Of a stretch of 64,000 nucleotides of DNA, positions 1 through 64,000 are shown piece by piece. This DNA comes from Malacoraja senta (lineage: Eukaryota). Position 1 is the first letter of the stretch; every line of letters begins with the position of its first letter. The stretch lies in NCBI GenBank assembly GCA_038087875.1, contig CM075988.1, forward strand, positions 4,030,001 to 4,094,000. The letters run 5' to 3'. A program made the position numbers and the translations under genes. The notes beneath the pieces are model-generated. The model did not search any database. It was given only the letters and a program-made list of their open reading frames with translations, and had not been told where the DNA came from.

Positions 1-55
1 GGGGGAGAGAGGGGGGAGAGAGGGAGAGGGAGAGGGAGAGGGAGAGGGGGAGGGG

Positions 56-86
<31 letters not shown>

Positions 87-307
87 AGAGGGAGAGGGAG
101 AGAGGGAGGGAGGGAGGAGGGAGGGAGGGAGGGAGGGAGGGAGAGGGAGAGGGAGAGGAGAGGGAGGGAGGGAGGGAGGGAGGGAGGGAGGGAGGGAGGG
201 AGGGGGAGAGGGAGGGAGGGAGGGAGGGAGGGAGGGAGGGAGAGAGGGAGGGAGGGAGGGAGGGAGGGAGGGAGGGAGGGAGAGAGGGAGAGAGGGAGAG
301 AGGGAGA

Positions 308-373
<66 letters not shown>
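1..373. repeat. Polypurine microsatellite (GGGA)n/(GA)n
   Basis: Pure G/A tract seen directly. Confidence 0.98.
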
Positions 374-375
<2 letters not shown>

Positions 376-589
376 AACCCTGAAGAGGTAAACAAATCCA
401 ATATATGAACCACGTATACATATCTTCAGTGTTATATATGAAGTGTAACACCAAATTATAACAAAGCATAATACAGAGCATAATCTGACTACCAGTCACA
501 CGTGAAACAACACCAAATCACCCTATCTGTATGTGCCGTTAGAGTAGACATATGATCACTGCAAACGAGGAAAAGAAGGGGGAACTCAC

Positions 590-607
590 CAAGTCTACTT
601 TTGCCAT
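590..607 (-). CDS. Candidate short first coding exon (MAKVDL) of an unidentified gene running off the left edge
   Basis: Minus strand reads tccATGGCAAAAGTAGACTTG|gtgagt: ATG with +4 G and a consensus donor at 584-589, in unique sequence. No homology recognised. Confidence 0.25.
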
Positions 608-647
608 GGATATTTCTTGCTGCTCACCATACAACTGATGCGCATAA

Positions 648-1514
648 GTCAAGTCAAGTCACATTTATTTATGTAGCACATTTAAAAAACAACTCTCGTT
701 GGCCAAAGTGCTTTACATTTGTTATAAGAATAACACAACAAAACAAACTACATACATATATACATGTAGCCCTCACTCAGAGGACGTCAGGAAATGCTTG
801 GGAGTATAGATAAGTCTTTAGTCTTGACTTAAAGGAGTCGATGGAGGGGGCAGTTCTGATGGGAAGGGGGATGCTGTTCCACAGTCTAGGGGCTGCAACC
901 ACAAAGGCGCGGTCGCCCCTGAGCGTATGCCTAGACCGTGGGATATTCAGCAACCCCAAGTCGGCCGATCTGAGGGGCCGGGAGGTGGAGTGGTGGGTGA
1001 GAAGACTTTTTATGTAGGTGGGGGCAAGCCCATTGAGGGCTTTGTAGACATGGAGGAGGATCTTGAAGTTTATACGGAACCGCACAGGGAGCCAGTGGAG
1101 AGAGGCCAGGATCGGGGTGATGTGGTCCCTTTTTCGGGTGCCCGTCAGGAGTCTCGCTGCGGCGTTTTGGACCAGTTGGAGGCGGGACAGGGAAGATTGG
1201 CTGATGCCAGTGTAAAGGGAGTTGCAGTAATCTAGGCGGGAGGAGATGAATGTGTGGATGATCTTTTCCAGGTCATCAAACTGGAGGAATTGTTTTATTT
1301 TAGCTATCGTCCGAAGCTGGAAGAAGCTAGCTTTTACCACGGCATTGACTTGTTTGTCAAATTTCAGCGCTGAGTCAAATATCACGCCACGGTTTTTGAC
1401 GTGAGGTTTGAGTAGTGGGGTAAGGCTTCAAAGCCTGCCTGCTATCATTTTGATTGAGTCCGAGAGGCCGAGGAGGATGACCTCAGACTTACTCTCGTTT
1501 AAGTCTCGTTCAGA
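648..1514 (-). mobile_element. 5'-truncated L2-clade LINE, young
   Basis: ORF2 C-terminus (SRLDYCNSL, LQLVQNAAARLL, HITPILASLHWLPV), (TTGAC)n tail, TSD gcataa at 642-647 and 1515-1520. Confidence 0.92.
777..1385 (-). CDS. L2 ORF2 C-terminal fragment (uninterrupted)
   Basis: 202-aa ORF with canonical L2 post-RT motifs. Confidence 0.88.
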   Translation of the reverse strand: MIFDSALKFDKQVNAVVKASFFQLRTIAKIKQFLQFDDLEKIIHTFISSRLDYCNSLYTGISQSSLSRLQLVQNAAARLLTGTRKRDHITPILASLHWLPVRFRINFKILLHVYKALNGLAPTYIKSLLTHHSTSRPLRSADLGLLNIPRSRHTLRGDRAFVVAAPRLWNSIPLPIRTAPSIDSFKSRLKTYLYSQAFPDVL

Positions 1515-1580
1515 GCATAAAGGGGGCCTGTGATTGGATGGCAGGTGAATCACTCGTGCGTGGCGTCAACACCACATGCA

Positions 1581-1606
1581 GCACGCACGCACGCACGCAC
1601 GCACGC
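1581..1606. repeat. (GCAC)n microsatellite
   Basis: Direct reading. Confidence 0.9.
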
Positions 1607-1671
1607 TGTTGTATCAGATCTAGAATCTGTCTGCAAACGAGCCCTCTGGTGATTACAGTGTAGTAGCAGTC

Positions 1672-1770
1672 AAATACGGGACAAGGGCAGTCCCATACGG
1701 GACAAACCAACATAGCCCAATATACGGGATGTCCCGGCTAATACGGGACAGTTGACAAAGAGTCCCGTAT
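1672..1770. mobile_element. DNA-transposon end remnant (hAT-like) with repeated ATACGGGAC motifs
   Basis: Several direct and inverted atacgggac/gtcccgtat motifs resembling subterminal repeats. No paired TIR found. Confidence 0.45.
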
Positions 1771-1809
1771 CAGAGTGTCAAGCCTGTCTCCGTATGCCAG
1801 CTCTATTTT

Positions 1810-2405
1810 CAGTCCTAGAAATGCAATACTGCAGTCAGTCCTAGATTTGCAAAATGCTGGAGTAACTCAGCGGGACAGGCAGAATCTTTGGATAGAAGGA
1901 ATGGGTGACGTTTCAGATCAAGACCCTTCTTCAGACTGGAGGGTCTCGACCCATAACGTCACCCATTCCTTCTCTCCAGAGATGCTGCCTGTCCCGCTGA
2001 GTTACTTCAGCATTAGTATGTGTCTATCTTCAGTATGAACCAGCATTCAATATAAACTCAGCCCTAGAGTTGCAATGTTGCAGTCACTCCCAGAGTTGCA
2101 ATGTTGCAGTTAGTCCCAGAGTTGCGATACTGCTGTCAGTCCCAGAGTTGCAATACTGTAGATAGTCCCAGAGTTGCAATACTGCAGTTAATCCCAGTTG
2201 CAATACTGCTGTCAGTCCCAGAATTACAATGCTGCAGTCAGACATGAGTTGCAATACTGCACTCAGCCCGTGTTGCAATACTTCAGTCAGTCCCAGGGTT
2301 GCAACATTCCTGTCAGCCAAAGAGTTGCCAGTCTCAGAGATGCAATGATGCATTTGGTCCTGGAATTGCAACACTGCCGTCAGTCTCAGAGACGCAAAAC
2401 TAGAG
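1810..2405. repeat. Degenerate 26-bp minisatellite (cccagagttgcaatactgcagtcagt), interrupted by a Penelope-derived cassette
   Basis: About a dozen diverged units at 2063-2400, plus units at 1810-1855. Confidence 0.85.
1851..2046. mobile_element. Penelope pLTR-derived fold-back cassette
   Basis: aaaatgctggagtaactcagcggg...cttcagact followed by its reverse complement. Confidence 0.75.
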
Positions 2406-2969
2406 TTGTGCCTGAACAAATAGTTGTTTTTTTATAAAATGGTAGACAGAAGAATAAATAAGGGGAAAGCAATGAATGCAATTCATTCAGACCTTCATAA
2501 CGTCTTTATAATGAGCCACAAACGAGGTTATTAATCTAACTAAGAGGTCACGTTATTGGGGGTGTTATACTGCATGGATTGAAGATTCACTGACAGACAG
2601 AAACATAGCAGAGGGGTAAATGGGACACAGCATGCTGGAGTAACTCAGCGGGTCAGACAGCAGCCCGAGAGAACATGGATAGGTGACGTTTAGAGTCGAT
2701 CCTCTTCCTCAGACTCTTGTGAGGAACAATGGAGGGCTGTATAGGGGGGACTGCAGGTGCTGGTTTACATCGAGATAGACACAAAATACTAGAGCAACTT
2801 AGCAGGACAGACAGCATCTCTGGAGAGAAGGATTGGGTGATGTTTCGGGTCGAGACCCTTGGGTGTTGCCTGTCCCACTGGGCTTCTCCAGCATTTTGTG
2901 TCTATCTGTAGACAGCTGGAAGAGGAGATCCCGTCTTCACGATCTCAGTCTGTTGATGATCCAGTAAAA

Positions 2970-3583
2970 CACACAAACGCCTCTACTTCATTAGAAGATA
3001 AAGAAATTCAGCGCGTCCCCCACAACTCTCACCAACTTCTACAGATGCACCACAGAAAGCAATTTATCGGGATGCATCACAGCACGGTTTGGGAACAGCT
3101 CCATCTAAAACTGCAAGAAATTGTAGAGAATTGTGGACGCAGTGTAGAACATCACACAAACCAACCTCCCTTCCATTGACTCCATCTACACTTCACGCTG
3201 CCTCGGCAAGGCCAGCAGCATAATCAAGGACCAGTCGCACCCCGTTCTCCCTTCAGGCAAGAGGTACTAAAGTGTGAAAACGCACACCTCCAGATTCAGG
3301 GACAGTTTCTACCCAGCCGTGATCAGGCAACTGAACCATCCTACAACCAACTAGAGCGTGGTCCTGACCTGCTATCTATCTCTATTAAAGACCATTGGAC
3401 TATCTTTAATCGAACTTTACTGGACTTTATCTTGCACTAAACATTATTCACGTTATTCCCTTTAACATGTATCTGTACACTGCGGACGCTCGATTGTAAT
3501 CATGTATAGTCTTTCCGCTAACTAGTTGACACGCAACAAAAAGCTAATCACTGTACCTCGGTACACATGACGATAAACTAAAC
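2970..3583 (+). mobile_element. Rex1/Babar-like LINE 3' fragment
   Basis: Degenerate C-terminal motifs (QRLYF..., SIIKD..HP, RFRDSF) and 3' tail gtacctcggtacacatgacgataaactaaac. Confidence 0.75.
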
Positions 3584-4505
3584 AAAAGTTTTGTTTCTTT
3601 TACTTTAGAGATACACCGCAGAAACGGGCCCTTCGGCCCAACGAGCCCGCACCGACCAGTAATTCCCGCACAGAACTAAACGAAGCCAAAAGCAAAGCTT
3701 GCTGCAGGGTGAGTTGTAAGGAGGGAGCAGAGAAGATCCAGGGGAATACAGAGGCTACAGAACAGGCAAGATCATGGCTGATGAAACGCAAAATGGTAAA
3801 GCGGAGTATTATTTAAATGGTGAGACATTGAAAAGCAATTAGCACGGCAATTGATAATGTGATCATTTATCACAAGAGGTTTTAAGTATATGAATAAATG
3901 TATCTTACTGCAAGGATCCTGGTGAGATAACAGTTGGAATGTTGCTTGCAGTAGAGAGAACATAGAACATAGAACATAGAACAGAACAGGAGCAGGCCCT
4001 TTGGCCCACAATGTCCGTGCCGAACATGATGCCAAGGTAAAATGTGTAGGAATGGCTTACATCGAAGATAGATAAAAGAAGTTGGGGTAACAGTGGGTCA
4101 GACAGCATCTCTGGAGAAAAGGAATAGGTGATGTTTGGGGTCTCGACTTGAAACATCACCAATTCCTTTTCTCGAGAGATACTGTCCGACCTGCTGAGTT
4201 ACTCCAGCTTTTTTAATGTCTGTCTTTTATGCCAAGAAATTAATCTAATCTGCCTGCACATGATGCATATCCATCAATTGTCTGCATATCCTTGTACCTA
4301 TCCTAATGCTTCTTAAATGCCACTGTCATATATTCCTCCACCACCACCCTGGCAGTGCGTTCCAGGCACCCGCCATTCCCTGTGTAAACATCTCCTTTAA
4401 ACTTTGCAGCACTGGTTGAAGCTATGCTCTCTAATCTTTGGCATTTCCACCCTGAGAAAAGGTTCTGACTGTCTACCCTATCTACACGTCTCATCATTTT
4501 CTAAA

Positions 4506-4721
4506 CAGGCACTTTGTGTTTTACGCAGGTGTTACTTGCTTGATTTACACGGGAGTTACGTAAATCAAAAATGTGTAAATTAAACATAGATGTGACAAGT
4601 TGTAAATTTGTGCGCGTAATTCCACAAATACCAGCGCATGAATCAAACTTTTGTACAAAAAGGACGAGTGGGTTCTTTAAAAAATGCATAAACTAAACAC
4701 ACATAAACCACAAGGCTCCTG
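4506..4721. mobile_element. Old Tc1/mariner (Tigger-like) MITE, same family as 9101-9328
   Basis: Degenerate ends caggcactttgtg...cacaaggctcctg, internal similarity to 9101-9328. Confidence 0.55.
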
Positions 4722-4759
4722 CACTTCTATCAAATGGCTCGGACATCTTCTTAGAATAT

Positions 4760-4945
4760 TGTAGGAAGGAACTGCAGATGCTGGTTTAAACCAAAAGTAG
4801 ACACAAAATGCTGGAGTAACTCAGCGGGACAGGCAGCATCTCTGGATAGAAGGAATGGGTAACGTTTCAGGTCGAGACCCTTCTTCAGTCTGAACGTCAC
4901 CCATTCCTTCTCTCAGAGTTGCTGAGTTACTCCAGCATTTTGTGT
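4760..4945. mobile_element. Penelope pLTR-derived fold-back cassette
   Basis: Inversion at cttcagtctgaacgtc; approximate flanking duplication catcttct..aatattg. Confidence 0.75.
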
Positions 4946-5040
4946 TCATCTTCTTTAAATATTGCCCCTCTCACCTTATAGCTACGCCCTCTACTCTTTG
5001 ACATTTCCACCCGAGGGACAAAAGCTCCGACTGTCTACCC

Positions 5041-5403
5041 CAGGGGTGGGGAACCTGCGGGCTTAAGGCCACATTCTAGGCCATTAAGTGCGACCTTTTG
5101 AATGAATCCAGATTTTGTAGAACAAATCCATTTATTTTTATTAATATGTTTCTGTTCATCTTTTATTATTTTTATTTTAATCTTAAAATGAAGGTATTTA
5201 AAATACCAAAGAGTAAAAGAAGTTTCAACGAAATAATCCTCCCCGACTGACGGTCACAATTAAAACATTAATAAGTCATGAGGGCTATTTTAACAAAATG
5301 ATGTACATTTTGAAGTATATCTAATTTATGTTTCTTGGATGCGGCCTTGTTAGATTACAGCTAACAATGCGGCCTTCCAACACGAGAAGGTTCGCCACCC
5401 CTG
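5041..5403. mobile_element. hAT (Charlie-like) MITE, complete
   Basis: TIR caggggtggggaacct / aggttcgccacccctg (15/16); perfect 8-bp TSD gtctaccc at 5033-5040 and 5404-5411. Confidence 0.93.
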
Positions 5404-6514
5404 GTCTACCCTGTCTACATCGCTTGTGCCTCTATACCTGTCAACATACTTGTGAGAGAGGGAGGGATTATAAAAGGCAGTAGGAGTGGGGAACACTTTA
5501 GTTATGATCTTGAAGGTTTGAAGAGTTGAATGGCATATCCTTGCTTCAGTTTGACCAGATAGTCAGGATGTTGTGATGCTACTTAATTATTGTCTAGGAC
5601 ACTAGAAGACCAATTGTCTCAATCTCTGTGATTTGTGTCACAGGACCTTATCCACCTGAAGGTGCAGAAGTGTTTTGGTTTAAAGATGGTACCTGTGATG
5701 TTGCAATTGTCCTTCAGTCGTACATGGGAGCCTCAAGGTGTGTTGGTGTATGAAATGTCCTAATTGGAATTAATATTCAGCTCCAGGACTAAATCAAAAC
5801 GACATGCACTGGGGCTGCGAACAATATTGCCATTGCAAGATTAACACCAATCTACAATTCTGGTGATGACTGTTGCATATGCGTGGTCAGCTCTTAAAGA
5901 CTCTTAAATGCCAAGTTGCAATATTGCAGCAATATTGCAGAGTTGCAGCAATTCCATCAGCTCCAGAGTTGCGACATTTCTATGAATTCAACGACTGCAG
6001 TCTTCATGGAGAGTTCTAGTGCAGAGCAAGACTCCATAGCCCACCATGAGACCATGGCTTCAGGGGGAGCCCAGTCCAGAGTCCCCCGTGGCCGATGCTG
6101 GCTTCAGGGGGAAGCCACCGTGAAGGTCCCCTGCTCATGCCCCGAAGGCCAGAGGGACCGGGAGGACAGAGCCAGTGGTGACGGACGGGAGGAGCGAGGG
6201 GTTTTCTCCAGGTGCTCCGGTTTCCTCCCACATTCCAAAGACATGCGGGCTTGGAGATTAATTGGCTTCGGTGAAAAATTGTAAATCGTCCCTAGTGTTT
6301 ATAGGATAGTGCTAGTGTATGGGGTGAATGCTGGTCGGCGTGGACTCGGTGGGCCGAAGGGCCTGTTTCCACGCTGTATCTCTAAAGTCTAAAGTCAAAA
6401 GGATTAGGCCCTACAGCCCACATCGTCTGTACCGATCATAATGCCAAGGTAAACTAGTCTCTGCCTGCGTGTGGGCCCCATCCCCCCATTCCCTGCACTT
6501 CCATGTGACCATCT

Positions 6515-6918
6515 CTTCTTAGGCCCCCTTCGGTCATGGCTGACCATGGGTGTCTCCAGGGTGCTATTCTCTATATGGAGAACGCCTGTGAGTGACTTTG
6601 TTTAACGTGGGGAGACTGGTGCACAGACAGCCACCCCCCGATCCTTGACAGATCTGGGTCAGGATCCAGTGGCATGGAGTCCAAGACGACCGGAGACCCT
6701 TTTCTGCTGCAGCCTTCATCCGCCTTCCCAGCCGTTGTGACGCTCCACTAAGGTCAGCCATCGTCCTCCGCCCGTTGAGGTCTTGGTTGGATTGCTCTTT
6801 GTCAGAGTCCTCCCCCTCGACCTTCCCACCGTGGGTGGCTCCAGACGGCATCGCTCTCAGGATCTCAGGTCCACACAAGCTTCTCCACCACAACAAGGTG
6901 AAAATTCATGGAGAACGC
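6515..6918 (-). mobile_element. Short non-autonomous RTE-derived element (5'UTR-like part joined to 3' end)
   Basis: RTE/Expander-like 5' sequence (ccttgttgtggtggagaagc...gagagcgatgccgtctggag), AAG-type tail, TSD ccatct at 6509-6514 and 6919-6924. Confidence 0.7.
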
Positions 6919-7129
6919 CCATCTAAAAGACTCTTAAATGCCACATATGTAGCTGCCTCTACTACGAGGCTTGGCAGTGCATAATTGGCCTCTATAAATG
7001 ACTCCTCGTGGAGGAGGGTGCAAGAGAATGACTGAAGGAGGGATGGAGGTGCAACGGTGTGAGTGATGAGATAACAAGGAGATGACCAGGGGAATTGGAC
7101 GGTGTAAGAGCTCTGGATTTGTTCAATGT

Positions 7130-7402
7130 AAAGTGACAGGGAACGATTTAACAGGGACCTGAGGGGTAACCTTTTCACCCAAACGGTGGTGGGTGGGTGG
7201 AACAAGCTGCCGGAGGAGGTAGTTGAGGCAGATATTATCGCAATGTTTAAGAAACATTTAGACAGGTACATGGATAGGACAGGTTTGGAGGGATATGGGC
7301 CAAATGCAGGCAGGTGGGACTGATGTAGATGGGGCACGTTGGTCAGTGTTGGCAAGTTGGACTAAAGGCCATGTTTTCATGCTGTATCACTATGACTCTA
7401 TG
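7130..7402 (+). mobile_element. CR1 (HER1-like) 3' fragment
   Basis: NLFTQTVVGGWNKLPEEVVEA motif and CR1 3'UTR. Confidence 0.85.
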
Positions 7403-8149
7403 TTGCAGGCTTCCTTCTGTGTGAAAAGGAAATATGAGGAAAATGTTATAAATTAGGCTTTTTCTGAGGCTTTGATTATTTTTTCTGTGCCGTGCCTGCT
7501 GGAATAAACAATTACTGAGCTTGCAAAGTAACCCGAGGTTAGTTGACACTTTAGAACTAACATTGAGCCTAAGAGGTGGGTTTAGAGTAGATCTCCCTGT
7601 GCTTGGGGCAGTTAGCACCCACTGTGTATGCTGTATCTCAACTTGTGCTGTCTGGAGGATTTTCAAAGACTAGTTTAGTGGGTTCTTCACAAGCTACCAT
7701 GGAATATTTCACAGCAATTGATACTGAGGTCCCTGTGGATTTAATTAGTATCTTCCTCAACCACAATAAACCAACATCTCTGAGCTTGACTTTAACACGA
7801 TCAGTGGCAGCAAACCCTTTCCTACCACTGGGAGTCTGGTTAGGCTGGAATTTTTTGCTTCATGAGGTTTCTCTTCTGTTTTCCTTCATTTTTTCTCCGC
7901 TCAAGTTTCTCTGATCTCCATGCTTAGCATTGTTTAGTTTAGAGATACAGCGTGGAAACAGGCCCTTCGGCCCATCGAGTCCATGCCGACCAACGATCCC
8001 CATGCACTAGTCCTTTCCTACACGCTAGGGACAATTCACCTATGGCGTTGTAAGGCAGCAACTCTACAGCTGTGCGACTGTGCTGCCGTGATGATAAGGT
8101 CATGAAGTCATGAATAGGAGTAGAATTAGAGTAGAAAACTCATCTTTAC

Positions 8150-8328
8150 TCTCAAGCCTTTCTTGACGTCCTCTGAGGGAGGGCTATATGTATTTACTTA
8201 TGTATGTACTTCATCTATAAACCACCGTTGTATAACGTTAGTACCTCCACCAATGTAAAGCACTTTGGCCAATGAGAGATGTTTTTTAAATGTGCTATAG
8301 AAATAAATGTGACTTGACTTGACTTGAC
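8150..8328 (+). mobile_element. L2 3' end, same family as 648-1514
   Basis: gacgtcctctgag...aataaatgtgacttgacttgac matches the 3'UTR of the first copy. Confidence 0.85.
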
Positions 8329-8370
8329 ATCCTTGGCAGCGCATTCCAGACACCCACCATTCTTTGTGTA

Positions 8371-8690
8371 AACATAGAAACATAGAAAATAGGTGCAGGA
8401 GTAGGAGTAGGCCATTCGGCCCTTCGAGCCTGCACCGCCATTCAATATGATCATGGCTGATCATCCAACTCAGTATCCTGTACCTGCCTTCTCTCCATAC
8501 CCCCTGATCCCTTTAGCCACAAGGGCCACATCTAACTCACTCTTAAATATAGCCAATGAACTGGCCTCAACTACCCTCTGTGGCAGAGAATTCCACAGAT
8601 TCACCACTCTCTGTATGATTTTTTTTTTTCTCATCTCGGTCCTAAAAGATTTCCCCCTTATCCTTAAACTGTGACCCCTTGTCCTGGACA
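8371..8690 (-). mobile_element. CR1 3' fragment, young subfamily
   Basis: SRTRGHSLRIRG...QRVVNLWNSLPQ; (TTTCTATG)n tail. Confidence 0.9.
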
Positions 8691-8800
8691 ACATGCCCTG
8701 CACATTTCTTTTCAACTTTGCATCTCCCACCTTGAAGCTATTCCCACTAATCTTTGATATTTCCATGCTGGGAAAAAGGTTCTGACTGTCTACCCTATCT

Positions 8801-9068
8801 ATCATCATCATCGTCGTTGAAAACATCAACGGGCACAGTGCCTTACAATGCTGTGTACGACAGAGATCGCAACTTCGACTGAAGTGTGGATAGCCGTTGA
8901 CTCGCTAGAAGCTCATCCACCCTTTGACGGGCCTTGTTCTTGGTCCTGCTGGGGTCCACAGCCCCCTCCTCACCTGGCAAACCAGGTGGGGGAGACGGTT
9001 TAGTCGTCGACCATCTGACCATGGAGCAGGTAGCACGGGATTACATGGTACCCGCGACGGGGAGAACT
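8801..9068 (-). mobile_element. Short non-coding retroelement with (GAT)n tail (RTE-like SINE)
   Basis: 8-bp TSD ccctatct at 8793-8800 and 9069-9076; (ATC)n at the left end; no ORF. Confidence 0.7.
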
Positions 9069-9100
9069 CCCTATCTGTATACCTCTCATAGTTTTAAACA

Positions 9101-9328
9101 CAGGCACCTTGCATTTAACGCAGGGGTTAAGTACATGACTTATGTGGCGGTGACCTCATTCAAAAATCTGTAACCGAACCATATATGCATCTGCAATGTC
9201 AGCAGTCGAGTTGCGCATGTTGTTCGAAAAATACCAGTGCTAAAATCAAGTTATTGCATTCATTAGAGGACCAAGTGTGTCATTTCAAAAATGCATACAC
9301 TAAGCAGGTGTAGAATGCAAGGTGCCTG
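9101..9328. mobile_element. Tc1/mariner (Tigger-like) MITE
   Basis: Perfect 15-bp TIR caggcaccttgcatt / aatgcaaggtgcctg; TA on the right flank, CA on the left. Confidence 0.8.
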
Positions 9329-9910
9329 TACTGCCATCAGGCTCCCTGCTGCCTCTGACACACCAGTGGAAACAATCCCAGAGTGAAAGCCTTCCTTTCT
9401 CCAGCGATAATTCCCCAATGCATTTGGAGAAGACATAAGCGTGACAGAAACCGTGCAGATAGATTGGTAAAAAGTGGCATTGATGGATTGGAAAAAGAAC
9501 TTTGCAAGATAAAGTGGAAAGCATTATTGGCAAACAAGGACATAGAACATCGACAGGAAGCTTTTAAACCCATGTCAACAATGTGCAGGAAGAAAATATA
9601 TTCTATTAGAGGAGGATAGAACTATGTAAACAGTTTGGGAAGCCGTGATTGAATATTGACGTAAATCAAGTCAAGTCGGGTCAAGTCAAGTTTATTGCCG
9701 TACACAAGTACGGTGAATAAGGGTGAAGCTCTTGCATTGACTAATGTTGAGGAAAGTGGAAGATCTCAGGCGCATGGAGCCAAATTACTGCTTCCTGAAT
9801 CACCCGCACATTTAGAGAAAGAGCAGATGTAATTTTCACAACAATATATGCTTTTTTGTTGCATCATAAAAGCCTTTGGCTTGATTTAAGAGGGACTCGA
9901 CTACTCTGCT

Positions 9911-10220
9911 GGGCGGCACAGTGGTGCAGCGGTAGAGCTGCTGCCTCACACCTCCCAAGACCCGGGTTTGATCCTGACTACGGGTGCTTGTCTGTACGGA
10001 GTTGTACATTCTCCCCGTCATCTGCCTGAGTTTTCTCCGAGATCTTTGATTTCCTCCCACACTCCAAAGCCGTACAAGGTTTGTAGGTTAATTGGCTTGG
10101 TCTAAATGTAAATTGTCCCTAGTGTGTGTAGGGTAGTGTTAATGTGCGGGGATCGCTGGTCGTTGCAGACTCGCTGGGCCGAAGGGCCAGTTTCCACTCT
10201 GTATCTCTAAACTAAACTAA
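9911..10220 (+). mobile_element. Full-length HE1-like tRNA-derived V-SINE
   Basis: A-box/B-box head, V-domain (ttcctcccacactccaaag), CR1-like tail with (CTAAA)n. About 20 further full or partial copies, e.g. 22293-22594, 23570-23870, 29446-29735, 37125-37435, 39440-39765, 40705-41005, 56400-56860, 56995-57315, 58150-58405, 61540-61830. Confidence 0.9.
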
Positions 10221-10244
10221 TAAACCAAAAAAGTGAGTGAGTCC

Positions 10245-10565
10245 CACCGCAAATTGGAGGAGCAGCACCTTATATTTCACGGGCAGTTTACACCCCAGCA
10301 GTATGAACATTGACCTCCAATTTCAGGTAGTCCTTGCTTTCTCCCTCCTTCCCCTCCCCTTCTCAGCTCTCCCACAGCCCACTGTCTCCGCCTCTTCCTT
10401 TCTTCTTCCCGCCCCCCCCACCACCTCCACATCAGTCTGAAGAAGGGTCTCGACCCAAACCCGACACCTGTTCCTTCGCTCCATAGAAGCTGCCTCACCC
10501 GCTGAGTTTCTCCAGCATTTTTGTCTACCTTCGATTTTTCCAACATCTGCAGTCCCTTCTTACTC
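10245..10565 (+). mobile_element. Penelope-like element 3' end and pLTR
   Basis: RKLEEQHLIF..GSLHPS.MNID coding end followed by the pLTR. Confidence 0.85.
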
Positions 10566-11059
10566 TCAAAAACTAGATTGGTTGGCAAGTCAAACTAACC
10601 AATACCAGCAACCTGTCCCAGACCAACATGCCAGCACTGAGGCACCATTGCATGTTCTCTTGCTGGAGAACATGCGTGAACGAGATCAACATCAGATTCT
10701 TACAACAGAACTCTGCTAAGCCAAGAAATTACTCAGTGAACAGGGAAAAGAACCCAAGGATAGTCAGCAAAGATTCTTGAACATCCTTTTTATCTTGGAA
10801 GAGGGGTATGTAGGATAGTGCTGAGCCTGAGTCCATGCATAAGGGGTAGGGAGAAGCTCAGAGTATATGGCGGGACTATACCGCCCATAAACTAGCACCA
10901 TGCACAGTGAGGGCCTCGTAGAAGCTTGTGTAGAAAGGAACTGCAGAAGCTGGTTTAAACCGAAGATAGACACAAAAAACTGGAGTAACTCAGCGGGACA
11001 GACAGTATCTCGGGAGAGAAGGACTTGGACAACAAAAATTCATAGGTCAGGCTGTTATT

Positions 11060-12204
11060 CATCGATTACAGCTCGGCATTTAATACAATCATCCCCTCCA
11101 AGCTGGTTACCAAACTCGCAGAACTGGGTCTCTGCACATCCCTCTGTAATTGGATCCTCGACTTCCTCACTCTCAGACCACAGTCTGTTCGTATTGGTGG
11201 AAATGTGTCAGACTCGATAACAATCAGCACGGGAGCACCTCAAGGCTGCGTGCTCAGCCCCCTGCTATACCCACTCTATCCTCATGACTGCGTAGCCGGT
11301 CATAGTGCGAACTCCATCATCAAGTTCGCTGACGACACCACTGTTGTGGGACGTATCACTGATGGGGATGAGTCAGAGTATAGAAGAGAGATCGAGCAAC
11401 TGTCCATATGGTGCCAGCACAATAACCTGGCCCTCAACACCAGCAAAACCAAGGAACTGATTGTGGACTTTGGAAGGAGTAGGATGGGGACCCACAGTCC
11501 CGTTTATATCAACGGGTCGATGGTTGAAAGGGTCAAGAGCTTCAAATTCCTGGGCGTGCACATCTCTGAAGATCTTTCCTGGTCCGAGAACACTGATGCC
11601 ATTATTAAGAAAGCACATCAAAGCCTCTACTTCCTGAGAAGATTACGGAGAGTCGGTTTGTCAAGGAGGACTCTCTCTAACTTCTATGGGTTCACAGTAG
11701 AGAGCATGCTGCATCGTGGCTTGGTTCGGCAACGAGCGCCCTGGAGAGGAAAAGACTACAAAAAGTAGTAAACACTGCCCAGTCCATCATCGGCTCTGAC
11801 CTCCCTTCCATCGAGGGGATCTATCACAGTCGGTGCCTCAAAAAGGCTGGCATTATCATCAAAGACCCACACCATCCTGGCCACACACTCATCTCCCTAC
11901 TACATTCAGGTAGAAGGTACAGGAGCCTGAAGACTGCAACAACCAGGTTCAGGAATAGCTACTTCCCCACAGCCATCAGGCTATTAAATCTGGCTCGGTC
12001 AGAACTCTGAACTTTAATAGGCCATTAACTGTTGTTTGCACTTGATCAGCTTATTTATTCATGTGTGTATATATTTATATAATGGTATATGGACACACTG
12101 ATCTGTTTTGTAGTCAATGCCTACTATATTCTGTTGTGCTGAAGCAAAGCAAGAATTTCATTGTCCTATCAGGGACACATGACAATAAACTCACTTGAAC
12201 TTGA
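11060..12204 (+). mobile_element. Rex1/Babar-like LINE, RT to 3' end
   Basis: [46 protein letters not shown]; tail gacaataaactcacttgaacttga. Confidence 0.9.
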
Positions 12205-12549
12205 TGTTGATGGGTCATGACCCTTCTTCAGTTTGATGACCGAAACGTTACCTATTCCTTTTCTCCAGAGATACTGTCTGTCCCACTGAGTTACTCCAGC
12301 TTGGATAGGCTGGGTGAGTGGGCAAATGTTTGGCAGATGCAGTATAATGTGGATAAATGTGAGGTTATCCACTTTGGTGGCAAAAACGGGAAGGCAGACT
12401 ATTATCTAAATGGTGGCCGATTAGGAAATGGGGAGATGCAGCGAGACCTGGGTATCATGGTACACCAGTCATTGAAAGTAGGCAGGTACACAAAAATGCT
12501 GGAGAAACTCAGCGGGTGCAGCAGCATCTATGGAGCGAAGGAAATAGGT

Positions 12550-12577
12550 AACGTTTCGGGCCGAAACCCTTCTTCAG
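12550..12577 (-). ncRNA. Minimal hammerhead ribozyme-like motif in Penelope pLTR
   Basis: CUGAAGA-A-GGGUUUCGGCCC-GAAAC-GUU: both catalytic core boxes, stem II, palindromic AACGUU stem III. Stem I is weak. Confidence 0.65.
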
Positions 12578-12693
12578 ACTGATAGAGGGTGGGGAGAAGA
12601 AAGGAAAAAAGGAAAAGGCGGAGGAGGAGCCCGAGGGCTGGGGGAGGGGAGGAGACAACCAGATGGCTGATGAAGGGGAGGGGACAGCCAGGG

Positions 12694-13824
12694 CTAGCAG
12701 AATTGGGAGAATTCAACGTTCAGGCCACCAGGATGTAGACTGCCCAAGCGGAATATGAGGTGCATTTCCTCCAATTTACGGTGTTGCTCGCTGTGGCCAT
12801 GGAGGAGACCCAGGACAGAGAGGTCAGATACGGAATGGGAGGGGGAGTTGAAGTGCTGAGCCACCGGGAGTTCAGGTTGGTTATTGCGGACCGACCGGAG
12901 GTGTTCGGCGAAACGATCGCCAAGCCGCCGCTTGGTCTCACCGATGTAGATCAGCTGGCATCTAGAGCAGCGAATGCAATAGATGAGGTTGGAGGAGATG
13001 CAGGTGAACCTCTGTCGCACCTGGAACGACTGCTTGGGTCCTTGAATGGAGTGGAGGGGGGAGGTGAAGGGACAAGTGTTGCATCTCTTGCGGTTGCAAG
13101 GGAAAGTACCAGGGGAGGGGGTGGTATGGGAGGGAAGGGAAGAATTGACAAGGGAGTTACGGAGGGAGCGGTCTTTGCGGAAGGCAGACATGGGGGGAGA
13201 TGGGAAGATGTGGCGAGTGGTGGGGTCACATTGGAGGTGGCGAAACTGACGGAGGATCACTTGATGTATGTGACGGCTGGTGGGGTGAAAGGTGAGGACT
13301 AGGGGGACTCTGCCTTTGTTGTGAGTGGGGGGATGGGGAGAGAGAGCAGTGTTGCGGGGTATGGCAGAGACCCTGGTGCGAGCCTCATCTATGGTGGAGG
13401 AGGGGAACCCCCGTTCCCTGAAGAATGAGGACATTTCAGATGCCCTGGTGTGGAACGCCTCATCCTGGGAGCAGATGCGGCGTAGACGGAGGAATTGGGA
13501 GTGGGGGATGGAGTCCTTACAGGAAGCAGGGTGGGAAGAAGTGTAGTCCAGATAACCATGGGAGTCGGTAGGTTTGTAGTGGATGTCGGTAAGGAGTCTA
13601 TCACCTGCGATGGAGATAGTGAGGTCAAGGAATGGTAGGGAAGTGTCGGAAATGGTCCAGGTGTATTTGAGTGCCGGATGGAAGTTGGTGGTGAAGCGGA
13701 TGAAGTCAGTCAGTTGTGTGTGGGTGCAGGATGTGGCACCAAAACAATCATCGATGTAGCGGAGGTAGAGGTCGGGGATGGGGCCCTGGTACGCATTGAA
13801 CAAGGATTGTTCTACGTACCCGAC
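12694..13824 (-). CDS. Penelope RT C-terminus/thumb plus GIY-YIG endonuclease (partial, no stops)
   Basis: Penelope-derived part of the 482-aa ORF; the upstream part is antisense CR1. Confidence 0.88.
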   Translation of the reverse strand, partial: VGYVEQSLFNAYQGPIPDLYLRYIDDCFGATSCTHTQLTDFIRFTTNFHPALKYTWTISDTSLPFLDLTISIAGDRLLTDIHYKPTDSHGYLDYTSSHPASCKDSIPHSQFLRLRRICSQDEAFHTRASEMSSFFRERGFPSSTIDEARTRVSAIPRNTALSPHPPTHNKGRVPLVLTFHPTSRHIHQVILRQFRHLQCDPTTRHIFPSPPMSAFRKDRSLRNSLVNSSLPSHTTPSPGTFPCNRKRCNTCPFTSPLHSIQGPKQSFQVRQRFTCISSNLIYCIRCSRCQLIYIGETKRRLGDRFAEHLRSVRNNQPELPVAQHFNSPSHSVSDLSVLGLLHGHSEQHRKLEEMHLIFRLGSLHPGGLNVEFSQFC

Positions 13825-15729
13825 AGTAGGCATGCAGGTGCAGCAGGCAGTGAAGAAAGTGAATGGTATGTTGGCCTTCATAGCAAGAGGATTTGAGTAT
13901 AGGAGCAGGGAGGTTCTACTGCAGTTATACAGGGTCTTGGTGAGACCACACCTGGAGTATTGCGTACAGTTTTGGTCTCCAAATCTGAGGAAGGACATTA
14001 TAGCCATAGAGGGAGTGCAGAGAAGGTTCACCAGACTGATTCCTGGGATGTCAGGACTTTCATATGAAGAAAGACTGGATAGACTTGCCTTATACTCGCT
14101 AGAATTTAGGAGATTGAGAGGGGATCTTATAGAAACGTACAAAATTCTTATGGGGTTGGACAGGCTAGATGCAGGAAGATTGTTCCCGATGTTGGGGAAG
14201 TCCAGGACAAGGGGTCACAGCTTAAGGATAAGGGGAAATCCTTTAAGACCGATATGAGGAAAAACTTTTTCACACAGAGAGTGGTGAATCTCTGGAACTC
14301 TCTGCCACAGAGGGTAGCTGGGGCCAGTTCATTGGCTATATTTAAGAGGGAGTTAGATGTGGCCCTTGTGGCTAAAGGGATCAGGGGTATGGAGAGAAGG
14401 CAGGTACGGGATACTGAGTTGGATGATCAGCTATGATCAGCTATGAATGGCGGTGCAGGCTCGAAGGGCCGAATGGCCTACTCCTGCACCTATTTTCTAT
14501 GTATCTATGTATCTATGTATCTATCTCACCGGAGCTTGTTAACTCACCTTCCGCAGCCAATAATGGGCCATTTTGTGCTCCGTTTCAGTTCAGTTTATTG
14601 TCACGTGTACTGAGGCACAGTGAAAAGCTTGGGCTCCACCTTTCCTGAGGTCAGCGATCGCTAGTCCTGATTTGTCCTGGCCTTTTCATGCCTCCATTTT
14701 CCCCTCACCTTTATCCCCTGAAGAAGGGTTCTGACCTGAAACGCCACCTATTCCTTTTCTCCAGAGATGCTGCCCAACCCGCTGAATTACTCCACTATTT
14801 TGTGTCTATTTTCGGTGTATCTGCAGTTCCTTCGTACACATTTCTTCAAAAACATATTTTGAGGAGATTTAACCGTGGAGCTATAAAAAAGCAGAATCAG
14901 GAAACTGCAGATACTGGAATCTTTAATGGCTAAAATTTATAGCAAAACCTATTTAAAGTGTTCCTGATATATTTTAATGCTTTAATATTGTTGCAGTAAA
15001 GGGACAGTATTGTATAGATTGTAAACGTTAAGATATTGACTGTAAAGCAACTATTACAATGAAGATCAAGACGCAATTCACAATATTCAGTGAATCAAAA
15101 ATAATATGTACAAAGAATGTACTGAACCAGAATTATGTGTAAAACCTGTAGGATGTGAATGTTCAGGTCAGCAATTTAGACAGTTTGTGAGTCTGATGTT
15201 TGTGTGAGGACATCGACAGTCTGGGACAGAACAAGTACAGATAAGTTGGCACAGCGGCAGAGCTGCTGCCTCACCAGAGACCTGGGTTCTATTCTGACCT
15301 CGGGTGCGGTGGGGGGAACGGTGAAACAAAGGGCCTGCTTCCGTGCTGTATCTCTAAACTAAACATAGTTCAGCTATATCGAACGTTTCCATAACGTTGA
15401 GTGGATATTAATTGACTGTGGTATGAGTGAACCCTATTTGGATTATGTGGGCTGAACTGGTTATAACACAAGCAGACAGATACAAAAAGCTGGAGTAACT
15501 CAGTGGGTCAAGCAGCATCTCTGGAGAAAAGGTGATGTTTCGGGTCGAGACCCATCATCAGACTGGGTCTTATATCACAAGTATAATGGTTATATTCATA
15601 AGGGTTCTCACAACACAATTTGTTTGGGATATAGAGAACCAGTTAAGGTAAACACAAAGTGCTGAAGTAACTCACGGGGTGAGGCAGCATCTCTGGAGAA
15701 CATGGATAGGTGACGTTTAGTATACTTAA

Positions 15730-15824
15730 GGTAGATAAAAATGCTGGAGAAATTCAGCGGGTGAGGCAGCATCTATGGATCGAAGGAAATAGGCGACGTT
15801 TCGGGTCGATACCCTTCTTCAGAC
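15730..15824 (-). mobile_element. 95-bp solo Penelope pLTR unit carrying a hammerhead-like core
   Basis: 14-bp TSD tttagtatacttaa at 15716-15729 and 15825-15838. Confidence 0.85.
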
Positions 15825-16384
15825 TTTAGTATACTTAAAGATACTTTGGAAATTGATAAACAGGAAAAATAGCTGTCCTGATAAAAAAAACAGACAATTT
15901 TCGTCCAAAAATAACTGTTTCCAAGGACACCATCTCTCAAGAACACAGCTGCTAAATGACAGTGGAAGGCCATTGAAATTGATAAGACATCACTTCTATT
16001 GACACATGTGAAATGATAATCTATTAAACAACACATCACACAGCCTGTAGTATTTAACACAAATAAACATAGTGATTAAAAAGGCCTTGATTTTGAAAAT
16101 CTGTGGAGAGAAATAAATTTGTTTGACAGTCTGCAGGTCAGGCAGCAAAGTCAATGTCAGAGCACTGAACACTGGTCGAGCCCCAAACCCATCTTTCTCA
16201 TTGACAGCATTATATTTACAAGGCCACTTTCTGTAACATGAGGTTTCTTTGGAATGCAATTGTTATTATAGACACAGGAACTGTAGATGATGGTTTTCAG
16301 TCAGACAGAAGGGACCCAAAACATCGTCTATCAATGTTCATCGGAGATGCGGCCCCACCCGCTGAATTACTTTGTGTCTGTATA

Positions 16385-16616
16385 ATAGAAACATAGAAAC
16401 ATAGAAACATAGAAAATAGGTGCAGGAGGCCCTATTTGGCCCTTCGAGCCAGCACCGCCATTCATCATGATCATGGCTGATCATCCTCAATCAATAACCC
16501 GTGCCTGCGTTCTCCCCATATCCCTTGATTCCACTAGCCCCTAGAGCTCTGTCTAACTCTCTCTTAAATCCATCCAGTGATTTGGCCTCCACTGCCCTCT
16601 GTGGCAGGGAATTCCA
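16385..16616 (-). mobile_element. CR1 3' end abutting the gap
   Basis: WNSLPQRAVEAKSLDGFKRELD; (TTTCTATG)n tail. Confidence 0.88.
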
Positions 16617-16816
16617 NNNNNNNNNNNNNNNNNNNNNNNNNNNNNNNNNNNNNNNNNNNNNNNNNNNNNNNNNNNNNNNNNNNNNNNNNNNNNNNNNNNN
16701 NNNNNNNNNNNNNNNNNNNNNNNNNNNNNNNNNNNNNNNNNNNNNNNNNNNNNNNNNNNNNNNNNNNNNNNNNNNNNNNNNNNNNNNNNNNNNNNNNNNN
16801 NNNNNNNNNNNNNNNN
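16617..16816. other. Assembly gap (200 N)
   Basis: Run of N; true size unknown. Confidence 1.
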
Positions 16817-17109
16817 GGGAAACCCAAGAAGGGTCTCGACTCGAAACGTCACCAACTCCTTTTCTCCAGAGATGCTGTCTGACCCGCTGAGTAACTACAA
16901 CTTTCTGTGTCTGTCTTACGTACAAACTCCCAGCAGACAAGATCAAACTCGGGTCTCTGGCACCGTGGGGTAGATGCTCTACCGCTGCACCACTGTGTCA
17001 CGCTGTGCTACTCCATAAGTCCTTCCTCACCATTGCCCAGGCTGCATGGTTTGACCATTGTGGCTTGTACAGCAAAATAATTACCACATCGCTACTTCCA
17101 TAGGGGAAA

Positions 17110-17690
17110 TAAGGTCATAAAGTCATAAGTAATAGGCCCATTCGGCCCATCAAGTCTACTCCGCCATTCAATCATGGCTGATCTATCTCTCCCTCCTAAC
17201 CCCATTCTCCTGCCTTGTCCCCACAACCCTTGACCCCTGTACTAATCAAGAATCTATCTATTTCTGCCTTAAAAGTATCCATTGGCCTCCACAGACTTCT
17301 GTGGCAAAGAATTCCACAGATTCACCACCCTCTCTAAAGAAATTCCTCTTCATCTTCTTCCCAGAGGAACATCCTTTATTTCTGAGGCTATGACCTCTAG
17401 TCCTAGACTCTCCCACTTGTGGAAACACCCTCTCCACTTCCACTCTATCCATGCCTTTCACTATTCGGTAAGTTTCAATGAGGTCCCCCCTAAATTCTTC
17501 TAAACTCCAGCGAGTACATGCCCAGTGCCGACAAACGCTCATCATATGTTAACCCGCTCATTCCTGGGATCATTCTTGTGAACCTCCTCTGGACCCTCTC
17601 CAGAGCCAACACATCCTTCCTCAGATACGGTGCCCAAAACGGCTCACAATATTCCGCAGCGCCTTATTGAACCTCAGCATTGCATCCTCC
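17110..17690 (-). mobile_element. CR1 3' fragment
   Basis: SLEEFRGDLIETY...GESRTRGHSL. Confidence 0.88.
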
Positions 17691-18254
17691 ATCCAGTACA
17701 TTGTTGATGGAACTCAAGGGACAAAAAGCCAGCAGCCTTGTATTTCACGGCTTTGCTCGCGTTCCAAATGGATCTGCCACTCCGTCATGAGCAAAGGCTG
17801 GGTGCTGTTATGACAGGTGGACATGGCTCAGAATCAAGTAACTTTCTGTCAATTCCAGCTACAATGGGATGTGGATGTTGTCAAACTAGTTGAGATGGCA
17901 AATTCACAGCATCAGGAGCGGCCACTTTAACGCCGCTATCTCAATGATGCGTTTGGGAACGTCTCACGTCAAATTGATCAAAAGTGGTAGAAAGGCAAAA
18001 ATCTGATATGGTACTTTGAAGGATGCAACATATACACAATGTTCTGAATGGAATCATCAGGGTCAAATGATCAAATTTCATCCTAGGAAAATCATCATTT
18101 AGATGCATATAAATACCGGCTTTCGGATAGTCAGATGGATATGCAGGGAATGGAGGAATGTGGATCACGTGCAGGCAGAGGAGATTAGTTTAGCAAGTTC
18201 ACCACAGACATTGTGGGCCGAAGGGCCTTTTCCTGTGCTGTACTGTTCCATGTT

Positions 18255-18700
18255 CTATGTGCTCAGTCTCACTGATATGTAGGAGTCCACATCTGGATCA
18301 GCGGATACAGTAGAAGAGGTTGGAGGAGGTACAAGTGAACCTCTGCCTGACCTGAAAGGATTGTAGGGGTCCTTGGACGGAGATGAGGGGGGAGGTAAAG
18401 GGACAGGCGTTGCATTTCCTGCGGTTGCAGGGGAAAGGACCTGGGGAGGGGCTTGTTTGGGTGGGAAGGGACGAGTTAACCAGAGAGTTGCGGAGGGAAC
18501 GGTCTCTGCAGAAAGCGGAAAGGGGTGGAGATAAGCAGATGTGGCTAGTTGGAGGTGGTGAAAATGTCGGAGGATTATGTGCTGTAGGCGACGGCTGATG
18601 GGGTGAAAGGTGAGGACTAGGGGGACTCTGTCCCTCTTGCCACTGGGGGGGAGGGGGAGCAAGAGAGGAGTGTGGCTCCACTCCACTGTGTGCCTGACCC
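18255..18700 (-). mobile_element. Degenerate Penelope fragment
   Basis: RVPLVLTFHP, DRSLRNSLV, CNRRKCNAC, FTCTSSNL in shifting frames. Confidence 0.88.
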
Positions 18701-19512
18701 TCTCCTCTGTTCCTCCTCTTTGGTCAAGCATGAGTGTGTTTAATTGTCATATGTACCGACAACAAATCAATGACATTCTTACTTACAGTAGCATAACAGT
18801 CTCGTAAACAAATTACGCACAGATAATATTTAATCTGGATGTTCACTGGATGTTTTCAAGAGAGAGTTAGATTTACAGTAGCTCTTAGGGCTAAAGGAAT
18901 CAAGGGATACGGGGAGAAAGCAGGAATGGGGTACTGATTTTGGATGATCAGCCATGATCATATTGCTCGTTCGAAGGGCTGAATGGCCTTCTCCTGCACC
19001 TATTTTCTATATTTCTATGTTTCTAATCTGTAATTTCTGTATAATCTGTAAAAACCATAACTTATAAACATTCACTAAATCAATAGCCGTAATACTGATG
19101 CAAAGCAAAACACAGCCAAAGTCTTTAGTGCAACCAAAGATACATGGGAGGTCATAGTCGAGGTCAGTGTTGTGTTATGTTCAAGAGTCTAATGGTTGCT
19201 GGCAGAAGCTATTCTTGAAAACTGGCGCCCATGGTTTTCTGGCTCCTGTACCTTCTTTCTAATGTGAAGAGTGAGATGAGAGTGTGGTCAGGATGATATG
19301 GGTCTTTAATGATGTTGGCTGCCTTTTTGAGTCAGTGCCTGCTATAGAGTCTGCCGAGGGTGGGGAGGCCAGTGTGTGTAATGTACTGGGCAGTGCCTGC
19401 CACTCTCAGTATTCCCCTTCATTCCTGGGCACTTGAGTTGCTGACCCAGGCAATCATACAATCAGTGAGCATTCTCACTTCTGTACACCTGCAATTCAAT
19501 GGAGTATTTAGT

Positions 19513-19648
19513 TATGTGTAGGAAGGAACTGCAGATGCTGGTTTACACGGAAGACAGACACAAAATGCTGGAGTAACTCAGTGGGACAGGCTGCGTCTCT
19601 GACAGCATCTCTGGAATGGGTGACGTTTTGGGTCGAGACCCTTCTTCA
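19513..19648 (-). mobile_element. Solo Penelope pLTR unit (about 136 bp)
   Basis: 11-bp TSD gagtatttagt at 19502-19512 and 19649-19659. Confidence 0.82.
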
Positions 19649-19659
19649 GAGTATTTAGT

Positions 19660-20280
19660 GAGTTTAATTTATTGTCACTGAGGTACAGTGAAAAGCTTTA
19701 TTTTTGTGTGCCATCCAGTCAGCAACAAAACCAGAAATGATTACAATCTATCAGTGTACAGATGCAGGATAAAGGGAATAATGTTTGACGCAAGATAAAG
19801 TCTGATCAAAGATCATTTGAAGGTCTCCAATGAGGTAAATGGGAGGTCTGGACCACTAGTTATTGATAGGATGCTTCAGTTCCTGATAACATCTGGGAAG
19901 AAACTGTCCATGAATCTGGAGATGTGCGTTTTCACACTTCTATACCTCTTGCCTGATGGGAGAGGGGAGAAGAGGGAGTGGCCGAGGTGAGACTCATCCG
20001 TGATTTTCGACATACCAAATCATCTCAAACTCCACCGGAGGGAGATACATTGATTCTCTTTCTTTGTGACTGCATCAATGTGCGTGCCACTTGAAAGATG
20101 TTCGGATATATGCTTCCCCCAGAACCTTGAAGTTGTCGACTCTCTCCATTGTCATCGGTCAATGAACACGGGTTTGTGGATCCTTCTCATTCCTCTCCTG
20201 AAGTCAACAATCAGCTCCTTGGTCTTGCAGACATTGAGAGCAAATGTATTGTCCCGGCACCTTTCAATCTGATCTCCAAT
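19660..20280 (-). mobile_element. Rex1/Babar-like fragments
   Basis: Reverse complement of the same 3' end and the KELIVDF region. Confidence 0.7.
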
Positions 20281-21047
20281 CTCCCTCCCATGTCACTGTG
20301 CAACGGGAAGAATGTCCACCTTTGTTGCAAAGGTTGCCGCAATCTTTAAAGACCTAACTATAGGACTATTCAAACCTAACTGTCCAGTATATGAAACCTT
20401 GTGAGCAAATGGAACGGAACGGCAATACGCTTTCTCCCCGGATATGAGGAACATTTTCATTTTCATTTTCCTAGTCTCTCATTTGCAACTGAAACTGACC
20501 TTGGCCCCAAGAGAATGTAGACATTTCTGTTGCTGTTATTAAGATGGAAAGGGTGCAGAAAATATTCACCACAATGTTACCAGGACTGGAGGCCTTGAGT
20601 TACAAGGAGAGACTGTTACTTTTTCTCCCTTGATGTCTTTTTCCCAACGCACAGGAATTAAGAACTTGAGGGGGATGATTTAATAGGAACGTGAGAGGCA
20701 ACTTTATCTGGGTATCGTCAGAGGCTGGTGAATCTGTGGAAGTCTTTGCCACAGAAGGCAGTGGAGGCCAAGTCAGTTGATATATTTAAGGCAGAGATAG
20801 ATAGATTCTTGATTAGTATGGGTGTCAGAGTTTATGGGGAGAAGGCAGGAGATTGGGGTTAGGAGGGAGAGATAGATCAGAATGGCGGAGTAGACTTGAT
20901 GAGCCAAATGGCCTAATTCAGCTCCTATCACTTCTGATCTTCTGATATTATAGAGAACGAGCTGCCAGAGGAAGTTGTTTCGTCAGGTACAATTACAACT
21001 TTGTAAAGACATTTGGACAGATACTTGGATAGGAATGTTTAGAGGCA

Positions 21048-22010
21048 GGTACACAAAAATGCTGGAGAAACTCAGCGGGTGCAGCAGCATCTATGGAGCG
21101 AAGGAAATAGGTAACGTTTCGGGCCGAAACCCTTCTTCAGACTGATAGGGGGTGGGGAGAAGAAAGGAAAAAAGGAAAAAGGCGGAGGAGGAGCCCGAGG
21201 GCTGGGGGAGGGGAGGAGAGAACCAGATGGCTGATGAAGGGGAGGGGACAGCAAGGGCTAGCAGAATTGGGAGAATTCAATGTTCAAGCCCCCAGGATGT
21301 AGACTGCCCAAGCGGAATATGAGGTGCATTTCCTCCAATTTACGGTGTTGCTCGCTGTGGCCATGGAGGAGACCCAGGACAGAGAGGTCAGATACGGAAT
21401 AGGAGGGGGAGTTGAAGTGCTGAGCCACCGGGAGTTCAGGTTGGTTATTGCGGACCGACCGGAGATGTTCGGCGAAACGATCGCCAAGCCTCCGCTTGGT
21501 CTCACCGATGTAGATCAGCTGGCATCTAGAGCAGCGAATGCAATAGATGAGGTTGGAGGAGATGCAGGTGAACCTCTGTCGCACCTGGAACGACTGCTTG
21601 GGTCCTTGAATGGAGTAGAGGGGGGAGGTGAAGGGACAAGTGTTGCATCTCTTGCGGTTGCAAGGGAAAGTACCAGGGGAGGGGGTGGTATGGGAGGGAA
21701 GGGAAGAATTGACAAGGGAGTTCTGGAGGGAGCGGTCTTTGCGGAGGGCAGACATGGGGGGAGATGGGAAGATGTGGAGAGTGGTGGGGTCACGTTGGAG
21801 GTGGCGAAACTGACGGAGGATCACTTGTTGTATGTGACGGCTGGTGGGGTGAAAGGTGAGGACTAGGGGGACTCTGCCCTTGTTGTGAGTGGGGGGATGG
21901 GGAGAGAGAGCAGTGTTGCGGGGTATGGCAGAGACCCTGGTGCGAGCCTCATCTATGGTGGAGGAGGGGAACCCCGTTCCCTGAAGAATGAGGACATTTC
22001 AGATGCCCTG
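21048..22010 (-). mobile_element. Penelope-like element, second young copy
   Basis: Near-identical to 12485-13450; GIY-YIG ORF 21258-21824; hammerhead-like core 21113-21140; 11-bp TSD gtttagaggca at 21037-21047 and 22011-22021. Confidence 0.95.
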
Positions 22011-23195
22011 GTTTAGAGGCATATGGGATCAACGTGGGTAAATGGATGGCCATCTTGATCAGCATGGACGAATTGGGCCAAAGGGCCTGTTTCTTTGCCG
22101 AATGACCCATGGATATATATTTTTCCTCTAGATCCACTGTTCTCTCTCCTCAGGAACTCTCCCCCATTCCTATCCCTGGCGTTCCTCTCTTCTTCCGTCA
22201 TTCAGCAAGTGTTATCTTCTCAAATCTATCATTAATCTTGCTTCATTCTCTCCTGTCAGTGTTCTGTCTATGCCACCATATGCCACAAAATAGGGCGGCA
22301 CGGTGGCACAGCGGTAGAGCTACTGCCTTACAGAGCCAGAGTCCTGGGTTCGATCCTGACTACGGGTGCTTGTCGGTATGGAGTTTGTACGTTCTCCCCG
22401 TGACCTGTGGTTTTCCTCCAAGATCTTCAGTTTCCTCCCACACTCCAAAACGTACAGGTTTGTAGGTTCATTGGCTTGATATCAATGTAAACTGTCCCTA
22501 GTGTGTGTAGGATAGTGCTAATTTGTGGGGATCACTGGTCAGTGTGGACTCGGTGGGTCAAATGGCCTGTTTCCATGCTGTATCTCTAAACTAAATATCC
22601 AAATGACTTTTAAAGAAGTCACCTATGAAGGGATGTGTGTAGAAATCAACGTCCTGGAGGAACTCATTGGGTTAGGCAGTATCTCAGGAGGGAAATGGAC
22701 AGATAATGGATCAGGTCAGAAAGCTTCTTCAGACCCGAAATGCTACCTGTCCATTCCCGCCCTGCCTGGCCGGCTGAGTTCCTCCAGCATTCGAATAGTA
22801 AAAGGCCTGGATAGAGTGAATGTGGAAAGGATGTTTCCAATAGTGGGAGAGTCTAGGACCAGAGGCCACAGCCTCAAAATAAAGGGACGTACCTTTAGAA
22901 AGGGGATGAGCAGGAATTTCTTTAGTCAGAGCATGGTGAATCTGTGGAATTCCTTGCCGCAGACGACTGTGGAGGCCAAGTCGATGGATATTTTATGGCG
23001 GGGAATAACATTCTAGATTAGTATGGGTGTCAGGGGTTATGGGGAGAAGGCAGGAGAATGGGGTTGAGAGGGTCAGCCATGATTGAATGGCAGAGTCGAC
23101 CTGAAGGGCTGAATGGCCTCATTCTGCTCCCATAAGTTATGAACTTAGGAACTTATCGGTAATCTCTTGTGTTAACATTCTCTGTGACTATGACA

Positions 23196-23360
23196 AGGGC
23201 CTGTCCCACTTACGCGAGTTTTTTCGGCGACTTGCCGTCACCCCGTCATAGGGCTTTCAACACGTTGAAAATCCAGCGGCGACCAGAAAAAGGCACGACT
23301 CTTTGGGCGACTACTCACCACTAAACAGGCGTCACCCTGCGACATGTCGCTGAAAAGATC
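23196..23360. mobile_element. Partial PIF/Harbinger-like MITE (one end)
   Basis: Begins agggcctgtcccactt; related to 62754-63098. Confidence 0.7.
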
Positions 23361-24869
23361 GTAATCCATCACCCCTCATCCAATCTACCAACCTGCAGCA
23401 GCTGACAACTTGCTGCCACATTCAAAAGGGACCTCTTGTCCAGGTTCCAGGGAGAAGATGGGGTTATGGATCACTGGGGACTATTGAAATATCTGAGCAC
23501 TTGTTGACAGATTTGTGAAGGTGAATAAAGTGGTTAAGAAGGCATACATGATACTTTATTCAGCAGCTATAGTTTAGTTCAATTTAGAGATACAATGCGG
23601 AAACAGGCCCTTCGGCCCACTGATCAGTGATCCTTGTACACTAGCAGGATCCCACACACGAGGGACATTTTTTACAATGTTTCACTGAAGCCAATCAACC
23701 TACAAACCTGTACGTCTTTGGAGTGCGGGAGGAAACTGGAGCACCAGGAGAAAACCCATGCAATCACGGGGAGAACGTACAAACTCCAGACAGACAGCAC
23801 CTATACTCAGGATCAAACCCAGGTATCTGTCGCTGTAAGGCAGCAACTCTTACCCTACGTGCCACCCTACGTAGCTAGAGCATAAAATATAAAGGCTGTG
23901 AGGTGATGCTAGAACTGTACTCCACAAAGGTTGTGTCACGGATTGAATAATGCATATATTCTGGTCACCACTTTGGAGAGAGTGAATGGGAAGGTACGAT
24001 GACAACATGTAAGAGTCACTTGGACATGTGCGTGGCTAGGAAGGGTTTAGACAGATATGGGCCAAATGTGGGCGGGTGGGACTAGTGTAGATGGATCATC
24101 TTGGTCAACATGGGCAAGTTGGGTTCATGGGCCTGTGTTTGTACTGTGTGAATCGATAACTTGTATTTCACTTACCGAATGGATTGAAGACCAGGTGCCA
24201 AGGACTTAACGTAAATGGCAGAAGACTGAGACAGGACCTAGACAAGAGATGGCGAAGAATTAATTTGCTCAGGGGATGGTAGAAATTTCAAACCTGCATG
24301 AAAAGCTAATTTCTTAGAAAGGTCAAGTGGGATTTTGGGCCAAGTGCTGGCAAATGGGAATTGTTCAATTAAATGATCTGTTTGGTATGGATGAGTTGAG
24401 CCAAAGGGCTTGTTCCTGTGCTGAATGATTCTATGACTCTAGGGTATAGAAAGCAGTGCCATGCAGGTTATCAAAGACACTGTAGAATTAAATATGGTTT
24501 CATGCCTGCAAGCTGCTGTCTTGTCAGAAGGTAGCAGAGAGGGCTTGAGTTACAAGTAGTGGCTGGGCCTTTCATCACTGTGTAGGAGGCTGAGGGGTGA
24601 CCTTATAGAGGTGCACAAAACCACGAAAGGCATAGACAAGGTGAAAGGCCACATAGACAGGGCGAGAGGCACGCAGAACGAGAGGGAATAGGTTTAAAGT
24701 GAGATGGGGAAAATGTAAAAGATCAGTGTTGTTTATTCTCATGTATACCGAGGAACAATGAAAAGCTTTTGGAGGTACACAAAAATGCTGGAGAAACTCA
24801 GCGGGTGCAGCAGCATCTATGGAGCGAAGGAAATAGGCAATGTTTCGGGCCGAAACCCTTCTTCAGAAC

Positions 24870-25330
24870 AACTGAAAAGCTTTTGTTGCGTGCTATCCAG
24901 TCAGCAGAAAGACAATACATGATTACAACCGAGCCATTTACAGTGTACAGATAGTGCAAAGTAAAGCCAGCAAAGTCCGATCAAGGATAGTCTGAGGGTC
25001 ACCAATGAGGTAGATAGTAGTTCAGCACTGCTCTCTGGTTGTGCGAGGATGATTCAGTTGCCTGGTAACAGCTGGGAAGAAACTGTCCCTGAATCTGGAG
25101 GTGTGCGTTTTCACACTTCTGTACCTTTTGCTTGATGGGAGAGGGTGGAAAAGAGAGTGGCCAGGGTGCGACTGGTCCTTGATTATGCTGCTGGACTTGC
25201 CGAGGCAGCGTGAGGTATAAATGGAGTCAATAGAAGGGAGGTTGGGTTTGTGTGGTGGTCTGGGCTGCGTCCACAATTCTCTGCAATTTCTTGCGATGGA
25301 GCTGTTCCAAAAACAAGTTGTGATTGGGAT
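24870..25330 (-). mobile_element. Rex1/Babar-like 3' fragment
   Basis: LPSIDSIYTSRCLGK.SSIIKDQSHPGHSLF...RFRDSFFP. Confidence 0.85.
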
Positions 25331-26667
25331 CAGCGCCATAGAAACCTGAGAATAAATTTCCTTGCACAGAGGTGGTGGTTTGTATGTTGAACCCGCTGCC
25401 AGAGGAAGCTGTGGAGACGGGGACAATGGTGACCGTTAAAATACACCAAGACAGGACATGGATAGGGCAGGTCCAGAGGGTTTGGGCCCAATGCAGGCAA
25501 ATGGGGCTAGTGTAAAAGGGGCAACTTGGTCAGCTTGGACAAGTTGGGCCGAACTGCCTGTTTCCATGATGTATGACTGTGACTCTTTGACTTAATTGTG
25601 CTTACTGAATGGGTCGAAGATCAGATGTCATGGACCGAAAGTAAATGGCGGAAGACTTAGCACAGAACTATTTAAGACTGAGGTGAGAAAAAACTTGTTC
25701 ACCCAGAGAGTTGTGAATTTGTGGAATTCCCTGCCACAGAGGGCAGTGGAGGCCAAATCACTGGAGAGTTAGATAGAGCTCTAGGGGCTCGTGGAATCAA
25801 GGGATATGGGGAGAAGGCAGGCACGGGTTATTGATTGGGGACGATCAGCCATGATCAAAATGAATGGCGGTGCTGCCTCGAAGGGCCGAATGGCCTCCTT
25901 CTGCACCTATTTTCTATGTTTCTATGTTTCTATGAGACGACCAAGAATTATTTTGTTCAAGTTTGGAACCTTCTGTATGAAGGGAGGGAGTGGTGGGAGG
26001 TGAAACATCTACGAAGCACTTGGAGGGAGATTTGAAGAAGTGCCCCCATTCGAAAAGTGTGGCCGGATTGCGGAGCTGGGGAGTGGGCTTAGACTGGCAC
26101 AGACATGGTGGCCCGAATGGCTTCCATCAATGTTGGAGAATTTCTCTGATTGTAATATTATTTTTGTGAGCTATTCCATTAAAGGTGCTATTTAAGTGCA
26201 AGGTGTTGTTGGTACTTTTGCTACAAAAAAAAATGCAATGTGCGTTTTCCAGTGGCAAGTCTTGTGAAGTACCTTGATGTGAAGCCCGTTGGCAGGGGAG
26301 CCTCGACTGACGGGCATGCTTCATGCTTCACTACTGCAGCCACTGATAATCCTTGAAGTATTCCTTTCATGTTCTAAAACGGTGCTTTTCCTTGTGTGGA
26401 TGTCATGGAAAGGAGCAGCAGAGGATTGCAGAGCATTTTTCTATTAGTGAGATCCATTCCATAAACAACACGTTATCACAGAGTGCAGCTTGGCTTTGGT
26501 TTCCTTATCGATTTTCCTCCCACTCCCTTTCATTGTGAAGGCACTGATTATTCCAGCATTTTGACCCAGTTCCACTGGTGCCGGGATAGGAGGCAAGACC
26601 AGAATACAAATGAGTGGGATGTAAAACATGGCCCTAAATCACAGGCTGCCAGTGGCAATGGATCTAC

Positions 26668-27030
26668 TCTGGATGCAGGGGGACAGAGTTACACTGGATG
26701 TAGGGAGACAGAGTTACACTGGATGTAGGGGGACAGAGTTACACTGGATGTAGGGGGACAGAGTTACACTGGATGTAGGGGGACAGAGTTACACTGGATG
26801 TAGGGGGACAGAGTTACACTGGATGTAGGGGGACAGAGTTACACTGGATGTAGGGGGACAGAGTTACACTGGCTGTAGGGGGACAGAGTTACACTGGATG
26901 TAGGGGGACAGAGTTACACTGGATGTAGGGGGACAGAGTTACACTGGATGTAGGGAGACAGAGTTACACTGGATGTAGGGGGACAGAGTTACACTGGATG
27001 CAGGGGGACAGAGTTACACTGGATGCAGGG
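26668..27030. repeat. Homogeneous 25-bp minisatellite (tagggggacagagttacactggatg), about 14.5 copies
   Basis: Direct reading; few variant units. Confidence 0.97.
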
Positions 27031-28451
27031 ACTTCATCTTTAATCTCACTCCTCCGTTCTGAGGTACCCACCTGCTTCAAGAAGACCACCATCATCCCGA
27101 TGCCGAAGAAAAGCAAGACCTCACGCCTAAACAATTCCGCCCAGTGGCCTTGACGTCCACCATGATGAAATGTTTTGAGAGGCTAGTTATGGAATGTATT
27201 AAATCCAGTCTACCCAGTGGCCTTGACCCACTGCAGCTCATCTACCACCACAGCAGGTCCACAGACGATGCCATCGCCCTGGCCCTACACTCATCCCTAG
27301 AACACCTGGATAGGAGAGACACATACGTCAGACTCCTATTCATAGACTACAGGTCCGCTTTTAACACCATCATACCATCCAAGCTTATCACCAAACTCGC
27401 GGGACTTGGTGTCTCTGCAAATGGATCCTTGACTTCCTGACCAATCAGTGAGGATGGGGACAAATCATCCCTCCACGCTAATCCTCAACACTGGTGCTCC
27501 ACAAGGCTGCGTTCTCAGCCCCCTTCTTTCCTCCTTGTACACCCACGACTGTGAAGCCATGTGCAAATCTAATCCAATTTTCAAATTCACAGACGACACC
27601 ACCATTGTGGGCCAGATGTCAAATAATGATGGGACGGAGTACAGGGAGGAGATCGAGACCTGTTGTCGAGACCTTTCTCTCAAAGTCAGCAAGACAAAGG
27701 AGATAGTGATTGAAGCGGTACACATACCCCAGTTTACATTGACGGCGCTGAAGTAGAGATGGTTGAAAACTTCAAATTCTAAGGAGTCAATATCACCAAC
27801 AACTTCTCCTGGACCACCCATATTGAAGCAACGACCAAGAAAGCACACCAACGCCTCTACTTCTTTAGAAAGCTTAGGAAGTTCGTCATGTTCCTAACAA
27901 CTCTCACCAACTTCTACAGATGCACCATAGAAAGCATTTTATCAGGATGCATCACAGCTTGGTTTGGGAACAGCTCCATCCAAGACCGTAAGAAATTGCA
28001 GAGAATTATGGACACAGCCCAGACCATCACACAAACCAACCTCACTTCCATCGACTCCATCTACACCTCACGCTACCTCGGCAAGGCCAGCAGCATAATC
28101 AAGGATGAGTCACACCCTGGCCACTCTCTCTTCTGAAGTGTGAAAATGCACAGCTCCAGATTCAGGGACAGTTTCTTGCCAGCTGTTATCGGTCAGCTGA
28201 ATCATCCCACCACAACCAGAGAGCAGTCCTGAACTACTATATATCGCATTGATGACCCTCAGACTATCTTTGATTGGACTTTGCTGACTTTACCTTGCAC
28301 TAAACGTTATTCCATTATTATGTATCTATCTATACACTATAAATGGCTCGATTGTAATCATGTATTGTCTTTCCGCTGACAGGATAGCACGCAACAAAAG
28401 CTTTTTACTGTACCTCGGTGCACGTGACAATAAACTAAACTGAACTGAACT
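27031..28451 (+). mobile_element. Rex1/Babar-like LINE, degenerate RT to 3' end
   Basis: [42 protein letters not shown]; (CTGAA)n tail. Confidence 0.92.
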
Positions 28452-28702
28452 GCACTGGATAAGAGAGGGTTCACACTCGATGTAGTGAGAGAGAATCAAC
28501 ACAGATTTGCAGTGTTTTAGTTAAGTTTCAAGAGACTGTGTGTTTTTAGAAGGTCCTTCAGCCCACCGAGTCCATACTAACCATCGATCACTCCTACACT
28601 AGTTCTATATTAATGCCAATTTTGCATCCTAGACGCAAAGGCCAATTAACCTACAAACCTACACTGGGATGGGGGAAGAAACCGGAGGGCCCGGAGGAAA
28701 CC

Positions 28703-29211
28703 GGAAAAATCGATGGCAGCCTCGCCAGCAGTCTGCCTCGTCCTTTTCTTTCTTTGTTGTTTTTAGTATATTGTTAAATGTATGTTTTAGTGTATCTTTA
28801 TTTTTGTATTATGTGTGGGGGGGCGGTTGGCGGAATTTTTTTTAAATCGCTTTCCTCGACGGAGATACGATTTTTTTCCGTATTGCATCGTGGAGCTGGC
28901 GGTCCCTTTGTCAGGGACCGACTTCGGGAGCTCCAACCGCAGGATCTTCGACTGCCCCGATCGCGGGAGCTTTGATCGCCCCGACTGCCCCGTCCGCGGG
29001 AGAATAAGGAAGAAAGAAGATAAAACTTTAATGCCTTCCATCACAGTGAGAAATGTGGGGAATCTGCTGTGGTGGATGTTTATGTTAAGGTTTATGTTAA
29101 GGTTTATGTAGTTGTGTGTCTTGTTGCTTTTTTCTGGTATGACTAAGTGGCAAATCAAATGTCACTGTACCTTAAATGGCACACGTGACAATAAAAGACC
29201 ATTGGACCATT
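28703..29211 (+). mobile_element. Unclassified non-coding retroelement with Rex-like 3' tail, inserted in an HE1 SINE
   Basis: TSD gaaacc at 28697-28702 and 29212-29217; ends cacgtgacaataaaa(gaccattg)2; host SINE resumes. Confidence 0.72.
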
Positions 29212-32154
29212 GAAACCCACGCAGTCACAGGGAGAACATGCAAACTCCACACATATAGCACCCGAGCTCGGGATCGAACCCGGGTCTCTGGCACTGTAAG
29301 ATGGCAGCTTTATCGCTGCATCAATGTGCCGCCTATCACTGAGAGAGGGTGCACACTGACCATGGTGGTAGGGGTTTCCCACCCACTACCAGAGGGTGGG
29401 GTTCCACACTGATGACCTTTGGGAAAAAAACACACACCAACTACTTTAGTTTAGAGATTTTAGTTTAGAGATAGAGAGTGCAGAAACAGGCCCACTGAGT
29501 CCATACCGACCAGCGATCCCACACACTAGGGACAAATTACAATCTTTACCAAAGCCAAATAACCTACAAACCTGTACGTCTTTGGAGTGTGGGAGGAAAC
29601 CGGAGCTCCTGGATAAAACCCATGAGGTCGCAGGGAGAACGTGCAAACACAATACAGACAGCACAGTCGGGTCATAGTCAGGTTCGAATCCGGGGCTCTG
29701 GCGCTGTAAGGCAGCAACTCTACCGCCGTGCCAGCCTGAACTGTCTCAGCTGCTGTTGAGAGATGCTCCACATCCTCAGAATAAAAAGACGCGCTTTTCA
29801 GAATGGAGAAGAGGAAGAATGTCTTTAGCCAGAGGGTGGCGAATCTGTGGAATTCATTGCCACATACAACTGTGGAGACCAAGTCATTGGGTACTTTAAA
29901 GCGGAGATTGATAGGTTCTTGATTAGTATGAATGTCAAAGGTTACGGGAGGAAGGCATAGGAGCATGGGGTTGAGTGGGAAAGATAGATCAGCCATGATC
30001 AAATGGCAGAGCAGACTCGTTGCAGATAGCAAATTGTCGCTAGTGTGTAGGATAGTGCTAGTGTACGGGGATTGCTGGTCGGCATTGACTCCGTGGGCCG
30101 AAGGGCCTGTTTCCGCACAGTATCTCTAAACTAAAACCTCTCAACTAAATTCTATTTCGATGTCTTATGGCCTTTTGTCACTCACTATCAGTGCAAGACC
30201 CACACAACCTCTTCTAGTAGGAGCGCTTGCAGATTGATTGCTGTGCATATGGCACCACAACGAAAGTACCTCGGTACATGTGACAATAAACTAAACTAAA
30301 CTAAAGAATGCTATCAGGTGAGGCTCCACTGGCAGCCAGAGGCTGATGCTCCACGCCAGGTGCTACCAGGTGCTGGTCCACACTGGACACAGGGTGAGGC
30401 ACGCCTTGGGCAACCAGTAGGTGAGGCAGTACCCTGGTCGCCAACCTTGACAATCTAGAGAAGCCCTTCGGAGAGGGAAGAGGGAAAAGGACATGTCCTT
30501 ATGTTAGAAACTCATGAATGTCATTATTTAAGTCCATCAGCTTTTGAAATCAATGTGTCAGCACTCACTACTTTTGTTCTCCAAACCTTTCTCCATTTCC
30601 CATTTTAACAGAAAGGTTAGTCGGCTTAAAATAGTGATATCTCACAATGTATGCCAACAGGCAGAGGGAAATCCATGCCTGCTGATTGGATCCTTAATCT
30701 GCATCAGAGATGAAAGACCAAATACAGAATCGTTCAAAATAAGGAATAATCTGATACATGTAACTGTAAAAGCCCTCAATTTGTTGGGCGGCACAGTGGC
30801 GCAGCGGTAGAGTTGCTGCCTTACATCGCAGGGCTGCCAACATTGGGTGAGAGTTGGGAGTGAGAAATTGCGAGAGACCAAGCCCATGGGAGTGTAGCTA
30901 CTGAGGTGGGGGGGGGGGGGGCTTTTGCATTTTTCAGCTTGAAATTGTGCAATCTGGTGCATACTGTAGCGAGTCTTTTAACTTACACTTGAATGCAATA
31001 TTTATGCTTTAAATTGGATTAGCTATGAATAAGGTTAGGCTAAATTACATTCCACAGTAGAGCCAGGCTCTGATCAACAGGTGCAGCACGAATGATCTTA
31101 ATGCATTAATGTATGGAAATCAGATTATAATCAAGCACTTGGCCCATGTTGACCAACCTGGGTCTCAGTGCACACCTGGTACTACTCCTGACCCTGACTC
31201 CAGTTGCATACCTTCTCTTATTCCTGACCCTGAGTCCAGTCTTACACCTGCCCCATATTCTACCCTGATCATAGCTGCTTACCTGCTTAGGTTCCCAGTT
31301 CTGAACACTCCCATTGACCCAGCTTTGACTGCACACCCAGTACTATTCCAGACCTTGACTCTGGATGCACACTTGGCCTTTCTCCTAGTCCCTCTGCACT
31401 GATAATACATCCGGCCCACACATAACGCCCCATATCTGATGCCCTGGACTTAACCTATTACGTTCAAGTCCACAGGTGCTTCTTTAATGCGGTAATCCTT
31501 TATGGGGCACTTCACGGACCAAATTTTGTATAACAAAATTTGCTACATCCAATGGCTTCCTTGTTATCTAACATGCTAGTTACTTTGTCAAAGAAGTCAT
31601 CAATTGGTTGAACACAATTTCTCATCCATAAAATTATATTCACTCAGCTGTATAAGTATTCTGTTACTAGTTCCTTCATTTTCCTAACAAACTGTCCTGA
31701 AGTCATTTTCACCCCCAATATTTTCAGTATTTTGCTGTCTGCCTCTCAGCTGGGACTTTTCCGAAATGCAAATTCCAATAACTATATATTTAAGCAATAA
31801 TATTCTATTTAATGTGATCTTGAGAGTACATAATATTTTCTGTGGTATTCATAACACAACAATGATAAAAAGATCTTTGTTTTGATTGCACCTACCAACA
31901 TGCATAGATTATTATTTTACAGTTAATAAATACCGAGGGCAAATTTTTGTTCCAATGCTCCCTATTCCCAATTACTTTTTCATTGAAGTGATTGAAATCC
32001 AAGTGAAGTTGAAATGGCATCATAAAAATGAAACCTCCGGAATGGATGATATTCATTACGTGCTTGTTTGGAGCCAGTATCAGCACAATTACTATATTAA
32101 ACTTTGAATCTTCAAATGTCATGGTTCAAGCTAAAACTAAAGACAAATAATAAC

Positions 32155-32277
32155 CTTCTCACATTCCCCTGCAAGTATCTCTGTCACTCCTTTAAAATAT
32201 GCCCCTTCTTTGAACAAGTTCTTAAACATCGCATCTGAATCAGCTTCCATCTGATTACACTCCTTGAGGATGTTCAT
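32155..32277 (-). pseudogene. Captured 123-nt exon-like segment of an unidentified gene
   Basis: ag|ATG...AAG|gt, phase 0-0, open frame MNILKECNQMEADSDAMFKNLFKEGAYFKGVTEILAGECEK, within AT-rich flanks. Confidence 0.45.
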
Positions 32278-32952
32278 CTACGTGTTAATTAATAAAACAA
32301 TGAGATTGGGGACATTTCTATTCAACCTGTCAGAGGAATTTGGGGGGGGGGGGGGTTAGAAATAGTCAGTGAGGTAAACAAACGTAATAGTTGAGTGGCA
32401 AATGACAATAGTGCTACCTTCCCAATATTTAACTGAAGGAAATAATGGGTTATCGGGGCTGTATGTTGTGGCAGACAGCCTGACACCTTGCATGTCATTT
32501 TAATATTACACTTATCCCATCCCCCTGGATATTCCGGAATAATAAATTAAGATTTTGTCAACTAATTACAAATCAGGCTAATTACAAATCAATAACATTA
32601 GCTAACTCCGAAACACGAAGCGCTGAGCATTGGGATCCAGACATCATGGACAACTGGCCTCAGTTCCCCGCTCACATCTGGCAGTGCTCTCCATCTGAAC
32701 CAGGGGCTGCAGAGCGTTTTTGAAAGCGGGGGGGGGGGGGGGGCTGAGCGATCACTGATCACTGGCCTTGGGGGTACCCGACGAGGGAGTGGAGCAACCG
32801 AGTGGTGGGAGGGTGCGGGAGGGGGAATTTTTGAAATTTGATTTATTAAAATCATGTTTTAGTGCATTGTAGAAGTATGATTTCAATGTTTTTTGCTTCA
32901 AGTATTTTTAAGAGGTAACTTTTTAAGGGGTAACTTTTTCCACACACACATC

Positions 32953-33203
32953 CTGGTTGTCCTCCAGGATGCACCGAGCCGCAGCCTGGTCCATGCCGGT
33001 CACCAGGGTGAATTCGGCACAGAGACTCTCACGGCAATGCTTCCGACGCCTCCGGAGGTCCGGGACTCTTGTACTGAGGCTGCTCCATGGCCGGAGCTGC
33101 AGTGAGCGACTCGCCAGCCCGGCAAACACTCGCCAGCCCGGCAAGCACTCTCCAGCCCCTGCTCCCCATCCGCATCTGCCCCCGCCACTGCTTCTGCTTC
33201 CAT
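32953..33203 (-). pseudogene. TDP2: Captured tyrosyl-DNA phosphodiesterase 2 exon-1-like fragment (N-terminal UBA-like motif), frameshifted and truncated
   Basis: RESLCAEFTLVTGMDQAAARCILEDNQ (32953-33033) aligns with the human TDP2 N-terminus as recalled (RRLLCVEFASVASCDAAVAQCFLAEND). GC-rich, with an ATG at 33203 (MEAEAVAGADADGEQG) in another frame. Confidence 0.72.
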
Positions 33204-34254
33204 CCCTCCCTCCACCCCGGCTCTCCAACACCCGTGGCCCATGCAGTTGATATTAGTTTTGAAATTGTCGTTGATCACAGAATTTCTCACGACAGAGCAT
33301 GAGAAACTCTGTGATCAGCGTGAGAGCATGAGAATTGTGCAAAATGCGTGAGTCTCAATGTGTAAGAGTTGGCAGCTCTGCATCACTTACAGTACCAGAG
33401 ACCCGGGTTCGATCCTGACTATGTGTGCTGTCTGTACGGAGTTTATACGTTCTCCCAGTGACCACGTGGGTTTTCTCCGGGTGCTCCAGTTTCCTCATAC
33501 ATTGCAAGGACGTGAATTGGCTTGGTATAAATGTAAAAATTGTCCCGAGTTTGTGTAGGATAGTGTCAGTGTGTGGGGATCGCTGGTCAGTGCAGACTCG
33601 GTGGGCCAAAGGGCCTGTTTCCGCACTCTATCGCTAAACTAAAATAAATTAAACTAAAACATATTCTGACACTGTGCTATGAGTAACAGATTTTGAAGAC
33701 TTGAGCAACAAATCAATTCTGGTATTTGTTTTAAATATATAATCTTCCTGCATGACCAGTTTTTCAAAAATTATATTTTAATATATTGTGGCTTGGCTTC
33801 GAGCAGGAATGAAATATGATCATTCATCAATTGAGGCAGAATCACTAACTCAAGTGGAATGAGGTTTTGAGTGAATTACAGTCATTAACTTCCTATTTTG
33901 CTACCTCACATAGCTTACACTGAATGGGTGGTTTAAGAATTGGATTGTTCAGCCATTGATTTTTATTTAGGTTTATTTTGTTTGACTGTTGACGGACAAA
34001 AGATGGTTTAATAATACTCCTTATTATTGCATCGGCACTCCATCTCACTGATTTTGGTTATTTGTAAGGCACTTAACTGGGGTTAAATATTAACTACAAT
34101 TGAGACTCACAAACCACATTGTAGTCTGGCTGGCCAGCTGGCTGGAGTGAGAGGAGATGTTTGCAATATCTGAGATTGAGGGGTTCAGTCAGAGTATGGA
34201 GTGCTCAGTTTAGTTTATTGTCACGTGTACCGAGGTACAGTGAAAGGCAGCGGC

Positions 34255-34830
34255 AAGACATTGATAAAATACATCTCTTGATGCTCCTGAACACATCATC
34301 ACTGATGTAACCTGGGGGTCATTGGGTGTTTCGGGTCTTTCAACATCAGACACCCTCACTCAGGCAACCCAGCCATGTTTGATCAGACCACGACTTGTAA
34401 TCAGGTGGCGTTCGCTCCTCCCCATGGACCTCCTCTCCTGATCCAGAGCCCTCAAGGCCTTCTCCGCTGCCTCTGTGGTGTTCATGATGGCCTTTCTCCT
34501 CTTCACTCCGTTGATGCCCAGTGCACTCAAGGCTTTTTAGAGCGATTGCCCTGCAAAACCTCCGCAGCCAAACTCGATGGGCACAAACCTTGCCTTCCAG
34601 CCCTGCTTACAGCAGTCTATGACCAGCTCTTCGTACTTGATCATCTTCCTCTCGTGGGCCTACTCCAGATGGTCCTCCCACGGCACTGTCAGTTCCAACA
34701 AGACGATGTTTTTGGTCGCCTATGAGACCAGGAAGATGTCTGGCCTCAGGGTGGTCGTGGTGATGTGCTGTGGGAACTTCAGCTGTTTCACCAGGTCTAC
34801 AGAAAGCTGCCAGTCCTGATGGATTCCTGC
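34255..34830 (-). mobile_element. Hero-clade (restriction-like endonuclease) non-LTR retrotransposon 3' fragment
   Basis: Minus-strand translation DWQLSVDLVKQLKFPQHITTTTLRPDI...LLELTVPWED...AHERK..KYEEL...PIEFGC.GF, with stops. Confidence 0.85.
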
Positions 34831-34844
34831 CTGCTGTGGTTCAA

Positions 34845-36040
34845 GGATAGTCCAAGGGTCACCAATGAGGTAGATAATAGTTCAGGACTGCTCTCTGGTT
34901 GTGGTAGGATGATTCAGTTGCCTGATAATGTTAATCCTGGCTAAATTGGAGAGACTGCGACTTCAAAACGGGGTAAAAGCTTCAGGGCTGCTGGGAGATT
35001 TGGTCAATTTGGAATTGCTCTCTGCAGAGCTGGGACAAGCTGCGGAGAGGTGCCAGTGTGTCTAGAGCCTAGATACAATTTGCAAGCAAAGAATAAGAAC
35101 ATCTGCAGACCTTCTCAAGCAGGTGCAAAATGCATAGAATGGATTGGATGGCTGCAAACCAGACATACACCTTGTAAATAATTGTAAATAATGTTGCAGA
35201 TTTCTACTTTGCCGAGTGTTGATTGGATGAGGTATTGAGCCTTTTCTGGGTTTCTTGCAAATCAGGGTAAATGTTTCTAAGTTGGCTTCCTTGAGAAGTC
35301 CGTTTTGAATACAGTGTATTGAGCTGTTGTATCATTGGGTTAGGGGAATGCCTGTTATGTATGGGGTTAATCGATATCTGTAATTGGATTATTAAGAGAC
35401 CACCCCCATGTGGTTCGGCCCCTCGAGGTCCCGGGACATATAAAATTCCGCTACCACGAGGTCCAGCGTCGATCTTCTGGGAGAGCACTTGGGAAAACGT
35501 GAATTTCTGGAATGTCTCTGAGCGAGGCCGAGAGGGCTTGGACAGGCAGATACGAGGATCGAACCCGCGGTGGGATAGGTTGAACTGTAATGCGCTTTTG
35601 TTCAAATAAAATTTAGTTGTTTCAAGTGCTTGATTCAGTGTTTTTACTGAAACTAGACTGGGGGGAAGCTTAGAAATGAGAAATTTACAATAACAGCTGT
35701 GAAGAAACTGTCCCTGAATCTGGTGTGCGTTTTCACACGTATACCTTATGCCTGATTGGACAGGGGAGAAGAGAGAGTGACCAGGGTGTGACTCGTCCTT
35801 GATTATGCTGCTGACCTTGCCGAGACAGCGTGAGGTGTAAATGGAGTCAATGGACGGGAGGTTGGTTTGTGTGATGGTTTGGGCTTCGTCCACAATTTGC
35901 TGCAATTTCTTGCGGTCATGGATGGAGCTTTTCCCAAACCAAGTTGTGATGCATCCTGATAAAATGCTTTCTATGGTGCATCTAGAAGTTGGTGAGAGTT
36001 CCTAAGCCTTCTAAGGAAGTGGGGGTATTGGTGTGCTGTG
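34845..36040 (-). mobile_element. Rex1/Babar-like fragment hosting the solo LTR
   Basis: cagttgcctgataa|...|ataacagctg continuity; NLPSIDSIYTSRCLGK. Confidence 0.82.
34929..35689 (+). mobile_element. Solo LTR, 761 bp (ERV1- or Gypsy-type)
   Basis: TGTTAAT...ATTTACA termini, 4-bp TSD ataa at 34925-34928 and 35690-35693, TATAAAA near 35440, AATAAA near 35605; splits a Rex element. Confidence 0.88.
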
Positions 36041-37984
36041 GGTGTTTATCTGTCGGGAGAATCGAGAACCAGGTTTTAAAGTTTAAAGTACTGGTCATCC
36101 TTTAAGATTGGGAAGAAGCATTATTTTCCATCAGACTCTTTGACACTTTGGATTTCTTCCTCTGAGACAAGTGGAAGCAGAGTCTTAGTATTTTTAAGAC
36201 AGAGGTTAATAGACTCCTGATAAGCAAAGTAGGGGGTGGGGGGCAAGAGGATGTGTGGGGGTGGGGGGGGGGGGGAAAGAGGGAAGGTGATTTGGGGTCA
36301 CAAACAGTTCAGCAATTATCTCTTTAAATGGTGGAGCAATCTCGAGGGGCCGAGTGGTCTGTTCCTCGATCGTAGAACATAGAATAGTACAGCATATGAA
36401 CTGGCCCTTCAGCCCACAAGGTGCCAAACATAACGTCAATTATCTTGTTGAGTCTCATTGTCTGTATCTCATTTCCACATAACCCACAGCTAGCAATGGC
36501 CTCTCTCCTTTATCATTGTTATTTTTTTGCATATCTTTCATTCATTTGTTCTCTATTTCTCGTTTCCCTTTCCCCCGACGCTCAGTCTGAAGAAAGGTCG
36601 TGACCCGAAACGTCATCTAATCCTTTTCTCCAGAGATGTTGTCTGACCCGCTGAGTAACTCCAGCATTTTGTGTCTATCTTCGGTTTAAACCAGCATCTG
36701 CAGTTCCTTCCCACACATGCACATATGTCTGCACATCTGCACATATCCCTCCATTTTCTGTAATTCCATGTGCCTGTCAAAAAGCCTCTTGAATGCCACT
36801 ATCATATTAGCTTCTACCACCATCCTTGGCTGTCGGTTTCTGGCACCAACCTCCTTCTATGTAAAGGAACTTGCCCTGCACATCTCTTTTAAACATTGCC
36901 CCTTTCACTTTAAAGATGTAGTACAACGAGAAAAACAAATCTGCAATCCTTATTGCAATCGAGGCAGTTCATAGCTGAGAGTTTAGTTGGAGTTCGTGGT
37001 GTTCGCTCGCCTAATGGTTGTTGGGAAGACGCTGCTCTTGAACCTGGACTTGAACCAGTTTTCAGATTCCTTTACCTTCTTCCCGATGGCAGGAGTGAAA
37101 TGAGAGTTTGACCAGGCTGGTTGAGTTTAGTTTAGAGATACAGTACGCAAACTAGCCCTTCGGCCCACCGAGACCGCACCGACCCGCGATCCCCGCACAT
37201 TAACACTATCCGACACACGTGAGAGGCAATTTTACATTTATACCAAACCAATTAAACTACAAACCTGTATATCTTTGGAGTGTGGGAGGAAACCGAAGAT
37301 CTCGGAGAAAACCCATGTGATCATGGGATGGACATACAACCTCCATACAGACAGCACCTGTAGTCAGGATCGAACCCGGTTCTCCGGTGCTGTAAGCGCT
37401 GTAGGGCAGCAAATCTACCATTACGCCACCATGCTGCTGGTGTGCGTCTGTGACAATGTGAATTGTCTTTCTGAAACAGCGCCTCCAGTAGACCCCTTCA
37501 ATGGTGGGGAGGTCAGTGATGGACTGGGCAGTGTTCACCACTATTTGAGTGGTGAAAACAAGAGGAGGGGCCACATTTATCTGGCCTTGTGAGTACTCAG
37601 GAACATGTGGCTCGAGTAACTTGGTTTGGAGAGTGCTGAGTGTGAGGCTCATTCTCTGGTAGTCTTCAGTGAACAAGTCTTCTATGACTACTATCCACAT
37701 ACAGGGTGGCGCGTATATGCAACGAGCTGTCAGAGGAGGCCGTTGAGGCAAGTACTAAAACAAAATTTAAAAGACACTTGGACAAGAACATGGACAGGAA
37801 AGGTTTGTAGGGTTATGGGCCGTATGCAGGCAGGTTGGACTAGCGCAGATGGGGAATCTTGGCCGGCATGGACAGGTTGGGCCGAAGGGCCTGTTTCTGT
37901 GCTGTATAACTCTATGACTTGGAACTTGGTTTCTAACCTTGTCATCGAGGGTATTGAGAGGGACACTGAAAGCAGGTCCAGAAA

Positions 37985-38250
37985 AACACTGTCTCTTAGA
38001 GTCATAGTCGTAGAGTGATAGAGCGTAGAAACAGGCCCTTTGGCCCAACTTGCCCGCACCGGCCAACATGTCCCAGCTGCCCGCGTTTGGTCCATATCCC
38101 TCCAAACCTGTCCTATCCATGTATCTGTCCAACTGTTTCTTAAACGTTGGGATAGTCCCTGCCTCAACTACCTCCTCTGGCAGCTTGTTCCATACACCCA
38201 CCACCATCTGTGTGAAACTGTCACCCTTCAGATTCCTATTAAATCTCTTG
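37985..38250 (-). mobile_element. CR1 3' fragment
   Basis: VVGVWNKLPEEVVEAGTIPTFKKQLDRYMD; similar pieces at 40100-40520, 47130-47410, 55570-55910, 57410-57915. Confidence 0.85.
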
Positions 38251-41200
38251 AATCAGGGGTACCAACTCCTGGAGTCATGGCAGAAAACTGCAGACAACTA
38301 GATTAACTTACTTGCAGTCCAGATTTGCGAAAAAATAATTTTGGTTAGTGACGGGAGTCTAAAGGTTGATTTTATTTTTCCTAAACATAATTAGGTTCTG
38401 CAGTTAGCATTTAACAATGTTAATCTTGTAATCAAGTCAAATGGTGCACGTGAATAGTACAGAGGCAGCCTTCTCCTGGCATGTGTGCAGTTAATTATGA
38501 GGTTATTTGAACTTGTACTTGGCAATTACAGTCAGTGGGAGTAGGGTCAGACCTGTGGCCGCCTTGCAACACATAAATATGGAAGGATTTGACGACCAAT
38601 ATCAGCATGTGGTATTGCATCCCAAGTAGGCTGAACCTGGCACTTGGCAAGGGAACAATTCGATGCAGTGGAGATGTGGGATACGGTCTGTTTTCTACCA
38701 AAAGAGTCACGTGGGTGGTTCTAGGTGGTTCTAAAGGATCAAGGTTTAAAACTGATAAAGAAACAGAAGAAGAAGGTTTTGGAAATTCAGTGTGTGATAT
38801 TGCAGAAAGGTGAGGATGGAGATGCAAAGAACTGCAGATGCTGATTTAAAAAACAAAAACACAAAGTGCTGGAGTAACTCAGCGGGTCAGGCAGTGTCTC
38901 TGGGGGACATGGATGGGTAATGTTTTTGGGCCAGATCCTTTCTTCAGTTTATGTGTAAGAAGGAACTGCAGATGCTGCTTTAAACCGAATAGAGAGACAA
39001 AAACCAGTACCCCGTTCCTGCTCTTTCCCCATATCCCTTGATTCCGTTAGCCCTAAGAGCTATGTCTAACTCTCTCTTGAATACATTGCGAGATGTATTA
39101 CAGATCCTGGAATCTGACGGTCAGAAAGAGTATGTCCATCGGTGGGTCAGCATCTGTGGAGAAGGAAACCAAGCTGACTATTCACCAAAGCTGATGTTAG
39201 CCACATTCCCCACACCACAAAAGCTGCTTGATCAGCTGAGTATTTCAGGAATGTGGACACAAGGTGTCAGGCAGCATCTCTGAGAAAAGGAACAAGCGAC
39301 ATTTTGGGTTGACTTGATACATGTAGAAAGCCACCGATGGGCGCTGAGATAAGATTGGATTTCTGTAATCACATTTAATTGCGCAAGAGACAGAACTAAC
39401 TTTGCGAACCTTCCAACCCAACTCAGGGTGCAGCTCCTGCAGTTTAGTTTAGTTTAGTTTTAGTTTAGAGATGCAGCTCGGAAACAGGCCCTTCAGTCCA
39501 CCGAGTCCACACCGACCAGTGATCCCCACACATTAACACTATCCAACACACACTAGGGACAATTTACACAGGCACCAAGCCAATTCTACAGGCCTGTACG
39601 TCTTTGGAGTGTGGGAGGAAACCGAAGATCTCGGAGTAAACCCACGTGGTCACGGGGAGAACATACAAACTCCGTACAGACAGCACCCATAGTTGGGATC
39701 GAACCCGCGTCTCTGGAGCTGCATTCGTTGCAAGGCAGCAACTCTACCGCTGCGCCACCGTCGCCACCCACATGAACAAAGGGTGATTATCCTCATCTAT
39801 AACTCACTTGGAGTTTATCTTGTATCTGCCCACCACGGTCTATTTTTGATATCATGGGAACCACTGCTGGCTGAATACTTGATCATAGTCAGAGAGACCT
39901 ACAGCCTTTAGCAATTCGAGAGACAGAACATTACCTGTTGGGAGAATAATGAGGAGAAAAATTGACCTGGAGCACTGGAAGCTATTGATGGTCCATTCCC
40001 ATTCCCTCTGCGAGCCTACCAACCAAACACCATTGTATTCTCCATTGTGCAGTGAAACTCATGCTCCAAGGCATAGTGCTGAGTCCAACAATTTAGCCTC
40101 TCATGGAAACAGGCCCTTCAGCCCAACTTGCCTACACCAGCCAACATGTCCTCATCTACACTAGACCCACCTGTCTGCGTTTGGCCCATATCCCTCTAAA
40201 CCTGTCCAATCCATGTACCTGTCTAAATGTTGCTTAAATGTTGTGACACAACCTGCCTCAACTATCTCCTCAGGCAGCTCGTTCCATACACCCACCGCCC
40301 TTTGTGTGAAAGAGTTACCTCTCAGGTTCCTATCATATCTTTCACCCCTCACCTTAATCCTATGTCCTCTGGTTCTTAATTCCCCTACTCTGGGCAAGAG
40401 TCTCTGTGCGACTACTCAATCTGTTCATCTCATGATTTTGTACACCTCAATAAGGTCACCCCTCATCCTCCTGCGCTCCAAGGAATAGAGTCCCAGCCTA
40501 CGGAACCTCTCCCTATAGATCTGTATTTGGTCTAGATACTATCAACATTTTATGGGGGGGGGGGGGGGGCTTGCATTTGTTCACCTTCACTACAATGCAC
40601 AGGCCTGGAGTAATCATGGTATCTGGTTTAATTTGTATGTGGGCTTTTTGCCCTGTCTTACCTGCTCATGATTTTTTGAAAAACTCTGTGTATTACACTT
40701 AAAACTCACAGTGGCGCAGCGGTAGAGTTGCTGCCTTACAGTGATAACTGCACGAGAGACTTGGATTAAATCCTGGCTATGGGTGCTTGTCTGTACAGAG
40801 TTTGTATGTGACCGCCTGGGTTTTCTCTGAGAATTTTGGTTCCCTCCCACCACAAAGATGTACAGGTTTGCAGGTTGATTGGCTTGGTATAAATGTAAAA
40901 ATTGTCCCTAGTGTAGGATGGTGTTAATGTACGGGGTTCACTGGTCCATGCGAACTCGATGGGCCGAAGGGCATGTTTCAGCGCTGTATCTCTAAACTAA
41001 ACTAAACAACCTAGATTGAAACAAAGTGCTGGAGTAACTCAGTGCGACAGGCAGCATCTCTGGAGAGAAGGAATGGGTGACGTTTCGGGTTGAGATCCTT
41101 CTTCAAACAACCTAGGCTGTGATTACAAAGCAATTAGTCGGAACACATTCTTCCAATCCGCTATTAATTCTGTAGTCCAATCCATCCTGAACAGAGATGA

Positions 41201-41359
41201 AGATGTCAGTTGCTCTGACTGGCATCTTCAGTCCTGGCCATCAGATGAACTGTCAAATCATAGCTGTTGCAGATGTTTTCTGGAATGTCTTTAAATGAAG
41301 CATGTGTTTTTCCGATTCAGTTATCTGAACGTCGTCATATGACAGTGACTGGACAGTTA

Positions 41360-41900
41360 AGGGGCTGTCCCACTTGGGTGACCTAATTGGCGAGTTTAGA
41401 AGAGTTTGAAAAAATGACATCTTGAAGACCTCCTTCGACTATGTTGAAGACCAGCTTCGACTAGCTTCGACTAGCTATGACTAACTTCGGGAAAATTGGA
41501 CACCGAATAGTGGAGAGTGAAGACGACCTCCTTCGATCTCCTTCGATCTCCCTTCGACCTCCCTTCGACCTCCCTTCGACTATGATTAAGACCATCTACG
41601 ACTACCTTCGACTACCCTCGATTACCTACGAATAACATGCCGACCTACTACGACTAAACCTACGATTAAAAAAGTAGCGATTTTTTCCATGGCGACCTTT
41701 TTTTACTCGCGGGCATTTTTTAACATATTGAAAAAAAAGCTGCGACCTAGCTGAGGCCTCGAGTAAGCGGAGACCACTCTCAAGCATGAAGGAGAGTTAC
41801 AAAGACCTCCTACGACCTCGTATCGACCATGCAGCGAGTATGAGTCGAGGGCAAACTCACCAGAACTTGCGGATTAGGTCGTCCAAGTGGGACAGGCCCT
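41360..41900. mobile_element. PIF/Harbinger-like MITE with internal CTTCGAC/CTACGAC repeats
   Basis: TIR aggggctgtcccacttgg / ccaagtgggacaggccct; TTA/TAA flanks (TTAA on both sides if 1 bp shorter). Confidence 0.85.
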
Positions 41901-43514
41901 TAAGCAGTCCGTCACACTGTCATAACTTCAGATATTTCAACAATGGTGCTGGGGCTAAAGTTCTGAAACTAGGATTGCCCATTGCAGTTTTGTAGTCCTT
42001 TGGGTAAAGTAGAATAAAGTGAGACCTTGTAGGAAATCACTTGGCAAGGTGGAGAATGAAGAGTTGTTAAATCTGTGGAAATATTTTGGGGAAGATTGTA
42101 ATTCATCTTGTTTTGGGAAATAAAGGAAAGGGTAAGGCAGCAACTCTACCGCTGTACCGCTGTACCACTGTGCCACTGTGCCGCTCTGCCGCTGTGCCAC
42201 TGTGCCACCGCTTGGAGTTGGAATTGGTAATGGTGTGGCTCATGAGACCCAAAACTCTGAATTTCTCTTTGATCCCTTTTCCTCCCTGATAGTCTCATCT
42301 CCTCTGAGGCCCTAAGGCCCTAACATACATCTCAGGTATACCTTGTTGGAGAAGTAAAGCCTTAGGACATTTTTATTATTGTTATGGCACTGTATAAAGA
42401 TAATGAACAAATTGCGTGAACAGGAGAATCGGTTGTAGGGTTATGGTGGAAATACTGTAAGGAGGGGAATCGACTAAAACGTTTGGTCTTCTGGGAGCTG
42501 GCATGGACCTGATGGGCTGAGTGGACTCCATCTGCATTGTATAACTATGTCAGCAGCAATATGAATAATGTAGGATTCTATTATTCAGGACAATTGTTGT
42601 AACGTGAGAAAATCTGAGTTTAATGTCTTCAAAATTGACAAAGGAGGACAGGTTACCAGGTTGTACACTAAACCATCAGCTCCAGAGATGCCATCTTACC
42701 AGCTGAGTTACTCCAGCATCGTGTGTCTATCTTCAGTTTAAACTAGCATCTGCAGTTCCTTCCTACACATCTTGTCTGCTCCACTGCGAAATCTCATAAG
42801 CTCATAAGGAAAAGGAGTAAAATTAGGCCATTCGGCCCAGCAAGTCATTCGATCGGCTGATCTATCTCTCCCTCCTAACCTTATTCTCCTGCCTTCTCCC
42901 CATAACCTCTGACACCTGTACCTCCTCAAGCTATGTCTAATGTGAAGAAGTTCTCCTCTCTGCGACGAGAGTTCTGTAACATCCTCTCTCGCTGCTCCCC
43001 CTCTGCCATTCCTCCTGCTCTCCTACAAACAATGGCCTGTTTCCTTTCTCATCGTTACTTTCTTGCATATCTTTCATTCATTTGTTCTGTATCTCTCTAC
43101 ATCATCATTTATACATCTGTCATGTCTCTGTCTCCTGACTCTCAGTCTGAAGAAGGGTCTTGACCCAAAATGTCACCTATTCCTTTTCTCTGTCTGACCC
43201 GTGGAGTTATTCCAGCATTGTGTGTCTTTCGTTAGCTGACTAACTGAGATAATTCCAAGCTAAAGCCTACATAGACAGGGAGGGCAGGATGATGAAGTAA
43301 TCCAACGTGCCTGAACATAGTCAAGAGAGTCAAGAGTCAAGAGTATTTTATTGTCATATGTCCCAGATAGAACAATAAAATGCTTACTTGCACCAGCACA
43401 ACACAACATCCTTCATGAACTTCTGATTTAATTTGTTGAAAGAAAATCTCAGTTCAAGAGTGAAGCCTGACTGAAACTATACAGGGCCCTGATTACATGG
43501 CACCAGTATTATTG

Positions 43515-44300
43515 TGAAGATAGACACAAAATGCTGGAGTAACTCAGCGGGAAAGGCAGCATCTCTGGGTAGAAGGAACGGGTGACGTTTCAGGTCGAGA
43601 CCCTTCTTCAGACTGAGAGTCAGGGGTGAGGGAGACATAATGATAAGCAAGTGTAAGGTGTGAAAATGAGACATCAAAGGATGAGGCTCAAGGAAAATAT
43701 AGAATAGCTCATTGTTAGACAGGAGAAGGTGACAAAGAAGCAAACAGAGATCAAATTTAATCGGGGACAGTCAGACTGGTCGGAGAACTAGGAAGGGGGA
43801 GGGATGGAGAGCGAGGGAAAGCAAGGGATGTAGATGGTATTTAGGAGAAATGAAGGGAAGAGATGCAAAAAGCAACGATAATCATTGAAATGGAGGTGAT
43901 TGTTGGGTGTTGGATACGTGAGAACGAGGGTTACAGACAGAAGAACTAAACAGGAGGACAGTGAAACGAGTAGGACTACTTGTGTGGGGGTGGGATGGAG
44001 AGAGAGGGAAAGCAAGGGTTACTAGAAGTTAGAGAAATCAATATTCATACTGCTGGGGTGTAAGCTGGCCAATTGTGTAAAATGCTGTTCCTCCAATATG
44101 CGCTGGCCTCACCCTGACAGTGGAGGAGGCCCAGGACAGAAAGGTCAGTACGGGAATGGGAGTGGGAGTTAAAGTGTTTGGCAACCGGAAGATCAGGTAG
44201 GTTTAGGTGGACTGGGCGGAGGTGTTAAGCGAAATGAGCCTGCGCTTGGTCTCGCCGATATATAGATCAGGTAGGTTTCGGTGGACTGAGCGGAGGTGGC
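43515..44300 (-). mobile_element. Penelope 3' fragment with pLTR
   Basis: IYIGETKRR, GIY-YIG C-terminus, hammerhead-like core at 43584-43611. Confidence 0.8.
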
Positions 44301-45192
44301 ACTGTATTATTGTGTTCTGATCAGGTCTCACTACCTAAGACATGAGATACTTCCAGTGGGCCTGCTGCAATGAACATTTCACCAGATTGCTTTTAGGGAT
44401 TGGTGCTTATGTGGAGGGATTAAGCCAATTGTGCGTTTACTTTCTAAAGTGTGGAGGAATGATATATTAGAAAATAGAAAATAGGTGCAGGAGGAGGCCA
44501 TTCGGTCCTTCGAGCCAGCACCGTGTATATAATTTTACATAGAGCAGTACAGCACAGGACAGGCTCTTCAGCCCACAATCACTGCGCTGAACATGATGCC
44601 AAGACCAACTCTTATCTGCCCACACATCATCCATACCCCTCCAATCCCTGCATATCCATGTGCCTATCCAAAAGTCTCCTAAATGCTAATATTGTATCTA
44701 GCTCAACCATCACAACCAGGCAGCACCCTTTGTGTAAATTTTTTTTAACCTTAAAACTTTGTCCCCATCACCTTAAAGTAGTCTTCAACCTTTATATCCT
44801 GGGATAAAGGTTCTGACTGTCTATCCTCTCTATGCCTCTCATAATTTGATGTACTAAGTGCTTATTAGACACCATTCCTTCAATCCAGAGATGCTCACCT
44901 GTTCCGCTGAGTCACTGCAACATTTTGTGTCTATCTATTGAAACGTACAAATAGTTACGGAGCCTGACAACATTAATTGCAAAGATGCTATTTCCCCTCC
45001 TGAAATGTCTGGAAGCTGGGGTCATTATCTCAAAATAAGAGGTCTGTCATTCAACAAGGAAATGAAAGGTTTCTCAAATTGGAAGACCAATCTTATAGAT
45101 AATATATAGATAGGTATGGCCCTATACACTTCTACCCCATTGAGAACATTGGACTGTCTAAGGAACAAGGGCAGCACAGCGGTGGAACGGTA

Positions 45193-45505
45193 GCCCCTGT
45201 CCCACTTTCCCGAGTTACTCACGAATTCTCCCGAGTTTTCCCCTTGATTCAAACTCGGAGAATTACGGTAATAGCCAGCCATAGGTACTCAGGGCTATTT
45301 TTTAAACTCGTGGACATTTTTCAACATGCTGAAAAAACGTCCCGACTTACCTGATGCCCCGACTACCTACGGCTGGCATTACGAGCAGCTACGAAATATC
45401 TACGGACGCCTACGGCCTCCTACAGACTTGCTACGGACATTCTCCGATTTTGAAACAAGGGGAAAACTCGGGAGAATTCGTAACTCGGGAAAGTGGGACA
45501 GGCCC
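45193..45505. mobile_element. PIF/Harbinger-like MITE inserted in an HE1 SINE
   Basis: Long TIR cctgtcccactttcccgagttac...gaattctcccgagttttcccctt mirrored at the right end. Confidence 0.85.
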
Positions 45506-46404
45506 ACAGTGCCAGAGACTCAGGTTCGATCCTGACTACATGTGCTGTCTGTATGGAGTTTGAACGTTCTCCCCGGGACCTGTGTGGGTTTTCTCTGAGA
45601 TCTTCGGTTTCCTCCCACACTCCAAAAGGTACAGGTTTGTACCTTTTTGCCTTGGTGTGTGTGTAAAATGTCCCTGGTGTGTCTAGGATAGTGTTAATGT
45701 GCAGGGATCGCTGGTCGATGTGGACTCGGTGGGCTGAAGGGCCTGTTTGAGAACTGTATCGCTAAACTAAACTAAACTAAACTAAATAATCAAGGCAGTT
45801 TGTAGTTTGGAGTTTAGTTGGAGTTTGTGGTGTTCAATAGCTTGACGGTTGTTGGGAAGAAGCTGGTCGTTATAATTTTCAGGCTTCTATTCGTGAGTAG
45901 GTTTTCTTTGGGTGCTCTGGTTTTCTCCCACATTCCAAAGACGTACGGGTTTGTAGGTTAATTGGCTTTGATAAGTTGCATGAAATTGTCCCTAATGTGT
46001 GTAGGTTAGTGTATGAGGTGATTGGTGGCCGGTGCCGATTTGGTGATCCATAGGGGCCTGTTACCACACAGTATCTCTGAAGTCTAAAATCTAAAGTCTA
46101 AAGTCTAAAGTGATACTCTACAATGCTCTACATGTAGTATCTGCTCCTTTGCTCTATCTATTGTGTTGGAGTTTGAACTGATTGTATCTGTCTGTGATAT
46201 ATCTGATCTGTTTGGAGAGCATGCAAAACAAAGTTGTTCACTGTACCTCGGTACATGTGGCAATACTAACCCTAAACATAATTTCAGCTGAATGTCTTGT
46301 CTCTAAAATCAAAATCTGTTGCACAAACTAAAATCCAAAAATGATTACAACACTCAGCAGGTTAGAGAACATATACTGTATGGAAAGAGATGCAAAGATA
46401 CAAA

Positions 46405-46800
46405 ACTTCGCCCAACACCTCCGCTCGGTTCGCAATAACCAACGTGATCTCCCGGTGGCTCAGCACGTCAACTCCCCCTCCCATTCCGAATCCAACCTTT
46501 CTGTCCTGGGCCTCCTCCATGGCCAGTGAGGACCACCTTAAATTGGAGGAGCAGCACCTCATATTTTGCTTGGGCAGTTTGCACCCCAGCGGTATGAACA
46601 TTGACGTCTCTAATTTCAGGTAGTCCTCACTTTCTCCTTCTCAGCTCTCCCTCAGCCCATTGGCTCCACCTCTTCCTTTCTTCTTCCCCCCCCCCACCGT
46701 CACTTCAGTCTGAAGAAGGGTCTCAACCCGAAACGTTGCCTATTTCCTTCGCTCCATAGATGCTGCCTCACCCGCTGAGTTTCTCCAGCATTTTTGTCTA
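46405..46800 (+). mobile_element. Penelope 3' end and pLTR
   Basis: FAQHLRSVRNNQRDLPVAQH; hammerhead-like core at 46710-46737. Confidence 0.9.
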
Positions 46801-47627
46801 TCAAAGTTAACCTAATGCATGTTTAGAATTCTCTCCCCACAGGGCATCGAATGCGTGCATGGCAGAGGTTAATAGATTTTGAGATATAAAAGGAATCAAG
46901 GGATATGGAGTTAGTGCACTGAGTAACACTGAAATAAATAGCAGCCATGGTCTTATCGAGCGGTGGATTGGCTGCAAGTGATGAATGGTCCCACCTGGTT
47001 TGATTTCTTATGTTCTTCTGTAATGAATGGTAAATGTTTGTATGACTTAAGACATAAGCAGCAGGGCTTTTCATGAGCATGATTAGAATTAGTGTTACAG
47101 AAGGGGATTAGGAATTACAGATTAGGTATCGAAAACCAGAGGATATAGGTTTAAGGTGAGGTGGAAAAGGTTTAATAGGAACCCGAGGGGTAACATTTTC
47201 ACACAAAGGTTGGTGGGTGCATGGAACGAGCTGCCGGAGGAAGGGGTTGAGGCAGGTACCATGGCATAAACATTTAGACAGGTACATGGATAGGACAGGT
47301 TTAGAGGGATATGGGCCAAACGCAGGTAGGTGGGACTAGTGAAGATGAGACATGTTGGTCGATGTGGGCAAGTTGGGCTGAAGGGCCTGTTTCAATGCTG
47401 TGTGACTCTATGGAACACTGCCCAGGGTGGCTGTGTGACTATGAAGACTTTTGATTAAATAGGAATGGTTGAGAATTCCAGTAACATTTGACACGAGACA
47501 AATCCAGATACAGTCAACGTTATGGGCATAGACAAGCTATTCTTGGCATTAGAGGGGATAGGTGATTAGAAAATCCTATAATGGTCAGACACAAAGTGTG
47601 TTTTTTAATTAGGTTTAGAGGCATGAG

Positions 47628-48150
47628 AATGAATGAATGAATGAATGAATGAATACTTTATTGTCATTATAACATGTAAACATGTACAACACAATTAGAA
47701 ATGCCAACCAGTCAGTGCACTATTCACACATTTTCTAAAAACAAAAGTCTAAAATAAACAACTAAAATAAATAACATGTAAAAAACATTCTTCTGTGGAT
47801 TTCCCAGTCCCTTTGGTGTGTAGCACACCTGTACTCATTTGGTGGCTACATTAAGTGTAGTTATTGTTGTGGGATAAAAACTGTTTTTGAGTCTGTTTGT
47901 CCTTGTCCTCATTGATCTGTACCGTCTGCCTGACGGCAGCAGTACAAACAGGGAGTGACCGGGGTGGGAAATGTCCTTTATGATCTTCTGGGATTTTTTG
48001 AGACAGTGGGAACTGTGTAGGTCCTCCAAGGTGAGGAGAGGGCAGCCGATAATCTTCTGGGCGTTGTCAATAGCCCTCTGGAGCGCTTTCCTCTTAGCCG
48101 CTGTGCAGCTGGTGTACCACACGCATACACAGTATGTTAAGATGCTCTCT
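47628..48150 (-). mobile_element. Rex1/Babar-like LINE 3' end, distinct subfamily with (ATTC)n tail
   Basis: RKALQR.IDNAQKIIG...HPGHSLFVLLPSGRRYRSMRTRTNRLKNSFYP. Confidence 0.85.
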
Positions 48151-49205
48151 ATTGAAAATTACCGAATAATGAAAGGCCTGGATCAAGTGGATGTCTTTAG
48201 TCAGAGGGTGGTGAATCTATGGGATTCATTGCCACAGACAGCTGTGAAGGCCAAGTCATTGGGTATCTTTTAAATGGAGATTGATAGATCTTTGATTGGT
48301 AAGGGCATGAAAAGTTACAGGGAAAAGGCAGGAGAATGGGGTTGAGAGGGAAATATAGATCAGCCATGATTGAATGGCGGTGTAGGCTCGATGGGCTGAA
48401 TGGCCTCATTCTGCTCATGTGTCTTATGAAATTGGAGTAGGTCTGGCTTACATGCCCCTTATTTCTACTCCACCATAATTTGTAATCATGGCTAACTCGA
48501 CGGGCTGTGGCGGAGGCAGGTGCAATAGTGGTGTTTAAGGGATTCCAAAGAGTGCAGGTTTGTAGGTTAATTGGCTTCTGTAAATTGTCCCTGGAGTGTG
48601 GGATAGAACTAGTGTACGAGTGATAATTGGTCAGCATGCTGCATCTCTAAACTAATCTAAACCTTGCTCTTGTGTCCTAAATTCTCCACTATGCCGAATC
48701 TCATCCAAGGGCAATGAGAGAGGCAGAGAAATCAGGGAATGACTCTGGGAAAATTAGAGCAGCCATGATCAAATGATAGAACAGACTTAATTCTGCTCGT
48801 GTGTCTTATGATCTGATGATATTGGAGTAGGTGTAGCTTACACACCCCTAATCTCTATTCCACCGTAATTTGTAATCATGGCTAAATTCAACACGCTGTT
48901 ACAGGTGGTGGTGGAGGCAGTTACAATAGTGGTGTTTAAGAGGCTTTCAGATAGCCCCCTGGATATGCTGAACATGGAGAGATCATGTGCGGGCAGAGGA
49001 GCTTAGTTTGACCTGGCATTATGTTCGGCATAAACAATGTGGGCTGATTCTGTGTTAGTTTAGTTTAGTTTAGAGATACAGCGCGGAACTAGCGAGTCCG
49101 CGCCGACCAGCGATCCCCGCACATTAACACACATAGGGCCAATTTACAGAAAATGCTGGAGTAACTCAGCGGGGCAGGCAACATCTTTGGAAAGAAGGAA
49201 TGGGC

Positions 49206-49233
49206 GACGTTTCGGGTCGAGACCCTTCTTCAG
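49206..49233 (-). ncRNA. Best-preserved hammerhead ribozyme-like motif
   Basis: CUGAAGA-A-GGGUC-UC-GACCC-GAAAC-GUC. Confidence 0.65.
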
Positions 49234-49239
49234 ACTAAT

Positions 49240-49586
49240 AATAATAATAATAATGGATTGGATTTATATAGCGCCTTTCTAATACCCAAGGCGCTTTACA
49301 TCGCATTATTCATTCACTCCTCAGTCACACTTGGTGGTGGTGAGCTACATCTGTAGCCACAGCTGCCCTGGGGAAGACTGACGGAAGCGTGGCTGCTAAT
49401 CTACGCCTACGGCCCCTCCGACCACCACCAATCACTCACACGCATTCACACACATTCACACGCAGGCAAAGGTGGGTGAAGTGTCTTGCCCAAGGACACA
49501 ACGACAGTATGCACTCCAAGCGGGATTCGAACCGGCTACCTTCCGGTTGCCAGCCGAACACTTAGCCCATTGCGCCATCTGTCGTC
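49240..49586 (-). mobile_element. tRNA-derived CORE-type SINE with L2 tail, resembling the teleost AFC SINE
   Basis: Pol III boxes (tggcgcaatgg, ggttcgaatcc), gtgtccttgggcaagacactt core, tail aaagcgccttggg...aaaggcgctatataaat(TTA)n, TSD ctaat. Confidence 0.8.
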
Positions 49587-50884
49587 CTAATGTCAGTGGA
49601 GGGGGCAGGACTGATGTCAGTGGAGGGGGCGGGACAAAGATAGACTGTAGGTGGAGATAGTAAGACTGGTGGGAGAACTGGGAAGGGGAAGGGGATGGAG
49701 AGAGAAAGCAAGGGCTATCTGAAGTTAGAGAAGTCAATGTTCACACCGCTGGGGTGTAAACTACCCAAGCGAAATACGAGGTGCTGTTCCTCCAATTTGC
49801 GCTGTTCCTCCATTCTATCTTTGTCCCGCCCCCTCCCCTGACATCAGTCTGAGGAACGATCTCGACCCAAAATGTCGCCCATTCCAGAGATGCTGCCTCA
49901 CCCGCTGAGTTACTCCAGCATTTTGTGTCTTCCTTCGATTTAAACCAGCATCTGCAGTTCTTTCTTACACAGGGTCAATGTACATTTATACAAAGCCAAT
50001 TAAACTACAGACCTGCACGTCTTTGGAGTGTAGGAGGAAACCGAAGATCTCAGAGAAAACCCACGCGGTCACGGGGATAACGTACAAACTCCGTACAGAC
50101 AGCACCCATGGTCAAGATCGAACCCGGGTCTCTGGCGCTGCAAGCGCAGTAAGGCAGCAGCGTTACTGCTGTTCCACCGGGCCACCCCTATGTTGCACTG
50201 TTTCCTATGTTGTTTGGGCTATGGGTATCTGAGCATGGCTCTGGTTCGGGGTGAGCGGAGTGGGGGAGCAAAACTTGCACTCTTACCTATAAGGAATCAG
50301 GATTAAAAGAGAGAGAAACAGCCTTGATCTTGTTCTTGGTTGGCACAATTCCTTAGTGCATCACAAGCTGACACAACATTGGCAGCCTCACACAGTAATT
50401 GAGGTCAGGACCCTGCCTGAATATTCTGTATTTAGTTTTCTAATGCTACTGTATTTTTTCTGGAAAATCAATAGTGCAACTTCCTAATTGTTTGCCTTTA
50501 TGTTCGTTGTGGAGCTGAGGCTCGGGCTGCGAGCTTTTGCCATCGTGGACAAGTTTGCTTTGGAGTAAATACTTGACTGGACTTAATCAAGATTCCAGAT
50601 TCAAGAGAGTTTATTGTCATGTGTCCCAGATAGGACAATAACATTCTTACTTTGCTTCAGCACAACAGAATATAGTAGGCATGACCTTTTTCCATTCTGT
50701 TGTGACAATTTCTCCAGAAGAGCAGCTTCTTGGGCTTCCTCCTCTGTGCATCTGTATCAATTAGTTATTTGTAGGTTATCGCCTCGTGTGGGTAAACGGT
50801 AAACAAAATTAAAGGGCATTTATGAGAGGGCATAGGTAGCGTGGAAATACAGGAGAGGGGAAATGGTTCTCATGGGATTGTTTA

Positions 50885-51810
50885 GGAAGGAACGGATTTA
50901 GGTGCTGGTTTAAACCGAAGATAGACACAGAAAGCTGGAGTAACTTAGTGGGTCAGACAACATCTCTGGAGAGAAGGAACAGGCGATGTTTTGGGTCATG
51001 ACCCTTCCTTAGACTGAGGAATGGAAAACGAGAGATATAGACGGTGATATGGGGAGATATAGAACATAGAAGAAATATATGCAAAAAAGTAATGATAATA
51101 AGGAAACAGGCCATTGTTAGCTGTGGTCTAGGTGCAAGTGAGTTACAGACAATGAGACTCAACAAGACGACTTTGAAGCTTGGGTGGGGGAGGGGGAGGG
51201 AGGGATGGAGAGAGGGGGAGTGCAAGGGTCACTTGAAATTAGAGAAATCAATATCCATACCGCTGGGTTGTAAGCTGACCAAGCGAAATATGAGGTGCTG
51301 TTCCACCAATTTGCATTTGGCCTCACTCTGACAGTAGATGAGATTGGAGGAAGTGCAAGTAAACCTCTGCCTAACCTGAAAGGTATACCTCCTCCAGGGA
51401 CAGTCCAGGGACCCCGACAGTCCTCTCAGGTTAAGCAGAGGTTCACTTGCACCTCCTCCAACCTCATCTACTGTATCTGTTATTCAAGGAGTGGACTCGT
51501 ACATCGGCGAGACCAAACGCAGGATGGGCGCTGAACACCTGTCCTCAGTCCGCCTGGACCTACCTGATCTCCCAGTTGCCAAACACTTCAATTCGTTTCC
51601 TATTCCCACACTGACCTTTCTGTCCTTGGCCTCCTCCATTGTCAGAGTAATTCCCAGCGCAAATTGGAGGACGAGCACCTCATATTTCGCTTGGGCAGCT
51701 TATGTTGATTTCTCCAACTTCAAGTAACCCTTGTATCCCCTCTCCCTCCATTGTACTAATTTCAAAATTGTCTTGTTGAGCCTCATTGTCTGTAACTCGT
51801 TTTCACCTAG
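50885..51810. mobile_element. Two Penelope fragments in opposite orientations
   Basis: Minus-strand 3' end to about 51340, then plus-strand QVKQRFTCTSSNLIYCI...YIGETKR. Confidence 0.8.
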
Positions 51811-51849
51811 ACCATGCAAATCATTCTTCATGTCTTTACATGCAATACT

Positions 51850-52203
51850 GCGGTGTGATACTCAGTAGTGTTGGCACCTGTTTGCAGAAAACACCCTTGA
51901 CCTTCATGTGGCCTCTTGTGGTGATATCCCTTTCCTTGTTTGATGGTGTCTCCATCGGACCTTGGGCCTCTATGTCCAGCAGCGGAAGGATCCTAGACTG
52001 TGGTCCTCCCGCACAGAGCCTTGGTGTTGGCTGCACCGAGCTTCAGTGTGTCCCTCAGCACGTACTCCTGCAGTATGGAGCGGGCCAGACGGCAACATTC
52101 CCCGACAGACATTTCGCTCTGCAACAAGGTCAACAAGTTTGGGGAAGACCGTCAATCACTGAGTTGATGGCCGTCCAGCAGCACTTGATATCCGTCTCTA
52201 ACT
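51850..52203 (-). mobile_element. L1/Tx1-clade LINE 3' fragment
   Basis: Minus-strand EMSVGECCRLARSILQEYVLRDTLKLGAANTKALCGRTTV*. Confidence 0.75.
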
Positions 52204-52204
52204 A

Positions 52205-54040
52205 GTTCAGTTCAGTTCCGTTTATTGTCACGTGAACCGAGGTACAGTGAAAAGCTTTTGTTGCACGCTAACCAGTCAGCACAAAGACAATGCATGGTAA
52301 CAATTGAGCTATTTACAGTGTACAGACACATGATAAGGAAATAATGTTTAGTGCAAAGTAAAGCCAGCAAAGTCCGATCAAAGATAGTTCGAGCGTCATC
52401 AATGAGGTAGATAGTAGTTCAAGACTGCTCTCTGGTTGTAGTAGGATGGTTCAGTTGCCTGATAACAGCTGGGAAAAAACTGTCCCTGAATCTGGAGGTG
52501 TGCGTTTTCACAATTCTGAACCTTTTACCGATGGGAGAGGGGAGAAGAGGGAGTGGCCAGGGTGTGACTTGTCCTTGATTATCCTGCTGCACTTGTCGAG
52601 GCAGCGTTAGGTATAAATGGGGTCAATGGAAGGGAGGTTGGTTTGTGTGATGGTCTGGGCTGTGTCCACAATTTGCTGCAATTTCTTGCATGTTGAGTCT
52701 TGGATGGAGCTGTTCCCAAACCAAGCTGTGATCATCCCATAGAAACATAGAAACATAGAAAATAGGTGCAGGACTAGGCCATTCGGCCCTTCGAGCCTGC
52801 ACCGCCATTCAATATGATCATGGCTGATCATCCAACTCAGTATCCTGTACCTGCCTTCTCTCCATACCCCCTGATCCCTTTAGCCACAAGGGCCACATCT
52901 AACCCCCTCTTAAATATAGCCAATGAACTGGCCTCAACTACCTTCTGTGGCAGTGAATTCCAGAGATTCACCACTCTCTGTGTGAAAAATGTTTTTCTCA
53001 TCTCGGTCCTAAAAGATTTCCCCTTTATCCTTCAACTGTGACCCCTTCCCTAACATCGGGAACAATCTTCCTGCATCTAACCTGTCCAACCCCTTAAGAA
53101 TGTTGTAAGTTTCTATAAGATCCCCCCCTCAATCTTCTAAATTCTAGCCGAGTCTATCCAGTCTTTCTTCATATGAAAGTCCTGACATCCCAGGAATCAG
53201 TCTGATGAACCTTCTCTGTACTCCCTCTATGGCAAGAATGCCCTTCCTCAGATTAGGAGATCAAAACTGTACGCAATACTCCAGGTGTGGTCTCACCAAG
53301 ACCCTGTACAACTGCAGTAGAACCTCCCTGCTCCTATACTCAAATCCTTTTGCTATGAATGCTAACATACCATTCGCTTTCTTCACTGCCTGCTGCACCT
53401 GCATGCCTACTTTCAATGACTGGTGTACCATGACACCCAGGTCTCGTTGCATCTCCCCTTTTCCTAATCGGCCACCATTCAGATAATAGTCTACTTTCCT
53501 GTTTTTGCCACCAAAGTGGATAACCTCACATTTATCCACATTATACTGCAGCTGCCATGGTTTTGCCCACTCACCCAGCCTATCCAAGTCACCTTGCAGC
53601 CTCCTAGCATCTTCCTCACAGCTAACACTGCTCCCCAGCTTCGTGTCATCCGCAAACTTGGAGATGTTGCATTCAATTCCCTCGTCCAAATCATTAATAT
53701 ATATTGTAAATAGCTGGGGTCCCAGCACTGAGCCTTGCGGTACCCCACTAGTCACTGCCTGCCACTCTGAAAAGGACCCGTTTACTCCTACTCTTTGCTT
53801 CCTGTTTGCCAGCCAGTTCTCTATCCAACTATCCCGATAAAATGCTTTCTGTGGTGCATCTGTAGAAGTTGGTGAGAGTTGTTGGGGACATGCCGATCCT
53901 CCTTAGCCTTCAAAGGAAGAAGTGGGGTTGGTGTGCTTTCTTGCTCGTTTCTTCTATATGGGTGGTCCAGGAGAAGTTGTTGGTGATATTGACTCCTAGG
54001 AATTTGAAGTTTTCAACCATCTCTACTTCGGCGCCGTCAA
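52205..54040 (-). mobile_element. Rex1/Babar-like fragment split by CR1
   Basis: Sequence resumes across the CR1; TSD atccc at 52734-52738 and 53831-53835. Confidence 0.85.
52739..53830 (-). mobile_element. CR1 LINE RT to 3' end
   Basis: SGVPQGSVLGP, SKFADDTKL, RPHLEYCVQF; (TTTCTATG)n tail. Confidence 0.94.
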
Positions 54041-54365
54041 GGCAAATAAATATGTCCCTGCGAATACCCCATAAATAATCTCATTCTGTGTTGTAATAAG
54101 CATGAGATGATATGAATTTTCATGGAAAAACAGGTTTCTTTTGCACTCTAAAATGATGGCAGAGCAGACACCACAGATCCATGTTTATTGTGTGTCATTG
54201 GCTCTGTTGTCCCTGGCAGTTGTTGAAAGTCACATTCTAAAAAACCCTCCAGGACAAAGATAACAGTTACTGCAGAATATCCTGGAGTCGTAGATTCACA
54301 CAGAACAGAAACAGGCCCCTTTGTCCCAACACGTCTATGCCAACCAGGTTTTATAGCTGAACTAA

Positions 54366-54610
54366 GGTAGACGAAAATGCTGGAGAAACTCAGCGGGTGC
54401 AGCAGCATCTATGGAGCGAAGGAAATAGGCAACGTTTCAGGCCGAAACCCTGAAGGAAATAGGCAACGTTTCGGGCCGAAACCCTTCAAGGGTTTCGTCC
54501 CGAAACGTTGCCTATTTCCTTCGCTCCATAGATGCTGCTGCACCCGCTGAGTTTCTCCAGCATTTTTGTCTACCTTCGATTTTCCAGCATTGCAGTTCCT
54601 TCTTAAACAC
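54366..54610. mobile_element. Penelope pLTR fold-back cassette inserted as one unit
   Basis: 16-bp TSD ttta(t/c)agctgaactaa at 54350-54365 and 54611-54626; inversion at cccttcaaggg. Confidence 0.88.
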
Positions 54611-57600
54611 TTTACAGCTGAACTAATCCTGATCAACAAGCTCATCAGGAAGGCTGACTCCGTCCTGGGAGTGGAGTTGGATTCAAGGGAGGCGGAGTGG
54701 ACCGACTCCCGTCTCCCAATCTTTGCACATCCACAATCGTCGACTTTCCACTCGTCACTTTCATTTTCATGTTTTACGTATCTTGTTGCGTTGGCAGACC
54801 AATTTCTCACCTGGGATAAATAAAGTTCTGTCGTATTGTATTGTGTCATTTCGTATTTTCCTGCATTTGGCCCAAATTTCCTGGGACCTTCCCTCTCCAT
54901 GTCCCTGTCTGGACGTATTTGAAAGGTCACCCATTGTACCTGTCCACACAGCTTCCTCTGGCACTGGGATCCACATGCACGCCACACCCACTGTGTGAAA
55001 ATCTTCCTCTCAGGTCACTTTTAAATCTTCCCCTTCTCACCTTAAACCTATTCCCTCTCGTTCTAGGTGCCTCAACCCTGACAACAAGACTGTGGCCTTT
55101 CACCTTGTCTATGCCTCTCGTGGTTTTGCGCACTTCTATAAGGTCACCCCTCAGGCTCCTACACCTCAGTGAGGAAAGGCCCAGCCACTACTTGTAACTC
55201 AAGCCCTCTCTGCTACCTTACACCAAGACAGGAGCTTGCAGGCATGAAAGTGAAAAGGCAAAACCATATTTAATTCTACAGCGTCTTTGATAACCTGCAT
55301 GGCACTGCTTTCTATACCCTAGAGTCATAGAATCATTCAGCAGAGGCACAAGCCCTTTGGCTCAACTCATCCATACCAAACAGATCATTTAGTTGAACAA
55401 TTCCCATTTGCCAGCACTTGGCCTATAATCCCACTTGACCTTTCCAAGACGTTTTCAAAGCAGGAAAGTACTGCTGGAATGTAGTCACTGACATGTAGGA
55501 AACACAGAACAGGATTTGAGCTGGAAATTTTGCAAACAACCAAAAGTGCTGGAGTAACTCAACGAGTTAGGAATAGATGAGGTCGATGCACAGAGTCTCT
55601 TGCCAGAGTAGTGGAATCGAGGACCAGAGGACATGGGTTCAAGGTGAAGGGGAAAAGATGTAATAGGAATCTGAGGGGTAAATCGTTCACACAAAGGGTG
55701 GTGGGTGTATGGAACAAGCTGCCAGAGGAGGTAGTTAGGACTGGGGCTATCCCAATATTTGAGAAACAGTTAGACAGGTACATGGATAGGACAGGTTTGG
55801 AGGGATATGGACCAAGCCCAGGCAGGTGGGACTAGTATAGCCGAGACATATTGGCCGGTATGGGCAAGTTGGGCCGAAGGGCCTATTTCCACACTGTATC
55901 ACTCTATAGGTCAGGAATCATTTCTGGAGGACTTGGATAGGTGGCATTTCAGGTTGGAACCCTTCTTCAGACTGATTATAGAGGGAAGAAAGCTGGAAAA
56001 GAGGCAGGATAAAGCTTGTGAAAGGTGGAAGGGACACAACAAACTGGAGTAACTCAGTGGGTCAGACAGCATCTCTGGAGAGAAGGAATAGGTGACGTTT
56101 CGGGTTGAGACCCTCCTCAGACCCTACACACGTGATAGTTGGTTACGGTAAGGGGGATTTTGATTGGTGGATGGGTGGACAGCTGGAAAAGAAAAAGGTA
56201 CAAAAGGCGATAAAAAAGCCACAAAAGTGGAGACAACGATGTCAGATTAATTGCTGTCTGTATAAAATAATGTCCCTAATGAGCAAGGAGTGGATGTGAA
56301 AGTGGGATAACATAGAACTGGTGTATACACTCGGTGGACTGAAGGGCCTGTTTTCATGCTCTAAATATAAGGAGAGAAGAGGAGTGAAATGTAAAGGCAG
56401 TTTAGACTTTTAGACTTTAAAGATACAGCGCAGAAACAGGCCCTCTCCGGCCCACTGAGTCCGCGCCGACCAGCGATCATCCCATGCACTTGCACTAGTG
56501 TGACCCACTAGGCACAGTTTACAACTTACAGAAGCCAATTAACCTGCACCGTACAAAATGTTTTAGTGTAGTTTAGAGATACAACATGGAAACAGGCCCT
56601 TCGGCCCACTTAGTCCGCGCCGAACAGCGATCCCCGCACCCTAACACTACCCTACACACACTAGTGACAATTTACATTGATACCAAGCCAATTAACCTAC
56701 AAACCTGGACGTCTTTGTAGTGTGGGAGGAAACCAGAGCACCCGGAGAAAACCCAGGCGGTCACGGGGACAACATACAAGCTCCGTAGAGATCATAATCA
56801 GGATTGAACCCGGGTCTCTGTCGCTGTAAGGCAGCTACCTTCCCGCTGCGCCAATCGTGCTGTCAGTGTTCTGACCATTGACATGATAATCCTTTTAGAT
56901 GCTGGTTTACACCGAAGATAGACACAAAATGCTGGAGTAACTCAAGGGGACAGGCAGCATCTCTGGAGAGAAGGAATAGGTGACCCTTGAAGTCTGGGTG
57001 GCATGGAGGCACAGCGGTAGATTTGCTGCCTTACAGCGGCAGAGACCTGGGTTCGATCCTGACCATCGGTGTTGTATGGAGTTTGTACGTTCTGTATGGA
57101 GTTTGTCCGTTCTCCCTGTGACCACGTGGGTTTCCTCCTGGTGTTCCAATTTCCTCCCACACTCCAAAGATGTACAGGTTTGTAAGTTAATTGGCTTTGT
57201 ATCAATGTAAATTATCACTAGTGTGTGTAGGGTAGTGTTAATGTGCAGGGATCACTGGTCGGCGCGGACTCGGTGGGGCGAAGGGCCTGTTTCTGTGCTG
57301 TATCTTGAAACTAATCTCAAACATTTATCCGTTGATTCCATTTACAGAGCTGCCCGTGAAAGAGGGACAACATCCCTTTTTCGTGACAGGTATCAGCTTG
57401 ACCTCATTGAGTCATAGAGTGATACAGCATGGAAACAGGCCCTTCAACCCAACTTGCCCACACTGGCCAACATGTCCCAGCTACACTAGTCCCACCTGCC
57501 TGCATTTGGTCCACATCCCTCCAAACCTGTCCTATCCATGTACCTGTATCATTGTTTCTTAAATGTCGGGATAGTCCCTGCCTCAACTATCTCCTCTAGC

Positions 57601-59440
57601 AGCTTGTTCCATACACCCACCACCCTTTGTGTGAAAAAGTTACCCCTCAGATCTTTTCCCCTTCACCTTAAACCTATGTCCGCTCATGCTCGATTCACCT
57701 ACTCTGGACAAGAGACTACCCGATCTATTCCTCTCATGATTTTATACACCTCCATAAGATCACCCCTCATTCTCCTGTGCTCCAAGGAATAGAGTCCCAG
57801 CTTGCTCAACCTCCCCCTATAGCTCAGACCCTCTAGTCCTGGCAACATCCTTGTGAACTTTCTCTGTAACCTTTCCAGCTTGACAACATCTTTCCTATAA
57901 CATGGTGCCCAGAAGCTCATGAACGTTCTTCTCTTTTCAGGCATTCCCTCGGGATTGAGAGTGACTTACTCCCACTCTGGGTTTGTGGGGACTGAGGTGA
58001 CTGATGAGGCCAACATGGGAAACCGCAGGCTCTTCCGCAGATGGGGTAGGAACTGCCTGGCGGGGCATGTGGCTAGTTTGTCAGCTGTTGTGCTACTTCC
58101 ACTGCTTACACAGGGCCGTGTTAAAGTAAACTTTGAAACACACCACGAGTTTCGTTTAGTTTAGAGATGCAGCGCGGAAACAGGCCTTTTTGGCCACAGA
58201 GTCCGCGCCGACCAGCGATCACCCCGTACACTAGCATTACCCTACACACACAGGGGAAAATACAGAAGCTAATTAACCTACAAGCCTGTACGTCTTTGGA
58301 GTGTGGGAGGAAACCGGCGCTCCCAGAGAAAACCCACGTGGTACGGGGAGAACGTACAAACTCTGTACAGACAGCAAGCGTAGTCAGGATTGAACCCGAA
58401 CTCTACCTCAGTGATACCATGCCACTCACAAAGATCGGCCAAGGCAATCAAGACTTTATTTAAGAGCATCAAATACAATAACCGATGGGAACAAAGATTC
58501 ATGTGATCTTTAGATACAAAGTCTCCCTTTGATGTGTTATTTAGCACTGCAGTAAAAAGCTTATGTTCCTTCTTCAGAATGGTTTTACTGTATATGGGTA
58601 ATAACAGCACCTCACATTTCGCTTGGGCAGCTTACAACCCAGCGGTACGACTCTTGATTTCTCTCATTTCAAGTAACCCTTGCATCCCCTCTTTCTTCAT
58701 CCCTCCCCCACCTTCGACATCCTGCTAGTGTCACTGTTCGTATCCCCTCATCACCACCACCTCCACAGCCAACAACGGACCAACATGGGCTCTGTGGCCA
58801 TCCGTGCCGGCTTCGATTCTGTACCTTTTCATACCTCACGTTTCTCTCTCCCCTGACTCTCAGTCTGAGAAGGGTCTCACCCCAAATGTCATCTATTCCT
58901 TTTCTCCAAAGATGCTGCCTGACCTGTTGAGTTACCCCAGTCTATCTTTGATGTAAACCAACATCTGCAGTTATAAATCTTGCATCTCCGACAGACACTA
59001 GAGCAACAACCTCAGCTTAATAATCCCTAAGGCAGCTAAACCTATGTCCTGTTACCCGTTCAACCTCATTTTATTTTTACCATAGCCATTTGTTCGACTA
59101 CAGCCTAGTAGTGTACTCCCAATATATTGCATCAAGGCTCCCAAACTCACCCCGAACGCTCCTCCTCCATCTGGACGTCAGATGTTCCCATGGGTCAGGG
59201 AGTTCACTGTCTTTCTTCGAGGTGGCTTGGAGCACACTCTTCAATCTATTCCTTTGTCCAATTGGTCATCTCCTCTCATGGCCAGGCTTGGAGCAGAGTG
59301 TTTATTTCAAGAAAACCAAGAGTCAAGTGTTTTGTCATATGTCCCAGATAGAGCAATGGCATTCTTACTTGCAACAGCACAACACAATATGTATATATAT
59401 ATATATATATGTAGTTCAGAGCTTATTTGGAGGTTGAGGT

Positions 59441-59524
59441 GTTTAATAGCCTAATGGTTGAAGGGAAGAAGCTGTTCCTGATGGTTTAATAGCCTAATGG
59501 TTGAAGGGAAGAAGCTGTTCCTGA
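59441..59524. repeat. Perfect 41-bp direct duplication (43-bp period)
   Basis: gtttaatagcctaatggttgaagggaagaagctgttcctga occurs twice. Confidence 0.92.
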
Positions 59525-59774
59525 ACCTGAACGTTACAGTTTTCAGGCTCCTGTACCTTCTTCCTCATGGTCAGGGATAAATGTGTGTGTGGCCAGGGTG
59601 GTGTGGGTCTCTGATTATGCTGGCCACCTTTTTTAGGTAGCGACTCTGGTAAACCCCTTCGATGGTGGGGAGGTCAGAGCCGGTGATGGACTGTGCAGTG
59701 GTCACAATTGCCCAGATGTGGGCAGTTGTAGAGAGTTAACACAAAAAGGGCAGTCCAATAATGTCAGGGAGTGT

Positions 59775-59955
59775 TGTGTGTAGGAAGGAACTTCAGATGC
59801 TGGTCTAAACCGAAGATAGTCACAAAAAGCTGGAGTAACTCAGCGGATGAGACAGCATCTCTGGAGAAAAGGAATAGGTGACGTTTCGGGTCAAGACCAG
59901 TCTGAAGAAGGGTCTCGACCCGAAACATCACCTATTCCTTTTCTCCAGAGATGAT
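59775..59955. mobile_element. Penelope pLTR fold-back cassette
   Basis: Inversion at caagaccagtctgaagaagggtctcgacccgaaac; similar cassette at 61880-62110. Confidence 0.8.
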
Positions 59956-59964
59956 ACCCAACCC

Positions 59965-60495
59965 ATAGAAACATAGAAACATAGAAAACAACTGCCGTTC
60001 GACCCTTCAAGCCAGCATCACCATTCAATATGATCATGGCTGATCATCCAAAATCAGTACCCCATTCCTGCTATCTCCCCCATATCCCTTGATTCCGTTA
60101 GCCCTCAGAACCATATCTAACTCTCTTGAAATCATCCAGTGAATTGGCCTCCACTGCCTTCTGTGGCAGAGAATTCCACAGATTCACAACTCTCTGGGAG
60201 AAAAGGTTTATCCTCATCTCAGTCCTAAATGGCCTACCCCTTATTCTTAAACTTTGACCCCAGGTTCTGGACTCCCACAACATTGGGAAAAAATTTCCTG
60301 CATTTAGCCCGTCCAATCCCTAAGAATTTTATATGTTTCTATAAGATCTCCTCTCATCCTTCTAAATTCCAGTGAATATAAGCTGAGTTGACCCATTCTT
60401 TCATCATGTCTGTCCCGCTATCCCGGGAATTAACCTGGTGAACCTACGCTGCACTCCCTAAATAGCAAGAATGTCCTTCCTCAAATTAGGAGACC
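59965..60495 (-). mobile_element. CR1 3' fragment
   Basis: FSQRVVNLWNSLPQKAVEA; (TTTCTATG)n tail. Confidence 0.88.
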
Positions 60496-62753
60496 AGCTT
60501 GTGTGTCTATCAGGGAGTGCTATGCATTGGTGGATGTCTGTCGAGCTCCACACTCATGTTAACCTCTGGCTAATGACAGAAATGGAAAGAGATGCTACAA
60601 TTAATTTGGCTAGAGTCATCGAGTCATTGTCATCCAGTGTGGAAACAGGCCCTTCGCCCCAACTTGCCAATGCTGACCAACATGTCCCATCTACCATGGT
60701 CCCACCTGTCTGCTTTTGGTCCATATCCCTCTGAATTTATCCTATCCATATACCTGTCCAAATGTTTCTAACACATTCATTACTCTAATGAATCACAATG
60801 ACTTTGTCATCCGAAGGTAATATGTGGAGACTGTGATTTGGCTTCCCCCTCCCCACTCTATTGTAAGTCAAGTCCTCCTTGTTCCCTTCTGACACGACAG
60901 GGACATATGGCCATGAGACTGGCACATGTAACTGTTGTGAGAAAAGTGTGGCCTTCTTTCAACAACTATGTTTATTCAGGTAGAGGTTATATTGTTGTAA
61001 GGTGCTCCAAAATGCTCCATGCAATGTCCTTCGGGTCAAACCTAACACTCAGCCACAGAAGGAGTTATTACCTCAGCACTATCCAAGCTTGGGCTAAGTG
61101 GTGAGTGTGAAGAGTGTCTTAGAAAGTGGAGAATTGTCAACAAGCAGGGAGGACACAATGGGTCAGAGTTGAGACAGTGGAAGGCATGGATTCCAACAGT
61201 GAGGTGAAGCGGATAGAGGCAGGCAAATGAGACTTGAATTGGAGGAATATCGTACGATTCAAACAGGTTACAAAGATATAGAAGAGCAAAAGCAAGGAAG
61301 CATTTTATGAATCAAATCAAATGAGGACATTTACTTTAGACTGTCAACTTTAGGAATACAGTGCGGAAACAAGCCCTTCGGCCTTTCGAGTCCGTGCTGA
61401 CCAGTGATCCACTAACACTATCGTACATACTCGGGACAATCTTCACAATTTTTTTTTTACCAAAGCCAATTAACCTACATACCTGCAGGGCAACATACAC
61501 GTAAATGATCGGTGATTTGATTATGGTTTCTATGACAAGGCACAGCTGACAGACCTGCTGCCTCACAGCGCCAGAGCCCCGGGTTCGATCCTGACTATGA
61601 GTGCTGTCTGTGCAGAGTTTGTATGTTATCCCAGTGACCGCGTGGGTTTTCTCCGGGTGCTCTGGTTTCCTCCCGCACCTCAAACAGGCTTTGTAGGGTA
61701 ATTTGCTTTTGTAAATTGCTCATGATGTGTAGAATGTTGACGCAAAAGTGAGATAACAAAGAACTAGTGTGCAGATGATCAATAGTCGGCGTGGATTCAG
61801 TGGACCCGTTTCCACACTGTATCTCTAAACTCCGAACCCTAAATTACATCTATCAGAAATTATCAGGATTGGATTGAATGTGTAGGAAGGAACTGCAGAT
61901 GCTGGTTTAAACCGAAGATAGACACGAAAAGCTGGAGTTACTCAGCGGGTCAGACAGCATCTCTGGAGAAAAGGAATGGGTGACGTTTTGGGCCGAGACA
62001 TTTCTCCAGACTTCAGACTGAAGATGGGTCTCAACCCAATACGTCACCTACTCCTTCTCTCCAGAGATGCTGTCTGACCCGTTGAGTTACTCCAGCTTCT
62101 TGTGTCCATCTGGGGTTAGATAGAGGTGTGTAACATGGAGAGGTTTAAAACAGAGAAAAAGAACAAAGACAAAAACAACACGGTCACATCCTTACATCCT
62201 CTTGGGGACCACACCGTCCCGCGCCAACAATTGGCCTATCAGGGAACCCCGCTGCCCGAGGTCATCTGTTGCCGGCCCTGATTTGTCCTGGTCATTCCTT
62301 GCTTCCAATTTCCCCACCCCCACAATAAGTCTGAAGAAGGGTCTCGACCTGAAACATTCACCCCTCCATGTTCTCCAAAGATACTGCCGGCCCCGCTGAG
62401 TTACTTCAGCATTCTGTGTCTATCTTTGGTAAAACCCAGCATCTGCATGTCATTTGTATTACAGGTGCATTCTTTCAGTGCAAAACAATATTACAGTCGG
62501 TTTCTGGAGCTGAGTGAATGTAGAATCGATTATTCCGATCTCTCAGAATGCAAACACATTTCAGTAACCGATATTTGAAAAGTTTGTGTTTGCCCTGACT
62601 AATTTTATTCATAACCTATCCATCAAGGTAATATAAGAGCTCTTCTCGTTCTGCTGAATTGCATATTTCATTTAAGAAATGCTTTGTCATTCCAGCCATC
62701 TCGAACACAGTTACATGTAATTCTTCAGATAAATGAGAGAAATCGATGCGTAA

Positions 62754-63098
62754 AGGGCTTGACCCACTTACGTGACCTTTACAGGCGACTGCCGGCAACC
62801 ATCATAGGTCGCCGAAATTTTCAACATGTTGAAAATTCAGTGGCGACCAGAAAGACGCTACGACTCTTTGGAGACCTCTTACGACCATACGAGACCTCTT
62901 ACGACCGTACAGCCTGTATGGTCGTGAGAGGTCACCCACGACAAGTTGCCAGGGGTCTCCTGTATGGTCGTGAGAGGTCTCCAAAGACTCGTAGCGTCTT
63001 TCTGGTTGCCACTGAATGTTCAACATGTTGAACATTTCGGCGACCTATGACGGGTGCCGGCAGTCACCTGTAAAGGTCGCGTAAGTGGGACAGGCCCT
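62754..63098. mobile_element. Almost fully palindromic PIF/Harbinger-like MITE
   Basis: agggcttgacccactt...aagtgggacaggccct; arms complementary nearly to the centre; TAA/TTA flanks. Confidence 0.88.
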
Positions 63099-64000
63099 TT
63101 AAGGTACAGGTTACTGAAACCTCAAGAGGCCAGTGACTCAGACAGGACAATAGAAAACCTTTTTTAATTTAACAGTATGTTTCTTCTGGCAATCACTTTT
63201 GAGTCCATCATCTGTTCGTCAAATTGCTAACACGGTTATTAATCATTGTGCCTTAATTTCCTCCATGCTGTATTCCATTGAAAGATCTTTGAAGTACGTT
63301 TCTCCCCAGCTTACTGCCTGTGGGCTGTGAGACAATGGTTCATGTCGCTACCCATTACATACTGTACATATGTAAATTATTGTTCCCACTGAACTGTGTT
63401 CAAATTGGATTTTGCTTTGATGGTGATATTCCCTGAAGGTTTCCCATAGATGTGCCGTTCAAGGTACTTGCAAGGTTTCAGAGCAAGTGGTGATGTTTAT
63501 TTGATTGCTTCCAGTCATCCTTTGCACAGAGACTCACTGCCACTTGAGTTGTATTTGTAGAAGGCAAGGAAAATAAGTAGATAATAAAGGTAGACGCAAA
63601 ACGCTGGAGTGACTCAGCAGGGCAGCATCTCTGGGGAAAAGGAATAGGTGACGTTTCGGGGTTTGGACCCTTCTTCAGACTGAGAGTGGGGGGAAGTGGG
63701 GAACTACAGGAATGAAAAGATACAGAACAAAGCATAGCCGGCTCCGATGACCGAGGTAAAGTGGGGCCCACAATGGTCCATTGTTGGCTGTGGAAGAGGT
63801 GGTAATGAAGGGATATGAACAGTGAACGATCGCGACCCGAAACATCACCTATTTATTTTCTCCAAAGATGCTGCCTGACCCGATGCTGCCTTACTCCAGC
63901 AATTTGTGTCTATCTTCGGGATAAACCCGCATTTGGTTCCTATACAAAATAAAGGTGATCGTTTCAGCTTGAATTGAGATGAACGAGGCAATGTCCACAA

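What the first reader, a model, noticed from the sequence alone, without database searches (positions are those of the whole stretch)
30829..33380. Pack-type DNA transposon carrying captured pieces of host genes
Seen: 13-bp TIRs with subterminal gtgaga repeats bracket 2.55 kb that interrupts an otherwise contiguous HE1 SINE, so the interior arrived as one insertion. The interior has no transposase. It is a patchwork of intron-like DNA with an old CR1 remnant (about 31480-31700), an exon-like segment, a second transposon-like left end at 32701, poly-G runs and a GC-rich TDP2-like exon. Known: Pack-MULEs in plants and Pack-TIRs in animals carry gene fragments this way. Inference: this is a gene-fragment-shuffling element family in a cartilaginous fish, which I do not know to be described.
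Basis: partly seen in the sequence, partly recalled or inferred. Interest (0 to 1): 0.85.

Follow-up and report, generated by a model that had tools for sequence, protein, structure and literature searches.

The report
Transposon family carrying a TDP2 gene fragment
This is a shortened copy of a cut-and-paste DNA transposon present about 1,700 times in this cartilaginous-fish genome, and the family has picked up and spread the start of the host DNA-repair gene TDP2.

Summary
Window 30829-33380 is bounded by 13-nt terminal inverted repeats (TIRs). It has RTGAGA repeats next to both ends and splits a tRNA-derived SINE. No transposase domain was found.

It is one internally deleted copy (2,552 nt) of a family whose fuller copies are 3.1-3.4 kb. 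The left-end 32-mer occurs 1,698 times in the genome, against 0 for the reversed control. Copies at unrelated sites carry 7-nt target-site duplications (TSDs).

The family carries about 1 kb copied from the host TDP2 locus on another contig. The copied stretch covers about 120 nt upstream, exon 1 (the UBA-like coding part), the splice donor and about 0.74 kb of intron 1. The captured exon decays neutrally. The left 2.1 kb has no known origin.

The mobilising enzyme is probably a P-superfamily (THAP9-like) transposase, which I put at about 0.6. Three things point that way:
- The TSDs are 7 nt long.
- The TIR is 13 nt long and 9/13 identical to that of zebrafish Pdre2.
- The family's 19-21-nt right-end sequence sits in 171 copies of a THAP9-like gene unit.

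In those units the sequence is internal and points toward the gene.

Verdict: a new member of a known kind, unusual for its copy number and superfamily.

The parts
30786..30828 (+). 5' part (tRNA-like head) of the interrupted SINE. Its last 7 nt, TACATCG (30822-30828), are the left target-site duplication.
   Evidence: Aligns with other SINE copies in the window and in L011. The name HE1 was not tested. HE1 is a V-SINE of shark and ray according to a passage of PMC4824008.
30829..30841 (+). Left 13-nt terminal inverted repeat, CAGGGCTGCCAAC.
   Evidence: Homology to the other copies starts exactly here. The 32-mer beginning here has 1,698 genome matches, against 0 for the reversed control.
30842..30900 (+). 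Left subterminal region with RTGAGA repeats (at 30847 and 30860), followed by a poly-G tract.
   Evidence: families D2, D3.
30901..32946 (.). Family-specific interior of unknown origin (element positions 73-2118). It has no long ORF and no Pfam family. It contains a degenerate 70-nt repeat (31156-31386) and a poly-G tract at 32342-32355.
   Evidence: 86-93% identical to the 40 scored copies. ORFs, Pfam. No match in the 30-kb TDP2 locus or in the rest of the window.
32947..32952 (.). Breakpoint of an internal deletion. Here the window copy lacks 728 nt that the fuller copies have: the last 4 codons of TDP2 exon 1, the splice donor and the intron-1 fragment with two older dispersed repeats.
   Evidence: L003 holds 728 nt between query positions 2318 and 2325. 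Contigs of other copies run on at 32946 into the missing repeat (table 7).
32953..33088 (-). Remnant of captured TDP2 exon 1: 136 nt from the ATG at 33088-33086 leftwards. It encodes the UBA-like N-terminus and is truncated at its 3' end.
   Evidence: Best PDB match is the TDP2 UBA domain, 6q00, E=7.8e-5. Pfam UBA_4 E=1.4e-5 for the full-length copy. 71-79% identical to skate TDP2 proteins. Alignment with the host exon.
33089..33228 (-). Captured TDP2 leader and upstream sequence. It is GC-rich and holds a 19-nt tandem repeat (33109-33146) whose copy number varies between family members.
   Evidence: Collinear with the host locus (window-element positions 2125-2400 match locus positions 16349-16637). 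(family D7).
33229..33367 (+). Right subterminal region. It has RTGAGA repeats (33299, 33320, 33328 on +; 33285 on -) and a 21-nt hairpin (33269-33289 with 33300-33320).
   Evidence: pair I1. It is absent from the TDP2 locus.
33368..33380 (-). Right 13-nt terminal inverted repeat, reading GTTGGCAGCTCTG on the + strand. It has one mismatch to the left TIR. Most copies read GTTGGCAGCCCTG.
33381..33640 (+). 3' part of the interrupted SINE. Its first 5 nt, CATCA, are the decayed right copy of the target-site duplication.

Best explanation
Window 30829-33380 is a real insertion. It is an internally deleted, non-autonomous copy of a cut-and-paste TIR DNA transposon family.

Shown:
- The genome holds about 1,700 left ends of the family.
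- Fuller copies are 3.1-3.4 kb.
- The TIRs are 13 nt, RTGAGA repeats lie next to both ends, and insertions make 7-nt TSDs.
- Full-length members carry about 1 kb copied from the host TDP2 locus: about 120 nt of leader and upstream sequence, exon 1, its splice donor and about 0.74 kb of intron 1. That intron piece includes two repeats that were already in the intron.
- The family therefore meets the definition of a Pack-TIR.

Inferred:
- The fragment was probably copied in once, during repair of a break in an ancestral element, with the repair switching template to the unlinked TDP2 locus.
- The composite was then amplified by transposition.
- Later copies, this one among them, lost internal parts, probably through incomplete gap repair.

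The cargo is a passenger, because the exon decays neutrally.

Inferred, at about 0.6: the family is moved in trans by a P-superfamily (THAP9-like) transposase. At least 150 scored, largely open copies of its gene occur in the same genome, and those units contain the family's end sequence.
For: Multicopy and mobile:
- All 40 scored copies are 86-93% identical over element positions 1-2118, from 4,572 first-look candidates.
- The left-end 32-mer, allowing up to 3 mismatches, has 846+852=1,698 matches, against 0 for the reversed control.
- Ten short-form copies have unrelated flanks on both sides. Five have exact 7-nt TSDs (L002, L003, L020, L026, L074). One matches 5/7 (L075). The window copy keeps a 5-nt remnant. 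Three are unclear (L009, L014, L018).
- Of 5 copies sampled only by an exact left end, all 5 are internally deleted or truncated in different ways.

Cargo:
- The genuine gene, with downstream exons, lies on C19.
- Full-length element positions 2139-3149 (L003) or 2157-3221 (L009) are collinear with C19:4711326-4712637 at 78-83% identity. The rest of the element is absent from the 30-kb locus.
- 107 of the 113 scored TDP2 protein matches are dispersed hits to exon 1 only, from 1,701 first-look candidates.
- Nearly all family copies lack a stretch that the host exon has and that matches residues of the Leucoraja protein. L034 keeps it. This fits transfer from host to element.

Neutral decay:
- Substitutions by codon position are 49/72/64.
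- Synonymous versus non-synonymous changes are 57/120.
- The frame is broken in 11 of 28 copies.
- The host differs from the family majority by 9.9%, and copies differ from it by a mean of 4.7%.

No transposase.

P-superfamily link:
- PF21787 gave 150 scored matches, all over the cut-off, with ORFs up to 790 aa. PF21789 also gave 150.
- A THAP domain (E=1.4e-10) lies 226 nt downstream of GTGTGAGAGTTGGCA(A/G)CCCTG.
- That junction occurs 93+78=171 times, against 0 for the control. For the 9 listed copies compared, it lies about 1.47 kb upstream of the RNaseH_N match on the same strand.
- P-superfamily TSDs are 7 nt in Galileo and 8 nt in P (passages of PMC4168063).
- Zebrafish Pdre2 has 13-nt TIRs reading CATACCTGTCAAC, which is 9/13 identical by my comparison (passage of PMC10983969).
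Against: - In the THAP9-like units the shared end sequence is not at a terminus. 32 of the 40 best matches to the 1,151-nt 5' region align straight across it. It also points toward the gene, in right-end orientation. It could therefore be an internal binding site or a nested relic of a related element, and the units' true termini and TSDs were not seen.
- The four THAP9-like copies on contig C1 have no exact left-end 32-mer within 5 kb. This is weak evidence, because only about 29% of left ends are exact.
- The THAP9-like copies are mostly on small contigs, and several sit in about 4.4-kb tandem spacing. This could reflect array amplification and not transposition.
- Many family copies continue past the right TIR into a shared CT-rich tract of 0.8-1 kb plus a conserved segment. 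The 3.3-kb TIR-to-TIR unit is therefore not the only mobile form.
- Three of ten clean copies show no readable TSD.
- The capture mechanism is inferred. No pre-capture ancestor was found, and no breakpoints with microhomology were seen.
Confidence: 0.8

Rival explanations
1. The family is a Pack-type non-autonomous element, but it is not moved by the THAP9-like transposase. On this reading the THAP9-like units merely contain a nested or relic end of a related CT-rich element. The true partner would be another superfamily (hAT-like or unknown), or would be extinct.
For: - The shared end is internal to the THAP9-like unit and inverted relative to the gene.
- CAG-initial TIRs also occur in hAT elements (recalled, not tested).
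- hAT transposase remnants are abundant, with 1,648 first-look candidates.
Against: - Five exact TSDs are 7 nt, not the 8 nt typical of hAT (the hAT length is recalled).
- 0 of the 30 best hAT loci contain the TIR or match the element ends.
- The 19-21-nt identity recurs in 171 THAP9-like units.
- The TIR length and 9/13 identity match the zebrafish P-like element.
Confidence: 0.25
2. The 3.3-kb TIR-to-TIR unit is a sub-part of a larger composite or foldback-type element. On this reading the original mobile unit is a long form that continues through a CT-rich repetitive arm. Short forms such as the window copy arose when an internal copy of the end sequence was used as a terminus.
For: - At least 8 copies with unrelated left flanks (6 with both ends seen, 2 seen only at the right end) share a CT-rich right flank directly after the right TIR.
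- In L037 this tract is about 1,017 nt and is followed by a segment with 692 first-look candidates. That segment lies about 0.8 kb beyond the right TIR of known copies such as L004 and L013.
- Six copies have GA-rich left flanks and CT-rich right flanks, an inverted arrangement.
- In the THAP9-like unit, CT-rich 155-nt units are tandemly repeated next to the same end sequence.
- Galileo, a P-superfamily member, has long, internally repetitive TIRs (abstracts and passages).
Against: - Short forms have clean 7-nt TSDs directly at both 13-nt TIRs, so these ends are functional termini.
- The outer end of the long form was never seen.
- The six copies with GA-rich left and CT-rich right flanks share their flanks, so they may be one locus multiplied by segmental duplication.
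Confidence: 0.35
3. The direction of transfer is the reverse: host TDP2 exon 1 derives from the transposon (exaptation), with no capture by the element.
For: The homology alone does not give a direction.
Against: - The same N-terminal UBA-like region is found in the solved TDP2 UBA structure 6q00 and in two other skates' TDP2 proteins.
- The host locus lacks the TIRs and the other 2.3 kb of the element.
- Nearly all family copies carry a deletion relative to the host exon, and the missing stretch matches residues of the Leucoraja protein.
- The element also holds intron sequence with older repeats in host order.
Confidence: 0.03
4. The feature is an assembly artefact or a segmental duplication, not an insertion.
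For: No listed read-derived contig bridges either junction (table 8).
Against: - The boundaries are exact and are the same as in dozens of copies with different flanks and TSDs.
- The SINE is restored when the element is removed.
- The unique flanks are covered without differences by contigs of run X1 (table 8).
Confidence: 0.01

Closest known systems
Pack-TIRs of animals (Tan et al. 2021, PMC8277862; passages read), the counterparts of plant Pack-MULEs
   Same: - A TIR element on both sides of a piece duplicated from a non-TE parental locus that is not linked to the element.
- The composite has transposed, as shown by distinct TSDs.
- The cargo is GC-rich, which that paper notes for multicopy Pack-TIRs.
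   Different: - That survey of 100 genomes found 370 cases, mostly single-copy, and 87% were hAT or TcMariner.
- Only four multicopy families are reported in the frog and alligator reference genomes (3 and 5 copies in the two examples whose copy numbers appear in the passages I read), plus a four-copy fly family.
- Here there are about 1,700 copies and the superfamily is probably P.
- The words 'shark' and 'cartilaginous' do not occur in that paper's main text. Its supplements were not read.
Zebrafish Pdre2 and other non-autonomous Pdre P-like elements with THAP9 (PMC10983969; passages)
   Same: - A vertebrate P-superfamily system.
- 13-nt TIRs that are 9/13 identical to this family's.
- Internally deleted non-autonomous copies alongside a THAP9-type gene.
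   Different: - Pdre2 has 8-nt TSDs, and about 50 P-homologous sequences are reported.
- Here the TSDs are 7 nt and there are about 1,700 non-autonomous copies.
- Here at least 150 transposase-gene copies were scored, and the family carries host-gene cargo.
Galileo, the foldback-like P-superfamily transposon of Drosophila (PMC4168063 passages; PMC3688188 and PMC3573991 abstracts only)
   Same: - 7-nt TSDs and a THAP-domain transposase.
- Many non-autonomous and structurally variable copies.
- Possibly long, internally repetitive arms, suggested by the CT-rich 155-nt units beside the end sequence.
   Different: - Long TIRs were not demonstrated here.
- The short form has only 13-nt TIRs.
- No gene capture is described in the Galileo passages I read.
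Capture of flanking or ectopic DNA by Drosophila P elements, through end bypass and gap repair (cited in Tan et al. 2021 as refs 20 and 21; seen only as citations)
   Same: A mechanism by which a P-type element acquires foreign sequence.
   Different: Those were laboratory events. Here the product is a fixed, amplified natural family, and the mechanism is inferred, not observed.

Membership tests
Pack-TIR (as used by Tan et al. 2021) | Recognisable TIR-element termini on both sides of the insert | tested here: met
   13-nt TIRs plus subterminal repeats at both ends, shared by all full copies examined.
Pack-TIR (as used by Tan et al. 2021) | Internal sequence duplicated from an identifiable non-TE parental locus | tested here: met
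   About 1 kb is collinear with the TDP2 exon 1 region at C19:4711326-4712637, at 78-83% identity. The captured intron part itself contains older dispersed repeats.
Pack-TIR (as used by Tan et al. 2021) | Parental locus not flanked by the same TE, which excludes segmental duplication and end bypass | tested here: met
   No match to element positions 1-2138 or to the terminal 150 nt within C19:4696001-4726000. A past element that has since excised cannot be excluded.
Pack-TIR (as used by Tan et al. 2021) | The composite has transposed: copies at unrelated sites with different TSDs | tested here: met
   Five different exact 7-nt TSDs and 1,698 left ends.
P superfamily, non-autonomous member | TSDs of 7-8 nt | tested here: met
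   7 nt in 5 of 10 clean copies, 5/7 in one, none of 8 nt. The reference values come from passages.
P superfamily, non-autonomous member | Termini shared with an autonomous element that encodes a THAP plus TNP-like RNase H transposase | tested here: inconclusive
   The right-end 19-21 nt, including the whole TIR, is present in 171 THAP9-like units. There it is internal and inverted. The outer ends of the units were not obtained.
P superfamily, non-autonomous member | A matching transposase gene is present in the same genome | tested here: met
   PF21787 and PF21789 each gave 150 scored matches over the cut-off, with ORFs up to 790 aa. THAP domain E=1.4e-10. PF12596 gave no match.
P superfamily, non-autonomous member | Mobilisation by that transposase | not testable with these tools
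   Needs an excision or transposition assay.
hAT superfamily, non-autonomous member | 8-nt TSDs (recalled as the hAT norm) | tested here: not met
   The TSDs are 7 nt. An 8-nt reading fails in L002, L003, L026 and L074.
hAT superfamily, non-autonomous member | The same TIRs on hAT transposase-bearing copies | tested here: not met
   0 of the 30 best PF05699 loci, each with 1.5-kb flanks, contain the TIR or match the element ends. Only 30 of 1,648 candidates were looked at.
HE1 / V-SINE (the interrupted host element) | tRNA-derived head and the family's central domain | tested here: inconclusive
   It is a SINE with many copies in the window. The name HE1 was not tested against a reference sequence; only a literature passage was seen.

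The most novel reading that the evidence does not exclude
Skates may harbour a recently active P-superfamily transposon system. It would include at least 150 scored THAP9-like transposase gene copies (about 300 first-look candidates) with ORFs up to 790 aa, whose 5' regions are 92-99% identical. Their terminal arms may be Galileo-like and internally repetitive. This system would have mass-amplified a Pack element about 1,700 times, scattering TDP2's leader, first exon and splice donor across the genome, where some copies could seed chimeric transcripts or new exons. That would be the largest Pack-TIR family known in an animal and the first tied to P elements in nature.
Probability: 0.25. Interest if true: 0.7.

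Novelty: new member of a known kind. Interest (0 to 1): 0.52.

Why it matters
Gene-fragment capture by TIR transposons is well documented in plants. In the one broad animal survey I read, it is reported as rare and almost always single-copy. A family that carries a host leader, first exon and splice donor to about 1,700 sites shows that such shuffling can reach plant-like scale in a vertebrate. It also provides many natural experiments for exon or promoter donation.

The likely link to a P-type (THAP9-like) transposase with many open copies would matter as well. That would make skates a second vertebrate lineage, after zebrafish, in which P-element biology can be studied.

For annotation, about 1,700 TDP2 exon-1 look-alikes are a source of false gene models.

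Tried and rejected
- hAT partner: the 30 best PF05699 loci contain no TIR and no match to the element ends.
- PF12596 (Tnp_P_element_C): no match anywhere, controls included, so the result is uninformative.
- Contiguity test. I asked whether the conserved segment beyond the CT-rich tail of long-form copies lies next to THAP9-like units. None of the 40 scored places does. They lie beside family copies instead.
- Similarity of the element to the two THAP9-like flanks fetched (2,252 nt): only the 18-21-nt end sequence matches.
- Origin of the left 2.1 kb: no match in the TDP2 locus, in the rest of the window or in Pfam. No donor was found. A genome-wide donor search is swamped by the family's own copies.
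- Sequencing runs: no RNA holder is listed. In the laid contigs, no listed piece bridges either junction. The 'skip' joints have sides of 33 nt or less and come from the many intact SINE copies, so they do not show an empty site.
- The earlier-findings index had nothing for this genome.
As a result the full THAP9-like unit, the outer end of the long form and a larger TSD sample could not be obtained.
- Literature: searches listed no paper on a TDP2-carrying transposon or on P-like elements in skates. In the listed rows, 'P element' and 'THAP9' have 0 occurrences. Repbase and Dfam could not be consulted, so an existing consensus entry cannot be excluded.

Full report
**1. The observation**

The sequence at 30829-33380 is as described.
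- The ends are inverted repeats, CAGGGCTGCCAAC and GTTGGCAGCTCTG. As 14-nt arms they are 93% complementary (pair I11). The degenerate 13-mer occurs only at these two places in the 64-kb window, against 0.21 expected.
- RTGAGA motifs are concentrated next to both ends. There are 5 on the + strand in 193 terminal nt, against 0.16 expected (P=8e-7).
- The flanks are the two halves of a tRNA-derived SINE. When joined in a script, they align from end to end with several other SINE copies of the window.
- An alignment with six SINE copies shows that some copies carry a 9-nt duplication at exactly this place. Read against that subtype, the insertion has TACATCG on the left (30822-30828) and a decayed CATCA on the right (33381-33385).
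- The name HE1 was not tested. A passage in PMC4824008 lists HE1 as the V-SINE of shark and ray.

**2. It is one copy of a large family**

- A search of the window's own 1.94-Gb assembly with the element returned 40 scored copies, 86-93% identical over element positions 1-2118, from 4,572 first-look candidates.
- Homology begins and ends exactly at the two TIRs.
- The left-terminal 32-mer, allowing up to 3 mismatches, occurs 846+852=1,698 times. The reversed control occurs 0 times.
- Nineteen copies with both ends measure 3,138-3,378 nt.
- Compared with them, the window copy lacks 728 nt between 32946 and 32953. Contigs from other copies run on at 32946 into the missing sequence (table 7).
- Five copies chosen only for having an exact left end were all deleted or truncated, each in a different way.

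**3. Transposition signature**

Ten short-form copies have unrelated flanks on both sides.
- Five have exact 7-nt TSDs: ATAATAT, CTTAAAG, CCTTTAT, GGATACC and ATAGAAC.
- One matches 5/7.
- The window copy keeps 5 nt.
- Three (L009, L014, L018) are unclear.
- An 8-nt reading fails wherever it can be tested.

**4. The cargo**

No transposase was found. 38 of 38 ORFs of 45 aa or more from a full copy had no transposase family in Pfam. The only meaningful hit was UBA_4.

The minus-strand ORF near the right end is TDP2-like.
- Its best PDB match is the TDP2 UBA domain, 6q00, at E=7.8e-5.
- UBA_4 scores above the Pfam cut-off for a full-length copy.
- It is 71-79% identical to TDP2 of two skates.

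With the Leucoraja protein as query, the genome shows the genuine gene on contig C19. Downstream exons lie at 4674572-4698368 and an exon 1 at 4712310-4712516. In addition, 107 of the 113 scored matches are dispersed hits to exon 1 only, from 1,701 first-look candidates.

Aligning full copies to C19:4696001-4726000 shows collinearity from C19:4711326 to 4712637, at 78-83% identity.
- The shared stretch covers about 120 nt upstream of the ATG, exon 1, the splice donor and about 0.74 kb of intron 1. It runs across two older dispersed repeats that lie in that intron.
- Element positions 1-2138 and the last 150 nt or so have no counterpart in the locus.
- Nearly all family copies lack a stretch that the host exon has and that matches residues of the Leucoraja protein. 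One copy, L034, keeps it.
- I therefore read the direction as host to element.

The window copy retains 136 nt of the exon (32953-33088) and the leader (to about 33228). It has lost the last four codons, the donor and the intron piece.

**5. The cargo is a passenger**

I compared 28 copies with their majority sequence. The five segmental duplicates of L016 and the host sequence were left out.
- Substitutions fall 49/72/64 on codon positions 1, 2 and 3.
- Single-change codons are 57 synonymous against 120 non-synonymous, and the random expectation is 22% synonymous.
- Three changes create stops.
- 11 of 28 copies have a frame-breaking length.
- The host segment differs from the family majority by 9.9%, and copies differ from it by a mean of 4.7%.
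- I see no sign of selection on the captured exon.

**6. Who moves it**

hAT was the first guess. The 30 best hAT-dimerisation loci show neither the TIR nor any match to the element ends, and the TSD is 7 nt.

A P-type transposase is abundant in this genome.
- PF21787 and PF21789 each gave 150 scored matches over the cut-off, with ORFs up to 790 aa.
- I fetched 1,151 nt upstream of one 769-aa ORF. It reads as CT-rich repeats, then GTGTGAGAGTTGGCAACCCTG, then 226 nt, then a THAP-domain exon at E=1.4e-10.
- That 21-mer is the family's right end.
- The 41-nt junction occurs 93+78=171 times, against 0 for the control. Most of the listed copies carry the exact TIR. For the 9 listed copies compared, the junction lies about 1.47 kb upstream of an RNaseH_N match on the same strand.

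The literature read in passages agrees with a P-superfamily assignment.
- Galileo makes 7-nt TSDs and P makes 8-nt TSDs (PMC4168063).
- Zebrafish Pdre2 has 13-nt TIRs reading CATACCTGTCAAC (PMC10983969). By my comparison this is 9/13 identical to the TIR here.

**7. What does not fit**

- In the THAP9-like units the shared sequence is internal. 32 of the 40 best matches to the 1,151-nt probe align across it from position 1-19 to the end. In some copies the CT-rich 155-nt unit beside it is tandemly repeated.
- The shared sequence faces the gene in right-end orientation.
- Several units lie about 4.4 kb apart in tandem.
- There is also a long form of the TDP2 family.
  - At least eight copies with unrelated left flanks continue past the right TIR into a shared CT-rich tract.
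  - In L037 the tract is about 1,017 nt and is followed by a conserved segment with 692 first-look candidates.
  - That segment lies about 0.8 kb beyond known copies, and not beside THAP9-like units.
- Six further copies share GA-rich left flanks and CT-rich right flanks, and look like one locus multiplied.
- A foldback-like architecture with several usable copies of the end sequence would explain these forms, but it is not shown.

**8. Other evidence**

- Contigs of run X1 cover the unique flanks without differences. Runs of two other organisms cover them with 4-6% differences. All of these runs hold the element interior at very high summed depth, so related species carry the family too.
- No listed piece bridges the junctions, and no RNA holder was listed. 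Neither point is evidence either way.

**9. Comparison with what is known, and novelty**

- The family meets each criterion of a Pack-TIR as used by Tan et al. 2021 (passages).
- That survey of 100 animal genomes found 370 cases, 87% of them hAT or TcMariner. Almost all were single-copy.
- Only four multicopy families are reported in the frog and alligator genomes. The two examples whose copy numbers appear in the passages I read have 3 and 5 copies.
- The main text of that paper does not mention sharks or cartilaginous fishes. Its supplements were not read.
- Four literature searches listed nothing on a TDP2-carrying transposon or on P-like elements in skates. Repbase and Dfam could not be checked.

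I therefore rate it a new member of a known kind. It is notable for a copy number two to three orders of magnitude above the multicopy examples I read about, and for the probable P-superfamily partner.

**10. Verdict**

- Its interpretation is supported for one captured gene fragment.
- The claims of a multi-gene patchwork and of a CR1 remnant are not supported by anything I found.
- The transposase assignment is probable but unfinished.

Noticed in passing
G000 contigs, e.g. C1:237359550-237364300 (L077, L078); places listed: A large family of THAP9-like (P-type) transposase genes. At least 150 matches were scored for each of two Pfam domains, with ORFs up to 790 aa. The 5' regions are 92-99% identical between copies. 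Most copies lie on small contigs, and several sit in tandem about 4.4 kb apart. The THAP domain lies in a separate ORF downstream of a splice-acceptor-like tttcag, so the gene may have introns.
   Followed up: partly
L037 (right flank of the copy, 1,237 nt); C11:3459747-3459967; C8:54842181-54842410 and other places: A long form of the family continues past the right TIR. It runs through 0.8-1 kb of CT-rich low-complexity DNA into a conserved 186-225-nt GC-rich segment with 692 first-look candidates. Its outer end was not reached.
   Followed up: partly
L016, L019, L021-L024 (small contigs C1561, C5426, C3113, C747, C759, C2747): Six copies share the same GA-rich left flank and CT-rich right flank, an inverted arrangement. 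They look like one composite locus multiplied by segmental or satellite-like duplication.
   Followed up: no
L034 = G000:C5:40736262-40739453: A dispersed TDP2 exon-1 copy that keeps the host-like stretch deleted in nearly all other family copies. It has no exact TIR in the locus. It may be an early branch of the family or an independent duplicate.
   Followed up: no
G000:C19:4603402-4611049: A second set of TDP2 3' exons (residues 205-360, 80-85% identical to the Leucoraja protein) lies about 70 kb from the main gene on the same strand. This is a partial tandem duplicate or a paralogue.
   Followed up: no
window 33109-33146 and the aligned copies: A 19-nt tandem repeat in the captured TDP2 leader varies from about 2 to 4 units between copies. 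The host locus has 2.
   Followed up: no
window 11046-11768, 53261-53902; 12694-14214, 21258-21998: The surroundings are repeat-rich. There are reverse-transcriptase ORF fragments (RVT_1, E=1.6e-18 and 1.5e-15). Two further ORFs have weak GIY-YIG matches below the Pfam cut-off, so they may be Penelope-like elements. No host gene was recognised among the 12 long ORFs sent to Pfam.
   Followed up: partly
window 37345-37437 and 39680-39769 (SINE copies): A SINE subtype with a 9-nt duplication just after the tRNA-like head coexists with the shorter form. The element in this finding sits in a copy of the longer subtype.
   Followed up: partly
L018 (G000:C4039:28026-31899): This copy has a 9-nt direct repeat (CAGCTAACT) set one base away from each terminus, where other copies have a 7-nt TSD. 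Either the TSD length varies or this is chance.
   Followed up: no
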